A stretch of DNA of 64,000 nt from Eubacteriales bacterium (GTDB lineage: Bacteria; Bacillota; Clostridia; Oscillospirales; CAG-272): the NCBI GenBank assembly GCA_045532805.1, contig JAZSGQ010000032.1:21107-85106 (forward strand), given 5' to 3'. The translations under genes were made by a program, and so were the position numbers. The notes beneath the pieces are model-generated. The model ran no database searches and was not told the DNA's origin. It saw nothing but the letters and a program-made list of their open reading frames with translations. The stretch's first letter is position 1; every line of letters starts with the position of its first letter. Positions 1-64,000 of the stretch are shown here, piece after piece.

Positions 1-3000
1 CGCTCGATCTCACAGGATATTCGATCGTCCCCTCCTCCTCTACGGCGACCACGACCAAATCCACTGCGGATTTCGTGGCGGCGGAGCAGCTTGCCGACCG
101 CGTTGAAGACATCACGGGCACGAGAGTAACCGTGAGCACCTCGGCTAAGCAAAACGGCATCTTTATCGGCGTGGACGGCGGTCTTTGTAAGCGCGCCTAT
201 GCCAGCATTCCCAATGATTGCGGCTGGGCGATCCAGGTGTTCGGGCAGAATATCGCCATTTCGGGCAGTAACACACTGCTTGCTATGGTCGCTACGCAAT
301 ACTTTATGAACACCTATCTTGCCAATGGCGCAGATGCTATCATTGAGATACCCACGAAGATCACCTACGCTTATCAGGACTATATCACGATTGTTCAGCC
401 CTCCAAGGAGGTCATCGTCACAAAATCAAACTCCAGCGAGAAGGAGATCAGTTATAGCGGCGGTAGCACCAATTATGTGCCCGTCTATGACGGCACGCTT
501 GATACCGATTACACATATAACAGCGCCAAAGATCCCGAAAATGAATACGGCGCCACCAACGGCTCGTACATCAAGGCGACTCACGCCGATGGTTACATCG
601 CAGAAAACGGCTATCTAAAAAATACCTGCTCTCCCACAGAGTCGCACACGTTAGACAGTAATTCTCGCATTATGATCGACGGTAGCGTATATAGCCTTAC
701 TCTGACAACAGTCACCGGCGAGCCCACTACCACGCTCAAGGTTAAAAACGGCTACCTGTATGTCGGTTCAACTCAAACAAGCATTGCCGCTTCCACCACA
801 CATGGTTACGTGCTGGAGGAATACAGCAGAGATACCTCGGCATTGTCAAAAAATTATTTCTACTATTACGTAAAATACGTCTGTACCGAGCATGACGGAC
901 ATCATACGGACAGCGAAGGATTTCTTTTGAACAGCCTGGGACGCAGGATCACGCTTCCCGTCAAGGATACCTACACCTTTACCGTGTCGGATGGCCGCTT
1001 AAAGCTGAACAACTCCAACCTTCTGGTAAATGGAATGGGCTCCAGCTTTGGCAGTGGCGCGGATTACCTTTACGATCTCTCGTACGTCATTGCCGATAAA
1101 TTATCGGTGGCTCTCGCTAACACCACCGTAAATGCTGTGCCCGATACAACTGCTCAGAGCGCCAACGAGATCTGGGTCGGTAACATGTCGGGACGCGATG
1201 TCAGTGTAGCACTGGAGGGCCTTGCAACCAACGAATACCGCATTCTGATTTCTGACGGAAAAATCATTTTGGCAGGACACAGCTTGGAAGCACAACGATA
1301 TGCTGCAGAGATGTTTACCAAGATCCTGACCGGTGTTGGCACGACTCAAAAGAGCAGCACCAAGACAGACAATGTCACCACTACTACTACAACAACGACC
1401 TATAAGCCCATCACGCTTCCTGCCGACTTTGATCTGATCTGTGCGGTGGACGACAGATGGGTGGCCGATACCGAGCATCCGTTACCCGACGGGCTTACCC
1501 CTGAAAAGGTGGCCGACGTGGAGGACGGCTCCCTCTTGTATCTGTATCGCGGCACAGGTGTAAGCACCACCGCATACCTTGCATACTGCAAAGAGTTGGA
1601 GGACGCAGGATATACCCTGCTCACAAACACCACTCTCTCGGGCAGTACCTTCAGGACCTACGTCCATTATACGAAGGGCATCACCCTGTACGTTTCCTAC
1701 AACGCATTTGAGGGATATCACAACAACGAATATACCCTGGACACCTCCACGCAGCTCGGTGGCGTTTTGACCGAGGATTACTATGCTTATACCGATCCGC
1801 AGATCCGCATCGTGTCCGCTTCCCTGCTTGCTGTCGATCCGCCAACCGAGGAGCTGCTCACACCCGAGAAGTCCTATACCAAGGTGACCGACTCCTCCAT
1901 TTCCTCGCTCGACCTTTCTCTTGCTAAGGACGCGGACGGCAACCTCACCAGTTCCTACGGCACGGGCTTTGTCATGATGCTGGAGGACGGCAGATTCGTC
2001 CTTATCGATGGTGGCTCCGCAGGTGGCGGTACCGACAAAGGAACGGATCCCTGGGCACAGGTGGATAACATTTACGGTGTTCTTGCCGATCTGTATCAGA
2101 AGGTAAACGGCCATGATCCCACAACCGAAGATCCCATTGAAATTGCGGCCTGGATCATTACACACAGCCACGGCGATCACTACGAAACATTCTGGGATTT
2201 TGCCTCCAAGTACGGTGCGGGAGCTACGGGTGGCAGCGCCTTGGATCCCGAGTGTAAGGGCCTTGTCACTCTCGAGTATCTGATTGCCAATTACCCCTCT
2301 CTCAGCGAAACCTATAATTCAGGCGAGCCCACCATGGGTCTGCGCAACAACCTCAATAAGATCAAGGGATATTTCGGCGGCTTCACCCACATCAATATCC
2401 ATACGGGTCAAACGCTTTATATCTCCAATCTGATCATCGAAACGCTGTATACACACGAGGATCTCCACCCACAACGCATTGTTACCTACAATGACGTTTC
2501 CACCGTGATGCGTCTGACCTTCCAAAATACCACAGCGGCAGTCGGCGCTACCGTTTCTCTCCATAGCGAGGAGCAACCCAATACCGATTTCACCACCACG
2601 ACCTTCGTGTCCTTGGGTGATGCCTATATCCACTCGGCGAGATGGCTGTGCGCCATGTATGGCACCGACCTCAAGTCCGACATGGTTTCGATGGCGCATC
2701 ACGGAGGCCCCGGCGCGGAAACTGCACTGTATGATCTGATCGCTCCCACGACCGTTTGGTGGTCGATGGCCAAAACCAGCGTTTATGCGGAGGGCACGAC
2801 GAGCGGCAGTATTTGGAATTCGGTAACCGTTTGGGATTCCGGCTATATGACCAGTACAAACTGGTATAGCCGTGTCGACCAATACGTTGCGTTTACGCTA
2901 ACCTCTGTCGAGTATATCTTCATCGCAGACGATTACAATATCACGTTGTGGCTTTCCGGCACAAGCGGTCCTCAGTACGACACGCTGTATGCCGCAGGCG

Positions 3001-3167
3001 ACACTAACCGCAACGGAAAGTTTGACAGTGTGGATAATGCTACGATTGGTTATAACACCTATTCTGTTCCCAACGTAGCGAAGAACACAACGATATCGGC
3101 AGACGATTACGCTAATTTCTTCAACGAGCAAGCCGTTGCACTAAGGACCGGCAGAGGAGAAGGCTGA
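1..3167 (+). CDS. 5'-truncated multidomain secreted protein with a C-terminal MBL-fold (metallo-beta-lactamase superfamily) hydrolase domain and a single dockerin/EF-hand-like Ca loop
   Basis: The frame is open from nt 3 with no stop upstream of the GTG at 75 used by the track, so the true start is off-window. It has a Thr-run linker (about 1374-1400), the MBL motif ITHSHGDHYE (about 2157-2190) and a later MAHHG. A C-terminal DTNRNGKFDSVD loop lies at about 2999-3034. A hairpin plus T-run follows the stop. Confidence 0.8.
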   Translation, partial: LDLTGYSIVPSSSTATTTKSTADFVAAEQLADRVEDITGTRVTVSTSAKQNGIFIGVDGGLCKRAYASIPNDCGWAIQVFGQNIAISGSNTLLAMVATQYFMNTYLANGADAIIEIPTKITYAYQDYITIVQPSKEVIVTKSNSSEKEISYSGGSTNYVPVYDGTLDTDYTYNSAKDPENEYGATNGSYIKATHADGYIAENGYLKNTCSPTESHTLDSNSRIMIDGSVYSLTLTTVTGEPTTTLKVKNGYLYVGSTQTSIAASTTHGYVLEEYSRDTSALSKNYFYYYVKYVCTEHDGHHTDSEGFLLNSLGRRITLPVKDTYTFTVSDGRLKLNNSNLLVNGMGSSFGSGADYLYDLSYVIADKLSVALANTTVNAVPDTTAQSANEIWVGNMSGRDVSVALEGLATNEYRILISDGKIILAGHSLEAQRYAAEMFTKILTGVGTTQKSSTKTDNVTTTTTTTTYKPITLPADFDLICAVDDRWVADTEHPLPDGLTPEKVADVEDGSLLYLYRGTGVSTTAYLAYCKELEDAGYTLLTNTTLSGSTFRTYVHYTKGITLYVSYNAFEGYHNNEYTLDTSTQLGGVLTEDYYAYTDPQIRIVSASLLAVDPPTEELLTPEKSYTKVTDSSISSLDLSLAKDADGNLTSSYGTGFVMMLEDGRFVLIDGGSAGGGTDKGTDPWAQVDNIYGVLADLYQKVNGHDPTTEDPIEIAAWIITHSHGDHYETFWDFASKYGAGATGGSALDPECKGLVTLEYLIANYPSLSETYNSGEPTMGLRNNLNKIKGYFGGFTHINIHTGQTLYISNLIIETLYTHEDLHPQRIVTYNDVSTVMRLTFQNTTAAVGATVSLHSEEQPNTDFTTTTFVSLGDAYIHSARWLCAMYGTDLKSDMVSMAHHGGPGAETALYDLIAPTTVWWSMAKTSVYAEGTTSGSIWNSVTVWDSGYMTSTNWYSRVDQYVAFTLTSVEYIFIADDYNITLWLSGTSGPQYDTLYAAGDTNRNGKFDSVDNATIGYNTYSVPNVAKNTTISADDYANFFNEQAVALRTGRGEG

Positions 3168-3213
3168 TCCTCGCCATTGCAATAAAGCCCCACGGATAAG
3201 CGCCGTGGGGCGC

Positions 3214-3249
3214 AAAAAAAGGGCGGTAGCGATGCTACCGTCCTTTTTT
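3214..3249. terminator. Bidirectional intrinsic terminator between convergent genes
   Basis: The stem gggcggtagc/gctaccgtcc (one G-T wobble) is flanked by an A-run on the left and a T-run on the right. A second hairpin, gccccacgg...ccgtggggc, lies at 3187-3211. Confidence 0.7.
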
Positions 3250-3664
3250 ACGCGTCCTCCGCATCTATTACGCGGATTTTCGCGTCATAGAGCGCCTTTG
3301 CCAGAACGCCTTGTCCGTTTATCAGTTTTCCTGTAAACGTGCCGTCATAGACTTGTTTTACGCCACAGGTGGGGCTTCTGGATTGCAGAATGGCACACTC
3401 AATCTCCTCACCCTCGATCAAGGCAAGGATCTGCGCCACTGCGGCACGAAGTGCCGCGTCCACGTCCTCCCCGTCGCGTGTGAGCACGCGGCCCTCCACG
3501 ATCTCAATCGGCGTGCGCGGCACGCCAAGGCCTGCGAGCATCTCGGGACAAACGCGGATCACTTCCCTGTCCTTTGTCAGTTGCACCACGCGGGCATTGA
3601 AATTATTGCCGCCGTTATACTTGCAGTTTTCTCCCAGCAAGCACGCGCTTACGATCACTTTCAT
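3248..3664 (-). CDS. DUF523 family protein (TudS-like Cys-rich small protein)
   Basis: The product begins MKVIVSACLLGENCKYNGG, the typical DUF523 N-terminus. I chose the ATG at 3664 over the track start at 3712 because it forms an ATGA overlap with the pncB stop. Confidence 0.8.
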   Translation of the reverse strand: MKVIVSACLLGENCKYNGGNNFNARVVQLTKDREVIRVCPEMLAGLGVPRTPIEIVEGRVLTRDGEDVDAALRAAVAQILALIEGEEIECAILQSRSPTCGVKQVYDGTFTGKLINGQGVLAKALYDAKIRVIDAEDA

Positions 3665-5118
3665 TTTCTCTGATGCTTTTGCGTCTTGATCATGCCGTAC
3701 TTGGTATCCCACAGTTTTTGCGACAAGTCAACGTAGTAGTTATGGGGATTGTCAAAGCGCTTGACCTCCTCCCATATGCTGTCAAGCGAGGCGCGGCAGT
3801 TTGCCCGGATCTCTTCAATGCTCGGCAATTCGTATACCTGTTTGCCGTTTTGGAACACGGGCACCTGCAGTTCTACTGCCTTGAAGTTCTCCAGCACCTT
3901 GCGTTTCCACGTGCTCTCGGGGTCGAAGATCTCCAAGGGCTTGGTATCGTCCACGGTCTCGTCCCATACGCAGATCAGATCTGCCTCGGCCTTGCCCGCA
4001 TTCTGATCAAACAGGCGGTACAGTTTCTTAAAGTGAGGTGTGGTGATCTTACCCACGTTCTCACTCAATTTGATCTTGGGCAGAACGTTGCCCTCGGCAT
4101 CCTCTACGGCGCACAACTTATAGACACCGCCAAACACAGGATCGCTCTTGGCGGTGATCAGTCGCTCACCTACGCCGAACGCATCGATCTTGGCGTCCTG
4201 ATGGAACAGGCCGCGGATAATGTGCTCATCCAGAGAGTTCGAAGCGATGATGCGGCACTCGGGGAAGCCCGCCTCGTCGAGGGTCTTGCGGATCTTGTTG
4301 GAGAGGTATGCAATATCGCCCGAGTCGATGCGAACGCCGCAGGACTTGATTCCCTTCGGCACGAGCACCTCGCGGAAGGCCTTGATCGCGTTCGGAAGAC
4401 CCGACTCCAGCACGTTATACGTATCGATCAGCAACGTGGCGGCATTGGGATACAACTCACAGTAGGTGCGGAAGGCCTCGTATTCCGAGTCAAACATCTG
4501 CACCCAGGAATGCGCCATCGTGCCCGTTGCGGGCACGCCGTACACCTGATCGGCAATCGTGCAGGCGGTACTGTTCACACCGCCGATGTACGCGGCGCGT
4601 GCACCCTTGATCGCGGCGTCCGCACCCTGTGCGCGGCGAGAACCGAACTCGCTCACAGCACGCCCCTTGGCGGCTCTGGTGATACGGGCGGCCTTGGTGG
4701 CGATCAGACACTGGTGATTGATCTCCATCAGGAGATAGGTCTCAATAAACTGTGCTTCAATGGCAGGGGCGCGTACCGTAATGAGCGGCTCACCCGGGAA
4801 CACAACGGTTCCTTCGGGAACCGCCCAGATGTCACCCGTAAAGCGGAACTCCTTCAAATAAGCAAGGAACTCCTCACTAAAGCAACCGCGTGCACGCAAA
4901 TAGTCAATGTCTTCCTCATCAAAGTGCAGATTGTTGACGTATTCTACGATCTGCTCAAGACCTGCCGCGATCGCATAACCGCCATTGTCGGGGTTTTTGC
5001 GGAAGAACACGTCGAAATAAGCGATCTTATCCTTCAGCCCCGTCTTGAAATAGCCGTTGCCCATTGTCAATTCGTAAAAATCGAACAGCATCGTCAAATT
5101 GCGCGAAATGTCTTTCAT
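3661..5118 (-). CDS. pncB: Nicotinate phosphoribosyltransferase
   Basis: A 485-aa ORF starting MKDISRNLTMLFDFYELTMGNGYF, collinear with the NAPRTase family throughout. Its start forms an ATGA overlap with the upstream gene's stop at 5115-5118. Confidence 0.93.
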   Translation of the reverse strand: MKDISRNLTMLFDFYELTMGNGYFKTGLKDKIAYFDVFFRKNPDNGGYAIAAGLEQIVEYVNNLHFDEEDIDYLRARGCFSEEFLAYLKEFRFTGDIWAVPEGTVVFPGEPLITVRAPAIEAQFIETYLLMEINHQCLIATKAARITRAAKGRAVSEFGSRRAQGADAAIKGARAAYIGGVNSTACTIADQVYGVPATGTMAHSWVQMFDSEYEAFRTYCELYPNAATLLIDTYNVLESGLPNAIKAFREVLVPKGIKSCGVRIDSGDIAYLSNKIRKTLDEAGFPECRIIASNSLDEHIIRGLFHQDAKIDAFGVGERLITAKSDPVFGGVYKLCAVEDAEGNVLPKIKLSENVGKITTPHFKKLYRLFDQNAGKAEADLICVWDETVDDTKPLEIFDPESTWKRKVLENFKAVELQVPVFQNGKQVYELPSIEEIRANCRASLDSIWEEVKRFDNPHNYYVDLSQKLWDTKYGMIKTQKHQRK

Positions 5119-7805
5119 TGCTCCATACCTTTCCGTTTCAGTCCCGTGCGTTTTCTCGACGGGCGTCTTGTCTTATAGTTTAAAATCAAAATTGCCGTGA
5201 TCGCCGCGCTTACGATCACCACCGTGGCGGTGATGATCAGGGGGCGCGTGTAATCTCTCTGTTCCTGCTCGGGTGCGTCACCCAAACTCGTTCCCTGCTG
5301 AATGGCGCTCACGCGCTGGGCAAGTTCACTGCTGCTCAGCACGTCGCTTTCCAGCGTAAAGGCGTACAGACACAGGCGGAAATCGCCCGTGCCCCCATCG
5401 AGCGGACGTGCAGAGATACGAAGACTTTGTACGGCAGAAAGTGCCGTTTTATAGTCGGTCATATCAAAATAGAAGGTGGTGTGCTCCCCTGCCGTCACCA
5501 CAGAGGACGCAACCGTCGTATCCGCCTCGCCATACATGCGGAACTGGACCTCATAACGAGCGCCCGCATCGCCCGCGAGTCTTAACTCAAAGCGCATCAT
5601 AGGCGCAAAGGAAAGATCGGTGGCACTTGTGAAGTGGTAAGCAATATCGGCGTACGCCTCGGTAGATTTCATAGATGCCGTGAGCGAGCGCAAACCGTCC
5701 GCACCCGTGAGCACGGACACGTCGGTACAACCCGTTCCGCTATACCAGCCAAGCGAGCCCGTTGCCGTGGTAAAGTTCCACGGTGTGAAACTACCGAGCG
5801 GCAAAACGTGACCGTGATAGTCATTCTGTGTCAGTGTAATGCTGCGCGTCTTGCGTGTGATGATCGTCTTTTCATCCAGTGTCGCATACAACTCCTTGAT
5901 CGAGCCGATGCGAAGGGCGGCCATGGCGGATTCCGACACTTCGGCAAAACGGTCGGTGTTCACGTAACGCGCCAGATACGAGAGAACGTGGCATGCGCGG
6001 CTCTCGCCTTTCTGCTCCGCGAGAGAAAAGTCCGCGATGAATGCCTCCACGCGAGGATTCTGAAGCAGCGCGAGATACAACATCAGGTAAGCACCCTTCA
6101 AGGCGTCTGCATCTGCTTGCTCATCGGGCGTCCAGGAAAAGAGAATGCTGTCACTCATAAAGCCATAGGTCGCGGCTTTGAGTTTGATATCCTCAAGGAA
6201 GGCCGACAGTCGGTCGATACTGTAACCGTCACCCGTTTCCTCGGTCACGCGATCGGGCAACTCTGCCGACTCCAGCATCAGCAAAAAGGGCTGTGGTTCC
6301 ATCACCTGCGACTGCAAGGACGAGAGCAATGCGGGCAGGAAGAACGTACTGTAATATTCCTTTCCGATCTCTGACTCTACCACGCTTCCCTGCCAGATGC
6401 GATCCGAGATCGGCACCACAATGCGAATATCCTCGATATTGCAAACCGCCGTACCCGCGATCAGGTTGAGTGCAGTTGCGTAAAGTTGTACGTAAGCGGC
6501 CATATCGGTGGCCGATGTATAACTGTATGCGTTGCGGTCGGCCGCACGGCCGAGCACAATGCCGCTGATCTTGCCGATCGTGGCATCCGAATAGCGGGCG
6601 GTCAGGAAGTTTGTCAGGGCGTGTACGTCCTGCTGTGCCTGCTCACCGCGGATCGCGGGCAGTTTATTGATCACACCCATATCCTTTTCGCTGTAATCGG
6701 TATAGGAGAAGCCGTTGGCATCGGCACTCACTAAAAAGCGCAGATACACGTGCGCGCCGATTCCCGTAAGGTTGCGAACGCGATTGTCGATCTCGCTAAC
6801 GTAGCCCTGATCGAAATAATAGTAGGAATGCTCGCCCGCATACAAAATACCGTTGCTTTGCGTGCTATGCAGGCGGTCGAGATATACGTCTACGATCTCA
6901 ACGTCGGGTGCACAGTCCAGCACAGTGGAAAGCGTGCCCGAGTGAAATCCCTTAAAGCCGTTCTCTGAGGCGGATCCGGAACTCTGTAGCGTGGGGAACG
7001 TGGGAGTGCAGAGCGGAATACGCTCACCCTTCTCATTCACGGCGGCCACGACGTAGCGCGAATAGAGCGCGTCCGACGTGGAGGCGTCCACGGTGAACGC
7101 AAAGTCAAACGTCACACCCATACGAGCGATGGGCGTCTTGTTGGAGAGGTGAAGTTCCTCGTCCGAAGCGAGTGCAAACAACGCCAGCGTCTGCCCTGCA
7201 TAGTAAACCGTCGCCTCGTAACTGAGTTTGCCCGCGATCTCGATCGTTTTATCCTCGGCATTGTAGTGACAACGCGAGTACGCCGCTTCCTCACTGCCCT
7301 CACTCACATACGTGGAGATGTTGAACAGTGCTGACAACGTCACCCGACCGCTTACGTCACTGTCGGAGGAGAAGGAGAGTTCCAGCGCACTGACCCGTTC
7401 GCCTATGTAGGGGGTATTCAGAAAGAAACTCTGCTGTGCTGTGGAGTGCTTATCCAGTTTATGTGATACCGTTGCCGTTTTTTGAATGGCATTCTCTTCA
7501 TACGTGTACGTCACGTGGATCTGATTGGCACCCGATGCATTAACGAGCGAGATATAGAGTGCGTTGGAAGTATGGGAAAGCATCTCGACGTCCACGGCGG
7601 TAAAGATGCGGTTGGTCGCCGTAAGAGTAAGGTCGATCGAATCGCCGTCTGCCTCGTATTTCTTTCCGTCAGCGGAAGAGAGCGCCGCAAACACAAAGCG
7701 CACGCCATCGATTCCCGCGGCTGAGACGGATAGCATCGCACACGCAGAGAGCAACACGGAAAGCATCAGTAAAATACAAAGACCGCGGCGCAGAACTGTA
7801 CGCAC
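5115..7805 (-). CDS. Large extracytoplasmic protein of unknown function with an N-terminal signal peptide and a C-terminal TM anchor
   Basis: About 896 aa. The N-terminus (RTVLRRGLCILLMLSVLLSACAMLSVSAAG) is hydrophobic and signal-like, and the C-terminus has a TM helix (LIITATVVIVSAAITAILIL) followed by a basic tail. The GTG at 7805 has AGGAGG 8 nt upstream, whereas the track start GTG at 7814 abuts the RBS. The middle region may be glycoside-hydrolase-like, which is unverified. Confidence 0.8.
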   Translation of the reverse strand: MRTVLRRGLCILLMLSVLLSACAMLSVSAAGIDGVRFVFAALSSADGKKYEADGDSIDLTLTATNRIFTAVDVEMLSHTSNALYISLVNASGANQIHVTYTYEENAIQKTATVSHKLDKHSTAQQSFFLNTPYIGERVSALELSFSSDSDVSGRVTLSALFNISTYVSEGSEEAAYSRCHYNAEDKTIEIAGKLSYEATVYYAGQTLALFALASDEELHLSNKTPIARMGVTFDFAFTVDASTSDALYSRYVVAAVNEKGERIPLCTPTFPTLQSSGSASENGFKGFHSGTLSTVLDCAPDVEIVDVYLDRLHSTQSNGILYAGEHSYYYFDQGYVSEIDNRVRNLTGIGAHVYLRFLVSADANGFSYTDYSEKDMGVINKLPAIRGEQAQQDVHALTNFLTARYSDATIGKISGIVLGRAADRNAYSYTSATDMAAYVQLYATALNLIAGTAVCNIEDIRIVVPISDRIWQGSVVESEIGKEYYSTFFLPALLSSLQSQVMEPQPFLLMLESAELPDRVTEETGDGYSIDRLSAFLEDIKLKAATYGFMSDSILFSWTPDEQADADALKGAYLMLYLALLQNPRVEAFIADFSLAEQKGESRACHVLSYLARYVNTDRFAEVSESAMAALRIGSIKELYATLDEKTIITRKTRSITLTQNDYHGHVLPLGSFTPWNFTTATGSLGWYSGTGCTDVSVLTGADGLRSLTASMKSTEAYADIAYHFTSATDLSFAPMMRFELRLAGDAGARYEVQFRMYGEADTTVASSVVTAGEHTTFYFDMTDYKTALSAVQSLRISARPLDGGTGDFRLCLYAFTLESDVLSSSELAQRVSAIQQGTSLGDAPEQEQRDYTRPLIITATVVIVSAAITAILILNYKTRRPSRKRTGLKRKGMEQ

Positions 7806-7843
7806 GCAAGGCACCTCCTTCCAAAAAGTAATGTCATATTGTT

Positions 7844-7872
7844 ATTATATCACATTTTACGGCGTTTGAAAA
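7844..7872 (-). promoter_or_regulatory. Candidate sigma-A promoter for the 5115-7805 / pncB / DUF523 operon
   Basis: On the minus strand it reads TTTTCA, a 17-nt spacer, then TATAAT with an extended TGa directly upstream of the -10. Confidence 0.4.
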
Positions 7873-7913
7873 GTGCTTTGCCGTAAATTTTCCCACAATC
7901 CGAAAAGACAAAA

Positions 7914-7944
7914 GCGCCATCGACCCAATTCGGGTCAATGGCGC
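7914..7944 (-). terminator. Intrinsic terminator downstream of spoVFB
   Basis: A 13-bp stem, gcgccatcgaccc/gggtcaatggcgc, with one mismatch. On the minus strand it is followed by a T-rich tract (ttttgtcttttc). Confidence 0.7.
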
Positions 7945-8003
7945 TTATTTCAAAAAGAATCGTTCTATTTTATCAAAATACAAGTCTTTAATGGTCGGTC
8001 GCG

Positions 8004-8564
8004 TTAAGATTGAAACAGCCGCTGATACTGCTTTCCGCACAGTGCCGCCTCCAGTGTGGCGGGCAAAAGCGAGAAATCCGCCACCAGAGAATGCGGCTTT
8101 CGCTCGGGATCGTCCTGCTTCATCGGCACGAAATACACGTGTTTTCTCGTCAGGAGCGCACCGATATTTTTGAGGTTAGCGGAAAGTGCATCGTTAGAAG
8201 CCAGCGCAAGGATCAGCGGACGATTACTGCGCAGATGCGCTTTGGCGGCCATTGTGACGGAAGAATCCGTGATCCCCGCCGCCATTTTGGCAAGTGTGTT
8301 CCCCGTGCACGGGCAGATCACCAGTGCCTCCAGCGGTGCGCTGGGTCCCAGTGGCTCGGCACCCACGATATCGTGGATCACGGGTCTGCCTGTGATGCGC
8401 TCCATACGTTCACGAACAGCCGCGGCCGTAGCAAAGCGCGTGTCGGTGCGGTAAACCGTTTCGCTCACGATTCCCTGCACGGGATACCGCGCAGAGAGCT
8501 TTTCCAATTCGTCAAGGGCCTTGGAAATGGTGCAAAAAGATCCGCAACAGGCAAATCCGATCAT
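8004..8564 (-). CDS. spoVFB: Dipicolinate synthase subunit B (flavoprotein)
   Basis: A 186-aa ORF starting MIGFACCGSFCT, with ICPCTGNTLAKMAAGITDS, typical of DpaB. Its start forms an ATGA overlap with spoVFA. Confidence 0.88.
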   Translation of the reverse strand: MIGFACCGSFCTISKALDELEKLSARYPVQGIVSETVYRTDTRFATAAAVRERMERITGRPVIHDIVGAEPLGPSAPLEALVICPCTGNTLAKMAAGITDSSVTMAAKAHLRSNRPLILALASNDALSANLKNIGALLTRKHVYFVPMKQDDPERKPHSLVADFSLLPATLEAALCGKQYQRLFQS

Positions 8565-9448
8565 AGCGTCACCTCCCGTGCAAGAAAATCAAGCACCGTA
8601 TCGGCCATGATCTCCCCCGCCGTCGCGGGTGAATACTTCCCGGGCAGGGATAGCGCAAAGATCACGCGGTGTCCGAGAGCGCGTGCCGCCTCGGCATCAA
8701 CGCCGCCGGGCGCGGACGCCAGATCCACGATCAGCGTGCCTTTCGAGACTTCTCTTAAAACGGCCTCGGTAAACAGCCAGGCGGGCACCGTGTTGAAAAC
8801 GGCCGCCTTTTCACGGGCAAGTTCGATCACGGAAGCGTCACCGCCAAGTCGGACGGTGCGGCACCCTGCGGCCGCGGCCGCGAGCAACTGCTCCTTACGG
8901 CGTGCACCCACCGTGACCTCGGCTCCCATGGCCAAAAGTAGCCGCGCCAATGCCGACGCCACACGTCCAAACCCCGTAATGGCAACGGGAAGCCCCTTGA
9001 TCGTATGCGTTTCCCGATCCATCAGGATCGCAACCGCGCCCTCTGCCGTAGGGATCGCGTTTCGCTCGGCAAAGGTGTCCGATTTGCAGTAATCCAGCAG
9101 TAAACGCCCCTTTTCCTCGGCCAGCGCACGCATAAGGGGCGTGAATTTGCCGCCGATCACGGCCGTGGTAGGCGCTACCTCATCCAGGATTTCCGAAAAA
9201 GCGGGCGCACTCATCTCGGGAGAGAGCGGCATATTGATCCTCACACCGTCAGGAGAGGTGGGCAACGGAAGTAAAACGGCATCAGTACCCCTTACCGCCC
9301 TCTTCCAGTCGGGATCTGCATAGATCCCCGTCACCTGCTCTCCCTGCGGCAAGCCATAGGTGCGCACCACGGCGCCCAGATGAGAAAGGCGCGCGGCAAG
9401 TGAGATCTGACGGGCGTCTCCGCCGATGATGGCAAATATTCGTTTCAT
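8561..9448 (-). CDS. spoVFA: Dipicolinate synthase subunit A
   Basis: A 295-aa ORF with the N-terminal dinucleotide-binding motif IAIIGGDARQ and a second one, VAITGFGRVASALARLL. It is paired with spoVFB. Confidence 0.88.
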   Translation of the reverse strand: MKRIFAIIGGDARQISLAARLSHLGAVVRTYGLPQGEQVTGIYADPDWKRAVRGTDAVLLPLPTSPDGVRINMPLSPEMSAPAFSEILDEVAPTTAVIGGKFTPLMRALAEEKGRLLLDYCKSDTFAERNAIPTAEGAVAILMDRETHTIKGLPVAITGFGRVASALARLLLAMGAEVTVGARRKEQLLAAAAAGCRTVRLGGDASVIELAREKAAVFNTVPAWLFTEAVLREVSKGTLIVDLASAPGGVDAEAARALGHRVIFALSLPGKYSPATAGEIMADTVLDFLAREVTL

Positions 9449-9484
9449 AGCATGACATCATCCTTTATTTATCGCAGGTAATGC

Positions 9485-9506
9485 AAAAACCGCCGAAGCG
9501 GTTTTT
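9485..9506 (-). terminator. Intrinsic terminator downstream of birA
   Basis: A perfect hairpin, aaaaaccgc-cgaa-gcggttttt, with A and T runs on the two sides. Confidence 0.7.
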
Positions 9507-9538
9507 ACATCTCACTAAAGAATATGTCATTTTTTGCG

Positions 9539-10246
9539 TCATTGTGTCAGCCGAAGTGAAATTTCTCCCCCGCACAACGGCACCTGACGGCCATCGCTCT
9601 CAAGAATCAACAAGGCGCCGTTCTCCAGGATATCCAGTGCCGTGACCAGGCGACGCGCTTCGCCCTCGATCACGAGGACCTCGCGTCCGAGTATGGCGGA
9701 ATGTGCGCGATATTCCGTGAGCCACGTGCCACGCAAAATTTCCTCTTCCACGTGCTCCAGTTCCGCAAGCACGGTGCGTAAAAGCGCGTCCTTGTCACGG
9801 CAAGGCACGTTGTCGGCGATCTCCTGCAATTCGGGAGGAAACGCGGTGTCCCCCGTGTTGATCCCGATGCCGAGAATGATATAGGGCTCACCGCTCGTAT
9901 CCACGCCCGATTCTGCTAAGATCCCACAGATCTTCTTGCCGCGAAGCAAAAGATCGTTGACCCATTTGATCTCGGGCTGTACACCGCAAACGCGACAAAC
10001 AGCGCGTGCCACGGCCACCGCCGCAAAGGGCGTGACCGCGCCGTACTGCGCGGGCGTGAGCGCGGTGCGCAGTACCGTACTGAAATACAGTCCACCCGAG
10101 GGCGAGTGAAAGCGGCGTTGCAATCTTCCCCGCCCTGCGGTCTGCGTGGCGGCCACCACGGTATACAGGTGACCCGCGCCCTCTTTTGCCGCCTCGGCGG
10201 CCGTTTTGGAAGTAGAGGGCAACGTATCAAAATAGCGTATTTCCAT
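9539..10246 (-). CDS. birA: Biotin--[acetyl-CoA-carboxylase] ligase, catalytic domain only with no obvious N-terminal HTH
   Basis: The product carries the BPL signature GRGRLQRRFHSPSGGLYFS. I chose the ATG at 10246 (MEIRYFDTLPST), which lies just after the polC stop. The track start at 10279 would overlap polC by 29 nt. Confidence 0.85.
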   Translation of the reverse strand: MEIRYFDTLPSTSKTAAEAAKEGAGHLYTVVAATQTAGRGRLQRRFHSPSGGLYFSTVLRTALTPAQYGAVTPFAAVAVARAVCRVCGVQPEIKWVNDLLLRGKKICGILAESGVDTSGEPYIILGIGINTGDTAFPPELQEIADNVPCRDKDALLRTVLAELEHVEEEILRGTWLTEYRAHSAILGREVLVIEGEARRLVTALDILENGALLILESDGRQVPLCGGEISLRLTQ

Positions 10247-10250
10247 CGTA

Positions 10251-13200
10251 TCAGAAGAAGGTGAGCTGGTCGGTCTCATTGATGCCGTCCAGCACGCCCG
10301 CCTTTCGCAGTGTTTCGATCACGCTCTTGTTGAGACCCGCACGCGTTTGCAGATCCTCCACCGAGAAGAAGGGTTCCTCATCACGGGCGCGAATGATACT
10401 TTCTGCCGCATTTTCGCCTACGCCGCCAAGCGACGAGAAAGGCATACGGATCGCACCGTTCTCGGGCAGGAAGGCACGGGCATCGGATTTGGCAAGATCC
10501 ACGGGCAGGAAGCGAATGCGTCTGGCAAGACACTCGCCCGCCAACTGAAGCGCAGGAATCGAGGCGTGCTCCTTGGGAGAGGCCTCCTTGCCGCGTCGCT
10601 CAATGTCCTTGATGGTCGCCGTAATGTGCGCCTTACCCTTCATCACCGTTTCGGCATCGAAGCCGCCCGGGGCTACGGTGAACATCGCACAGTAGAAGGC
10701 AAGCGGCATATGCACCTTATACCAACCAAGGCGAATGGCAGACATCACGTAGGCCGCGGCATGCGCCTTCGGGAACATGTACTTGATCTTCTTACAGGAG
10801 GTCAAATACCATTCGGGCACGTTGTTGGCGCGCATTTCGGTCTCCCAGTCAGGGGTGAGACCCTTACCCTTACGCACCGACTCCATGATCTTGAACGCCA
10901 ACTCGTTTTTCAGACCATATCGGATCAGGTCGTTCATGATGTTATCACGACAGCCGATCACGTGAGAAATATCGCAGATGCCCTCCTTAATGAGATCCTG
11001 CGCGTTGCCCGTCCACACGTCCGTGCCGTGCGAGAGTCCCGAGATCTGCAACAGATCCGCAAAGGAGCGCGGCTTGGCTTCCTCCACCATCTTCATCACG
11101 AAGCGTGTGCCGAATTCGGGCAGACCGAAGGTGCCGATCTGCGCGTCGATCATTTCGGGCGAGATGCCAAGCGGTGCGGTGGACAAGAAGAGTTCGTAGA
11201 CCGATCTGTCATTCATCGGAACGTCCATGACACTGGTGTCGCTGAACTTTTCCAGCCATTTATATTTCGTAGGAATATCGTGCCCCAACTCGTCCAGTTT
11301 GAGCAATGTATCATGCAAATATTTGAACGTAAAGTGCGTGGTCACAATGCCCGAACTTGCATCGTCTGCGGGGTGCTGTACGGGGCAGAAATCATAGATC
11401 TCATACTCCTTGGGCACCACCACGATGCCGCCCGGGTGCTGACCCGTGGTCTGCTTCACGCCCATACAGTGCGTGGCAATGCGGTTGATCTCGGCGCGCG
11501 GAATGGAAAGTCCCTTGCTCTCCAGATATTTGAGCACAAAGCCATACGCGGTCTTGTCCGCCACACCGCCCACGGTGCCTGCACGGAAGACGTTTTCCGC
11601 ACCGAAGAGTTCCTCGGTGTACTTATGCACTTTGCCCTGCACCTCGCCTGAGAAATTCAGGTCGATATCGGGCGATTTGTCGCCGTGGAAGCCAAGGAAG
11701 GTCTCAAAGGGAATGTCGTGTCCGTCGGCGTTCAGTTTCTTGCCGCAACGCGGACAGGTCTTGTCGGGAAGGTCAAAGCCAGAGCCCACCGAGCCGTCCG
11801 TGAAGAATTCACTGTACCGACACTCCGAGCACCAGTAGTGCGGCGGGAGCGGATTGACCTCGGAAATACCCGCCATAGAAGCAACCACGGAGGAACCGAC
11901 CGAGCCGCGCGAGCCGACGAGATACCCCTGGCTCTCACTGTACCAAACCAATTTCTGCGCGATCATATACAGCACGGCAAAGCCGTTTTTGATGATCGAA
12001 TCCAATTCCTTTGCCAGGCGCTTTTCCACGATCTCGGGTAAGGGATCACCGTACATCGATTTTGCTCGCTCGTAGCAAATGCGTTGCAGATCCTCCTCCG
12101 CACCTTCCATGTTGGGGGTAAAGGTGCCCTTGGGGAAGGGACGGATATCGTTCTCGATCAAGTTCGCAATGGCGTTGGTGTTGGTCACCACCACCTCGTA
12201 TGCCTTTTCTTTGCCGAGATAAGCGAATTCCTCCAGCATCTCCTCAGTGGTGCGGTAATACAGATGAGAATCTCTGTCCTCGTCCTTGAACTTCACACTG
12301 ACCAGTACCTTGCGGTAGATCTCGTCCTCATCGTCCATAAAGTGCGCGTCGCAGGTCGCTACCACGGGAATATTCAGTTTTTCACCCAGTGCCACCACGC
12401 GGCGGTTGAGATCGCGCAGACCCTCGTCGTTAGCGATCCTTCCCTCTTCCACCAAAAAGCGGTTGTTACAAAGGGGCTGGATCTCCAGATAATCGTAAAA
12501 TTTGGCGATCTCCTCAATCTCGTGATCCGATTTATTATCAAGGATCGCGCGCATCAACTCGCCCGATTCACAAGCCGAGCCAATGATCAGGCCCTCTCGG
12601 TGCTTCTCCAGCACCGTCTTGGGCACACGCGGGAATCTGCGGTAATATTTCAGATAACTGTCCGAGATTAATCGGTACAAATTTTTAAGACCCGTCTTGT
12701 TCTTGACCAAGATGACCTGATGATAGGGCGGCAGGGTCAGCGGATCGGCAGAAGCGCTCATTTCGCTTTGCAACTCCGCAAAACTTCGCAATTCCATCTC
12801 GCGCATCTTCTCCTGCATACAGAAGAAGATCGCCGCGAGCATCTCGGCATCGTCCGAGGCGCGGTGATGATTGAAGTCGCCAAGTCCGAAATACTCTGCC
12901 AGTACGTTGAGTTTATGTGTTTTGAGTTCCGTATTGATATGACGCGACAGCGCCAGTGTATCCAGATAAGGATTTTCAAAGGGGAGATTGCAACGCTTGG
13001 CGGCCTCGCGGATAAAGCCGATATCAAAATCGGCATTGTGCGCGATCAGGAGTCTGTCCCCCACAAAGGAGAAAAACTCGGGCAACACGTCCGCAATCAC
13101 GCGCGCGTCCTTCACCACATCGTCGGAAATGCCCGTGAGTTCCGTGATCTCGGCAGGGATAGGCATCTCGGGGTTGACAAAGGTGTTATAACGCGCCAAC

Positions 13201-14645
13201 ACCTCGCCTTTTTTCACGAGTACGGCACCGATCTCGGTGATGCCGCACGTGCGGTTGGAAAGGCCTGTGGTTTCGATGTCAAACACTACAAATTCATCGT
13301 CAAAACTACCCTCATAGGTGCCATACAGTGCACTTGCGGTATCGTTGACGAAATACGCTTCCATACCCCAGATCACCTTCTGGCCCAGTTTCTCGGCGGC
13401 AAGCATTGCCTCCTGGAAGCCCTGAACGTTACCGTGATCCGTAATAGCCACGGCGGGGTGTCCCCAGTTCTTGGCCATTTTTACGACCTTATCGGGGGGA
13501 ATGATCGCGTCCATGGTCGACATCGTGGTATGCAAGTGCAACTCCACGCGTTTGACAGGCGCATTGTCCGCGCGCAGTACGCGCTTGACGATAGCCATTT
13601 CACTGTAATAGAAGGTCACGTCCACATCCACGACCTCGCGGTGCGTGTCGTGCTTGGCATAGCCGCGAAGCGCGAGTGCCGTGCCGTCACCGATCGTTTT
13701 GGAGAGTGTCTTGGCATCGTCCAGCGGCACACCGAACTTCTTTACCATAATAGAGGAATTGCCGTCCGTGAGACCAAAGGAAATATTGTATTTATCCCCT
13801 GCTCTTGTCGTTTCCTCGGTATAGGCAAACACTTCGCCCACGATCACCACGCCGCGCATCTGCTTGTCCACGCGCGCGATCGGCACGGGGCGGATCTCAA
13901 ATTCTTTATCGTTTACGTACTGCGGGGAGGAAATATCAAAGCGGTACGCACCGACGTGGCAGATGCCGTCTGTTACCACGGCCTCCCCCGCATCACCCAA
14001 CAGGGACATCACGCGCTTTTTATCCGAGGACTCTTCCGTCGGCGCAGGTGCGGCGGTGGCGGGAGTGGCGAGATTACGCTCGTACTCCTCGCTACTGCGG
14101 CGCAAGCGCTCGTTCCATTCGGCAAGTTCTGCGCTCGTGTCCATACTATAATCAGCGGCAAGCGCGTCGGAATGCTTGATCTGCACGCGGTAACTAAGGC
14201 CAAATTCACTGCGAATGATGCCCTCGATCACTTCGTGCGTCTGCCCCAGTTTCATGAGTAGCAGACTCTCGTCCATGTACGGCATCTCGATGATGAATTC
14301 GTCGCCCTTTATGTATGCGTTATAGGTATGGAAAAAGCCGCGCGCCACAATGCCGATGCGCTCGGTCTCCGCAATGATCTCAGGAATATACCGCTCATCG
14401 AACAACTCCGCGGGATAACGCGGCAGTAGACGCACGTGCGATAGTTCATACGCCGCGGCAATTTCACGCTCCGCGGCGTACAACTCGGACTTGGGGATCA
14501 GCGAGGGGAAGGCAACGCTTGCCTCCAGCATACGCCGCTCCTTGTCCGCACGCATACGGATCTCTCTGCCCTCAAGCAACCACGCGGCGCGTGATTGCGT
14601 CGGTTCGTATTTCTTGAATATTTCCAGCAGATTCTTTTCCGCCAT
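10251..14645 (-). CDS. polC: DNA polymerase III alpha subunit, PolC type
   Basis: A 1464-aa ORF with the internal DnaQ-like exonuclease motif FVVFDIETTGLS, PHP and polymerase-core regions, and the Zn-finger-like CSECRYSE...CPRCG. Confidence 0.97.
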   Translation of the reverse strand: MAEKNLLEIFKKYEPTQSRAAWLLEGREIRMRADKERRMLEASVAFPSLIPKSELYAAEREIAAAYELSHVRLLPRYPAELFDERYIPEIIAETERIGIVARGFFHTYNAYIKGDEFIIEMPYMDESLLLMKLGQTHEVIEGIIRSEFGLSYRVQIKHSDALAADYSMDTSAELAEWNERLRRSSEEYERNLATPATAAPAPTEESSDKKRVMSLLGDAGEAVVTDGICHVGAYRFDISSPQYVNDKEFEIRPVPIARVDKQMRGVVIVGEVFAYTEETTRAGDKYNISFGLTDGNSSIMVKKFGVPLDDAKTLSKTIGDGTALALRGYAKHDTHREVVDVDVTFYYSEMAIVKRVLRADNAPVKRVELHLHTTMSTMDAIIPPDKVVKMAKNWGHPAVAITDHGNVQGFQEAMLAAEKLGQKVIWGMEAYFVNDTASALYGTYEGSFDDEFVVFDIETTGLSNRTCGITEIGAVLVKKGEVLARYNTFVNPEMPIPAEITELTGISDDVVKDARVIADVLPEFFSFVGDRLLIAHNADFDIGFIREAAKRCNLPFENPYLDTLALSRHINTELKTHKLNVLAEYFGLGDFNHHRASDDAEMLAAIFFCMQEKMREMELRSFAELQSEMSASADPLTLPPYHQVILVKNKTGLKNLYRLISDSYLKYYRRFPRVPKTVLEKHREGLIIGSACESGELMRAILDNKSDHEIEEIAKFYDYLEIQPLCNNRFLVEEGRIANDEGLRDLNRRVVALGEKLNIPVVATCDAHFMDDEDEIYRKVLVSVKFKDEDRDSHLYYRTTEEMLEEFAYLGKEKAYEVVVTNTNAIANLIENDIRPFPKGTFTPNMEGAEEDLQRICYERAKSMYGDPLPEIVEKRLAKELDSIIKNGFAVLYMIAQKLVWYSESQGYLVGSRGSVGSSVVASMAGISEVNPLPPHYWCSECRYSEFFTDGSVGSGFDLPDKTCPRCGKKLNADGHDIPFETFLGFHGDKSPDIDLNFSGEVQGKVHKYTEELFGAENVFRAGTVGGVADKTAYGFVLKYLESKGLSIPRAEINRIATHCMGVKQTTGQHPGGIVVVPKEYEIYDFCPVQHPADDASSGIVTTHFTFKYLHDTLLKLDELGHDIPTKYKWLEKFSDTSVMDVPMNDRSVYELFLSTAPLGISPEMIDAQIGTFGLPEFGTRFVMKMVEEAKPRSFADLLQISGLSHGTDVWTGNAQDLIKEGICDISHVIGCRDNIMNDLIRYGLKNELAFKIMESVRKGKGLTPDWETEMRANNVPEWYLTSCKKIKYMFPKAHAAAYVMSAIRLGWYKVHMPLAFYCAMFTVAPGGFDAETVMKGKAHITATIKDIERRGKEASPKEHASIPALQLAGECLARRIRFLPVDLAKSDARAFLPENGAIRMPFSSLGGVGENAAESIIRARDEEPFFSVEDLQTRAGLNKSVIETLRKAGVLDGINETDQLTFF

Positions 14646-14675
14646 GTTCTCTCCTTTTGGCGGACTTATCCGCCG

Positions 14676-15761
14676 TTACTGCTTGTATTTTTTCAGTTCT
14701 TCGATCAGTGTCGGGAGGATCTCCTCTTCCCTCACCCGACGCACGATTTCGCCGTGTGCGATCAAAAGCGCCTCGCCCACACCGCCGCAAATACCGATGT
14801 CTGCCCCACGCGCCTCCCCCGGGCCGTTTACGGCACAGCCCATCAGTGCCACGCGCAAAGGCAGATCCAAAAGCCCCTCGGCGCGCGCCGCCGCCTCAAA
14901 TCGTTCGGCAAGCGACACAAGGTCGATCTTTGTTCTGCCGCAGGTGGGGCAACTGACAATATCAAGGCCACACTGCCCTTCTATCTTCAGCGCCGACAAA
15001 ATTCGCTTCGCGGCGGCAATTTCAAGGACAGGATCTGCCGTCAGGGACACGCGCAACGTGTCACCGATACCGTCGGCAAGAAGTGAGCCGATGCCGATCG
15101 CGCTCTTGATGCTCCCCATCTCGACGCCGCCCGCCTCGGTCACACCCAGATGCAACGGGTAATCCGTCTGCTCGGCAAGCAATCGGTTGGCCGCGATCAT
15201 CGTGGCCACGTCGGAGGACTTGATCGAGATCACAATGTCCTCAAAATCAAAGCGCGCCAGCAGGGATGCGTGATATAGCGCACTCTCGGCCAGCGCCGCG
15301 GCAGTGGGTGCGCCGTGTTTTGCTAAAATTTCCTTTTCCAGCGATCCGCCGTTGACACCGATGCGGATCGGAATGCCCCTTGTGCGACAAGCGTTTGCCA
15401 CCTCACGCACACGGTCGGCATCCCCGATGTTCCCCGGGTTGATGCGGATCTTGTCCACACCGCGCTCGGCACACGCCAGCGCGATCTTATAGTCAAAATG
15501 AATGTCCGCGACCAGTGGCACGCCGATCTGCATTTCCTTAAGGCGCGAGATCGTCTCGGCGGCCGCAAGGTCGGGCACGGTCAACCGCACGACGTCACAG
15601 CCCGCCGCCGCAAGCGCACGGACCTGCGCCGCGGTTGCGGCGGCGTCGTGTGTATCCGTATTGGTCATTGACTGCACCGAAAGCGGTGCCGTGCCGCCCA
15701 TCGACACGCTTCCGACTTTCACGGGGCGTGTGCGGCGGCGAATTTCATTGTATTGGATCAT
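14676..15761 (-). CDS. ispG: 4-hydroxy-3-methylbut-2-en-1-yl diphosphate synthase (flavodoxin)
   Basis: A 361-aa ORF with the typical GcpE N-terminus (RRRTRPVKVGSVSMGG, SVQSMTNT) and the C-terminal Cys ligands SCPTCGR and GCAVNGPGE. Confidence 0.95.
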   Translation of the reverse strand: MIQYNEIRRRTRPVKVGSVSMGGTAPLSVQSMTNTDTHDAAATAAQVRALAAAGCDVVRLTVPDLAAAETISRLKEMQIGVPLVADIHFDYKIALACAERGVDKIRINPGNIGDADRVREVANACRTRGIPIRIGVNGGSLEKEILAKHGAPTAAALAESALYHASLLARFDFEDIVISIKSSDVATMIAANRLLAEQTDYPLHLGVTEAGGVEMGSIKSAIGIGSLLADGIGDTLRVSLTADPVLEIAAAKRILSALKIEGQCGLDIVSCPTCGRTKIDLVSLAERFEAAARAEGLLDLPLRVALMGCAVNGPGEARGADIGICGGVGEALLIAHGEIVRRVREEEILPTLIEELKKYKQ

Positions 15762-16810
15762 ACAAACAATTCTACGATATCCTTACAGCAGACCACGATC
15801 ATCAGGCCAAACAAGATCAAGAGACCCGCCATATTGATATATCCTTCTATTTTTTTGTCAAGGGGACGGCGAAGCACCAACTCGCAAAGCAGGAAGATGA
15901 GTCTGCCGCCGTCCAGTGCGGGAAACGGCAACAAATTGAACACGCCGAGATTCACGGTAATGACCGTCATCAGGTACAAGAAGTTCAAAAGCCCTGCCTT
16001 GGCGGCGTTTGCCACCTCTTGCGTGATACCGATGGGGCCCGACACCGCATTCAGTCCGTAGCGGCCGCCGATCAGGTCCACAAGTTGATCCACGATCATC
16101 TTGACCGTGGAAATAGAACGGAAGAAGGTGTGCTTGATCACCGAGGAAAAAGTCTTCCCCTCTCCGTACACCAAAAAGTCGGCCGAACCGAACAGAGTTC
16201 CCTCGATCTCTTGACTCGGGAACTGAACGGCAGGCAGATAGACCTCCTTGCCGTCACGGATCACCGTCAGATCAATGGCGACCACACCCTCTGCGGATTC
16301 GGCAACACCCTGATTGATGATCTCATAGATGACCTCGTTGCCCGTGTGCACGTTCACGTTGCCGACCTCAACGATGGTATCACCCACCCTCAGGCCGTGT
16401 GAGGAACTCACGGCGTTCTCATCAAATTGCGCGACCGTGTTCGTTGCCAGGCGCGCGGTGGACAGTACCACGATGAGCATAAGCAAAAAGCCGAGCACCA
16501 CGTTGGTCACGGGTCCCGCGATCACAATGAGAATGCGTTGCCAGACGGGCTTTCTATGAAAGGCATTGGGATCGTCGGATTCCTCGTCCTCGCCCGCCAT
16601 ACTGACGTAACCGCCAATGGGCAGTGCACGCAAAGAATACATCGTACCGTGCTTTTTCCCGTGCTTGGAAAAGAGTAGCGGTCCCATACCGATGGAAAAC
16701 TCGTTGATCGTCACGCGGAACAGTCGCGCGACAAGGAAGTGCCCGAGTTCATGTAGGACCACCAAAAGGCCGAACATCACAAGGGCGAGCAAAACGTAAA
16801 GAACAGTCAT
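15758..16810 (-). CDS. rseP: RIP (site-2) zinc metalloprotease RseP/YluC family
   Basis: The HELGHF motif sits in the first TM helix, followed by a PDZ-like middle region. The C-terminal LLPFPALDGG motif is present. Confidence 0.9.
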   Translation of the reverse strand: MTVLYVLLALVMFGLLVVLHELGHFLVARLFRVTINEFSIGMGPLLFSKHGKKHGTMYSLRALPIGGYVSMAGEDEESDDPNAFHRKPVWQRILIVIAGPVTNVVLGFLLMLIVVLSTARLATNTVAQFDENAVSSSHGLRVGDTIVEVGNVNVHTGNEVIYEIINQGVAESAEGVVAIDLTVIRDGKEVYLPAVQFPSQEIEGTLFGSADFLVYGEGKTFSSVIKHTFFRSISTVKMIVDQLVDLIGGRYGLNAVSGPIGITQEVANAAKAGLLNFLYLMTVITVNLGVFNLLPFPALDGGRLIFLLCELVLRRPLDKKIEGYINMAGLLILFGLMIVVCCKDIVELFV

Positions 16811-16830
16811 GAAATCTCCTCTATCTCTTA

Positions 16831-17994
16831 TCAGATCAACTGCGCGACACGCTCACGCGCCTCACGGTCGACGTCCAGAATCTCGGAAAGCGACACGGCG
16901 TGTGCGGCATGAGGCATATCCTCTACCACACGGATCACCGTTTCAAAGAGTCTCATCATAGAAATGCGGCGGTCAAGGAACGCCGCCACCGCCACTTCGT
17001 TGGCGGCATTGAGCGCGGCGGGCAGTGCCCCTCCCTTTTGCAGGGCGCGCTTGGCGAGCCCCAGCAACGGGAAATTCTCCTCATCGGGTGCAGAGAAGGT
17101 CAACTTGCCCACGGCAAGCAGATCAAGCGGCGGGATCACGGCCTCGGTACGGTGCGGCGCCGTCAGTGCGTACTGCACGCACAAGCGCATATCGGGCACC
17201 GACATCTGCGCGATCACGCTGTTATCTATATATTCCACCATAGAATGGATTATACTTTCCCTGTGCACCACCACGTCGATGCGATCGGGCGCCACGTCAA
17301 ACAGGTGCGCCGCCTCGATGATCTCAAAACCCTTGTTCATCAGCGTGGCCGAATCCACCGTGATCTTGGCCCCCATTTGCCAGGTGGGGTGCGCCAGTGC
17401 CTCGTCCACCGTAACGGTAGCCAGTTCTTCCTTGGTGCAGCCGTAAAAAGGGCCGCCGGACGCCGTGAGAACAAGTCGCTTGATCTCTCCCTTTTCGCCC
17501 GCACGCAATGCCTGAAAAATAGCACAGTGCTCACTATCCACGGGCGTGACGGAAAGCCCGCGCTCACGAGCGCGGGACATCACGATCTCACCTGCTACCA
17601 CAAGGGACTCCTTATTGGCCAGCGCCAGATGCTTTCCCGATTCCAGCACACAGAGCGAGGGGGCAAGCCCCGCCTTACCGAGCACGGCATTCACGGCACT
17701 TTCGGCGTCACTGCCTCTGATCAACTCGTCAATGCCCGCATCGCCCGCGAGTACACGGGTGGGTGTATCGGCAAGCGCCGTTTTCAATTCCCCTGCCGCC
17801 GCCTCGTCTGCCATTGCAACCGCGGGCACGCAGAATTCCCTTGCCTGCTCGGCAACGCGACGCCAGTTGCGGGAGGCCACCAGTCCTTTTACGGGGATAT
17901 GATGTTGTCTTGCTACGTCCAGTGCCTGCTCGCCCACGGAGCCCGTGGAGCCAAGCACAAGAACGGACGGAAAACGATGTATCCCTTGCATCAT
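16831..17994 (-). CDS. dxr: 1-deoxy-D-xylulose 5-phosphate reductoisomerase
   Basis: Contains the NADPH-binding motif VLGSTGSVG, LANKESLV and the conserved PTWQMGAKITVDSATLMNKG. Confidence 0.95.
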   Translation of the reverse strand: MMQGIHRFPSVLVLGSTGSVGEQALDVARQHHIPVKGLVASRNWRRVAEQAREFCVPAVAMADEAAAGELKTALADTPTRVLAGDAGIDELIRGSDAESAVNAVLGKAGLAPSLCVLESGKHLALANKESLVVAGEIVMSRARERGLSVTPVDSEHCAIFQALRAGEKGEIKRLVLTASGGPFYGCTKEELATVTVDEALAHPTWQMGAKITVDSATLMNKGFEIIEAAHLFDVAPDRIDVVVHRESIIHSMVEYIDNSVIAQMSVPDMRLCVQYALTAPHRTEAVIPPLDLLAVGKLTFSAPDEENFPLLGLAKRALQKGGALPAALNAANEVAVAAFLDRRISMMRLFETVIRVVEDMPHAAHAVSLSEILDVDREARERVAQLI

Positions 17995-17995
17995 A

Positions 17996-18850
17996 TCAAT
18001 AGAAGATCGGGAAGCACTGCGAGATCACCAGCACCAGCACGGTCACCGCCATACTGGAATCAAAGCGATCCAGAAGTCCGCCGTGTCCGGGCAACATCCA
18101 GCCGTAATCCTTGAGTCCGTACTCGCGCTTGATCGCGGACATCACAAGGTCGCCGATCTGGGAGACTACACCGATGAGCAAACCGCCAATACCAAGCACC
18201 ACATAGTTGGGCATAACGCCAAAGCCCTTATGCACGATCACGCCGTAAAGCACAGCCGTGAGTGCACAACAAACGAAGCCGCCGACAGCGCCCTCCACCG
18301 TCTTCTTGGGGCTGACTGCCTCGATCAGTTTATGCTTGCCGAACAATCTGCCCGTGAAATAAGCAAAACTGTCGGTCACCCAGGAGAAAATGAACGGAAT
18401 GAGGAACAGGAAACGTCCCACACCTTCCACGTCACGCAATACGATGACCGCAGAGTTTGCACCGATGATATAGAAGCAGGTCATAAACAGCAGCGCGATC
18501 TTGCCCATATCGACCTTGCCAAATTGGAACACGATAAAGACGAACAGATAAATGGCAAACACCAGTGCCGCAAGGATCGCCACGCGCACGTAGAGTTCCA
18601 TTTGACCGCGCATCACGCGCGCCAGCATCGGAAACGCAAAGCCGAGCACGTAAAGCGGCACACTGATCGCATATTTCTTATCAAGTTCCAGGCAATGCAA
18701 CATCTCCCATACGGAAACGAAGGAAATCGCGGCGAACAGGGACGGAAAAAGATAATTCAACGGGTTGGTTGCCTCCACGGGGGCAGAAAACCAGAAGAAT
18801 GGGAAGATACCGGCAACCGCTACGATTGCCGTAATGATACGAGTTTTCAT
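17996..18850 (-). CDS. cdsA: Phosphatidate cytidylyltransferase
   Basis: A polytopic membrane protein with the C-terminal signature SAIKREYGLKDYGWMLPGHGGLLDRFDS. I chose the ATG at 18850 (MKTRIITAIV), which has GAGGAG upstream. The track's longer start would overlap uppS. Confidence 0.9.
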   Translation of the reverse strand: MKTRIITAIVAVAGIFPFFWFSAPVEATNPLNYLFPSLFAAISFVSVWEMLHCLELDKKYAISVPLYVLGFAFPMLARVMRGQMELYVRVAILAALVFAIYLFVFIVFQFGKVDMGKIALLFMTCFYIIGANSAVIVLRDVEGVGRFLFLIPFIFSWVTDSFAYFTGRLFGKHKLIEAVSPKKTVEGAVGGFVCCALTAVLYGVIVHKGFGVMPNYVVLGIGGLLIGVVSQIGDLVMSAIKREYGLKDYGWMLPGHGGLLDRFDSSMAVTVLVLVISQCFPIFY

Positions 18851-18860
18851 ACTACTCCTC

Positions 18861-19553
18861 TCATACGCCGCCAAAGCGACGCTTGCGTCTGTAAAAATCA
18901 TCGATTGCGGCGTCCAGTTCCTCGGAACCGAAATCGGGCCAGAGAACGTCGGTGAAATACAGTTCGGCATAAGCGGACTGCCACAAAAGAAAATTGGAAA
19001 TGCGCAGATCGCCGCCCGTGCGCACGATCAGATCGGGATCCGCATCGCCCGCAGTATCCAGTGCGGCGGCAAAGGTGCTCTCGTCCACGCGCTCCCTCCC
19101 TTCGGCGAGCAAGCGGTTGCAGGCGCGCACGATCTCGCCACGCCCACCGTAATTGAGGGCAATGTTGAGCGTGCGCGCTCTGTCCTTCGTAAGACACTCC
19201 AGGTGCTCCATGTGCGCACGGCGGCGCGGCTCAAACACGGACTTATCCCCCAGAAAACGAATGCGCATATTATACTTTTCAATATTTTTCTCGCACTCAT
19301 CAAGGTAGTGATCCATCAATTTCATAATGGCATCTACCTCCTTTTGCGGGCGCTTCCAGTTCTCCGTGGAGAATGCGTATACCGTCACCGTGGTCACGCC
19401 GCGGCGCTCGCAGTGCTTCAGCACCTTTTCAAACGCCTTGACACCAAAACGGTGCCCCTGCTCGCGCGGCAAACCGCGCTGTCTTGCCCAACGGCCGTTG
19501 CCGTCCATGATGAAAGCAATATGGGTGAGTGCTCCCTTTTGTTCGTTATTCAT
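18861..19553 (-). CDS. uppS: Isoprenyl transferase (undecaprenyl diphosphate synthase)
   Basis: Carries the HIAFIMDGNGRWA motif and the C-terminal RISNFLLWQSAYAELYF. Confidence 0.95.
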   Translation of the reverse strand: MNNEQKGALTHIAFIMDGNGRWARQRGLPREQGHRFGVKAFEKVLKHCERRGVTTVTVYAFSTENWKRPQKEVDAIMKLMDHYLDECEKNIEKYNMRIRFLGDKSVFEPRRRAHMEHLECLTKDRARTLNIALNYGGRGEIVRACNRLLAEGRERVDESTFAAALDTAGDADPDLIVRTGGDLRISNFLLWQSAYAELYFTDVLWPDFGSEELDAAIDDFYRRKRRFGGV

Positions 19554-19597
19554 ACAACCTCACAGCAATAAAGGGGCGGTGTGGCCGCCCCTTGTTG

Positions 19598-20152
19598 TCA
19601 GATAGCCATGACCTCGCTCTGCTTCTTGGCAGCGGCGGCATCGATCTGCTTGATGTACTTATCGGTCAGATCCTGCACGGATTTTTCGGAGGCCTTGCCC
19701 TCATCCTCGGTCATTTCGCCATTCTTTTGCATCTTCTTCGCGGTGTCGTTGGCATCACGACGAATGTTGCGAACAGCAACCTTTGCGTCTTCTGCAAGTT
19801 TGGTGACCTGCTTGCACAGTTCGCGGCGGCGTTCCTCGGTAAGTTGAGGGAACACAAGGCGGATCACCTGACCGTCGTTGGCGGGGGTAATACCCACGTC
19901 GGACGCAAGGATCGCCTTTTCCATTGCCTTGAGGGTGGAGCCGTCGTAGGGCTTGATCACCAGCGTTCTGGCATCGGCCAGACGGATATCAGCCATGGAG
20001 GTCAGAGACGTGGGCGAGCCGTAGTACTCAAAGTTTACGCGATTGAGCACGGCGGGATTCGCCTGTCCTGCGCGGATCGTATCAAAATTGCTGTCAAGAG
20101 AGAGCAGTGCCTTGTTCATTCTCTCCTCAAAATCTTTCGTGTTCAGTTTCAT
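19598..20152 (-). CDS. frr: Ribosome recycling factor
   Basis: A 184-aa ORF containing LDSNFDTIRAGQANPAVLNRV and ERRRELCKQV, and sited in the canonical pyrH-frr position. Confidence 0.96.
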   Translation of the reverse strand: MKLNTKDFEERMNKALLSLDSNFDTIRAGQANPAVLNRVNFEYYGSPTSLTSMADIRLADARTLVIKPYDGSTLKAMEKAILASDVGITPANDGQVIRLVFPQLTEERRRELCKQVTKLAEDAKVAVRNIRRDANDTAKKMQKNGEMTEDEGKASEKSVQDLTDKYIKQIDAAAAKKQSEVMAI

Positions 20153-20173
20153 ACTATTCTCTCCTTTGCTGTA

Positions 20174-20881
20174 TTAGAGGTGAAGTTCCGTGCCGACGTG
20201 GTCGCCCATCACAACACGGTAAATATTATCGGGATCGGAAAGCGCGAATGCATAACAGCAAATGCCGTTATCCATACAGAAGGTGGTCGCGGACAGGTCC
20301 AGTGCCTTGAGTTGCTTGGCAAGCACCTCCTGGTAGGTGACCTCGTCGTAACGCACGGCGCTGCTGTCCACCTTGGGGTCGGCAGTATAGATGCCGTCAA
20401 TGTTCTTTGCCATCAGCACCGCATCTGCACCGATCTCGGCGGCGCGGAGCACGGCGGCCGTGTCCGTGGAGAAGAAGGGTTGTCCGAGTCCGCAAGCGAA
20501 GATCACGGTTTGCCCCTTGGAGAGCGCTCTGTTTGCACCGCGGACACTGAAGGTCTCCGCAAACGCCGACATTTCCACCGCACTCATCACAACGGTATCA
20601 AGTCCTGCGGCAAGGAATCTGTCCTGCAAGGCCAGCGCATTGATCGCAGTCGCCAGCATACCCATGTGGTCGGCTTGCGCACGGTCCATGGAAACACCCT
20701 GGCGGCCGCGCCAGATATTACCCGCGCCAACGATCACGCCGATCTCGACGCCTGCGTCGCGACAGCGCACCAGTACGCTTGCAATACGGTCAATAAATTC
20801 AAAGTCCAGAATGCCCTCCTTGGAAGCCAATGCTTCACCCGAGAGTTTGAGGAGGATACGCTTGTATTTAGGTGCCGTCAT
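20174..20881 (-). CDS. pyrH: UMP kinase
   Basis: Contains KRILLKLSGEAL and VIVGAGNIWRG, the amino-acid kinase family signature. Confidence 0.96.
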   Translation of the reverse strand: MTAPKYKRILLKLSGEALASKEGILDFEFIDRIASVLVRCRDAGVEIGVIVGAGNIWRGRQGVSMDRAQADHMGMLATAINALALQDRFLAAGLDTVVMSAVEMSAFAETFSVRGANRALSKGQTVIFACGLGQPFFSTDTAAVLRAAEIGADAVLMAKNIDGIYTADPKVDSSAVRYDEVTYQEVLAKQLKALDLSATTFCMDNGICCYAFALSDPDNIYRVVMGDHVGTELHL

Positions 20882-20914
20882 ACATTTACCTCGCGCGTTA
20901 TTATATTCTATTAT

Positions 20915-20943
20915 ATTTTACTCTATTTTTTCCTATTTGTAAA
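20915..20943 (-). promoter_or_regulatory. Candidate sigma-A promoter for the pyrH-frr-uppS-cdsA... unit
   Basis: On the minus strand it reads TTTACA, 17 nt, TAAAAT, within an AT-rich 90-nt gap. Confidence 0.45.
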
Positions 20944-20972
20944 GACTTAAAAAGAAAAATATGCAAAAAAAT

Positions 20973-21000
20973 AAAAACGGGCGAGAAAGCACTTCCCGCC
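20973..21000 (-). terminator. Intrinsic terminator after the small lipoprotein gene
   Basis: The minus-strand hairpin GGCGGGA/TCTCGCC has one G-U wobble in the minus sense only. It is followed by gttttta. Confidence 0.6.
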
Positions 21001-21006
21001 TGTTTT

Positions 21007-21354
21007 TTATGATATCGGCATAACTTGCATACGGCGGACGTCGGCACTCTTACTCTCGTGATCAAATGTGCCCTTGTAGTCCACGTCGATCATATCACCC
21101 GTTTTGATGTCGACAAGCGCAACACGCTCCCCCTCCAGATCTCGCACAGGCACACGCGCTCCCACACGAAACGTAAAGGGCTCATTGTTGAATACACCCG
21201 TTGCGTGAATAGTTGCACTCCCGTCCTCGTGGAGCACGATCTCGTCCACGTAACCGCGAAAATCAACCGTGTCGGGCGTCAGCGCATCACAAATTACGCA
21301 AATACCGCACGCGGCAAGGATCACGGCAAGTACGATCAGTATGCTTTTTTTCAT
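21007..21354 (-). CDS. Small predicted lipoprotein of unknown function
   Basis: A 115-aa ORF starting MKKSILIVLAVILAAC, with the lipobox L-A-A-C. A GGAGGG RBS lies upstream. Confidence 0.7.
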   Translation of the reverse strand: MKKSILIVLAVILAACGICVICDALTPDTVDFRGYVDEIVLHEDGSATIHATGVFNNEPFTFRVGARVPVRDLEGERVALVDIKTGDMIDVDYKGTFDHESKSADVRRMQVMPIS

Positions 21355-21373
21355 AACTATCCCTCCAAAGAGA

Positions 21374-21406
21374 AAAACGGACGCCTGTTTGACAGACGTC
21401 CGTTTT
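21374..21406 (-). terminator. Hairpin plus T-run downstream of tsf
   Basis: The minus strand reads aaaacggacg-N13-cgtccgttttt. It is followed immediately by the RBS of the 21354 gene. Confidence 0.6.
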
Positions 21407-21419
21407 CAAGGATCAAAAA

Positions 21420-22352
21420 TTATTTGTCACCGTTGGCAGCGAGCTTCGCAATTTCCTCTGCGTAGTTCTCTACCTTCTTCTCGATGCCCTCACCCTTCTC
21501 GAAGAGGTTGAAGGACACGATCTTGATGTCGCCGCCAAGCTCCTTGGCGGTGGCAGCGGTGTAAGCACCGACAGTCATGCTGTCTTCCTTCACGTAGCCC
21601 TGCTCCACAAGGCAAACGCGCTCGTAGAACTTGCCAAGACGGCCGGACACGATCTTGTCCAGAATGCTATCGGGCTTGTTGGCGTTCTTGGGGTCGTTCT
21701 TCATCTGAGCGATGAGCACGGCCTTCTCCTCGGCAACTGCCTCGGCGGGAACGTCCTCGATGTTCACGTACTTGGGAGGATTGCCTGCGGCGATCTGCAG
21801 AGCAATGTTCTTTGCGTACTCGGCAAAGCCTGCCTTGTCGGCAACATTGGTCTCGAACTTAACGATAACGCCCGTGCCACCAAAGCCATGAATGTAGGTG
21901 GAGGTTACGCCCTCTACGATCACGAAACGGCGAACAGTGATGTTCTCCTTGATGAATGCGATCTTCTCGATCAGCGTCTTCTGAACGGTCTCGGCAGTGT
22001 CGAGATAGTTCATAGCAAGCAGTGCCTCAACGTTTGCGGGCTTGTTTGCAATGATGGTCTCAAGAACACCGTTCACGAATTCCTTGAATGCATCGCTCTT
22101 TGCGGCGAAGTCGGTCTCGGAGTTGACCTCAACCATAGCGGTGATGCCGTTCTTGCTCATAATCGCAACAACGCCCTCAGCGGCAACGCGGTCGGCCTTC
22201 TTCTCGGCGGTGGCAAGGCCCTTCTCACGAAGGATCTTAACTGCCTTCTCTACGTCACCGTCGGCCTCAACGAGTGCCTTCTTGCAGTCCATCATGCCAA
22301 GACCGGTCTTGGCGCGAAGCTCAGCTACGTCTTTTGCAGTAATGTTAGCCAT
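21420..22352 (-). CDS. tsf: Translation elongation factor Ts
   Basis: The N-terminus ITAKDVAELRAKTGLGMMDCKKALVEADGDVEKAV matches EF-Ts, and the gene follows rpsB. Confidence 0.96.
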   Translation of the reverse strand: MANITAKDVAELRAKTGLGMMDCKKALVEADGDVEKAVKILREKGLATAEKKADRVAAEGVVAIMSKNGITAMVEVNSETDFAAKSDAFKEFVNGVLETIIANKPANVEALLAMNYLDTAETVQKTLIEKIAFIKENITVRRFVIVEGVTSTYIHGFGGTGVIVKFETNVADKAGFAEYAKNIALQIAAGNPPKYVNIEDVPAEAVAEEKAVLIAQMKNDPKNANKPDSILDKIVSGRLGKFYERVCLVEQGYVKEDSMTVGAYTAATAKELGGDIKIVSFNLFEKGEGIEKKVENYAEEIAKLAANGDK

Positions 22353-22371
22353 TTTTCAATCTCCTTAAAAA

Positions 22372-23115
22372 TTACTCAGCGTCGTTTGCCTCAGCGGCCT
22401 CTGCCTCAGCAGCGGGTGCCTCGGCGGTGTCCTCGCCCTGCTTGCCCTCGATGACGGCGTCAGCGATAGCGGAGGAGATCAGCTTGATGGCGCGGATTGC
22501 GTCATCGTTGCCGGGAATGATATAGTCGGCATCGTCGGGATCGCAGTTGGTATCAACGATAGCAACAACCGGGATACCGAGTTTCTTTGCCTCGAGCACT
22601 GCATTGTGCTCCTTGTGAGGATCCACGATGAATACTGCGGAGGGGAGAGACTCCATGGTCTTGATACCGCCGTAGTTCTTCTCCAGGTCGAAGATCTCCT
22701 TCTGCTTGCCGATGACTTCCTTCTTGGGAAGCAGATCGAAGGTACCCTCTTCCTGCATCTTCGTCAGGCTGTTCAGACGGGCGATGGACTTCTTGATGGT
22801 CTTGAAGTTGGTCATCATGCCGCCGGGCCAACGAACGTTAACGTAGTACATACCGCAACGGGTTGCCTCTTCCTTGATGGCTTCTGCGGCCTGCTTCTTG
22901 GTACCCACGAACAGGATGCTGCCGCCGTTTGCGGCAAGGTCGCGGACGAAGTTGTACGCTTCCTCAATCTTCTTCACCGTCTTCTGCAGGTCGATAATGT
23001 AAATACCGTTGCGCTCGGTGAAGATGTACTCCTGCATCTTGGGGTTCCATCTTCTGGTGTGATGTCCGAAATGGACGCCTGCTTCAAGCAACTGCTTAAT
23101 GGAAATTACTGACAT
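22372..23115 (-). CDS. rpsB: 30S ribosomal protein S2
   Basis: The N-terminus is [27 protein letters not shown]. The C-terminal tail is acidic and Ala-rich. Confidence 0.97.
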
Positions 23116-23237
23116 TTTCTATGTCCTCCTTCGGTTTTTTCCACCACAAGGCCTGACACTGTGACCGTGTTCGGCACCGACAGCGCCTTTGTCCTTGTGT
23201 GTGAATTTCGCTTGCCATTTCCTCGCAAGCGGATAAT

Positions 23238-23266
23238 ATTATAACATAAACACGTCACGTGCGCAA
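23238..23266 (-). promoter_or_regulatory. Candidate sigma-A promoter for rpsB-tsf
   Basis: On the minus strand it reads TTGCGC, 17 nt, TATAAT. This leaves an untranslated leader of about 115 nt. Confidence 0.45.
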
Positions 23267-23316
23267 GCCGCAAATGACGTGTTTACATTTTTTTTACATT
23301 TGCACCATTTATCCCG

Positions 23317-25626
23317 TCAAAGTGCCTCGATCTGGAGTTTTCCGTCGCGCACAGAAACGGCGGCGTGCGTGATGGAGCGCTCATAATCGGCAATGATCTT
23401 CTCTGCCAGAACGTCCTCGACGTGCGTCTGGATATAGCGGCGCATATTGCGTGCACCGAACTTGTGCGAGTAGGACTCCTTGGCAATCAGCGAGAGGGCC
23501 GCATTCGTGAAGGAGAGCGTGATGCCGCGCTCGGCAAGCGCCGTCTTCAACTCGCCCATCAGAATGCCCGCGATCTTGGCAAAATCACTTTCGTCAAGAG
23601 AGCGGAAGGTGATCACTTCGTCCACGCGGTTGAGGAATTCGGGACGCAGGAAGCGGGAAAGCGCCTTTTCGGTGCGCGCCTCCTCTACCCTACCCGTTCC
23701 GTCGCCAAAGCCCGCCAGTGCGCCTGCACGGTCCGAGCCCGCATTGGTGGTCATAATGAGCACGGTGTTCTCAAAATTGACGGTCTTGCCGTGTGCGTCC
23801 GTGATACGGCCGTCGTCCAGGATCTGCAACAGTACGTTGAGCACGTCGGGGTGCGCCTTTTCGATTTCGTCAAACAGCACCACGGAATAGGGACGGCGGC
23901 GGATCTTCTCGGTGAGTTGTCCCGCCTCGTCATACCCCACGTATCCGGGAGGTGCGCCGATGATGCGGGAAACCGAATGCTTCTCCATAAACTCCGACAT
24001 ATCCAGGCGGATCAGTGTCTCGGGAGAATCAAACAGATCGGCGGCCAGGGTCTTGACCAGTTCCGTCTTTCCCACGCCCGTGGGACCCGCGAAAATGAAG
24101 GAAACGGGCTTGCGCTTGTAGGACACGCCCGCACGGTTGCGCTTGATCGCACGCGAAACAGCCTCCACGGCCTCGTCCTGTCCGATAATGCGCTGCTTGA
24201 GACGTCCCTCAAGACCGTTGATGCGGACGTATTCATTCTCGCTGATGTTCGCGGCGGGAACACCCGTCCAGACCTCAATGACTTGTGCGAGTTCCTCCTC
24301 GGTCATCTCCACCTTGCCGCAATCGGGCTCGATTTCGGCAAGACGCTCGGAGAGTTGCAACTCCTTTGCCTTGATCTTGGCAAGCATCTCAAAGCGTTGT
24401 TGCTCGTCGGCCTTGTCATCGGCCTCAATCTTCTCCCGTTTCTCCTTTTCCAACAACATCTGTTCTTTTATCTCATAACTTTCGTTCAGAACGGCGCTAT
24501 TAAGAGAGAGGTTTGCGGCCGCCTCGTCCAAAAGGTCAATGGCCTTATCGGGCAGATATCGGTCGGTAATGTAGCGCTCCGAGAGCACCACGGCACGGCG
24601 CAGGATCGCATCGGGGATCAGCACGGAATGGAAGTTCTCGTAGTAGTGTTTGATGCCGCGAAGCATCTCCACGGTGTCCTCCATAGAGGGCTCGTTCACC
24701 GTTACGGGTTGGAAACGGCGCTCCAGCGCGGAGTCCTTTTCGATATACTTGCGGTATTCGTTGAGCGTGGTCGCACCGATCAGTTGCACCTCGCCGCGCG
24801 AGAGGGCGGGCTTGAGGATATTGGCGGCGTTGACACTGCCCTCGGAATCACCCGTGCCCACGATATTGTGCACCTCGTCGATCACGAGAATGATGTTCCC
24901 TGCCTCGGTCACCTCGTTCAAAAGTCCGAGAATGCGCGACTCAAACTGTCCGCGGAACTGCGTGCCCGCGACAAGGGCGGTGAGGTCTACAAGATAGACT
25001 TCCTTACCCTTGGGTTTATAGGGCACGTTGTTGTCCGCAATGCGCTGTGCGAGCGCCTCCGCAATCGCGGTCTTGCCCACACCCGGCTCACCGATCAGAC
25101 AAGGGTTGTTCTTCTGTCTGCGGCAAAGGATCTGGATCACGCGGGCCAGTTCACGCTCACGTCCCACGATGCGGTCCAGTTTGCCCGCGGCCGCGCGTTT
25201 GGTCAGGTTGCGGCAGTAGGTATCCAAAAACTTGCGTTTCTTTTCCTTTTGTGCCTTGTCCGCCTTGGTATTCTTTTCCTTTTTTGTTTTATTCTCCCCT
25301 TCCTCACCCTCGGCGGGATTGCCGAAAAGTCCGCTCTCGCGGAACAGTTTGGGGAAATCAATGGCGGGCGCGCCGCCGTCCTCGTTGTCATCGTTATCAC
25401 TGGGAACGCCGCCCTGCATGAGACCGTTGATCTCCTCCTCCAGATTCTCCATCTGGTCGGGCGTAATGCCGAGTTTTCCCATCACGTTGCCCATCATCTG
25501 TTCGGTGGGCAATCCCAACTCGTTTGCACAGCGAATGCAAAGTCCCTCGGTCTTGCGCTGTCCGTTCTCAACCTTGGTGACGAAAACGGTTGCCACACGC
25601 TTGTGGCACTTGGAACACATAACCAT
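23317..25626 (-). CDS. Clp/Hsp100-type ATPase with two AAA+ modules and an N-terminal CxxC...CxxC zinc ribbon
   Basis: Walker A motifs are GEPGVGKT in D1 and GPTGVGKT in D2. The N-terminus is CSKCHKRVATVFVTKVENGQRKTEGLCIRC, followed by an acidic and Lys-rich linker. Confidence 0.9.
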   Translation of the reverse strand: MVMCSKCHKRVATVFVTKVENGQRKTEGLCIRCANELGLPTEQMMGNVMGKLGITPDQMENLEEEINGLMQGGVPSDNDDNEDGGAPAIDFPKLFRESGLFGNPAEGEEGENKTKKEKNTKADKAQKEKKRKFLDTYCRNLTKRAAAGKLDRIVGRERELARVIQILCRRQKNNPCLIGEPGVGKTAIAEALAQRIADNNVPYKPKGKEVYLVDLTALVAGTQFRGQFESRILGLLNEVTEAGNIILVIDEVHNIVGTGDSEGSVNAANILKPALSRGEVQLIGATTLNEYRKYIEKDSALERRFQPVTVNEPSMEDTVEMLRGIKHYYENFHSVLIPDAILRRAVVLSERYITDRYLPDKAIDLLDEAAANLSLNSAVLNESYEIKEQMLLEKEKREKIEADDKADEQQRFEMLAKIKAKELQLSERLAEIEPDCGKVEMTEEELAQVIEVWTGVPAANISENEYVRINGLEGRLKQRIIGQDEAVEAVSRAIKRNRAGVSYKRKPVSFIFAGPTGVGKTELVKTLAADLFDSPETLIRLDMSEFMEKHSVSRIIGAPPGYVGYDEAGQLTEKIRRRPYSVVLFDEIEKAHPDVLNVLLQILDDGRITDAHGKTVNFENTVLIMTTNAGSDRAGALAGFGDGTGRVEEARTEKALSRFLRPEFLNRVDEVITFRSLDESDFAKIAGILMGELKTALAERGITLSFTNAALSLIAKESYSHKFGARNMRRYIQTHVEDVLAEKIIADYERSITHAAVSVRDGKLQIEAL

Positions 25627-25654
25627 CGTTATTACCTTTCTATTCTGAAATCAC

Positions 25655-26875
25655 TTATTCCATCACGTAAAGCCGTGCTTCGCCCGGGTAGATCACACGC
25701 GTGTGCGTCCCCGAGATCGCCACAAGATCCACGGCCCCTGCCTCACAGAAAATGCCCTTACTCGAGCCGTCGCTCATAGAAACACAAAGCAGTTGTTCGC
25801 CCACGAGCAAAAAGGCGTTCGTGTCCGACAAAGACAGTGCCTTGACATGATCCGTCAGCACCTCCTCATGCACCTTTTTTCCCTTTTTATCCAGTACAAG
25901 AAACCGCCTTGTTGCGGGCGTGTCCTGCTCCAGCAGTACAAGCGCACAACCGCCCTCGTTACTGTCAAAGGCGACGGGTGTGCCCGTGTACGTCAGCATT
26001 TGCTCGCGGTTGCCATCAAGATCAAACACGCGCAACGCGCCGTCCGTGAGGGCCACAACGTGTCTGTCATCGGTAAAATCAAGCGAAAGCGGTGCTTCGC
26101 CTTCAAAGGTGAGCGTGTAGTTCGGTGCCGTTTCGCCCAGGCGATAGAGTTCCAGTTGCGTATAAGAGCGCCCGCCCTCACCGGCGAGTCCCATCAGCGC
26201 AATGTGCTTGCCGTTTTCCGAGATCGCCACACCTGTCAAGGCCACGGAGCGCTTAAAATGCTGGATCAGATTGAAATTGCTATCATACACCAACACCTGC
26301 GACAGATGTGTGTCCGAGGAGGTGATAAGGGCAAAATGACCCGTATCGGCCGCCTCTGCCATATAAATGGGAAACTCGGTCTGCCCTTCGTGTACGTTCG
26401 TGTAGGTATTGGTCACCGTAAAGCCCGTTCCGCCGAGATCGTAGGCGATGAGGTATTTGCGCGAGGACACGGCGCGTGGCTCGGTAAAACTCACCGACTT
26501 GTGGAAAAGGCGCTCGCCGTCGGGAGAGTAGATCTCAATTCCCTTTTTCGTCACCGCCGCTACGCCGCCGCGGTAGGAAAGCACGACGTTGTCGCCCTCT
26601 TCATAGGTATAGGTCACGCTCTCGTAATCGGAGGTCACAAAGGAGGTGGTAGCCTGCAGATCCTTAAAAAAGCAGAATACACTCTCATAAGTGAAGGCAC
26701 GCGCACAAATGGCCATAAATACCACCACGTAAAGCGGCAGTGCGATCAGAAAAATGCGGAAAGCCATGGTATACAAGCCGTGCACTCTGCCCCAGTAACC
26801 GGGATTCTTCGGCAGTGCCACGACCGCAGTCGATTCCACGGGCACGATCGCCGTGTCTTTTTCCTTTTCGGCCAT
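25655..26875 (-). CDS. Single-pass membrane protein of unknown function
   Basis: I chose the ATG at 26875 (MAEKEKD), which has AAGGAGG 5 nt upstream. There is one TM helix (FRIFLIALPLYVVVFMAICA) and then about 340 aa that look beta-rich. From memory it resembles DUF5711, which is unverified. Confidence 0.75.
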   Translation of the reverse strand: MAEKEKDTAIVPVESTAVVALPKNPGYWGRVHGLYTMAFRIFLIALPLYVVVFMAICARAFTYESVFCFFKDLQATTSFVTSDYESVTYTYEEGDNVVLSYRGGVAAVTKKGIEIYSPDGERLFHKSVSFTEPRAVSSRKYLIAYDLGGTGFTVTNTYTNVHEGQTEFPIYMAEAADTGHFALITSSDTHLSQVLVYDSNFNLIQHFKRSVALTGVAISENGKHIALMGLAGEGGRSYTQLELYRLGETAPNYTLTFEGEAPLSLDFTDDRHVVALTDGALRVFDLDGNREQMLTYTGTPVAFDSNEGGCALVLLEQDTPATRRFLVLDKKGKKVHEEVLTDHVKALSLSDTNAFLLVGEQLLCVSMSDGSSKGIFCEAGAVDLVAISGTHTRVIYPGEARLYVME

Positions 26876-26914
26876 ATTGTCCTCCTTTCCGATCAAACGT
26901 GATCCTTTTATTCG

Positions 26915-27688
26915 TTATTCATAAGTCACAGTATCAAGATACAGTCCGCACGCAGGCGCGGTATTTCCCGCGCGGCGGCGATCCCCCGCGGCTATGATGT
27001 CGGGGATCTCGTCGGGCGTGATGCGCCCCGTGGCAACGGCCATCAGCGTGCCCGCCATGATCCGCACCATATGGTACAAAAATCCGTCGGCACGCACGCG
27101 GAAGGAAATGAGATCCCCCCGTCGCTCCACCACGGCGCGGGTGACCGTGCGAACGGCGTCCTTTTCGGCAGTATCCGCACCCACGGCGCGGAAGGCAGAA
27201 AAGTCCTTGGTACCTACAAAATGCGCGGCCGCCGCCTGCATCGCGGCAAGCGCCTCCTCATCAATGCGGCGCGGCACGTGCCACGCGCGGTCGATCAGAA
27301 AGGGAGAGCGTTCCGAGCCGTTGTAGATGAGATATTCGTATTCCTTATATTTTACGTCGTAGCGGGCGTGAAACTCGCACGGCACAAAACGTGCGCCAAG
27401 CACCGAAATATCCTGCGGTAAGTAGGCATTCATTGCGCGCGGTATGCGTGAAGCATCAATGGTGGTGGGCAAGTCGGGCGTGCCTTTTTTTGCGATCGTG
27501 GCACAAAACTGTCTTGCGTGCACACCGCTGTCGGTGCGACTGCACCCCACCACGTCACACGGATATCCAAAACGCGCCTCGGCGGCTTTGTTCAGTTTTT
27601 CCTGAACGGTCACGCCGTTGGGTTGTACCTGATAACCGCAATAGGCCGTGCCGCAATAGGCGATCTCCAAAAGCAATTTTCTATCCAT
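26915..27688 (-). CDS. truA: tRNA pseudouridine(38-40) synthase
   Basis: Contains YCGTAYCGYQVQPN and the catalytic motif RTDSGVHA. It sits in the canonical position after ecfT. Confidence 0.93.
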   Translation of the reverse strand: MDRKLLLEIAYCGTAYCGYQVQPNGVTVQEKLNKAAEARFGYPCDVVGCSRTDSGVHARQFCATIAKKGTPDLPTTIDASRIPRAMNAYLPQDISVLGARFVPCEFHARYDVKYKEYEYLIYNGSERSPFLIDRAWHVPRRIDEEALAAMQAAAAHFVGTKDFSAFRAVGADTAEKDAVRTVTRAVVERRGDLISFRVRADGFLYHMVRIMAGTLMAVATGRITPDEIPDIIAAGDRRRAGNTAPACGLYLDTVTYE

Positions 27689-27695
27689 ACCGTCC

Positions 27696-28517
27696 TCACA
27701 TCGTGTAGCCGAAGCCGATGCGGTTCAGATATACAAGGCCCGCACCAAACGCCACGATCAGCAAAACGGCCAAAAAATCACGCACGTGGAGATGCGGCAC
27801 GTTCATCTTCGTTCTGCCCGTTCCGCCTCGGTAGCAACGGCATTCCATCGCGGTTGCCAGTTCCTCTGCGCGGCGGAAGGAGGAAACGAACAGCGGGATC
27901 AGGATCGGGATCAGCGCCTTTGCGCGGCGAACAAGTCCCCCCTGCGAGAAATCCACACCGCGTGCCTTTTGCGCGTTCATGATCTTACCCGTTTCCTCGG
28001 AAAGAAGCGGGATAAAGCGCAGTGCTATCGTCATCATCATCGCAAACTCGTGCACGGGCAAGCGGATCACACGCAAAGGAGAGAGCAAACTCTCCATACC
28101 GTCGGTGAGTGCAATGGGGGTGGTGGTATAGGTGAGAAAGATACTGGTGCCGAGGATTAGTACAACGATGCGCACCAACATAAACACGGCGCTGTAAATG
28201 CCCTCCGTATATATCGAAAACCGCCAGAAACTCCACAGCGGCTCACTCTCACCCTTGGTAAAAAAGAGGTTGAGCAGGGCCGTGAAGCACATAATGAACA
28301 GGATCGGCCGAATGCCACGCATCACCGTGCGCAAAGGAATGCGCGCTAAAAGGATCAGCACGAAAGCCGAAAGGGCAAGCGCCACGAACGCAAGCACGTT
28401 TTTACACAAGAACGTGCAAACGATATACAGCACGGCCGCGATCAACTTCGCCCTGGCATCCAATCGGTGTATCGGCGAGGAAACGGGATAATACTGTCCC
28501 AAAGCAATGTTTTTCAT
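27696..28517 (-). CDS. ecfT: ECF transporter transmembrane (T) component
   Basis: A polytopic 273-aa protein with the EcfT/CbiQ motifs ARGV and FRRAEELATAMECR. Confidence 0.9.
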   Translation of the reverse strand: MKNIALGQYYPVSSPIHRLDARAKLIAAVLYIVCTFLCKNVLAFVALALSAFVLILLARIPLRTVMRGIRPILFIMCFTALLNLFFTKGESEPLWSFWRFSIYTEGIYSAVFMLVRIVVLILGTSIFLTYTTTPIALTDGMESLLSPLRVIRLPVHEFAMMMTIALRFIPLLSEETGKIMNAQKARGVDFSQGGLVRRAKALIPILIPLFVSSFRRAEELATAMECRCYRGGTGRTKMNVPHLHVRDFLAVLLIVAFGAGLVYLNRIGFGYTM

Positions 28518-28537
28518 CTAAACTTTATCAAAATCCT

Positions 28538-29386
28538 TTATTGAAATTGCACAAGCAACGCCTCCAGCGCCGCTTCGACGGTGTAGATGCCGTCGGGCAA
28601 CGTCACGCCGCGGCGCGAAAGTTCCCAGGCAAGATGCGTGATCTGCGGTACGTCAAGGCCCACAGATTCCAGTTCGGTCGCGTGCGAGAACACCTCGTCG
28701 CGCGTGCCCGAAAGGAACACCTTTGCGTGCGACATCACCACGATATCGTCGCAGTATGCGGCCATATCCTCCATACTGTGGCTCACGATAATGACCGTGG
28801 CGCCCGTATGGCGCGCATAGGCGCGGATCGCCGTCAGGATCACGTCGCGGCCGCGCGGATCAAGACCCGCCGCGGGCTCGTCAAGCACCAGGACCTCGGG
28901 GCGCATCGCCATCACGCCCGCGATCGCCGCACGGCGCTTCTGACCGCCCGAGAGGTCAAAGGGAGATTTATCCAGATCCGCCGCGTCAAGACCGACAAGG
29001 CGCGCCGCCTCGTCCACCCGCTCGCGGATCTCCTCTTCGGAAAGCCCCATATTTCGGGGGCCGAAGGCGATATCCGCACGCACGCTCTCCTCAAAGAGTT
29101 GATACTCGGGATACTGCATTACAAGGCCCACGCGGTGGCGAATGTCGCGCATCTTTTTGGGATTCTCCCAGATATCGACGTCGTCCAGTAAAATGCGACC
29201 ACTGTTGGGCTTTTCCAGACCGTTGAAGAGTTGCACCATGGTGGATTTACCCGAGCCCGTATGCCCGATGATGCCCGTGATACTGCCCTCGCGTACAGCA
29301 AGGCACACGTCGTCCAGTGCCTTGACCTCAAAGGGCGTACCCTGCTCGTAAATATAGGAAACGTGTTCAAGCGTTACTCTTGCCAT
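28538..29386 (-). CDS. ecfA2: ECF transporter ATPase, second subunit
   Basis: Walker A GHTGSGKST, signature LSGGQKRRAAIA, Walker B VLVLDEP. It overlaps ecfA1 by 20 nt. Confidence 0.92.
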   Translation of the reverse strand: MARVTLEHVSYIYEQGTPFEVKALDDVCLAVREGSITGIIGHTGSGKSTMVQLFNGLEKPNSGRILLDDVDIWENPKKMRDIRHRVGLVMQYPEYQLFEESVRADIAFGPRNMGLSEEEIRERVDEAARLVGLDAADLDKSPFDLSGGQKRRAAIAGVMAMRPEVLVLDEPAAGLDPRGRDVILTAIRAYARHTGATVIIVSHSMEDMAAYCDDIVVMSHAKVFLSGTRDEVFSHATELESVGLDVPQITHLAWELSRRGVTLPDGIYTVEAALEALLVQFQ

Positions 29387-30248
29387 GCGTATCCTCCAAT
29401 GCGCGCAGGATCATATCTGCGCATTCCTTCGTGGTGACGGGCTCGCCGTCGATCGCCACGCCCCGCGCGCGGAGCGCGTGCACAAGGGCTGTGCACTGCG
29501 GCACGTCAAGTCCGACGGCGGTGAGTTCCTCGGATCTTGCGAACACCTCGGCGGGCGTTCCGTCCATCAGAATTTTGCCGTCGTCCAGTACGATCACGCG
29601 GTCGGCGCGTGCCGCCTCGTTCATATAATGCGTGATCGTGAGGATCGTGATTCCCTCTTCGCGGTTCAGTTTTTCCATCGTTTCCACCACCTCGCGGCGT
29701 CCCACGGGATCGAGCATAGCGGTGGATTCGTCAAAGATCATACAACTGGGCATCATCGCGATAATGCCCGCAACCGCCACGCGTTGCTTTTGTCCGCCCG
29801 AGAGTCGGTGCGGCTCGTGGCGTGCATACTCGCTCATGCCCACGGTAGCCAGTGCTCCGTCCACGCGGCGGCGGATCTCGTCCGAGGGCACACCGAGATT
29901 CTCGGGGCCGAAGGCCACGTCCTCCTCCACGATGGTCGCTACCAGTTGATTGTCGGGGTTCTGGAAGACCATACCTACCTCACGGCGCAACTCGTAGACG
30001 TCGTCCTCGCTAAGATCAGGGGAGGTCAGTTCCTTTCCCGCCACGATCAGTGTGCCCGCATCGGGCTCTAAAATGAGGTTAAGGAGTTTGGCCAGGGTCG
30101 ATTTGCCCGAACCGTTGTGCCCCAGGATCGCCACGTATTCACCCTTTTGAATGTCCAGGGACAGTCCGCGCAACACAGGCATCGGTGCAACACCCTCTTC
30201 ACGGTAGGTATACCAAAGATCCCTTGCGCTGATAAATGCTTCGCTCAT
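29367..30248 (-). CDS. ecfA1: ECF transporter ATPase, first subunit
   Basis: Walker A GHNGSGKST, signature LSGGQKQRVAVA. I chose the ATG at 30248 (MSEAFISARDL) over the track's upstream extension. Confidence 0.92.
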   Translation of the reverse strand: MSEAFISARDLWYTYREEGVAPMPVLRGLSLDIQKGEYVAILGHNGSGKSTLAKLLNLILEPDAGTLIVAGKELTSPDLSEDDVYELRREVGMVFQNPDNQLVATIVEEDVAFGPENLGVPSDEIRRRVDGALATVGMSEYARHEPHRLSGGQKQRVAVAGIIAMMPSCMIFDESTAMLDPVGRREVVETMEKLNREEGITILTITHYMNEAARADRVIVLDDGKILMDGTPAEVFARSEELTAVGLDVPQCTALVHALRARGVAIDGEPVTTKECADMILRALEDTHGKSNA

Positions 30249-30255
30249 AGTTTCC

Positions 30256-31116
30256 TCACAGTTCCCAACGGGCAGAAGCGCCCGCGGGCAAAAATGCACC
30301 CGTTTGCGTCACGGGGATACCAAGTTCACCTGCCGTGCAGATGCCACCGAAGCGGCTCTTCACACGCAACTCCAGAATATAACTCATTGCCAGAGGAGAA
30401 AGGCCCGTGGTGTAGGAGTTGATGAGGAAAAAGAGGGGCTCGGGAGAGAGCAATTTTGCCGTGAGCAACACCAGTTCGTCCACGCAATCCTCGATCTTCC
30501 ACACCTCACCCGAGGGGCCGCGTCCGTAGGAGGGGGGATCCATGATCACGGCATCATAGCGGTTGCCGCGCTTGATCTCACGCTCCACAAACTTCTTGCA
30601 GTCGTCCACGATATAGCGAATGGGCGCATCGGCAAGCCCCGAGAGGCGGGCGTTCTCCTTGGCCTGTGCCACCATACCCTTGGCGGCATCCACGTGCACC
30701 ACGCTGGCGCCCGCTTTGGCGGCCGCTACGGTTGCACCGCCCGTGTAGGCAAACAGATTGAGCACCTTGATGGGGCGCCCCGCACGGCGGATCTTCTCGG
30801 AAAACCAATCCCAGTTGGCCGCCTGCTCGGGGAACAGTCCCGTGTGCTTGAAGCCCATGGGCTTGATGAGAAATTTCAACTCGCCGTAGCCGATGTTCCA
30901 CTGCTCGGGCAAGCGATTCTGCTTCCAGCCGCCACCGCCCGAAGAGGAGCGACGGTAGATAGCGTCCGCCTTTTTCCAGAGCGGATGCGCCGCGGCACCG
31001 CGCCACAGGATCTGCGGGTCGGGGCGCACGAGAATATATTTTCCCCATCGTTCCAGACGCTCGCCGTCGCTTGCGTCCAGCAATTCATAATCCTTCCAGT
31101 TATCACATATCCACAT
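30256..31116 (-). CDS. Class I SAM-dependent methyltransferase (RlmI/RlmK-like rRNA methyltransferase family)
   Basis: The SAM-binding motif is VLNLFAYTGGATVAAA, with the catalytic-region motif VIMDPPSYGRG. Confidence 0.8.
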   Translation of the reverse strand: MWICDNWKDYELLDASDGERLERWGKYILVRPDPQILWRGAAAHPLWKKADAIYRRSSSGGGGWKQNRLPEQWNIGYGELKFLIKPMGFKHTGLFPEQAANWDWFSEKIRRAGRPIKVLNLFAYTGGATVAAAKAGASVVHVDAAKGMVAQAKENARLSGLADAPIRYIVDDCKKFVEREIKRGNRYDAVIMDPPSYGRGPSGEVWKIEDCVDELVLLTAKLLSPEPLFFLINSYTTGLSPLAMSYILELRVKSRFGGICTAGELGIPVTQTGAFLPAGASARWEL

Positions 31117-31133
31117 ATCGTTTTCCTCAATAT

Positions 31134-31631
31134 TCAGCGGTTAAAGTATTGTGCCAGGCGCGAGGTGCCGCAATGTCCGTGGCAAATAGCGATCGCCAGA
31201 GCGTCGGCGGTGTCGTCGGGCTTGGGGGGCGCGGGTAATTTGAGCAGATTCGTGACCATGGCAATGACCTGCTTTTTCTCGGCCTTGCCGTAGCCAACGA
31301 CCGCTTGCTTGACCTGCATCGGCGTATATTCCGCAATGCGGAGTCCCTTTTGCTCGCCGCACAGCAGTATGATACCGCGCGCCTCGGCCACGCGAATGCC
31401 CGTGGTGACGTTGTTGGTGAAAAACAACTCCTCCACCGCCATTTCAGCGGGATTGTAGTGGTCGATGATCGCATTCAGTTCGCGGTAGATCAGTGCCAGC
31501 CGTTCCTCAGTGCGCGTGCCCGCAGGCGTCTGTATGGAGCCGTAGCCAAGCGTCTTAAAACGTCCGCCCGCACAGTCCACAACACCCCAGCCCACGATTG
31601 CAAGACCGGGATCGATTCCGAGAATGACCAT
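31134..31631 (-). CDS. ruvC: Crossover junction endodeoxyribonuclease RuvC
   Basis: A 165-aa ORF containing ILGIDPGLAIVGWGV and the C-terminal DTADALAIAICH. Confidence 0.93.
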   Translation of the reverse strand: MVILGIDPGLAIVGWGVVDCAGGRFKTLGYGSIQTPAGTRTEERLALIYRELNAIIDHYNPAEMAVEELFFTNNVTTGIRVAEARGIILLCGEQKGLRIAEYTPMQVKQAVVGYGKAEKKQVIAMVTNLLKLPAPPKPDDTADALAIAICHGHCGTSRLAQYFNR

Positions 31632-31745
31632 AGCACTTCCTTTCCGCCCACCGCGACAAACACGTATCGAGCATACTATATTAGATTACATTATAACACA
31701 TTTTTTCGCGCGCGTCAAATAAAATCGAAAAAATAGTATAGTGTC

Positions 31746-31774
31746 TTTACTTATTTTTTATTTTATGATATAAT
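31746..31774 (+). promoter_or_regulatory. Candidate sigma-A promoter for DUF951-ruvA-ruvB
   Basis: It reads TTTACT, 17 nt, TATAAT, with an extended TGa at 31766-31768. Confidence 0.55.
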
Positions 31775-31803
31775 TATGATATCTTAACGTACGGGAGGAC
31801 GCC

Positions 31804-32007
31804 ATGCAGATCTTAAAATTGCAACCGAATGACGTGCTCGAACTCAAAAAGCCGCATCCGTGCGGAGAGCGCCGTTTCCGTGTCCTGCGCGTGGGTAGCA
31901 TCTGCCGCGTGGTCTGCCTTGGGTGCGGACGGGATATGGATCTTGACCGCATCAAACTGGAACGCGCCGTGAAGCGCACCCTGTCGGCCGACGACTCCAA
32001 CTCTTGA
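31804..32007 (+). CDS. DUF951 family small protein
   Basis: A 67-aa ORF containing LELKKPHPCGERRFRVLRVG...CLGCGR, the pattern typical of DUF951. Confidence 0.8.
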   Translation: MQILKLQPNDVLELKKPHPCGERRFRVLRVGSICRVVCLGCGRDMDLDRIKLERAVKRTLSADDSNS

Positions 32008-32017
32008 GGAGGATCTT

Positions 32018-32629
32018 ATGTTTTATTTCATTGAGGGAGCACTCGCGCTCCTGCGACCCGGCCTTGCCGTGATCTCGGCGGGCGGCGTGGGCTATAAATG
32101 CACCATCAGCGACCGCACGTACAGCGCGATCGCGGGCGGCGCGCAAACCGTCAAACTCTACACACATCTGGCCGTGCGCGAAGACGGCATTGAACTCTTC
32201 GGCTTTATGAACGAGGCCGAACTCGATGCGTTCCTGTTGCTCACAAGCGTGCAGGGTGTGGGCCCCAAGGCGGCCATTTCCATTCTTTCGCAATTCACAC
32301 CCGAGCAGTTCGTGCTGGCGGTATGTGCCGAGGACAAAAAGGCGATCGCCAAGGCCAACGGCATCGGCCCCAAGATTGCCGCACGTATCGTACTGGAACT
32401 GCACGATAAACTTGCCGCAGTCGGTGCAGTCAGTACAGCGAGCGGTTCTTCCCTGCCCACGGTCGACACGCCCGCCGCCGCAGGCGGTGCACTGCGCGAC
32501 GCACAGGAGGCGCTGTTGGTGCTCGGCTACGGCCGCACCGAGATCCTCGCCGCACTGCAGGGCCTGGATACCGCTACGATGAGTTCCGAGGACATCATTC
32601 GCGCGGCACTGAAAAAACTGATGAGATAA
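32018..32629 (+). CDS. ruvA: Holliday junction branch migration complex subunit RuvA
   Basis: A 203-aa ORF with an OB-fold N-terminus (MFYFIEGAL) and the helix-hairpin-helix motifs VQGVGPKAA and [12 protein letters not shown]. Confidence 0.93.
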
Positions 32630-32639
32630 GGAGGATATC

Positions 32640-33704
32640 ATGGATTTCACTGAAGATTTTGACTTTGAAAGCCGTATCCTCTCCACCTCTGAAACAAGAG
32701 AGGACATCGAGCCCGAGATCACGTTGCGTCCGCAGACGCTTGCGGACTACATCGGTCAGGAAAAGGCCAAGGAAAACCTCAAAGTGTATATCAACGCCGC
32801 CAAACAGCGCGGCGACTCGCTGGATCACGTGTTGCTCTACGGCCCGCCAGGCCTTGGCAAGACCACACTTTCCAACATTATCGCCAACGAAATGGGCGTG
32901 AACATTCGCGTCACGTCGGGGCCCGCCATTGAAAAGCAGGGTGACCTTGTGGCACTGCTCACAAACCTTTCCGAGGGTGACGTTCTGTTCATTGACGAGA
33001 TCCATCGCCTGTCCCGCTCCGTGGAGGAAGTGCTCTACCCCGCCATGGAGGACTATGCCGTGGATATCATCATCGGCAGGGGTCCCGCCGCCAGAAGCAT
33101 TCGCATCGACCTGCCCCGCTTCACGCTGATCGGCGCGACCACGCGCGCGGGTCAACTTTCCACGCCCCTGCGCGACCGCTTTGGCGTGTTGCTCAAATTG
33201 GAGCTGTACAGCCCCGAGGAACTTGCGACCATCGTGCGCCGCAGTGCGGATATTCTCTCGCTTCCCCTCTCTCCCGACGGCGCGATCGAGATCGCCTCGC
33301 GCTCGCGCGGCACGCCCCGTATCGCCAACCGTCTGCTCAAGCGCGTGCGCGACTTCGCACAGGTCAAGGGTGACGGTGCCATCACCTCCGAGATTGCCAA
33401 TTACGCTCTGCAACAGTTGGAGATCGACGGGCTGGGTTTGGATCACATCGACCGTCATATGCTCTCGGCGATCATCAAGTTCTATGACGGCGGCCCCGTG
33501 GGCCTTGAAACGCTTGCCGCCACCATCGGCGAGGAGGCTGTCACACTAGAGGACGTGTACGAACCGTATCTGATGCAAATCGGCTTCCTCTCGCGCACCC
33601 CGCGCGGCCGTTGCGTCACACGGCGCGCCTACGAGCACCTGGGAATCCCCTATCACGCCACCGCGCACCCGGGCGAGCAAATGAACGTGTTTGATATCGA
33701 ATAA
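32640..33704 (+). CDS. ruvB: Holliday junction DNA helicase RuvB
   Basis: Contains [12 protein letters not shown], Walker [11 protein letters not shown], Walker B FIDEIHRL and RTPRG. Confidence 0.96.
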
Positions 33705-33853
33705 AACAAACGCAAAACACACAAATAATAAATATCCCCCACCCCCAACGCTTCGTCGGTGGGGCTGTGCATTGGAAGGTGCTGGCGGCGTCTACGTGGC
33801 ACATTGAGAAGACGGTCGCCGTGGTGGAAAACGTTTCATGCCAAATAAGGAAA

Positions 33854-33880
33854 AGCAGACCGCGATGCGGTCTGCTTTTT
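33854..33880. terminator. Bidirectional intrinsic terminator (ruvB / M14-like gene)
   Basis: A perfect hairpin, agcagaccgc-gat-gcggtctgct, flanked by aaaa and ttttt. Confidence 0.8.
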
Positions 33881-34727
33881 ATACAAGAAACGGGAACGTA
33901 AACAGCGCGCGGCGGACGCCTGCGTAGAGCAAGGCGGCGGGTGCGGCGGCATGCTTGGTTTGTTCTCTGCCGCAGTGGAGTTCAAAGGCGGGGCGGCCAA
34001 GGGCGCGAATGCACCAGTCGCCAAGGCGGCCCGCCGCGGTTTGCGTGCTGGGATCGACCAAGCGATAGCCCGTTGCACGCGAGAGGGCGCGCCCGACGGA
34101 CATGGTTTTGGCCGTGAGGTTATCCGCACAACTGCAACGGATCTCCTCGCCCCACAGGTGCAGATCGAGCACGCCGAGAATCTCGCTGTGTCGCGCGCGC
34201 AAAAAGCGGCAGAGCGCCGCCACCTCGGGCTCGGATTCGGGATATTCTCCGTGTTTGCCACTCTCCGACGTGAATCCTGCATTGTAGTTATAACAAAGTT
34301 CCGCGCCGCGCGCGTTGGCGCGCCAGTGCGAAAACTCCGCGCCGCCGTTTGCGGCAAGCACGCGCTCCCGCAAGGGATTGTTCTCCCCAACACCGTGCAA
34401 AGCATATGTCACCCCGTCGGGATTGAGCATAGGTACCACCAAGATGCGGCGTTCCTCAAACAGTCGCGTCATCGGATAGGTATATTGCATCGTGCCGCGT
34501 TCCAGGCAGGAACGGTAATCCGCTACAAAATCAAGCAAAAGCCGCGCGGTAAGAGATTCGTCCCCGCACTGCGCGCCTACGTAAAGCACGGCGCGCCGCC
34601 CTTTGCCAAGCGTGAGGATCGGGATCTCCCGCCGAAGGATCGTGCGACCGAGCACCCCTACCTCGATCGGTGCGGAAAACGCCTCAAGTTCGCGCCACAA
34701 CGTATCAAAATCGCACACACGCGCCAC
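33879..34727 (-). CDS. M14 (zinc carboxypeptidase / gamma-D-glutamyl-meso-DAP peptidase-like) family protein, possibly catalytically degenerate
   Basis: M14-like landmarks are MLNPDGV, WRANARG, ESEPEV and DLHLWGEE. The expected HxxE region reads AQCGDE. The start is the GTG at 34727, or the better-spaced GTG at 34718. Confidence 0.7.
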   Translation of the reverse strand: MARVCDFDTLWRELEAFSAPIEVGVLGRTILRREIPILTLGKGRRAVLYVGAQCGDESLTARLLLDFVADYRSCLERGTMQYTYPMTRLFEERRILVVPMLNPDGVTYALHGVGENNPLRERVLAANGGAEFSHWRANARGAELCYNYNAGFTSESGKHGEYPESEPEVAALCRFLRARHSEILGVLDLHLWGEEIRCSCADNLTAKTMSVGRALSRATGYRLVDPSTQTAAGRLGDWCIRALGRPAFELHCGREQTKHAAAPAALLYAGVRRALFTFPFLV

Positions 34728-34790
34728 CTCCGTTCCATTTTTTGCATTCGAACTATCTTATGCGCGCACAAAAAAGATTATGCAAAAGGA

Positions 34791-34820
34791 TTTACAAAGT
34801 CGCCCGTATTATGCTATAAT
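34791..34820 (+). promoter_or_regulatory. Candidate sigma-A promoter for the 34853 membrane protein gene
   Basis: It reads TTTACA, 18 nt, TATAAT, with an extended TGc. Confidence 0.55.
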
Positions 34821-34852
34821 GATAGGTAACACCTCCCGAAAGGAAGCATACT

Positions 34853-35587
34853 ATGAACAAAACGCAACTGCGTCTGCCTGCAATCCTGCTGTTTTGCGTG
34901 TACACACTGTACGCATTGGCCGCCGCTGCTTACGAATATGTCGCCACGGACATCGTGCTCCTTGGCACACTTTGGTTTGATGCCATTGATATCGTCACAC
35001 GCTACGTCGAGATCTTCGGCGCCGCCGTACTGCTCGCGCTTCTTGTCTTCTTCGTATACCGCCACGGCGCGAGGAACGCCGCGCCTGCCTACTGGCTCGC
35101 GGTGATCGCCCTCGTCTATAAGTATCTTGCCACCGTGCTGGCCGTTTCCCTCGTGGGCGGCGCGATCGACCTCACGGGCGGACTTGTAACGTATACGGTG
35201 GCGGTCCTAATGGAACTCCTGCTCGCCGCAATTGCGGTCTTCCTGGCGCACCGCTATATCACGCCCACCATGGAGCAATACGAGAGCCAAGTGGCCGCCG
35301 CGAAGACCTTGCAACAGGACGCGGACTTCCCCAATCCCTGTTACCCTTTCCGCACTCTTTTGAGTTTCAAAAACCCTGTGCTCCTCACACTGTTTTGGTG
35401 CATTGTGGCGCTCTGCGTTTTCCACGCCGCCTCTTTCCTTATTCTCTTTATCTCGGGCTCTCCCCTGCTTGCCGCAGATATCCCCGTGATGCTCATTTAC
35501 CTTGTGATCCTGGTGCTGATTCCCTCGGCCCTTGCTTACCTTGTAGCGCGCGGCATCTTCCGCTTTGCCGCCCGTCGGCTTTCTTAA
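34853..35587 (+). CDS. Polytopic membrane protein of unknown function (about 6 TM helices)
   Basis: A 244-aa ORF made of successive hydrophobic helices. An AAAGGAAG RBS precedes it and a strong terminator follows. Confidence 0.75.
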   Translation: MNKTQLRLPAILLFCVYTLYALAAAAYEYVATDIVLLGTLWFDAIDIVTRYVEIFGAAVLLALLVFFVYRHGARNAAPAYWLAVIALVYKYLATVLAVSLVGGAIDLTGGLVTYTVAVLMELLLAAIAVFLAHRYITPTMEQYESQVAAAKTLQQDADFPNPCYPFRTLLSFKNPVLLTLFWCIVALCVFHAASFLILFISGSPLLAADIPVMLIYLVILVLIPSALAYLVARGIFRFAARRLS

Positions 35588-35597
35588 TGGATTCTGC

Positions 35598-35634
35598 AAA
35601 AAAGGAACAGACGAAATTCGTCTGTTCCTTTTTT
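35598..35634. terminator. Bidirectional intrinsic terminator
   Basis: A perfect 10-bp stem, ggaacagacg/cgtctgttcc, flanked by aaaaaa and tttttt between convergent genes. Confidence 0.85.
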
Positions 35635-35656
35635 ATTGGAATCTTATTCGGCACCG

Positions 35657-36174
35657 TCAAGTACCGCCATCCGTTACCTCGCTCTGCGGATAGGAGCCAA
35701 ACCATATGACGTTACCCTCTCGCACGTATACGGGGCCTTTCACCTCGGGCTCACCGCACCTGTCGCATTCGCCGTCCTTGTAATTATGTCCAAACTCGGA
35801 ACCACTCGCAAACGTATCGGTTCCCTTTTCACCGCAGGAGCAACTGTAATAATACACGGCGGCAGACGTACAGGTCGCTTCGCTTGCAAGGTATTGCGCA
35901 TCGGTATTCTGCTCGGCATAGTCGTGCCCCGTGGCATCGATCGGCTTTTCCTCAGCCGCGCCGCAAAGCGCACAAACGTGCTCGGCTACGCCGTCTTGCG
36001 TGCAGGACGCCTGTGTTTTAGCACTCCGTTCTCGCCCCATTCGTGCGAGCAAGCCGCCTCGTCACAGCCAACGAGTACCGTCGCAAGGAGCACGCAAAGT
36101 GCAAGACAGAGCAAGACTATCCACAATCGTTTTTTTGATAACAAAGCCCTCTCCAAAGAAAAGAATGCACGCAC
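35657..36174 (-). pseudogene. Frameshifted and C-terminally short Cys-rich lipoprotein gene
   Basis: Track ORF 35986-36174 encodes a lipoprotein signal peptide (LLATVLVGC) followed by CSHEWGENGVL. Track ORF 35657-36052 continues in another frame with KTQASCTQDGVAEHVCALCG...GHDY. The frames join at an A4/T4 run (36016-36019). The product ends abruptly after FGSYPQSEVTDGGT. Confidence 0.65.
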
Positions 36175-36276
36175 CGCGCAAGTGATGCGCTATAAAGAAT
36201 ATACATCTTACAAGAACATTGTAGCACAACATCTTTTTATTATAAATTACAATTGACAAAAACCCACATACGAACA

Positions 36277-36313
36277 CAAAAAAAGAGCAGACACTCAGTG
36301 TCTGCTCTTTTTT
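36277..36313 (-). terminator. Intrinsic terminator after the P-loop gene
   Basis: The hairpin agagcagacac-tca-gtgtctgctct is flanked by A7 and T7 runs. Confidence 0.85.
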
Positions 36314-36336
36314 TCGGCGGTATTGGCGTTGGTATC

Positions 36337-36744
36337 TTATACGTACTTCTTGATGCCGTCGGTTGCATTCTCCACGGCGATGGAAGCGGTCATGAAGACG
36401 TTGACGTCGTGCTTCACAAGCAGAGCGGCAACCTCATCGAGCATTGCCTCCATAGCGGCAACGTCGCCACCACAGATCTTCATCGTGTTATCGACGAACA
36501 GATCGGTCACGTCATAGTTGCTGGCAAGAATGCCTGCGATAAAGCCGTAAAGGGATTCCGCATCATGTACGAGATATTCTTCGGTATCGATCAAGCGCAC
36601 TTTGGACGTAATATCAAAGCGCAACTGGGTGCCTTTTTCGATGCAAACAACGTCGCCCTTGGAAGCGGCGGCAGCAGCATTTACCTTTTCAATCAGGGTC
36701 TTGGTTTTACCGGTGCCCTTCAGACCGATCATAATTTTGAGCAT
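36337..36744 (-). CDS. Small stand-alone P-loop NTPase-like protein (135 aa)
   Basis: Walker A is GLKGTGKT at residues 7-14, with a Walker-B-like LFVD. GGAGG lies 9 nt upstream of the ATG. The gene sits between two terminators. Confidence 0.75.
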   Translation of the reverse strand: MLKIMIGLKGTGKTKTLIEKVNAAAAASKGDVVCIEKGTQLRFDITSKVRLIDTEEYLVHDAESLYGFIAGILASNYDVTDLFVDNTMKICGGDVAAMEAMLDEVAALLVKHDVNVFMTASIAVENATDGIKKYV

Positions 36745-36841
36745 GGGACTGTACCTCCGAAATTTGATGCGTAACGGGGACGTTCCCCGTCTACACTTTT
36801 ATTATACACGATTCTTTTTGGAATTTCAAGGGCTATTTTAC

Positions 36842-36882
36842 AAAAAAAAGCACGGCACCGAAAAAATCTTTCGGTGCCGTGC
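36842..36882 (-). terminator. Intrinsic terminator downstream of pgi
   Basis: A perfect 14-bp stem, gcacggcaccgaaa/tttcggtgccgtgc. On the minus strand a T8 run follows. Confidence 0.85.
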
Positions 36883-36898
36883 GGTAAAATTTCACGGA

Positions 36899-38236
36899 TT
36901 AGCCAAGACGTGCCTCAAGCTCTGCCTTCTGTGCCTCGTAACCGGGCTTGCCGAGCAGGGCGAACATATTCTTCTTGTAGGCCTCCACGCCGGGCTGATC
37001 AAAGGGATTGACGCCAAGCAGGTAGCCCGAGATGGCGCACGCCTTCTCGAAGAAATACAGAAGATAACCAAGCGAACGGGTACTGCGGTCCTCAAGTTCC
37101 AGTACGATGTTGGGTACGCCGCCGTCGATGTGCGCAAGCAAAGTGCCCTTGCGTGCCATATCGTTGACGTAGTTGAGGTCCTTACCCGAAAGGAAATTCA
37201 GGCCGTCGATGTTTTCGGGATCGTTGGGGATCAGTTGCGCCACGCCCGTGTCCTTCACCCAGATCACGGTTTCAAACAGGTTGCGCATACCGTCCTGAAT
37301 GTACTGACCCAAAGAATGCAGGTCGGTGGAGAAGATCACGGATGCGGGATAAATGCCCCTCTTATCCTTGCCCTCGCTCTCGCCGTACAACTGCTTCCAC
37401 CACTCGCTGAGCATCTGCAGATAAGGCTCGTAGCCGACCAAGATCTCGGTGGACTTGCCCTGACGCAGCAGAATGTTGCGCAGTGCGGCATACTTATAGC
37501 AATCGTTTTTCTCGATATCGGGATCGGCGAAGGCCACGCGCGCGTCGTCCGCACCCTGCATCAACTCGTCGATATCCACACCCGAAACGGCGATGGGAAG
37601 AAGGCCCACAGCAGACAGCACAGAGAAACGGCCGCCCACGTCATCGGGCACCACAAAGGTCTCATAGCCCACCTTGTCGGCAAAGCCCTTGAGCGTGCCG
37701 CGCGCACGGTCGGTGGTCACGAAAATGCGCTCTTTTGCACCCTCGGCGCCATACTTTTTCTCCAGCAGTTCGCGGAAAATGCGGAAAGCCACGGCGGGCT
37801 CGGTGGTCGTGCCCGACTTGGAGATCACGTTGATGCAAACGTCGCGGCCCTCACAGATCGCAAGCAGTTCCTGCATATTGGTGGCGCTGATGTTGCAACC
37901 CGAGAAGTAGATGTCGGGCGTATCCTTTTTGAGATTATTGTAAAGCGGAGATTTGAGGAACTCGATCACGGCGCGGGAACCGAGATACGAACCGCCGATA
38001 CCGATGACGATAAACACGTCACAGGACTTGCGAATCTTGGCGGCGGCCTCTTTGATGCGCGCGAACTCCTCTTTGTCATAGTCACGGGGCAAATTCATCC
38101 AACCGAGGAAATCGTGACCGGGACCCGATCTTTCCTCCAGCATCGTATGTGCCGCATTGACCATGGGCTGCATATAGCCATACTCTTTTTCGGTGACGAA
38201 CGACTTCACGTAGGAATCAACAAGACGAATTGACAT
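36899..38236 (-). CDS. pgi: Glucose-6-phosphate isomerase
   Basis: A Firmicute-type PGI of about 445 aa with [12 protein letters not shown] and [14 protein letters not shown] chose the ATG at 38236, which has AAAGAGG upstream. Confidence 0.93.
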
Positions 38237-38310
38237 AGTGACCTCTTTCCGCATAAACATGCTTTTGTAATGAATCCATTATACCATTTACAACACTTGG
38301 TTTGCAAGTC

Positions 38311-39477
38311 CTAAATGATCAAAAAACCGTAAAATATTTCCCGAAACAAGTGGAAAAAATCTATTTTCTCTGCATTTTCCGACGAAGTGATGGGAACGCG
38401 GCCGATCTCGGTGCCGTTCAGGGTATAAACAAGATGGCCGACCTCGTCCCCTTGACACAGCGGTGCACAAAGCTCTAAGGGCAGCTCCACCTCACAGTTC
38501 ACGTTGCCCGTCTGCCCCTTGGGCACCGTGAGGCAAAGCCCCGACCATTCCACCTTGACACTGCGTTGATCTCCGCCGATCAGCGGCAACGTCCGAGTCC
38601 CCGACTCCGCGCGATACGTAGCGTAATTGGCAAAGCCAAAGTCCAAGAGTTTGGCGGCACTGGCGTTGCGGATATCGCGCGTTTCGGCGTCCATGATCAC
38701 ACAGATGAGTGACAGTCCGTCACGCTCGGCCGTGGCGCTGATGCAGAAGCCCGCACGCGAGGTAGAGCCCGTTTTCAGTCCCGTACAGCCCGGATAAAAG
38801 CGCACCAGGCGATTGGTATTGGTCAGACCGAACGCGCCGTCACGGATACTATCCATCCACGTACCGCTGTATTCCAACACCTTGGGATACGCGATAAGCG
38901 CACGCGACATGATGGCAATATCCCGCGCCGAGGTCACGTGATTCTCCACCGTATCGTCAAGGCCGTTGGTATTTTCAAAATGCGTACTGACCATGCCAAG
39001 TTCGGCGGCGCGCTCGTTCATCGCGCGCACAAAACTCTCCTCACTGCCCGCCACAAACTCGGCAAGCGCCACGGCGCAATCGTTGGCGGAGGCGATCACC
39101 ACACATTTGAGCATCTCCTCCACGGACATGCTCTCCCCTTCCTTGAGATAGACCTGCGAGCCGCCCATTCCCGCGGCTTTCGCACTCACGCTCACCATAT
39201 CCGTGAGCGCGATCTTCCCCGTGTCAATGGCCTCCATCACCAAGAGCAGTGTCATGATCTTCGTCACCGATGCGGGCGGCAGTGCCGCGTCCGCGTTCTG
39301 CTCGTACAGCACCGTACCCGTGGCGGCGTCCATCAGAATGGCGGAAGTACAGGGCAGTGCCATGCTTCCCTCCACGCCGTCCTCGGCTTCCTTGGCAAGG
39401 ACGCGCATCGGCATCATCACGATGAGCGCAAGCAAAAGGATCAGCGCCCGTTGATACAATCGTTTCAAAACAATCAC
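38311..39477 (-). CDS. D-alanyl-D-alanine carboxypeptidase (PBP5/DacB/DacF class serine peptidase)
   Basis: A signal peptide, SxxK (SVTKIMT), SxN (SAND) and KTG (KTGST) are all present. An alternative TTG start lies at 39468. Confidence 0.9.
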   Translation of the reverse strand: MIVLKRLYQRALILLLALIVMMPMRVLAKEAEDGVEGSMALPCTSAILMDAATGTVLYEQNADAALPPASVTKIMTLLLVMEAIDTGKIALTDMVSVSAKAAGMGGSQVYLKEGESMSVEEMLKCVVIASANDCAVALAEFVAGSEESFVRAMNERAAELGMVSTHFENTNGLDDTVENHVTSARDIAIMSRALIAYPKVLEYSGTWMDSIRDGAFGLTNTNRLVRFYPGCTGLKTGSTSRAGFCISATAERDGLSLICVIMDAETRDIRNASAAKLLDFGFANYATYRAESGTRTLPLIGGDQRSVKVEWSGLCLTVPKGQTGNVNCEVELPLELCAPLCQGDEVGHLVYTLNGTEIGRVPITSSENAEKIDFFHLFREIFYGFLII

Positions 39478-39513
39478 CCCCGATCAACTTTATGCCGATC
39501 GGGGGTTACAATA

Positions 39514-40548
39514 TTACTTTGTGCCAAATGCGTATACGGTGGTGTAGTCATAGACCTCACCCACGTCCAACACCGCGCAGGAGAGGTGCGGCTGATTGGG
39601 CGAGTCGGGCATTTTCTGCGTTTCCAGGCACACACCACCGTGCTTTTTTTGTGCGTGCCCCTTAAAGGGAAAGGCGTCGCCGCCCAGATGATTGCCCGTG
39701 TAGAGTTGAACGGCGGGCTGATTTGTATACATCTTCATCTCGCGGCCGCTTGCGGGATCGTACAACGTGCCGCGCCATACGGGCTCCTTCGTTTCCCCGC
39801 CCGTGAAATTGATGCAATGATCGTAGCCGTCCTCGGGCATACCGAGCCCGATTACCTTGTGTGCTCTGAAATCAAAGGGCGTGCCCGTCACGTCGGCGCG
39901 TTCCCCCGTGGGGATCTTGGTGTCATCAACGGGCAGATAGGTGTCGGCGTCCAGCGTCAATTCATGCGAGAGCGTATCCCCCGACGCAAGACCGCCGAGA
40001 TTGAAATAGGCGTGATTGGTGAGGTTGACCACCGTTTTACGGTCGGTGGTTGCCACGTAACGAATGGAAAGTGCATTGCATGCCGTGAGACGGTAGGTCA
40101 CGCACACGCAAAGCGTGCCGGGATACCCTTCCTCGCCGTCGGGGGAAGTATAGCGGAGTTCCAGTGCGGGCTCCTCGCCGTCGATCGGTGTGGGGCCCCA
40201 AAGACGGTGGTGGTAGCCGACGTTGCCGCCGTGCAGATGGTTCACGCCGTTGTTGGTGGCAAGGGTGTAGGTCCTGCCGTCCAGCACGAATCTGCCCCCC
40301 GCAATGCGGTTGCCAAAGCGCCCGATGAGCGCGCCGTGCTGACCGGGACAGCGGCAGTAACTTTCCAGATCGTCAAAGCCGCAGACAACGTCCGCGAGAT
40401 TGCCTTCTCTGTCGGGCACGATCAACTCCTGTATGGCACCGCCAAGCGTCAGGATCGACACGCGCATTCCTTGCGCATTTTCCATCGTATAACGATACAC
40501 GGCCTCGCCGTTCGGCATTTTGCCGAAATGCTCGCGTATAATACTCAT
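39514..40548 (-). CDS. galM: Aldose 1-epimerase (galactose mutarotase)
   Basis: The family pattern is present: GRFGNRIAGGRF, NNGVNHLHGG and NHAYFNL. The ATG at 40548 lies 6 nt after GGGAGG. Confidence 0.88.
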   Translation of the reverse strand: MSIIREHFGKMPNGEAVYRYTMENAQGMRVSILTLGGAIQELIVPDREGNLADVVCGFDDLESYCRCPGQHGALIGRFGNRIAGGRFVLDGRTYTLATNNGVNHLHGGNVGYHHRLWGPTPIDGEEPALELRYTSPDGEEGYPGTLCVCVTYRLTACNALSIRYVATTDRKTVVNLTNHAYFNLGGLASGDTLSHELTLDADTYLPVDDTKIPTGERADVTGTPFDFRAHKVIGLGMPEDGYDHCINFTGGETKEPVWRGTLYDPASGREMKMYTNQPAVQLYTGNHLGGDAFPFKGHAQKKHGGVCLETQKMPDSPNQPHLSCAVLDVGEVYDYTTVYAFGTK

Positions 40549-40620
40549 CATAAACCTCCCGTCGAAGTTCTCCTGCAACCATTATACTGAAGTTTTTTCT
40601 CCCTGTCAAGCGAAAACCTC

Positions 40621-40649
40621 TTGACATTTTTGGTGAGATATGATATATT
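40621..40649 (+). promoter_or_regulatory. Near-consensus sigma-A promoter of the Crp/Fnr-family regulator gene
   Basis: It reads TTGACA, 17 nt, TATATT, with an extended TGa at 40641-40643. Confidence 0.65.
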
Positions 40650-40652
40650 TAT

Positions 40653-40672
40653 TTTGTCCCAAATGAGACAAA
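40653..40672. promoter_or_regulatory. Perfect inverted repeat TTTGTC-N8-GACAAA between the -10 box and the RBS (candidate operator or 5'-UTR hairpin)
   Basis: The repeat is read directly from the sequence. It lies where the transcription start of the promoter above is expected. Confidence 0.35.
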
Positions 40673-40682
40673 CGGAGGTTTT

Positions 40683-41345
40683 ATGCAACAAAACGAGATC
40701 CTTGCGGTACTGTGCCGTATTCCCCTGTTCGCCACGACCGACAAGGCCGTGCTTGCCGACGTACTGGCGCAGGAAGGCGCCACACTGCAAACGGCAAAGT
40801 GCGGTGAACAGATCGGTGCGGACGATCGCCGCGCACTGGGCATACTCTTATCGGGCAGGGCGCAGATCCGATCCGCCGACACGGAAAAAGCCGTCATTTT
40901 GCGCACGGTAAGCGCGGGCGAAATCTTTGACGCCGCCGCACTGTTTCTTGACAATACACCCCCCATGTCACACATCACGGCAGACACGGCATGCACCGCG
41001 CTCTTCCTTGACGTCGCACTGGTACGCACGCTGATGACGCGCTCTGCCGCGTTTCTTGACGCGTACCTTGCGTTTCTCGCGGGTCGCGTGCAGTTCCTCA
41101 ACCAGAAGATCCGTTGCTTCACCGCGGGCAGTGCCGAGCGCCGCCTTGCGTGCTGGCTCCTTGCTGAATGCAAGGAGGGCGAAACGGTGACCGTATCACT
41201 CACCGCACTTGCCGACATACTGGATATCGGACGCGCCTCGCTCTACCGCTCTCTGGACAAACTGGAGGCCGACGGCGTGATCCGCCACAACGGACGGAGC
41301 ATCACACTGCTTTTGCCACAAGCACTTCTTCACGACACCCAATAA
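40683..41345 (+). CDS. Crp/Fnr family transcriptional regulator
   Basis: A 220-aa ORF with an N-terminal cNMP-binding-like beta-roll (IPLFATTDKAVL... GEIFD) and a C-terminal HTH (LADILDIGRASLYRSLDKLEADGVI). Confidence 0.85.
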   Translation: MQQNEILAVLCRIPLFATTDKAVLADVLAQEGATLQTAKCGEQIGADDRRALGILLSGRAQIRSADTEKAVILRTVSAGEIFDAAALFLDNTPPMSHITADTACTALFLDVALVRTLMTRSAAFLDAYLAFLAGRVQFLNQKIRCFTAGSAERRLACWLLAECKEGETVTVSLTALADILDIGRASLYRSLDKLEADGVIRHNGRSITLLLPQALLHDTQ

Positions 41346-41362
41346 AGAAAGGAATATATACC

Positions 41363-42343
41363 ATGAAACGCATCATTTCCCTTGTTCTCCTGTTCACTCT
41401 TGTGCTCACGCTGCCCCTTTTTGCCGCGTGCAACAAGGACTATGACGCCGAACTCGACGTGCGCGTCTGGACGCTCAACGGCACCACGGGCTTCGGTATG
41501 GCGCCCCTGATCCAGAACGACAAGGACGGTAACGCCGCTTTGAACTACACCTTCACCGTGGAAACCGATGCCACCAACGTGCGCGATGCCATCATCAACG
41601 GCACTGCCGACATCGGCGCGGTGCCCACCAACGTCGCAAGCGCCCTGTACAACGCAACGGACGGCAACGTCGTACTGCTTGCCATCAACACGCGCGGCGT
41701 GCTTTATCTGGTTGCCAACACGGCCAAGGTCACGGCACCCACCTCGCTTGCCGACCTTGCGGGCAAGACGGTTTACTGCCCCGCACAGAACCCCACCTTC
41801 ATCACCAAGGCACTCCTTGACAAGGCCGCCGTGGCAGACGTGACGCTGAATAGCACCACCTACGCAAAGCCCGCCGACCTGCAGGCAGCCGTGGCACAGG
41901 GACTGGTGGATTACGCCGTATTGCCCGAGCCGATGGTGACGATTGCCAAGGCCTCTGCCACCGAGGGTGTGACCGTGACCTCTGCCCTTGACATCACCGT
42001 CGAGTGGGATAAGCACTTTACCGAAGGGTCTCTTGTACAGGGTTGTGTTGTTGCCCGCAAAGAATTTGTGGAGCAGCACCCGAACGAGGTTGCCAAGTTC
42101 CTTGAAGAATACGAGGCATCGCTGAATTACGTGACCGAGAATCCCGCCGAAGCCGCAGGCATGATCGTTTCCGCAGAGATCTTTGCAAAGGAAGCCGTGG
42201 CGAAAAACGCGATTCCGAAGTGCAATCTCACCTTTATGACGGGGGCTGATATGAAGACTGCTATGGCCGAGTTCCTTGCCGCGATGCCCAAGACGTCGAT
42301 CGGTGGCGCTCTGCCCGCCGATGACTTCTATTACGGCGCATAA
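41363..42343 (+). CDS. ABC transporter substrate-binding lipoprotein (NMT1/THI5-like, NitT/TauT family)
   Basis: The ATG at 41363 gives MKRIISLVLLFTLVLTLPLFAAC, with the lipobox FAAC. Everything upstream of it in the track ORF is an Arg/Thr-rich artefact. Confidence 0.85.
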   Translation: MKRIISLVLLFTLVLTLPLFAACNKDYDAELDVRVWTLNGTTGFGMAPLIQNDKDGNAALNYTFTVETDATNVRDAIINGTADIGAVPTNVASALYNATDGNVVLLAINTRGVLYLVANTAKVTAPTSLADLAGKTVYCPAQNPTFITKALLDKAAVADVTLNSTTYAKPADLQAAVAQGLVDYAVLPEPMVTIAKASATEGVTVTSALDITVEWDKHFTEGSLVQGCVVARKEFVEQHPNEVAKFLEEYEASLNYVTENPAEAAGMIVSAEIFAKEAVAKNAIPKCNLTFMTGADMKTAMAEFLAAMPKTSIGGALPADDFYYGA

Positions 42344-42350
42344 TGGCATA

Positions 42351-43133
42351 ATGAAGAAACTTTCCTTGCCGAAATGGGCCTATCCACTGCTTTCGATCTG
42401 CTTTTGGATAGGCCTGTGGTGGCTGATCGCGGGGCTGTACGGCAAGCCGCTGTTGCTCCCCACGCCGATCGCCATGCTGAAAGCCCTCGGGCGGCTTGCC
42501 GCTGACGGCGCGTTTTATCTCGCGCTCGGCGCTTCCCTTGTTCGCATTGTGATCGGCATTTCGCTCGCGCTCCTTTGCGGCACGCTACTGGCCGTGCTGA
42601 CCTATAACAGTCGCCTTGCGCACCAGTTGTTTTCCCCACTGCTCACGCTCTTCAAGGCTACACCCGTGGCATCGGTCATTTTCCTGATGCTCCTTTGGAT
42701 CGGCAGGAACGGTGTACCGCTGGTGATCGCCTTTATGATGGCGCTCCCGATCGTCTGGAGCAACGTGCAGGAGGGTCTGCGCTCCACCGACCGCGCTCTT
42801 CTGGAAATGGCACACGTCTTCCGCGTGCCTCGTCGCCGCGTATTTTTCGGCATTCGTCTGCCATCGCTCACGCCGTATTTTCTCGCGGCGGTGCGCTCTG
42901 CCGTGGCACTGGCCTGGAAAGCGGGCATTGCCGCAGAGGTGCTTTGCGTGCCCGAACGCTCGATCGGCAAAGCCATTTACGAGGGGAAATTGTATCTGCT
43001 CACGGACGAATTGTTTGCCTGGACCTTTATCGTGGTCGTGATCAGTATGCTGATCGAATGGTTGGCCTTGTTCCTCTTTGACCGCGCCCAAAAGCAAAGA
43101 TCCGTTACCACAGAAAAGGAGGTGCGCGCATGA
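42351..43133 (+). CDS. ABC transporter permease (NitT/TauT family)
   Basis: A polytopic protein with an EAA-like loop (LLEMAHVFRVPRRRVFFGIRLP). It overlaps the ATPase gene by 4 nt. Confidence 0.88.
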   Translation: MKKLSLPKWAYPLLSICFWIGLWWLIAGLYGKPLLLPTPIAMLKALGRLAADGAFYLALGASLVRIVIGISLALLCGTLLAVLTYNSRLAHQLFSPLLTLFKATPVASVIFLMLLWIGRNGVPLVIAFMMALPIVWSNVQEGLRSTDRALLEMAHVFRVPRRRVFFGIRLPSLTPYFLAAVRSAVALAWKAGIAAEVLCVPERSIGKAIYEGKLYLLTDELFAWTFIVVVISMLIEWLALFLFDRAQKQRSVTTEKEVRA

Positions 43134-43735
43134 TCTCACTGCAAAACATCACGCATCGCTATGACGGTCACACCGTGATCGACAACCTTTCCTTTTCCTT
43201 TCCCGAAACGGGGATCGTGGCGCTGATGGGACGGTCGGGACTCGGCAAGACCACGCTTCTTCGATTGCTCGCGGGCTTGGAAACCCCGGGCGAAGGCAGG
43301 ATCATAAACACCTATCAAAAAACGGCAGTTGCGTTTCAGGAATCTCGCCTGATTCCGTGGCTCGATTGCGAGAAAAACATAACATTCGTTCTATCGGGAG
43401 AAAACGAGAGTTCCAAAGTGGCACAAGACCTTCTGAGCGCCTTTGAGTTGGACACATACAAAAATGCCCTTCCGGGCGCCCTTTCGGGCGGCATGAAGCA
43501 ACGTGTTTCCTTGGCGCGGGCGCTCGCTACACGCGCTGATCTTCTCCTTTTGGACGAGCCTTTCTCAGCCCTGGACGATGCACTCAAATCACGTGTGATA
43601 CCACTGATACAAACCGCCAATCCCGACGGTCTTACCGTGATCGTCACACACGATATAGAAGAGGCACACGCTCTCGGCGCCACGGTCCTTTCCCTTGACG
43701 GCGATCCCGTAAATGCTCTCTTACCCAGTCAATAA
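43130..43735 (+). CDS. ABC transporter ATP-binding protein (NitT/TauT family)
   Basis: Walker A GRSGLGKTTLL, signature LSGGMKQRVSLARAL, Walker B LLLLDEPFSALD. Confidence 0.9.
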   Translation: MISLQNITHRYDGHTVIDNLSFSFPETGIVALMGRSGLGKTTLLRLLAGLETPGEGRIINTYQKTAVAFQESRLIPWLDCEKNITFVLSGENESSKVAQDLLSAFELDTYKNALPGALSGGMKQRVSLARALATRADLLLLDEPFSALDDALKSRVIPLIQTANPDGLTVIVTHDIEEAHALGATVLSLDGDPVNALLPSQ

Positions 43736-43736
43736 G

Positions 43737-43765
43737 AAAAGCACCTGTCAGTGACAGGTGCTTTT
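43737..43765. terminator. Bidirectional intrinsic terminator (ABC operon / sigG)
   Basis: A near-perfect palindrome, aaaagcacctgtca-g-tgacaggtgctttt. Confidence 0.85.
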
Positions 43766-43766
43766 C

Positions 43767-44540
43767 TTATATCTGGGAGCGGATACGTGCGAGGGCCCCT
43801 TTTTCCAGGCGCGAGACCTGCGCTTGTGAGATGCCGATGCTTTGCGCGATCTCCATCTGCGTTTTGTTGCGGTAAAAGCGCATCTCGATGATCTTGCGCT
43901 CGCGCTCGGACAGGCGGTTCATTGCATCGCGCAACGCGATGTTGTCGATCCAGTGCTCGTCCTCGGCAGAGGTGTCGCTGAGTTGATCCATCACGTAGAT
44001 CGAGTCCCCGTTTTCGCTGTAAACGGGCTCGTAGAGCGAGATCGGCTCGATGATCGCTTCCATGGCGCGCACTACCGCCTCCTTCTCTTCTCCAAGGCGT
44101 GCCGCAATGTCCTCGGCCGTGGGCTCGTATTCCCGTTCTCTTGTCAGTTCCTCGCGCGCTTGCAGAGCACGATAGGCAAGATCCCGCACGGATCGGCTGA
44201 TACGAATGGAATTGTTGTCACGCAGATAGCGACGGATCTCGCCGATGATCATAGGAACGGCGTACGTGGAAAATTTGACGTCCAGCGCCAGATTGAAATT
44301 ATCCACCGCCTTCACAAGGCCGATGCAACCGACCTGGAACAGATCGTCCGCGTTCTCGCGCCGCCCCGAAAAGCGCTGAATGATACTGAGGACAAGGCGC
44401 AAATTGCCATAGATCAGCTCGTCGCGCGCCGCACTGTCCCCTGCCTTACTGCGCTCCAGTAACGTGCGTTTTTCCTCATCGGACAGGACTTTCAGTTTTG
44501 CGGTATTGACACCGCATATTTCCACCTTATTATAGTACAT
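43767..44540 (-). CDS. sigG: RNA polymerase sporulation sigma factor SigG (forespore, late)
   Basis: It is collinear with B. subtilis SigG as I remember it: NKVEICGVNTAKLKVL, GNLRLVLSIIQRF, DDLFQVGCIGLVKAVDNF, KFSTYAVPMIIGEIRRYLRDNNSIRISRS. SigF cannot be fully excluded by eye. Confidence 0.85.
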   Translation of the reverse strand: MYYNKVEICGVNTAKLKVLSDEEKRTLLERSKAGDSAARDELIYGNLRLVLSIIQRFSGRRENADDLFQVGCIGLVKAVDNFNLALDVKFSTYAVPMIIGEIRRYLRDNNSIRISRSVRDLAYRALQAREELTREREYEPTAEDIAARLGEEKEAVVRAMEAIIEPISLYEPVYSENGDSIYVMDQLSDTSAEDEHWIDNIALRDAMNRLSERERKIIEMRFYRNKTQMEIAQSIGISQAQVSRLEKGALARIRSQI

Positions 44541-44567
44541 CCCGGCCTCCTGTTTTTTCTTGAAAAC

Positions 44568-44597
44568 AGTATTGACCGGGATGCTTCTGACCTATTC
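44568..44597 (-). promoter_or_regulatory. Candidate forespore-type (sigma-F/sigma-G-like) promoter upstream of sigG
   Basis: On the minus strand it reads GAATA, 15 nt, GGTCAATAC. The B. subtilis sigma-F consensus as I remember it is GCATR-15-GGHRARHTX, so the match is partial only. Confidence 0.3.
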
Positions 44598-44621
44598 AAA
44601 AAAGCGCGTTAGAAAAAAGTG

Positions 44622-44834
44622 TCAATCACCGATATAGCGAAAGCGCGGCACACGCTCGCCGCAGTGCACGACCTCTTCTTGCCACATGGCAAGCGGGCGC
44701 ACCCACAGTTCCCCTTCGCCGTACAGTGCGCGGTATACCACGAGATCCTCCATTGTTTCCGAATGATGGGCAATGCCCAGGACCTCATATTCTCCGCCCT
44801 TGAAATGGCGATATTTTCCGAGTTTTACTGACAT
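44622..44834 (-). CDS. DUF1653 domain protein
   Basis: A 70-aa ORF containing [34 protein letters not shown], the typical DUF1653 core. It overlaps the folD stop. Confidence 0.8.
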
Positions 44835-45685
44835 TGCTTCACCGCCGCCGTGAGCGTGTTCTGCATCAGCATGGCAATCGTCATAGGACCGACGCCGCCG
44901 GGAACGGGCGTGATCGCCGAGGTGTGCGGCGCTACGTCGTCAAACTTCACGTCGCCGCAAAGCGTGCCGTCCGCACGGCGATTGATGCCCACGTCGATCA
45001 CTACGGCGCCTTCCTTGACAAAGGAAGCGTCAAAGAATTCGGGCTTGCCGATGGCGGCAATGAGGATATCCGCACGGCGGCAGACCTCGCGAAGATCTCT
45101 GGTGCGGCTGTGACACACGGTCACCGTGCCGTTGGCTTGCAACAATAGCATTGCCTGCGGCTTGCCCACGATATTGGAGCGACCGACCACCACACACTCC
45201 TTGCCCAAGATCTCCACATTACTGCGGCGGAGCAGTTCCATCACGCCCGCGGGCGTGCAGGGCAAAAAATCGTAATTGCCGATCATGATCTTGCCCACGT
45301 TAAAGGGGTGGAAGGCGTCCACGTCCTTACAAGGGTCAATGGCAAGCAGGATCTTTTCCTCATTCAAATGCGCGGGGAGCGGCAGTTGCACGAGGATCCC
45401 GTGCACGGCCGTGTCGCGATTGAGTTTGTCGATGAGCGAGAGCAACTCCTCCTCGGTGGTGGTAGCGGGCAATTCATAGCCAAACGAGGCAAACCCCACC
45501 TCCTCGCAGGCGCGGTGCTTATTGCGCACGTACACGCGCGAGGCGGGATCCTCGCCCACGATCACCACGGCAAGACCCGGGACAATGCCCCGCTCGGCCT
45601 TCAGTGCGCTCGTTTTTTCCGCGATTTCGGCGCGGATCTGTGCGGAAATGGCTTTTCCGTCGATAATATGCGGCATATCCGTCAC
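44825..45685 (-). CDS. folD: Bifunctional methylenetetrahydrofolate dehydrogenase (NADP+) / methenyltetrahydrofolate cyclohydrolase
   Basis: Contains [35 protein letters not shown] and [10 protein letters not shown]. Confidence 0.95.
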
Positions 45686-46662
45686 TCCTTTTCTTGCCCG
45701 TCGGCGGTGTCCTGTTCGTTTACAGTATCGCCCTGGGCTACGGTGTCGCTCTCGGCCTTATCGCTCCGAGCGAAAAGGCGCAGGCCCAAGCCGCGCGTTT
45801 TCTCATACACGGGCGCATAACCCTCGGTGTCCAAGGAAAGGCGCTTGGCGCGCACAAGGAAGACTACAAGGAGCGCCGTGCAGATCACGAAGCAAAGGAA
45901 GCCGACGACCTGTGAGATGCGGAACACGCCGATATACAAACTGTCGGTTCTCATACCCTCGATGAACATACGGCCAAAACCGTACCACGCGAGGTACATA
46001 AGCAATACCTGACCGTCAAACTTCTTTTTTCTGTAAAGCAGATTGATCAGCACAAAGCCCAAAAGATTCCACAGCGACTCGTAAAGGAACGTGGGGTGGT
46101 AGTACACCATACGGTTTCTCTCCCACAGCCCCATGCGCAAGAAGAAATCCTCTGCCGTTTCGTAGCCGTGTGCTTCCCCGTTCATAAAATTGCCCCAACG
46201 GCCGATGATCTGCCCCAGCATCACACCGGGCGCGACCATATCGCACACCTTGAGCAGTTTCTGTTTGGAATACTTCTTGAAATAACTGATCAGCACCACT
46301 GAAATAGCACCGCCGATGATCGCGCCGTAAATGGCGATACCGCCCTCCCAGATGGCGATCACGTCAAGAAAACTGTGATAATTCCAGTTGCCGCTTGCAT
46401 CCTTGAGCGTTGTGAGCACGAAATAGGCACGCGCACCGATCACGGCAAGCAGGACCGTCCAGATGGTGAAATCCAGCACGTCGTCGGTGGATACACCCTC
46501 CTCGCGGGAACGGTAGAGCGCGTAAAGCACGCCCGCCACGATGCCAAGCGTGAGAATGATGCCATACCAGCGCACACTGATATTGCCGATCGAAAAGGCA
46601 ACCTTGTCTACGGTAAAGGGATCAATACCGATACCGGGAAAGGAAATGGTAACCTCAGTCAT
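45682..46662 (-). CDS. lgt: Prolipoprotein diacylglyceryl transferase, with an acidic C-terminal tail of about 55 aa
   Basis: It has the [10 protein letters not shown] signature and is polytopic. The ATG at 46662 ([12 protein letters not shown]) has AGGAGG upstream, and the start overlaps the M16 gene's stop by 8 nt. Confidence 0.92.
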
Positions 46663-47953
46663 GATATCCTCCTTCTTCTTGTGGGCGTACCACGGATAAC
46701 GTGAAGCACGCGGGATCAAAAAATTTCCGGAACAGTTGCTCCGCCTCCTCAAAAGTCACGCCGCGGATCACGTCAGCGTAGGAGAAGATTTCCGCACCCT
46801 CGAAGAGAAACGCCACCAGATTGTCGGCGATCTCCTCCGTGGAGTCAAAACTCTTGATGTATTCGGCAAACTGAATGCGTCGACAACGCTCAAATTCCTC
46901 GCGCGAGAGTCCTTCGCTTGCCATCTTGTCAAGATAGGCGCGGATCTCCTCCAGCACGCGGGAGGGCTCCTCCGACTCGCCCGACAAACGCAAAAAGCCG
47001 AAATCGCGGCTGAGCGAATAGCCAAAGGAAAACTCGGGGGAAATGAGCCCCTCGTCAAACAGACGGTTGTACAACTCGCCCGTATCGCCAAACAGCAGTT
47101 CCGAAAGGATCTCCATCACGGCACTGCGGCGCGTGCAGGCATCGGCATCGGCAGGAACACCCTTGTCTTTGATACCAATAGCGAAAATGGGCTTTGCCAC
47201 CTGGCCGCGTACCGTTGTCTCTCTCGCACACACCTCTCCCCGCTCGCACACAACACGGCGCGGTACCGCACGGGCGGTGCGCTCACGTGCAAGACACGCG
47301 TCTGCCACGCGGATCACGGTGTCGGGCTCGACGTCGCCGCATACCACAAGCGCCATATTCTCGGGCACGTAGTACGTGCCGTACGCCTCGTAGAGTTCTT
47401 GCGGCGTGATAGCCGCCACCGAACGCTCCGAACCGCAGATATCCACGCGCACGGGGTGCTCACGGTAAAGCCCTGCCAACATATTACGATAGCAACGGTC
47501 GTAAGGATCGTCGCGGCACATACGGATCTCCTCTGCAATGATCCTCTGCTCCTTTTTGACCGATCCCTCGGTAAACCACGGGTGCGTGGTAAAGGTCAGG
47601 AGTTCCGCGAGCGACTCCTCGAAGCGCTCGGTACAGGAGAACAGATAGACCGTACGGGTGTGCGCGGTGTAGGCGTTGGCATCGGCGCCAAACGCGGCAA
47701 AGCGCTCAAAGGAATCACTACCGTCCTCGTTGGCAAACAACTTGTGCTCCAGGAAATGCGCCACGCCGTCATGGAATGGGTGCGCGCCCGCATCGTCGGC
47801 ACTGTTGTCCACCGATCCGAATTTCACCGCGAGCATCGCGTAGGTGGTGGACATCTTTTTGGGAAATACGTAAACAGGCAGACCGCACGCGTGTACGGTC
47901 TTGTAGTAGCGCTCGCCAAGGAGCGCGCTTTCATACATCGTCCATGCGCTCAT
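46655..47953 (-). CDS. M16 family (pitrilysin-like) zinc peptidase, catalytic subunit
   Basis: The inverted zincin motif HFLEH (HxxEH) is present near the N-terminus. The ORF is 432 aa. Confidence 0.88.
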   Translation of the reverse strand: MSAWTMYESALLGERYYKTVHACGLPVYVFPKKMSTTYAMLAVKFGSVDNSADDAGAHPFHDGVAHFLEHKLFANEDGSDSFERFAAFGADANAYTAHTRTVYLFSCTERFEESLAELLTFTTHPWFTEGSVKKEQRIIAEEIRMCRDDPYDRCYRNMLAGLYREHPVRVDICGSERSVAAITPQELYEAYGTYYVPENMALVVCGDVEPDTVIRVADACLARERTARAVPRRVVCERGEVCARETTVRGQVAKPIFAIGIKDKGVPADADACTRRSAVMEILSELLFGDTGELYNRLFDEGLISPEFSFGYSLSRDFGFLRLSGESEEPSRVLEEIRAYLDKMASEGLSREEFERCRRIQFAEYIKSFDSTEEIADNLVAFLFEGAEIFSYADVIRGVTFEEAEQLFRKFFDPACFTLSVVRPQEEGGYHD

Positions 47954-49239
47954 TCCTCTGCCGCCTCCTCTCCCGCAAGGGTCCCCTCAAGGAAGAACAC
48001 AGCACCCTCGCGCATACGGCTTGCGGCCTCGATGACCTCTTCCCTGCCGACGCGCATCAACGCCTCGCGGCGGCTCTCCACCGTTTCCGAAATACCGCCC
48101 AACGCGCGCCCCATATAAAAGCCGAACAGTGCGGCGGGATTATCGTACATCTGACGGTAGGCGTTTGTGATCGAGCGGCGCGCGGCATCAAACTCGGTTT
48201 CACTGATATCGCCGCGCACGATCGCGTCAAATTCCGCGCGAATGGCCGCCTCGGTCACCTCGCGGTTCTCCACCTTCATGCCCGACGCCGCAAACATCAC
48301 GCCTTTATAGAGATCCAGAGAAGAACTGCAATGATAGCAAAGACTGCGGCGCTCGCGCACGTTCAAAAACAGTTTGGATGCGGCCGATCCGCCGAAGATC
48401 TCGTTGACCATCACCATCGCGGGCGAGAGGGGGTGGGAAAGCGTCACGTCGGTGCGATAGCCGATCGCGAGTTTGCCCTGACACAACGGCATCTGCTCGG
48501 TGGCGCGCTTGACACTCCCTGTGGGAAGCAACACGCGCGTTTGTAGGGTGGGCAGGTTGCCCTTGGCGGTGTCAAACTCTTTTGCCAGCAATTCCGCCAC
48601 GCGCGCGGGGTCGCTGTTTCCAATGTAAAAGAACGTGGGCGCCACAGTGGAAAGAAGCGTATGCCACGCCGCGGTCAGCGTCTCGGGCGTGATAGCGTCT
48701 ACGGTAGATTCCTCTCCAATGAGCGACTGTGCATAGGGCTCCCCCTCGCATAAGAGGGCGCGGCAACGCGATCTGGCGTAAGCGCGCGGCGCATTGATGC
48801 GTGCGCGAATCGCGTCACGCAGATTCTTTTTTTCACTCTCCACGTAAGGGGTGTGGAAGTGCCCCTCGGGCGCAAAAGGACGGTAGAGCAACTCCGCCAT
48901 AAGTTCGGTCACCTGCGGCAAAAGCCCCTCGCCGCCGCCCACAAAGCGCGCACCGAGGAAGTCTGCGGTGACTCCCAGGATCTGCATATCTCCCGCGCGG
49001 CGGTTATACGGCGTGATCGCGGTGGAATACAGATCGTCCAGATGTCGGTAAAACAGTGCCTTGGTCGGATAGCGCTCCGTACCGCGGCGCAAGAGTTCAA
49101 AGAAAAGCGCGTGATTCTGCGCCGTTTCGGCGGCGGTCGGTATGGCGAACTGCACCGCAAGCAGTTCGCTCTTGAAGCGATCTGTGCGAATGGCAAGCAG
49201 CCGTGCGCGATCCCCCACCGGGTAAATCGTTGGTCTCAT
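47950..49239 (-). CDS. M16 family peptidase-like protein lacking HxxEH (probable non-catalytic partner)
   Basis: A 429-aa ORF with an M16-like length and layout, but the equivalent region reads ALFFELLRRGT. It overlaps the downstream paralog by 4 nt. Confidence 0.8.
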   Translation of the reverse strand: MRPTIYPVGDRARLLAIRTDRFKSELLAVQFAIPTAAETAQNHALFFELLRRGTERYPTKALFYRHLDDLYSTAITPYNRRAGDMQILGVTADFLGARFVGGGEGLLPQVTELMAELLYRPFAPEGHFHTPYVESEKKNLRDAIRARINAPRAYARSRCRALLCEGEPYAQSLIGEESTVDAITPETLTAAWHTLLSTVAPTFFYIGNSDPARVAELLAKEFDTAKGNLPTLQTRVLLPTGSVKRATEQMPLCQGKLAIGYRTDVTLSHPLSPAMVMVNEIFGGSAASKLFLNVRERRSLCYHCSSSLDLYKGVMFAASGMKVENREVTEAAIRAEFDAIVRGDISETEFDAARRSITNAYRQMYDNPAALFGFYMGRALGGISETVESRREALMRVGREEVIEAASRMREGAVFFLEGTLAGEEAAEE

Positions 49240-49322
49240 ATATCTTCCTTATGTATTGCGAAATAATAGATAGTTATATTATACCCCATGCGCTCCGCTT
49301 TTGCAAGTGCCTGGTGTAAAAA

Positions 49323-49353
49323 GAAGAAAGACCGCCTGCGACGGTCTTTCTTC
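49323..49353 (-). terminator. Intrinsic terminator downstream of mrp
   Basis: A perfect 12-bp stem, gaagaaagaccg/cggtctttcttc. On the minus strand ttttt follows. Confidence 0.8.
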
Positions 49354-49357
49354 AAGG

Positions 49358-50194
49358 TCATTTCAGTTTATCCGCGATCATAGCGGCGGCATCGGCCAGC
49401 GGGTTGTCCGTGACGGACTCCACGCGTCCTTCGTCCACAAGCGCGGCAATGGCGGGATCCAGCGGCACGCGCGCCAGAACGGGGTAGCCAAACTCACGCG
49501 CCACCTCGCCGATATGGCTCTGGCCGAACACGGCGATCTCACGACCGCAATCGGGGCACTTCACAAAGCTCATGTTCTCCACAAGGCCGAGCACGGGCAC
49601 GTTCATCATATTCGCCATGTTGGCGGCCTTGGACACGATCATCGAAACCAGTTCCTGCGGACTGCTGACGATCACGGCACCGTCCAGTTTGATGGACTGG
49701 AAGACTGTGAGGGGCACGTCGCCCGTGCCGGGAGGGCAGTCGATGAGCAGAAAATCCACGTCGTCCCAGATGAAATCGGTGTAAAACTGCTTTACGGTAC
49801 CCGCGATCACGGGGCCACGCCATACCACGGGACTCTTTTCGTCGGGCAACAACAGATTGAGGGACATCACGTCGATGCCACCCGCGGTCTTGGGCGGGAA
49901 CAGTCCGCTCTCGTCACCGTCAAAGCCCTGCACGGGCGCAAGGCCAAAGGCCTTGGGGATCGAGGGGCCCGTGATATCCGCGTCGAGAATACCAACGTGG
50001 TAGCCCATTTTGGAAAGCGCCACGGCAAGCATCGAGGTCACAAGAGATTTACCCACACCTCCCTTGCCACTCATCACGGCGATGGTGTGCTTGATCGAAC
50101 TCTCGGCGTGCGGCTGCTCGTGCTGGGGAGCGGTGCGTTGAGAGCAATTGCTGGAGCACGAAGAGCAATCGTGCGTGCAAGTATTTTCAGCCAT
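49358..50194 (-). CDS. Mrp/NBP35 (ApbC) family Fe-S cluster carrier ATPase
   Basis: It has the deviant Walker A MSGKGGVGKS, a Cys-rich N-terminus (CTHDCSSCSSNC) and the C-terminal CPDCG. I chose the ATG at 50194. Confidence 0.9.
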   Translation of the reverse strand: MAENTCTHDCSSCSSNCSQRTAPQHEQPHAESSIKHTIAVMSGKGGVGKSLVTSMLAVALSKMGYHVGILDADITGPSIPKAFGLAPVQGFDGDESGLFPPKTAGGIDVMSLNLLLPDEKSPVVWRGPVIAGTVKQFYTDFIWDDVDFLLIDCPPGTGDVPLTVFQSIKLDGAVIVSSPQELVSMIVSKAANMANMMNVPVLGLVENMSFVKCPDCGREIAVFGQSHIGEVAREFGYPVLARVPLDPAIAALVDEGRVESVTDNPLADAAAMIADKLK

Positions 50195-50298
50195 AGATTC
50201 TACCTTTCTGCCGCCCTCGGCGGCTCTGTCATTCCATATTATTATACACCTTTCTGAGAGAAAATCAAGTCCCAAACCAAAAAATCCCTTCCCCGTGC

Positions 50299-50327
50299 TT
50301 GTCAAGCAAGGGAAATTGTGCTATAAT
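50299..50327 (+). promoter_or_regulatory. Candidate sigma-A promoter of the ABC exporter operon
   Basis: It reads TTGTCA, 17 nt, TATAAT, with an extended TGc at 50319-50321. Confidence 0.6.
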
Positions 50328-50357
50328 GATGACATTATGAAGAAAGGAGGATCACGT

Positions 50358-52082
50358 ATGGGTAAAATACTGCGCTATTTGAAGCATTATAAACTCGAAT
50401 CGGTGCTGGGCCCGTTGTTTAAGATGCTGGAAGCACTCTTTGAACTGTTCGTTCCGTTGCTCGTGGCGGACATTGTGGACGTGGGCATTGCAAACGGCGA
50501 TATGCCCTATATTTTAAAGCGCTGTGCGCTGATGGTCCTTCTGGGCGTTGTGGGGCTTGCCGCGTCGGTGACCGCACAGTATTTCTCGGCCAAAGCGGCA
50601 GTGGGTATGGCCACCGAACTCCGTTTTGCACTCTTCCAAAAGATCGGACGGCTTTCCTACCGTGAAACCGACCGTTTCGGCACCGCAACCCTCCTCTCCC
50701 GTACCACCTCGGACGTGGGACAGATCCAGAACACCGTCAATCTGGTGCTCCGCCTCTTCCTGCGTTCGCCCTTCATCGTGTTCGGCGCGATGATCATGGC
50801 CTTTACCGTTTCCCCCACCGCCGCGCGCACCTTCCTTATCACGATTCCCGCGCTCTCGGTGGTTATTTTCGGCATTATGCTCATCAGTATTCCGATCTAC
50901 GGACGCGTGCAAGCAAAACTTGACCGCGTACTGGGGCTCACACGCGAAAACCTCAAGGGCGCACGTGTGGTGCGTGCCTTTGTGCGTGAGCGGGAGTCCA
51001 TTGACGAGTTCACCGCTGCCAATGCAGAACTTACACGCCTCCAACGCTTTTCAGGGCGCGTGTCGGCATTGCTCAATCCCCTGACGCTGGTGATCATCAA
51101 CCTCTCCATTCTCGCCATCGTTTATCTCGGCGGTGTGGAGGTAAACAGCGGCACACTCGGCAAGGGTGACGTGATCGCGCTTTACAACTATATGTCCCAG
51201 ATCTTGGTGGAACTGATCAAACTCGCCAACTTCATCATTCTCATCACCAAGGCCTGTGCCTGCGGAAAGCGTATCAACCAGATTTTCGACGCGCCCGAGG
51301 GACTTCCCAAGAGCGAAGAAAAACAGAATATGTGCCATAACGGTGTGGAATTTCGCCACGTTTCCCTCGCATATAACGCTGGGGGCGAGCAGGCACTTAC
51401 CGACATTTCCCTCACGGCGGGCGCAGGCGAGACCGTCGGCATCATCGGCGGCACAGGCTCGGGAAAATCCTCCCTTGTCAATCTCATTCCGCGTCTGTAT
51501 GACGTGAGCGAGGGCGCCGTGCTCGTGGGCGGCGCGGACGTGCGCGAACAGGACCTTGACGCACTGCGCGCACGCATCGGCATCGTGCCGCAAAAAGCGG
51601 AACTGTTTGCGGGCACCATACGCGAAAATCTTCTGTGGGGTGATGCCACTGCCGACGATGCTCTATTATATGAAGCGTTGGAAGCCGCGCAGGCCGCCGA
51701 CTTCGTGCGCGCCAAAGAGGGCGCACTGGACGCTCCCGTGGAACAGGGCGGTCGCAATTTCTCGGGCGGCCAGCGTCAACGATTGACAGTGGCGCGCGCC
51801 CTTGTCAGACGCCCGCAGATCCTGATTCTAGACGATAGTGCCTCGGCGCTGGATTACGCCACCGATGCCGCACTGCGCGCGTCGATTGCGTCTCTTCCCT
51901 ACCGTCCCACCGTGTTTATCGTGAGTCAGCGCACCGCTTCCATCGAGACCGCCGACAGGATCCTCGTGTTGGAGGACGGTAAGACCGCAGGCATCGGCAC
52001 GCACGCCGAACTCCTTGAAAACTGCCCCGTATACCGTGAGATCTATGACTCGCAATTTAAGAGCGAGGAGGTGATCCCGTGA
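50358..52082 (+). CDS. ABC exporter, fused permease and ATPase (half-transporter 1 of a heterodimer)
   Basis: The ATG at 50358 follows AAAGGAGG. A six-TM domain is followed by Walker A GGTGSGKSS, the signature FSGGQRQRL and Walker B LILDDSASALD. Confidence 0.92.
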   Translation: MGKILRYLKHYKLESVLGPLFKMLEALFELFVPLLVADIVDVGIANGDMPYILKRCALMVLLGVVGLAASVTAQYFSAKAAVGMATELRFALFQKIGRLSYRETDRFGTATLLSRTTSDVGQIQNTVNLVLRLFLRSPFIVFGAMIMAFTVSPTAARTFLITIPALSVVIFGIMLISIPIYGRVQAKLDRVLGLTRENLKGARVVRAFVRERESIDEFTAANAELTRLQRFSGRVSALLNPLTLVIINLSILAIVYLGGVEVNSGTLGKGDVIALYNYMSQILVELIKLANFIILITKACACGKRINQIFDAPEGLPKSEEKQNMCHNGVEFRHVSLAYNAGGEQALTDISLTAGAGETVGIIGGTGSGKSSLVNLIPRLYDVSEGAVLVGGADVREQDLDALRARIGIVPQKAELFAGTIRENLLWGDATADDALLYEALEAAQAADFVRAKEGALDAPVEQGGRNFSGGQRQRLTVARALVRRPQILILDDSASALDYATDAALRASIASLPYRPTVFIVSQRTASIETADRILVLEDGKTAGIGTHAELLENCPVYREIYDSQFKSEEVIP

Positions 52083-53860
52083 GTAAAAAGGCAATAAAAA
52101 AAGCACCGCGCGGCACGTTGCGGCGCGTGCTCTCCTATCTGCGCGGCTACCGCTCGTACCTCGCCGCATCACTTGTGTTAAGTCTTGTGACCGTGGCGTT
52201 CACCCTATGGCTCCCCGTGCTGATCGGCGAAGCCATTGACTTGATGTTAGCCCCCGGACGGGTCGAGTTTTCCGCCATTTTGGATATCTTCAAACTGGCG
52301 GCGCTCCTCATTCTCATCACCGCCGCGTGTCAATGGCTGATGAACGTTTGTAACAACAAAATGACCTATGGCGTGGCACGCAATATCCGCAACGACGCCT
52401 TCCGCCATCTGCAAAAACTGCCGCTTTCCTATCTGGATACGCATAAGATCGGCGACACCGTCAGCCGACTGGTCGCTGACGTGGATCAGTTCACCGACGG
52501 TCTGTTGCTCGGCTTCACACAACTCTTCACGGGGGTGCTCACGATTCTTGGCACCCTGGCATTTATGCTGTGGATCCACCCCGGCATCACACTGGTTGTT
52601 GTAGTGGTCACTCCCCTGTCGTTGTTCGTCGCTTCCTTTATCGCAAAGCGCACGTACAATATGTTCCAGTTGCAAACCCGCATTCGCGGTCAACAGACCG
52701 CACTCATGGAAGAGGCGATCAGTTCTCACAAAGTGGTCGTGGCGTTCTCACAGGAAGACGAGTTGCTCCAAAAATTCGACGAACTGAACACCCGCCTCGG
52801 CAAGGCGTCGCTGAATGCCACCTTCTTCTCTTCTTTGGTCAACCCCTCCACACGCTTTGTTAACAGTCTTGTATATACGGGCGTAGCACTGGTGGGTGCT
52901 GTCACTGTGATGGGAAGCGGCGGTGCCGCGATCACAGTCGGCGCACTGTCCACCTTCCTCTCGTATGCCAATCAGTACACCAAGCCCTTCAACGAGATAT
53001 CGGGCGTGGTAACCGAACTGCAAAGTGCACTTGCCTCGGCCGCACGCATCTTTGAAGTCCTGGACGCCACCCCCGAACAACCCGACAACGAAAATGCAAC
53101 CGCTTTGTTACACCCTGCCGGGCGTGTCACGTTCCGCGACGTTGCTTTCTCCTACAAACCCGAGCGTCCTCTCATTCGTGATCTGGATCTTGAGGTACTC
53201 CCCGGTCAGCATGTGGCCATCGTCGGCCCGACGGGCTGTGGCAAGACCACGCTCATCAATCTGCTGATGCGCTTCTATGACGTGAAGGAAGGTGCCATTC
53301 TCATTGACGGTACCGACCTGCGCGATATGACGCGCGAGAGTCTGCGGAACTCGGTCGGCATGGTGTTGCAAGAGACCTGGCTCCGAGCAGGGACCGTAGC
53401 CGATAACATTGCATTCGGCAACCCCGATGCCACGCGCGAACAGATCGTGGCGGCCGCCAAGGCGGCGCACGCCCATAGCTTTATCAAGCGCTTGCCAAAA
53501 GGGTATGATACCGTGATCGGCGAGGAAGGCGGTTCACTTTCGCAGGGACAGAAGCAGTTGCTTTGCATCAGCCGCCTGATGCTCTCCCCTCCCCCTATGC
53601 TCATTCTGGACGAGGCCACCTCCTCGATCGACACCCGCACCGAGCGACGCATACAACGCGCATTCGCCACGTTGATGCGAGGGCGCACCTCTTTTGTGGT
53701 CGCTCACCGACTCTCCACTATTAAAGAATCCGATCTCATTCTTGTCATGAAAGACGGACAGGTTGTGGAGCAAGGAAAGCACGAAGAATTGCTCCGGCGA
53801 AAAGGATTCTATCACACACTGTATCACAGTCAGTTCGCGCAAAGCGAAGCCGAGGCATAA
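52079..53860 (+). CDS. ABC exporter, fused permease and ATPase (half-transporter 2)
   Basis: It overlaps the upstream gene by 4 nt. Walker A GPTGCGKTT, signature LSQGQKQLL, Walker B LILDEATSSID. Confidence 0.92.
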   Translation: MSKKAIKKAPRGTLRRVLSYLRGYRSYLAASLVLSLVTVAFTLWLPVLIGEAIDLMLAPGRVEFSAILDIFKLAALLILITAACQWLMNVCNNKMTYGVARNIRNDAFRHLQKLPLSYLDTHKIGDTVSRLVADVDQFTDGLLLGFTQLFTGVLTILGTLAFMLWIHPGITLVVVVVTPLSLFVASFIAKRTYNMFQLQTRIRGQQTALMEEAISSHKVVVAFSQEDELLQKFDELNTRLGKASLNATFFSSLVNPSTRFVNSLVYTGVALVGAVTVMGSGGAAITVGALSTFLSYANQYTKPFNEISGVVTELQSALASAARIFEVLDATPEQPDNENATALLHPAGRVTFRDVAFSYKPERPLIRDLDLEVLPGQHVAIVGPTGCGKTTLINLLMRFYDVKEGAILIDGTDLRDMTRESLRNSVGMVLQETWLRAGTVADNIAFGNPDATREQIVAAAKAAHAHSFIKRLPKGYDTVIGEEGGSLSQGQKQLLCISRLMLSPPPMLILDEATSSIDTRTERRIQRAFATLMRGRTSFVVAHRLSTIKESDLILVMKDGQVVEQGKHEELLRRKGFYHTLYHSQFAQSEAEA

Positions 53861-53874
53861 TGAAAACAACGTCC

Positions 53875-53905
53875 AAAGGGCCGCCATTGTTTGGCGGCCC
53901 TTTTT
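53875..53905 (+). terminator. Intrinsic terminator of the ABC exporter operon
   Basis: The hairpin gggccgcca-ttgtt-tggcggccc is followed by ttttt. Confidence 0.85.
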
Positions 53906-54180
53906 GTGTCTCGGTTTCGCTGTTTTGTGTCGGTTAATTCGCGTTGTTGGAGAATCTCGTCAATTTCTCACGTTTGTTTTTGGAAATTCTATTTACTTTT
54001 TTGGAATTTTTGTCGGGTGCAGAATTGATGCTTGTGCGCGTTTCTTTCCTCTCGTCACGCAAACCACCCGCCCCTCAAGGGAGACCTTCGCCCGCTTTTT
54101 TCAAAATGGCACAATGCGTTATTGCACGCATGGAGAACAATATCCACTATTTTATGATTCCGTATCGCACAATCCCGCGT

Positions 54181-54347
54181 CATCCTGAGCGCAGCATGCA
54201 CTCGCCGCGCGAATGCGGCGGAGTCGAACTGCAAAGCAGTGCCGAGCAAAGCGAAGGCAGGATCTCGCGGAACGCAATGTAGCCCCCCTGCAAGACCCTG
54301 CACGCCTGCGGCGCGCACCGCTTTGCGGTTCGACTCCGCTCAGGGTG
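54181..54347 (+). repeat. GC-rich imperfect palindrome with a 20-bp inner stem, an 8-bp outer stem and an 82-nt interior
   Basis: Nt 54218-54237 (gcggagtcgaactgcaaagc) pairs with 54320-54339 (gctttgcggttcgactccgc) at 19 Watson-Crick pairs plus one T-G. Nt 54181-54188 (catcctga) pairs with 54340-54347 (tcagggtg) with one T-G. Both imperfections are wobble-compatible only in the plus-sense RNA. Confidence 0.6.
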
Positions 54348-54598
54348 GCGCAGGGGGCGCATACGGCGTCGTGCGACAAAACAAATTGTAACGATTTTGT
54401 TCAAATTGCCCCACGGCCGTACCCCACCGAAGAAAGCAAAAAACGGAGTCGCAAAAAGCCCAGCAATGGCGCGGATTTGCGCGTTTTCGATTTCTTCACA
54501 TTCAATTTACAACTCGTCCTTTTTTCTTCCCGTCACGGCACATTTTTCCTCCCCGTTTTGTGCGAACCGCCAAAAGTTGTCTTTTGTGGCAAAACCTA

Positions 54599-54627
54599 TT
54601 GACTTTAATTATAAATTAGTGTAAAAT
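54599..54627 (+). promoter_or_regulatory. Near-consensus sigma-A promoter of the giant ORF
   Basis: It reads TTGACT, 17 nt, TAAAAT. This predicts a leader of about 80 nt before the ATG at 54715. Confidence 0.6.
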
Positions 54628-54714
54628 GGCCGTGAACAAGTATATTATACGTGCGAAGTTAATTACTTGAGACTTTTGTATCGGGGGATCAAGCCCTCGA
54701 GGAAAGAGGTAAAC

Positions 54715-57700
54715 ATGAACAAAACCTTAAGACGAGCATTGACGTTCCTGATCATTGCGACCTGTCTTGTGTGCGCCATGGCACTGTCGGCTTCGGCCTG
54801 TGCATGGGCAAACGCGCAAGCCGCAGAAGGAACCCCTGCGACTTACAGCTCGGACAGTGACGCATATGCTGCAGGAGTCCACCTCTACGGTGAATCGAAC
54901 TATTGCAGCGGAGTGAGCCGGGAGAACCTTTTCTCCTACGGGAACCTTTTCTCCTACGGCAAGCTCTATTGCGATCCTGCGAAGACAACGATTGCAGACG
55001 CCGTTAGGTGCTTCTACGACACTTGCCTTGTCGATAATCCCGAGAACACTGCAGCAGTGATGAAGATCCTCGACTACACAGAGGCGAATACTGCCGCAGA
55101 GTATAATCTCTACGTCTACGTGATCGACAGCAACGACACCGTCGTTCGCAAGACCGTGAGCGCCTACTACGGCTCGGCTGATCTCCAGACCGCAATCAAG
55201 GACGCTCAGGTTTACGACCTCGACGCCACGTCCAAAACCTGGGCGTTTGCTCGAATCAGCGAGTCTGGCACGGATATCGTCGTTTGCGCCGGTGATGATG
55301 CATGCGCCGTAGCTACGAAAGACCGTGTGAATGGCGGTTACCACTACACCCTCGACGGAAGCACCGGCGCGTACACCGTGTACTACACGCTCGACGCCGC
55401 TATGGCCGCATCGACCGCCTTTACCGACGTTGCCAACGTCACCAACGCAACCGCCAAGACGTTCAACTATGACGGCGTTACATATACCGTTACGACCTCT
55501 CTGTCTACCGACGAGCTTGCAAAGGAAGCAGGCGCGGCAGCCAAGGTTGGTGACGATCAGTATTTCAGCAACTTTGCCACGGCATTGAGCGCAGGCGGCG
55601 ACATTCTTGATTTCAATGCGACCGCATACACAAACACGCTCACCTTCAAGTTCAACAATCAGGACGTCACTGTCAAGACCGATGCCGCTTCGGTCATCGA
55701 TCTGATGGAGAACTCCTCGCTTGGATTCATGGTGGCCATTGGCGTTTCCGCCGACGGCACGCACAGCGTGATCAGCTACTACGACGCGGCTAATGCAGCT
55801 GAATGCAAGCCTCTTATCGAGGCAAGCGGCACCACCTATCAATGGGTGCAGCTTTACAACCGCTACGTCAATAGCTACAGTTACAGCATGCGCTATCTGT
55901 TTGTCTACGAGCGTCTTTCCGACTGCATCGAGGCAAGATACAACTGGTCCGAGGACGTTGTATATGAGGGCGTCCCCGTTGCCGACGGTTACACGCTGGA
56001 TCCCAACGGTTACAGTATCTACCGTTTGGACACGTTGGGCACCGACACGATCACCGATGGCTTCACCCTTTACAAAAACGGCAAAGATTTCCTGACGTGG
56101 AACATCAAGATTCACGTGCCCGGCTATACCAACGGCACCACTGCGGTGCAGCAGTATATCTCCAAGGTTCTGTCCGATGAGGGCGTATATCAGTGTTTCT
56201 CGTACGTGAACACCGGCGCGAAGCCCTTCTCGTTCTATAAGTCTGTATCCGACGTGATCGCGGCGGGCGATACGGGCAGCATATTTATGCTCGAGGCCGT
56301 CTACGATCCGACCGGAACGAACATTTTTGATGGCACCACCGCTACAACGGTAAGCGTAAACGGCACCACTTACAACTTCCGTGTCGCCACCGACTCCACC
56401 GCCCAGGAGATGCTGACCTCCGACGGAAGCGTCTACGCTACCGTGACCAACGGTGAGGACGTCTCCTACTACTCCTCTGCCGCGGCATTGAAGGATGCCG
56501 GCGAGCTTCAGGACACCACGACCTACATTATTCTTAAGAGCGATGGCACGATCCTGGAGTTCACGAGTTTTGCTGTTGCACTTGCCGCTTACACGGAAGG
56601 CACGCTTATGCCCGTGGCAACGGACGGCACGCTCACCACTACGCTGATGAGTTTTGCCGGCGTTATTTGCCCCGTGCAGCACAGCGGCACTGCCGACGAG
56701 TTTGCACTGTCCGAGGGCTATAAGTATAAGGTTGCCTACGTGTCAGTGCTTGCACTTGGCTCGACACCCGAATACGTTTACTATACGACGCTGGCCGATG
56801 CAACGGCAGCCGCAGGCGGCGCAACCGTTTACGATCTTGCCAACGCAAGTGAGAATACCGTCACCGTAACCGTTGACGGCACCGACTACACCCTTGCCAC
56901 CACGCTGACCGCCGACGTGCTTGCGATCGAGTTTGGTGCAAAGTACTCTGCAAACGGCGCTTATTTCACGACGCTTGAGAAGGCGAACGCTGCCCAGACC
57001 GACAAGATTCTTGTTGTGGGCACCGAGGCAAACGGCATTACACCTCTTTCCTACTATGCCGACCTTAAGGCCGCAGCGGCTGCAGGCGCTACCACGATCG
57101 TGGATCTGAACGCAACCGCTACCACTGCCACCACGGTGACGATGGACGGCATGACCTATACCGTCACCACCGACGAGACGTCTCTGGACGCGCTGGCCGT
57201 AGCACTTGGTGCAGTAGCAAAGCTTGGCGACGCGTACTACACGACGCTCTCCAAGGCGATCACGGCGCTCAGCGCAGCCGATCAGACCATCTATCTGATC
57301 GCCAACTATGCCCAGCCCGAACCGATCCGCGGCGGCGACCTTCCGGCTGAGACGGGCAAGGTATCTGCTCCCTACAACTTCACACTGAGCAGCACCGATC
57401 CCGAGAGCATCACGCTCACTATCAGTGGCAGCCGTCTTTTCGACCTGGGCGATGGCTCCAAGATCGTTCCCACGTTGAAGAACATCACGATCAACTGTGG
57501 CGCGAAGGATCTCGGCTACTTTAATAACGTCACCGTCATTCTTGATGAGGGCACCCACGTCTACGGTACCGGAAGCAGCAACGGTGTTGTATACGGAGGC
57601 GGCAACGCCAACATCACCGTCAATGCAGACGTAACGATCGAGGCAAGCGGCGCTAATCCTCTTTTCAAAATTCCTAAAGCCACGCTGACCATCAACGGCG

Positions 57701-60700
57701 GCACGTTTACTCATTCCGGCTCCGGCAACATCATTTCCCTTACAAATGGCACACTTACCATTTCGGGCGGCACCTTTACGCACAGCGGCACCGGCAGCGC
57801 AGCCGACAACGGCCTTGTGCTGTATGTTTCCAACGAAAGTACAACAACCATTTCGGGTGGCACGTTTGAAAAGAGCACCGTAAACGACAACGTGCTTTAT
57901 ATCTACTCTACGAAGGCCACCGTTAATATCGAGGGCGGTACGTTCAAGATTTCCTACGCCGATGCCACCGCTGAACTGATCAAGATCAGTTCGCTCGGAG
58001 CGCTCAACATTTCGGGCGGTTCCTTCGTCAATGAGGGCAAGAGCAGCTATCTGATCAACTATGCAGGCACAACCGCAACCGGCGTCATCAAGATTACTGA
58101 GGATGCCTACCCCACGCCGAGCAATGTGCTCCTTTACGGCAAGGCAATTTTGGCCGACGACACCACGGCAATCAAGCTCGGTTACGTGGCACGCATCGGC
58201 GAGCAGACCGCCAAGGGTTTGTCTTCCACTAATTATTATAAGACGCTTGCAGACGCCGTAACCGCGGCCAATGACGACGGCGTAGATTCCACGATCACCC
58301 TGATCACCGACGTGGAGCAAACGGCAAGCCTCAGCCACGTGGCTTCCAAAATCACCTTCACCAGTGCGGGCACACGCAAGAAACTCACGCTGAAGGTGGA
58401 TAACGCGTTTGACGCCGACACCAGCGCACAGTTGACCTTCGAGAACATCGAGGTGGACTGCGGCAGTTATCTGCTCGGTTGGTTCAGCAACGGCGATACG
58501 TTGACTATCGGCAACGGTGCATACATTCACGGCGTAGGCACCTCGGGATTTGATGTCGCCACCGGTCTGATCTATCTGGGCAACGCCAATGCAAAACTCT
58601 ACGTACTGGACGGTGCCGAGCTGAAGGCAACGGGCTCTTACCCCATTTTACATATTGGAAACGGCACGGCCGAGATTTCGGGTGGCACCTTCACGCACGA
58701 AGGCACAGATCATATCCTGACTGTAAACGATGGACGTGCAAACATTTCGGGCGGCACCTTCACTCATGAAGGCACGGGCAGTATTTTCCAGACAACCGGA
58801 CAACAGACCGCAGGCATCAAGGTAACCGGCACCGTAACTGCCACGCACAAAGGTAATGGCAAGGGCTACATTTATCAAAGAGCCGAGACTATCAAAGACG
58901 ATTACACCGGAGGAGGCGGAACCCAAGGCGGCTTTTATGCCGAGGGCGAGAACGTTAGCTTGATCGCTCGGGGTGATGCCAAGCTTTTCTTCAGCGGCTA
59001 TATCCCTTCGGAAGCAGGCTTTGTGACAACGCTTCCCAACGGTGCCACGGTGGGCTCGTCTTTGACCGTCAAGGACGCAACCCTCTCCGTTGATAGCAAC
59101 ATCGCGTGCGATATCAATGCCGAATACCTCAATCTCCAAAACGTGAAGTTCGTCAACGATACAGCGGCAGCGGCGTTGATGGGTTCCTATGGCGCCAACA
59201 CTGCCCCGTATCACGTGGCAGCCTTCCGTGTTGGCAATACTACGGGTCAGGGCTACTTCACCGACCTTGGCGTAGCCATTCAGTACGCCCAGACGCTGAG
59301 CGCAGCTGCGACGCAGAATGGTGCCTTTGTATACGTGCTGGCCGATGCAAGCCCCTTCGGTCTATTCAAACGAGTCACCACCTCCGTAACGCTTACGGGC
59401 GGCAAGGTGACTGTTACGAGCAACAATGCAACAGCACCCAAGCTTGATATTTCCGGCAGTGCCTATCGCTTTGTTATTGAAAGCGGTGCAGAACTAATCC
59501 TTGACAACATCGAAGTGACCGTCGGCGGCAAGCTCGCCGAGGTCAAAGAGGGCGGCAAGCTGACCATTGAAGGTGGCTCGTACACCGCAAACGGCAACGC
59601 TAACGTATTTTCGAACGGCGGCACAATGACCATAAACGGCGGCACGATCAAGCATAACGGCACCCAGGATACGATCACGACCACCGGCCCGCTGACAATC
59701 AATAACGACAGCAAACTCGAGAAGCGTGGCGACAACAACCTGATCAACACAAACGGGAACGCCGTTGTCACGATCAATGATAACAGTGAACTGATAAAGG
59801 ACGGCACTCACTATATCGTCAATACGCGAGGCTCTGCCGCAGTTTATATTTACGGCGGCAGATTCAGCGCGATCGGCGAGGCCTATATTTCCCGCGCGCA
59901 GACCGCCGGCACGTACACCTACGTTTACGGCGGCACCCGCGAAACGGGTAAAATCACCAGAGATGACGGCAATTACCGTGATTATCTGCTCTTCATGTCG
60001 GACGAGGCGGCTGCAGGCTTTGACCTCGTTGCCCGCATCGGCAAGCCCTCCGATTGGAGCCAAGGCTATGCATACTCCAATTATTATATGACGCTGGCAG
60101 CGGCCATCGCGGCTGTTCCCGACAACACGGCAACGACCATTTACGTCTTTGCTGACACGACGATCAGCGAGGCCATTACTGTTCCCGGCGCGAAGAACAT
60201 CACGCTTCAGGGTGTGAAGGTTGAGGGCGCAACCAACTGGCCCACGGTTTCCGAGACGATTTCCGCATACGCCATTGCTCTGGGCGGGGGCGCACAGCTG
60301 ACCGTGACCGACCTCAACTTCAGCACGAACGGCGCGATCCTCAAGGCCGACGTTGGTGCCGCCAAATCTTCCCTGACGCTGAACGGCGCAACCAAGGTAC
60401 AGGGCAATACTCTTGCGGCCGACGTGATCATGCTCTGCGGCAACGTGACCTTTGAGCTTGGCGCAAATGCAGAGATCACCACGCGCGGCACGACTTCTAC
60501 CGATACGGATTTCCGTCTGTTCCAGATTTCGAACAGCGGCGAGGCCGCCACGACGTGCAACTTCTACGGCAAGATCGACTTTGCGCACGAGAATACCGCC
60601 GGCAACTCTCAGCACCGTGTCTTCTATTTCAACAGCGCACAGAAAAATGTGGTCAACATTTACGACGGCGCGACCATGATCTTTGACGTGATCGGCGTCA

Positions 60701-63700
60701 CTGAAAAGAGAGCCGATGGCCAAGCCGGTTCCAACGCGATCCTGTACGCTTATCACGGCGATGGCGCCAAAACGACCTTTAACGTCTATAACGCAACGCT
60801 GGAATACAGATCCAATATCGGCTGCATTGTAAACCTCTACGGTGCGAGCGCGCTTCACGTGCACAAGTCCGAGGTCGAAGGCAAGTCTCCCGTATTTAAG
60901 TACAAAAGCGGAACCACATGCTCCACAGCCAAGGTTATCTGGCTTCATGATAGTTCTTCCGCCCTCATCGAGGACGGCAAATTCGAAATGCAGGGCGGCC
61001 AGATCACCTGTATCCAACAGGCCTCCAAGGGCGATCTCACCATCGAGGGTGGCACCTTCACCCATGAGGGAACGCACTACTTCGTCGACCTGGACGGTGC
61101 ATACTCCGCGACCATTGAATACGGTAAGTTTGAGCATAATGGCTCCAGCGGCAACGCGCGTCTTTTCCGTACGATCAATGGCGGCCAGCTCACCATCAAG
61201 GGCGGCGAGTTCCGCAACAACTCCAAAGATGACGGTTATGTCCTTATTGCAAATAGCGGTGACGCTACCCTTAACATCTCCGGCGGTGACTTCTATAGCA
61301 AGGGCTCCGCAAAAACCTTCTCCTTCAGAAGTGCAACCGCCATCGTAAACATCACGGGCGGTAACTTCCACCACATCGGCTCTGGTCCTATTATCCTCTC
61401 AGATACGGCCAATACAACGATCAACATCTCCGACGCGGACGGTGCCGTTTACTTCGAGCATACGGGCGACGGTAGGATCATCAATAACAGCAACGGCGCA
61501 TACTACACGATCAAGGGCGAGGGTGTTGCCCTTGTCGCCAAGGGTGCTGCCATTCCCTTCCGTTCCTACTATCGCATCTCCATTGAGGACGCTTATCTCT
61601 ACACCGAAGCGGCTACCGGCGCCGAATGGGATAGCCAAAAAAATCAACAAAGAGATGCCTATCGTAGCGATTACGTCGTAAAGAATGCAAGATTCGACAA
61701 CGACGCAATGGCCGAAAAGTTCAACGTCCACTTCCGCGTTGGCCTTGTCACCGATAGCATTACGGTAAATAAGGCAACCAAGAACGTAACCTGCGGTTAC
61801 TACAACACGCTTTATGCTTCCATTGCCGCAGCACAGGCGGACGCTGCAGTCACGACCAACGCCGGCGCGTTCGTTTACGTCATTTCCGAAACAGTACCCG
61901 AGACGGCAATCGGTACCGCGGGCATGTACGTTACCGCGGGCAAGATCACCGTTACCTCCGCACCGAATGTGCACGCAACGGTCAACCTCAATGGCAACGG
62001 TTATCATTTCCGTCCCAAGGGTGGCACGTTCGTATTCAAGGATATCACGCTCTACACCAAGGGCAACTTTGCACAAGTTCAAAACGGCGGCACGCTGACG
62101 CTTGACAGCGGCGCAACGGTCTGCGGCCCGATGCTTCGAGGTGGCACCCGTATTTCGTTTGCACAAAACGCCTTTAACGTACATCTGAACGTACTTAAGG
62201 GTGCGATCCTTCGCATCGACGCAACCGACGACCCCACCGCCGTTGACGCGCATCTGATCTACGTCAACGGCGAGAACCCGTCCAAGGGCGACACCGCTCC
62301 CGAGGGAACGATCACGATTGCGGGCACGGCAGAAAACCTGGCCGATTGCACCGGAGCGGATAAGGCTCTAGCTTACCTGCTTGAGATCGGTCCTGCCGTC
62401 AAGATGGACATTACGCTCACAGGTACGCTCCGTATGGCGGCAACCTGCAAGGAAAGCGCTTTGCTTGACGTAAAGGGCGCGCTCCTTCCCTACACAGAAA
62501 ACGGCGGCCTTTACATCAACGGTAACTTCGAGTTTGCCTCTACGGCGGGCGTGATGTTCAAGTTCCACACCGCGACCGCTACGATTGCGGGTGGTACCTA
62601 CAAAACGCAAAACGGTCACACCTTCTACGTGGGTACAGAAGTAGCCGTTTCCACCATTAACATCACAGGCGGCGAGTTCGAGCATAACAGCAACAGCCAC
62701 TTCGCAAACAACTATTTCAATGTTGATAAGATGGCAGACGTTCCTCAGCTGACGATCAACCTCAGCGGCAACACCTCCATTGAGTACAACGGCACCGCGC
62801 GCGTGTTCAACAACGTTTACCATGTCAACGCTTCTGAGAACACCTACATCAACCACACAGGCGCTAGCGGCTATATCTTCTGCGTGACCGGAGGCGGCTG
62901 CTCCGTCACGATTGAGGGCGGCACGTTCACGAGCAACGGTGCACGTCTGGTGCACATCAACTCGTCTACCGGATCTCTTGCGATTTCCGGCGGTGACTTC
63001 ACGCAGAATGGCGACAACTCCATGCTGTACACCATTGTTCCCGTACAGATTTCGGACAGCACCTTCACCCACAAGGGAATCGGTACAATCTTCCACACAC
63101 TCGCTCACGAAGCTGGTGTCAGCATCAGCGGCGAGACCATTGTCACGCACGAAGGTAACGGCGACGGATACATTTGGGAGAGAAAATACGGCGGTTTCCA
63201 CGCCGAGGGCGAGGACGTACAGCTTATTGCCAAGGGCAAGGCCGTTCTGCTCTCTACGGGCTATAGCAGCCCTCAGGCAAATCTTCCCAACGGCTCTCGC
63301 GCTGCCATTAAGGACGCTACCATCTCCGTAGAAAGCAAGATCATCTGTGCACAAAACGTAGAGTGGGTAGACCTGATCAACGTCCGAATCAAGGACGACG
63401 CAACCGCAGCGGCACTCTTCGGCTACTACGGTTCCGAGAATCCCAAGCCCCAGCACACCGTTGTTTCCTTCCGCGTCGGCGACATGGGAGGCCAGGGCTA
63501 CTACACGCACCTGAAGGACGTACTGGACGCAGTGCCCGACAACCAGGAAACCACCGTTTGCGTACTGGCTGACGTGTACTTCTCTCAGACTGCCACCCGC
63601 GTTACGGTGCCCGGCACGAAGAACGTGATTTTGAAGGGCATCAAGGTAGGCGACGCGACCGAGAATCCCACGTTCTACGAGAACATTACCGATGATTATC

Positions 63701-64000
63701 TCATTACTCTCGCGGACGGTGCAAGCCTGACCATTACCGACGTGAACATCAGCACGAACGGTTACGTCTTCTACTCCGGTACCGGCACAGCGCCCAACCT
63801 CAAGCCCACCTTCCTTACCTTGGACGGTGCGACCAAGATCCAGGGCGTAGGCACGCTGCAGGCACGCATCGTGGAAACCTTCGGTTCCTTTACGTTTACT
63901 GCAACAAAAGACGTGGTTATTTCCACCAGAGGCGCAAAGAGCGCAGGCGACTTCCGTATGTTCTTCATCGGCAATCACGCTACCAAGGGCGTCTTTGCAA
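54715..64000 (+). CDS. 3'-truncated giant secreted repeat protein (more than 3,095 aa inside the window), predicted beta-helix/adhesin-like. It is absent from the supplied ORF track.
   Basis: I translated every codon from the ATG at 54715 to nt 63999 and found no stop in 3,095 codons. GAAAGAGG lies 5 nt upstream. The N-terminus MNKTLRRALTFLIIATCLVCAMALSASACAWA looks like a Sec signal peptide. Third codon positions are G/C-rich. At least 19 I-x-G-G-x-F-x-H-x-G rungs and reiterated FRVG...YYxTL motifs are present. The window ends before the stop. Confidence 0.9.
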   Translation, partial: MNKTLRRALTFLIIATCLVCAMALSASACAWANAQAAEGTPATYSSDSDAYAAGVHLYGESNYCSGVSRENLFSYGNLFSYGKLYCDPAKTTIADAVRCFYDTCLVDNPENTAAVMKILDYTEANTAAEYNLYVYVIDSNDTVVRKTVSAYYGSADLQTAIKDAQVYDLDATSKTWAFARISESGTDIVVCAGDDACAVATKDRVNGGYHYTLDGSTGAYTVYYTLDAAMAASTAFTDVANVTNATAKTFNYDGVTYTVTTSLSTDELAKEAGAAAKVGDDQYFSNFATALSAGGDILDFNATAYTNTLTFKFNNQDVTVKTDAASVIDLMENSSLGFMVAIGVSADGTHSVISYYDAANAAECKPLIEASGTTYQWVQLYNRYVNSYSYSMRYLFVYERLSDCIEARYNWSEDVVYEGVPVADGYTLDPNGYSIYRLDTLGTDTITDGFTLYKNGKDFLTWNIKIHVPGYTNGTTAVQQYISKVLSDEGVYQCFSYVNTGAKPFSFYKSVSDVIAAGDTGSIFMLEAVYDPTGTNIFDGTTATTVSVNGTTYNFRVATDSTAQEMLTSDGSVYATVTNGEDVSYYSSAAALKDAGELQDTTTYIILKSDGTILEFTSFAVALAAYTEGTLMPVATDGTLTTTLMSFAGVICPVQHSGTADEFALSEGYKYKVAYVSVLALGSTPEYVYYTTLADATAAAGGATVYDLANASENTVTVTVDGTDYTLATTLTADVLAIEFGAKYSANGAYFTTLEKANAAQTDKILVVGTEANGITPLSYYADLKAAAAAGATTIVDLNATATTATTVTMDGMTYTVTTDETSLDALAVALGAVAKLGDAYYTTLSKAITALSAADQTIYLIANYAQPEPIRGGDLPAETGKVSAPYNFTLSSTDPESITLTISGSRLFDLGDGSKIVPTLKNITINCGAKDLGYFNNVTVILDEGTHVYGTGSSNGVVYGGGNANITVNADVTIEASGANPLFKIPKATLTINGGTFTHSGSGNIISLTNGTLTISGGTFTHSGTGSAADNGLVLYVSNESTTTISGGTFEKSTVNDNVLYIYSTKATVNIEGGTFKISYADATAELIKISSLGALNISGGSFVNEGKSSYLINYAGTTATGVIKITEDAYPTPSNVLLYGKAILADDTTAIKLGYVARIGEQTAKGLSSTNYYKTLADAVTAANDDGVDSTITLITDVEQTASLSHVASKITFTSAGTRKKLTLKVDNAFDADTSAQLTFENIEVDCGSYLLGWFSNGDTLTIGNGAYIHGVGTSGFDVATGLIYLGNANAKLYVLDGAELKATGSYPILHIGNGTAEISGGTFTHEGTDHILTVNDGRANISGGTFTHEGTGSIFQTTGQQTAGIKVTGTVTATHKGNGKGYIYQRAETIKDDYTGGGGTQGGFYAEGENVSLIARGDAKLFFSGYIPSEAGFVTTLPNGATVGSSLTVKDATLSVDSNIACDINAEYLNLQNVKFVNDTAAAALMGSYGANTAPYHVAAFRVGNTTGQGYFTDLGVAIQYAQTLSAAATQNGAFVYVLADASPFGLFKRVTTSVTLTGGKVTVTSNNATAPKLDISGSAYRFVIESGAELILDNIEVTVGGKLAEVKEGGKLTIEGGSYTANGNANVFSNGGTMTINGGTIKHNGTQDTITTTGPLTINNDSKLEKRGDNNLINTNGNAVVTINDNSELIKDGTHYIVNTRGSAAVYIYGGRFSAIGEAYISRAQTAGTYTYVYGGTRETGKITRDDGNYRDYLLFMSDEAAAGFDLVARIGKPSDWSQGYAYSNYYMTLAAAIAAVPDNTATTIYVFADTTISEAITVPGAKNITLQGVKVEGATNWPTVSETISAYAIALGGGAQLTVTDLNFSTNGAILKADVGAAKSSLTLNGATKVQGNTLAADVIMLCGNVTFELGANAEITTRGTTSTDTDFRLFQISNSGEAATTCNFYGKIDFAHENTAGNSQHRVFYFNSAQKNVVNIYDGATMIFDVIGVTEKRADGQAGSNAILYAYHGDGAKTTFNVYNATLEYRSNIGCIVNLYGASALHVHKSEVEGKSPVFKYKSGTTCSTAKVIWLHDSSSALIEDGKFEMQGGQITCIQQASKGDLTIEGGTFTHEGTHYFVDLDGAYSATIEYGKFEHNGSSGNARLFRTINGGQLTIKGGEFRNNSKDDGYVLIANSGDATLNISGGDFYSKGSAKTFSFRSATAIVNITGGNFHHIGSGPIILSDTANTTINISDADGAVYFEHTGDGRIINNSNGAYYTIKGEGVALVAKGAAIPFRSYYRISIEDAYLYTEAATGAEWDSQKNQQRDAYRSDYVVKNARFDNDAMAEKFNVHFRVGLVTDSITVNKATKNVTCGYYNTLYASIAAAQADAAVTTNAGAFVYVISETVPETAIGTAGMYVTAGKITVTSAPNVHATVNLNGNGYHFRPKGGTFVFKDITLYTKGNFAQVQNGGTLTLDSGATVCGPMLRGGTRISFAQNAFNVHLNVLKGAILRIDATDDPTAVDAHLIYVNGENPSKGDTAPEGTITIAGTAENLADCTGADKALAYLLEIGPAVKMDITLTGTLRMAATCKESALLDVKGALLPYTENGGLYINGNFEFASTAGVMFKFHTATATIAGGTYKTQNGHTFYVGTEVAVSTINITGGEFEHNSNSHFANNYFNVDKMADVPQLTINLSGNTSIEYNGTARVFNNVYHVNASENTYINHTGASGYIFCVTGGGCSVTIEGGTFTSNGARLVHINSSTGSLAISGGDFTQNGDNSMLYTIVPVQISDSTFTHKGIGTIFHTLAHEAGVSISGETIVTHEGNGDGYIWERKYGGFHAEGEDVQLIAKGKAVLLSTGYSSPQANLPNGSRAAIKDATISVESKIICAQNVEWVDLINVRIKDDATAAALFGYYGSENPKPQHTVVSFRVGDMGGQGYYTHLKDVLDAVPDNQETTVCVLADVYFSQTATRVTVPGTKNVILKGIKVGDATENPTFYENITDDYLITLADGASLTITDVNISTNGYVFYSGTGTAPNLKPTFLTLDGATKIQGVGTLQARIVETFGSFTFTATKDVVISTRGAKSAGDFRMFFIGNHATKGVFA
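54924..54959 (+). repeat. Perfect 2 x 18-nt in-frame tandem duplication inside the giant ORF
   Basis: The unit gaaccttttctcctacgg occurs at 54924-54941 and again at 54942-54959. It encodes NLFSYG-NLFSYG. Confidence 0.95.

Follow-up and report, generated by a model that had tools for sequence, protein, structure and literature searches.

Tandem capped beta-helix modules predicted in a giant secreted protein of a gut Clostridia bacterium

Few genes of gut anaerobes are as poorly annotated as those for giant surface proteins. The locus analyzed here, a 64,000-nt stretch of DNA (the window, in whose numbering all nucleotide positions are given), ends within a giant gene and raises the question of what such a protein could be: how it is folded, how its gene reached this size, and what it may do. 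An initial annotation, made from the letters, had noticed short glycine-containing repeats gathered in clusters between cap-like motifs, and had read them as coils of parallel beta-helices in a gene grown by duplication. The repeats are real and the interpretation placed on them is supported; we regard the observation as confirmed. On balance, the gene probably encodes a giant Sec-secreted protein of tandem capped beta-helices, likely a surface fiber or adhesin that grew by module shuffling.

The source is an uncultured spore-former among the gut Clostridia, related to the Oscillospiraceae and belonging to hindgut, herbivore-type communities. The window encodes a PolC that is 77% identical to the PolC of roe-deer caecum Clostridia and Oscillospiraceae MAGs, as well as the sporulation gene DpaA, a pair typical of a Bacillota host, and the neighbors of the giant gene are chromosomal housekeeping genes. 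Rfam and tRNA scans across the 64,000 nt were empty. The upstream gene terminates at a terminator-like site (53875-53903), which is followed by a promoter-like site (54599-54627), a ribosome-binding site (GGAAAGAGGT), and the ATG start codon at 54715. The Sec-type signal peptide that follows (Table 1) could be taken for that of a lipoprotein, a reading we dropped because its cysteine context, ASAC, does not have the usual Leu at −3 and because the signal peptides of the 17 relatives described below, near-identical to one another, end in GASA-A. The C-terminus of the giant protein lies beyond the window end at 64000, and the analysis covers the N-terminal 3095 residues, encoded by the initial 9.3 kb of the gene.

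Table 1. Features of the giant gene and its product (window coordinates; body, beta-helix body; AF2, AlphaFold2)
Feature	Nucleotides	Strand	Residues (aa)	Description
Giant gene, 5′ part	54715-64000	+		at least 3095 codons, frame 1, stop-free up to window end
Sec-type signal peptide	54715-54816	+		MNKTLRRALTFLIIATCLVCAMALSASACAWANA; read directly from letters
N-terminal region	54817-57225	+	35-837	lineage-specific; matches no family member
Module M0	57226-58179	+	838-1155	cap YYTTLSKAI; predicted body ~887-1117 (AF2 model 1 residues 50-280, pLDDT 70-92)
Rung group 1	57670-58047	+	986-1111	five xLTIxGGTFxHxGxG coils; rung HMM E 1e-10 to 5e-8
Module M1	58180-59208	+	1156-1498	cap, predicted body ~1192-1477 (AF2 model 1 residues 355-640), junction segment
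M1 cap	58189-58275	+		ARIG...YYKTLADAVTAA
Rung group 2	58651-58785	+	1313-1357	two coils; rung HMM E 1e-9, 6e-10
M1 junction segment	58843-59208	+		HKGNGKGYIY...GGFYAEGENVSLIARG
Module M2	59209-60018	+	1499-1768	predicted body ~1558-1723 (AF2 model 2 residues 60-225, pLDDT 70-92)
M2 cap	59218-59307	+		AFRVG...GYFTDLGVAI
Rung group 3	59545-59889	+	1611-1652, 1704-1725	three coils; rung HMM E 1e-8, 2e-5, 1e-7
Module M3	60019-61719	+	1769-2335	single predicted body of ~500 aa, 1790-2298 (AF2 model 2 residues 292-800: unbroken strand series, pLDDT mostly 70-90)
M3 cap	60028-60123	+		VARIG...YYMTLAAAIAAV
Rung group 4	61024-61392	+	2104-2226	five coils; rung HMM E 4e-11 to 8e-3
M3 junction segment	61453-61719	+		diverged
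Module M4	61720-63456	+	2336-2914	cap, body; placed by paralogy
M4 cap	61729-61836	+		HFRVG...GYYNTLYASIAAA
Rung group 5	62560-63087	+	2616-2791	five coils; rung HMM E 1e-7 to 0.27
M4 junction segment	63145-63456	+
Module M5	63457-63999	+	2915-3095+	incomplete at window end
M5 cap	63466-63537	+		SFRVGDMGGQGYYTHLKDVLDAV

Rung motifs and the predicted fold

The rung motif is far from a chance occurrence. A regular-expression search of the translation for I-x-G-G-x-[FY] found 17 copies, compared with a mean of 0.21 and a maximum of 3 in 1000 shuffles (aa 993, 1016, 1046, 1072, 1099, 1321, 1344, 1618, 1712, 2110, 2161, 2188, 2213, 2624, 2650, 2733, and 2757). A rung HMM recovered degenerate copies at 59632 (INGGTIKHNG), 61114 (IEYGKFEHNG), and 63049 (ISDSTFTHKG), and added one at 59848 (IYGGRFSAIG) that had gone unlisted, for a total of about 20 rungs spaced 21-31 aa apart within groups. 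All 19 copies that were originally listed exist where they had been placed. Their clustering stands as well, in five groups, one per module, rather than the four first proposed, because the original second cluster spans both sides of the cap at 59218.

We modeled aa 838-1500 (model 1) and aa 1499-2345 (model 2) with AlphaFold2, from input alignments of only 6-9 in-gene paralogues. Mean pLDDT was 70-71.5, rising to 85-92 in the rung clusters, where DSSP assigns strand triplets every 23-27 residues of the predicted structure. Each modeled rung falls into one three-strand coil of 22-27 residues, composed of an xLTI strand, an xGG turn, a TFTH strand, a loop, and an IxLx strand, in agreement with the proposal that the 22-30 aa spacing reflects the coil length of a beta-helix; in group 1, the spacing is 24-28 aa, with three strands per coil by DSSP. 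The models contain four separate solenoid bodies divided by low-confidence linkers (pLDDT < 50) that carry the cap motif. At such confidence, neither the placement of the bodies with respect to one another nor the helical cap itself is certain. A short helix is nonetheless predicted at or beside YYxTLxxA before each modeled body (H8-13 and H341-350 in model 1, H20-33 and H296-301 in model 2); with a pLDDT of 33-83, it matches, at low confidence, what is expected of an N-terminal beta-helix cap.

Nearly all of the top Foldseek matches are right-handed parallel beta-helices, from whose identity the handedness of the modeled helices is taken. The best is a PL6 alginate lyase (E 8e-5, probability 0.97), and others include GH55, PL3, and GH87 enzymes, a pectin methylesterase (probability 1.00), the HK620 tailspike, and the Vag8 (TM 0.55 on target), Ag43, UpaB, and EtpA passengers. 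With weak E-values and low TM-scores (0.13-0.31 on query), these matches support the fold class only. Together with the modeled solenoids, they favor the parallel beta-helix that had been proposed.

The enzymes that lead the matches, two-domain PL6 lyases among them, and a host from the hindgut of herbivore-type communities would suit a multi-catalytic polysaccharide degrader whose modules are pectate-lyase-fold lyases, hydrolases, or esterases with plant cell-wall or host glycans as substrates. We consider such an enzyme unlikely: the giant protein, over its window part, gave zero Pfam or NCBIfam matches at E up to 1, and thus none to a carbohydrate-active beta-helix family; the profile of the family's M1-type module matches no PDB sequence; non-enzymatic adhesin passengers and tailspikes match the structure equally well; and the most conserved positions are structural, namely, the GG turns and an interior Phe/Ile ladder, rather than a plausible catalytic set.

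A second alternative concerns the overall architecture. Residues 990-3095 might form one continuous beta-helix, in which case the "caps" would be irregular coils within a single rod. The models of aa 838-2345 do not show this, but discrete bodies and linkers; in both, strands stop before each YYxTLxxA helix and resume after it. The same element forms the mature N-terminus in relatives, as befits the cap with which a beta-helix begins, and the N-terminal region holds linker-cap units that have no body. Although the linkers are of low confidence rather than confidently disordered, M3 by itself is modeled as a solenoid of about 500 residues, and single beta-helix domains exceeding 1000 aa are on record (PMC11532034), a continuous rod appears quite improbable. 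The models instead show, as a prediction, tandem capped beta-helix domains in at least six diverged modules, a count made up of the four bodies modeled in aa 838-2345 and two modules placed by paralogy.

Caps, modules, and their history

All five cap-like motifs first noted between the clusters were recovered at the positions given for them, with [AF]-R-[IV]-G at aa 1159, 1504, 1773, 2340, and 2919, and YY-x-T-L at aa 1174, 1514, 1790, and 2362; in the fifth cap, YYTHL takes its place (~aa 2930). Both motifs are more frequent than in shuffled sequences. The N-terminal region contains three further units of about 75 aa (aa 214-296, 681-763, and 780-856) with the linker-cap motif but without a beta-helix body. 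They are related by internal repeat alignments at E 3.5e-7 and 6e-4, and YY/YF-x-T/D-L occurs there at aa 689, 750, 780, and 841.

Chunked BLAST of the giant protein against itself bears out the junction paralogies that had been drawn by eye. For nt 58843-59235 and 63145-63480, the corresponding alignment (aa 1311-1564 with 2745-2969) has 42-44% identity at E 7e-38 and 3e-30, and its M1 part, aa 1311-1500 against 2745-2914, reaches 48.5% over 167 aligned columns. The more diverged copy at 61453-61743 is recovered at 28% identity (aa 1403-1597 with 2259-2443, E 1.5e-7), and the pairing of nt 60100-60560 with 63530-64000 at 46% (aa 1790-1940 with 2929-3087, E 2e-29). At the level of modules, M0 is paralogous to M1 (E 1e-20 to 7e-23), the start of M4 to that of M2 (E 3e-12), the end of M4 to that of M1 (E 2e-31), and M5 to the start of M3 (E 4e-30). 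M2 has no counterpart in the M4-M5 copy; this is a whole-module indel with breakpoints exactly at caps. The M5 cap is a hybrid in local alignments, its first half corresponding to the M2 cap and its second half to the M3 cap.

These significant internal alignments show growth by duplication of large modules (270-580 aa), as had been proposed. Several modules resemble those of other family members more closely than they resemble one another, so that much of the modularity predates the giant gene. The closest relative of M0 is P0012 (aa 1161-1313, 40% identity); for the M2 body it is P0007 (aa 381-533, 46%, E 6e-38), to which the cap and middle of M4 are also closest (46% and 42%). Module history is mixed, with some duplications specific to the gene and others older than the divergence of the family. 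The ratio of dN to dS between modules is uninformative, as synonymous sites are saturated (pS 0.61-0.69, dS 1.3 or more).

P0007, the best relative, apparently lies on the same contig as the giant gene. A bolder and somewhat unlikely interpretation is that these proteins constitute an undescribed family of beads-on-string beta-helix surface fibers of gut Clostridia, in which the conserved linker-cap also serves as an in-frame recombination junction through which whole modules are gained, lost, and exchanged among paralogues of the same chromosome. If so, surface or ligand specificity would be diversified by swapping between paralogous giant genes. The cap-to-cap module indel itself supplies a concrete model of evolution in such genes.

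Relatives and a putative role at the cell surface

Seventeen relatives emerged when 1.84 billion proteins (cluster representatives) were searched exhaustively; all are secreted, 15 of them are 1198-3504 aa long, and they carry the same rung (~150 copies over 18 proteins) and the same cap. They form several groups that differ in a C-terminal region of 500-800 aa, that of group A including ...TIGxITITLTEGGN. Among individual relatives, the small P0021 and P0023 score 21.7 and 17.3 bits against PF13229 Beta_helix, below the cut-off of 25.9, two carry weak PA14-like matches, and P0007-P0010 match no Beta_helix, NosD, or pectate-lyase family profile in Pfam. The M1-type module profile found only two marginal matches, P0024 and P0025, and the contig of the latter held no useful gene context. 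Elsewhere the family is scarce: tblastn of GTDB representative genomes returned no relative, and JGI metagenomes returned nothing for an exact 35-mer or for the degenerate pattern FDLG...VPT..[ND]I, which does match the window. No sequence relatives occurred in IMG/VR, 50,697 phage genomes, plasmids, or PHROGs. Queried with the full protein or with just its last 351 aa, word-indexed homology searches recovered no match, not even to the protein itself, and the product is therefore apparently absent from that collection.

The relatives show no recognized anchor: LPXTG-like motifs are absent from the last 80 aa of all 17, SLH and cell-wall-binding domains are missing from the nine scanned with Pfam, and no anchoring transmembrane segment was found. 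A giant, secreted, repetitive solenoid with no recognizable binding or catalytic domain, in a host with the sporulation gene DpaA, could also be a passive structural part of a surface coat, biofilm matrix, or spore appendage that has no specific ligand. This we hold to be improbable, as the lineage-variable N-terminal region and the paralogue-variable module content fit ligand-facing diversification better, and S-layer and cell-wall-binding domains were not detected. In CdiA-type systems, toxins are borne on long beta-helical stalks, and the group-specific C-terminal regions might similarly suggest a polymorphic toxin or contact-dependent effector, whose stalk would be the part analyzed here and whose active domain would lie beyond the window. 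Such a stalk is highly unlikely: the C-terminal regions of the relatives are large and conserved within groups (34-68% identity), unlike short hypervariable tips, and no toxin or immunity family was found among the relatives scanned.

The surface fiber or adhesin remains our preferred reading. In the mechanism we propose, the chain would begin with some 800 aa of lineage-specific sequence, which may act as a distal head, and continue in a tandem series of at least six right-handed parallel beta-helix domains. Each of these would open with a conserved linker-cap, made up of a short helix (..DxAAAxxxG..), an [AF]R[IV]G strand, and a capping helix (YYxTLxxAIxAA), and would settle in its later coils into the very regular rung xLTI-xGG-TFTH-xGxG, where LTI and TFTH would provide two of the three coil strands and GG the tight turn between them. 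The caps would allow each module to fold independently and prevent edge-to-edge aggregation; they also coincide with the breakpoint of the whole-module indel. Modules of 270-580 aa would have been duplicated, lost, and shuffled as the gene grew. The product would be a long, rigid, protease-resistant fiber on the cell surface, attaching to glycans or other gut surfaces by its beta-helix flanks and perhaps also by its unique N-terminal region. This adhesive or glycan-binding role is putative and modeled on methanogen adhesin-like proteins and on the beta-helical passengers of Gram-negative adhesins, for which a comparable mode of action is assumed. If correct, it would make the family a candidate for the attachment of uncultured hindgut Clostridia to particles, mucus, or partner cells.

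Comparison with known beta-helix proteins

Among known proteins, the closest parallels are adhesin-like proteins with multiple beta-helices from gut methanogens, which have up to seven right-handed beta-helix domains and alpha-helical caps (PMC11532034). Like those of Methanobrevibacter smithii and Methanosphaera stadtmanae, the giant protein is large, secreted, and encoded by a gut anaerobe, with several predicted beta-helices per chain. The methanogen proteins carry an N-terminal alpha-helical cap per domain and presumably function in glycan or cell adhesion, the likeness being architectural only. They are archaeal and fitted by InterPro/Pfam beta-helix models, whereas the giant protein fits none and the signal peptide of its relatives is bacterial-type.

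The best structural matches to aa 838-1500, PL6 alginate lyases (7o7t, 5gkd, 7dmk) and GH55 Lam55A (3eqn), align with the model at E 8e-5 to 3e-3 and likewise consist of tandem right-handed beta-helices with three-stranded coils. However, the sequences are only 9-11% identical, profiles give no match, no catalytic motif is identifiable, and these enzymes have two beta-helix domains compared with at least six modules. A long, repetitive right-handed beta-helix is also predicted in common with the Ag43, UpaB, Vag8, and EtpA passengers and the chlamydial Pmp repeats (GGA[ILV]/FxxN), which similarly pair a glycine-containing turn motif with an aromatic residue in the next strand. Passengers form a single continuous helix exported through an outer-membrane barrel, in contrast to the Sec signal peptide and the discrete capped helices predicted here, and scanned relatives contain no such barrel domain. 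Membership in the Pmp or autotransporter families was rejected, given no PF02415, TIGR01376, or passenger-repeat match and a Bacillota host. The phage tailspikes of HK620, Sf6, and CBA120 match the model in their beta-helix fold; a phage tail-fiber origin was set aside for want of sequence support and in view of the housekeeping-gene neighborhood.

The family is thus rare and unannotated in sequence. It escapes sequence searches against Pfam, NCBIfam, and the PDB but can be read through its repeat grammar and predicted fold. Its architectural kind is already familiar: tandem capped beta-helices are known in surface proteins, and current understanding is not overturned.

A secreted giant protein and its chromosomal setting

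Frame 1 of the plus strand stays open for 3095 codons, from an ATG preceded by GGAAAGAGGT to the end of the window, and its product opens with a typical Sec signal peptide, MNKTLRRALTFLIIATCLVCAMALSASACAWANA. Large opposite-strand ORFs over the same span are shadows of this frame. The ~810 nt of intergenic sequence upstream, which begin after a terminator-like hairpin separating the gene from a pair of ABC exporter genes, form an unusually long, noncoding leader with promoter-like sites and no Rfam match at gathering thresholds. Each of the exporter genes encodes fused membrane and ATPase domains. Near the protein's N-terminus, a perfect 18-nt tandem duplication (GAACCTTTTCTCCTACGG twice, translated as NLFSYG-NLFSYG) reflects recent slippage or else an artefact of assembly.

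The other genes of the window are those of an ordinary chromosome, encoding PolC, IspG, Dxr, EF-Ts, a ClpB-like ATPase, DpaA, FolD, and Lgt, as well as M16 peptidases, a sigma factor, and the two ABC exporter subunits. Together with the best matches of PolC, which reach 77% identity at most and belong to roe-deer caecum Clostridia and Oscillospiraceae MAGs, this gene content points to an uncultured, probably spore-forming, hindgut Clostridia bacterium as the host. Six neighboring proteins are singletons at 90% identity, all from one NCBI contig (85,244 bp). Two further large, poorly annotated products lie near the window start: a 1030-aa ORF that matches neither Pfam nor NCBIfam, and an 899-aa protein that, judged by eye, seems to carry a signal peptide and, at the C-terminus, a hydrophobic stretch with a basic tail.

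Coordinates of the giant gene, its modules, and adjoining features
Feature	Window position	Strand	Residues	Remark
1030-aa ORF	1-3167	+		Frame open from window start
899-aa protein	5115-7814	-		Sole match DUF5722
ABC exporter genes	50148-53860	+		Two, overlapping, directly upstream of giant gene
Terminator-like hairpin	53875-53903			
Leader	53904-54714			
Promoter-like sites	54131-54158; 54599-54627			
Giant gene	54715-64000	+	1-3095+	Runs off window end
Region without homologue	54817-57225		35-837	None even inside family
18-nt tandem duplication	54924-54959			
Linker-cap-like units			214-296; 681-763; 780-856	~75 aa each
Module M0			838-1155	Predicted body ~887-1117
Module M1			1156-1498	Predicted body ~1192-1477
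Module M2			1499-1768	Predicted body ~1558-1723
Module M3			1769-2335	Predicted body ~1790-2298
Module M4			2336-2914	
Module M5			2915-3095+	
Additional rung	59848			Rung HMM
Paralogous pair			1311-1564, 2745-2969	42-44% identity, E 7e-38 and 3e-30
Paralogous pair			1790-1940, 2929-3087	46% identity, E 2e-29
Paralogous pair			825-1028, 1149-1356	31-38% identity, E down to 2e-22

Repeat grammar and predicted fold

The initial annotation had described short rungs, recurrent caps, and paralogous junction segments, and its coordinates for all three proved correct. The rung motif I-x-G-G-x-[FY] has 17 occurrences, compared with a mean of 0.21 and a maximum of 3 in 1000 shuffles; a rung HMM picks up the three degenerate copies listed earlier, adds one more, and gives spacings of 21-31 aa within groups. 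Motif search likewise locates the [AF]R[IV]G and YYxTL caps where they had been placed. Only the proposed division into four clusters needs amendment: the second straddles the cap at 59218, which makes five rung groups in all, and modules M0 to M4 each contain one of them. Chunked self-BLAST bears out the large paralogous segments (see table), including the third, weaker copy of the junction (E 1.5e-7). At the DNA level, repetition is confined to the rung codons, with 60-90% identity over ~40 nt, and the duplications are therefore old.

Two AlphaFold2 models, built on alignments of in-gene paralogues, cover aa 838-1500 (mean pLDDT 70.3) and aa 1499-2345 (mean pLDDT 71.5, pTM 0.63). Both contain short strands in strict periodic triplets, with the rung clusters at pLDDT 85-92. 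In the first rung group, the DSSP order is strand TLTI, turn NGG, strand TFTH, loop SGSGNI, strand ISLT, and turn NG, the following TLTI strand starting 23 residues on from the first; as modeled, this layout is that of a three-sided beta-helix. Foldseek against the PDB returns almost exclusively right-handed parallel beta-helices, among them the HK620 and Sf6 tailspikes, the adhesin passengers Vag8, Ag43, UpaB, and EtpA, and a range of enzymes: two-domain PL6 alginate lyases (E 8e-5, probability 0.97), GH55, PL3, pectin methylesterases (probability 1.00), and GH87. A multi-catalytic glycan-degrading enzyme would share this fold, but profile searches give no match at all and the conservation appears purely structural, which weakens that reading.

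The beta-helix interpretation is supported as to fold, and the models refine it to discrete capped domains. A single continuous rod is the rival arrangement; the models place separate solenoid bodies, the one in M3 a single solenoid of ~500 residues, between stretches at pLDDT <50 that hold the cap element, with a short helix predicted at each YYxTLxxA motif. The protein is a very large, secreted one, composed of tandem beta-solenoid modules and a conserved inter-module element.

A rare family and a mixed module history

The giant protein has no match in Pfam, NCBIfam, PHROGs, or PDB sequences, and a profile of the family's M1-type module finds no PDB sequence. Scanned exhaustively with HMMER, 1.84 billion cluster representatives yield only 17 proteins that match aa 1149-2348 at E ≤ 1e-3, each forming a singleton cluster and coming from an NCBI, ENA, or Logan assembly; searches of JGI metagenomes, IMG/VR, and phage and plasmid collections did not find the family. 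Fifteen of these relatives measure 1198-3504 aa, and all 17 carry near-identical signal peptides and the same cap and rung, for ~150 rung copies over 18 proteins. The giant gene's own product, returned by no search of the protein collection, may be too long for it or annotated as a pseudogene. Best among the relatives is P0007 (3215 aa, 35% identity, E 3e-109), whose recorded NCBI contig has exactly the length of the window's own, 85,244 bp. The window does not encode P0007, which probably represents a second giant paralogue, located in the ~21 kb of the window's contig outside the window.

Mature relatives begin directly with the linker-cap element and have no counterpart to the N-terminal 849 aa of the giant protein, where three units carry the linker-cap motif without a helix body (consensus ..TYTVTT..LA..GA.AK.GD.YYTTL..A). 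Relatives P0007-P0022 share large, conserved C-terminal regions of 500-800 aa in at least four groups, one ending ...TIGxITITLTEGGN and another ...YYLVVTATA..GATF; Pfam gives these regions nothing beyond weak PA14-like matches, and they may be the anchoring or binding ends of fibers. An LPXTG-like motif near the C-terminus and a clear transmembrane anchor are absent from all 17. Nine scanned against Pfam show no significant domain, with subthreshold Beta_helix matches in two small relatives and weak PA14-like matches in two others.

Module ancestry appears mixed, the best matches of segments lying partly within the gene and partly in other proteins. The ends of M1 and M4 are mutual closest relatives, as are the starts of M3 and M5 (42-48% identity), which argues for duplication within this lineage. 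The M0 cap region, M2 body, M4 cap, and M4 middle are closer to modules of other proteins (P0012, 40%; P0007, 46%), and those module types are older than the family's divergence. Growth by module duplication, as first proposed, is upheld by self-BLAST, with the refinement that module types partly predate the giant gene. Of the two copies of the duplicated unit, one runs [M1 end]-M2-[M3 start] and the other [M4 end]-[M5 start]. Since the M5 cap matches that of M2 as far as GQGY[FY] and that of M3 starting at YYxxL, the entire M2 module was inserted or deleted exactly cap to cap. The suggested dN/dS comparison between modules is uninterpretable because synonymous sites are saturated (pS 0.61-0.69).

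A putative surface fiber

We infer that the giant protein would form a long, stiff surface fiber. Glycans or other surfaces would be bound by its beta-helix faces or its unique N-terminal region, and the caps would prevent edge-to-edge aggregation of modules and mark points of possible module exchange. Rival accounts of the same solenoid architecture would make the protein a toxin stalk or a passive component of a coat or matrix. The original observation is confirmed and its interpretation supported in refined form. The giant gene is of interest for being unannotated and very rare and for the cleanness of its repeat grammar, but it would not surprise a specialist: the sequence family is new, and the architectural kind is already known. 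Among described proteins, the nearest analogues are adhesin-like proteins from gut methanogens, in which as many as seven right-handed beta-helix domains occur, capped by alpha-helices (PMC11532034).
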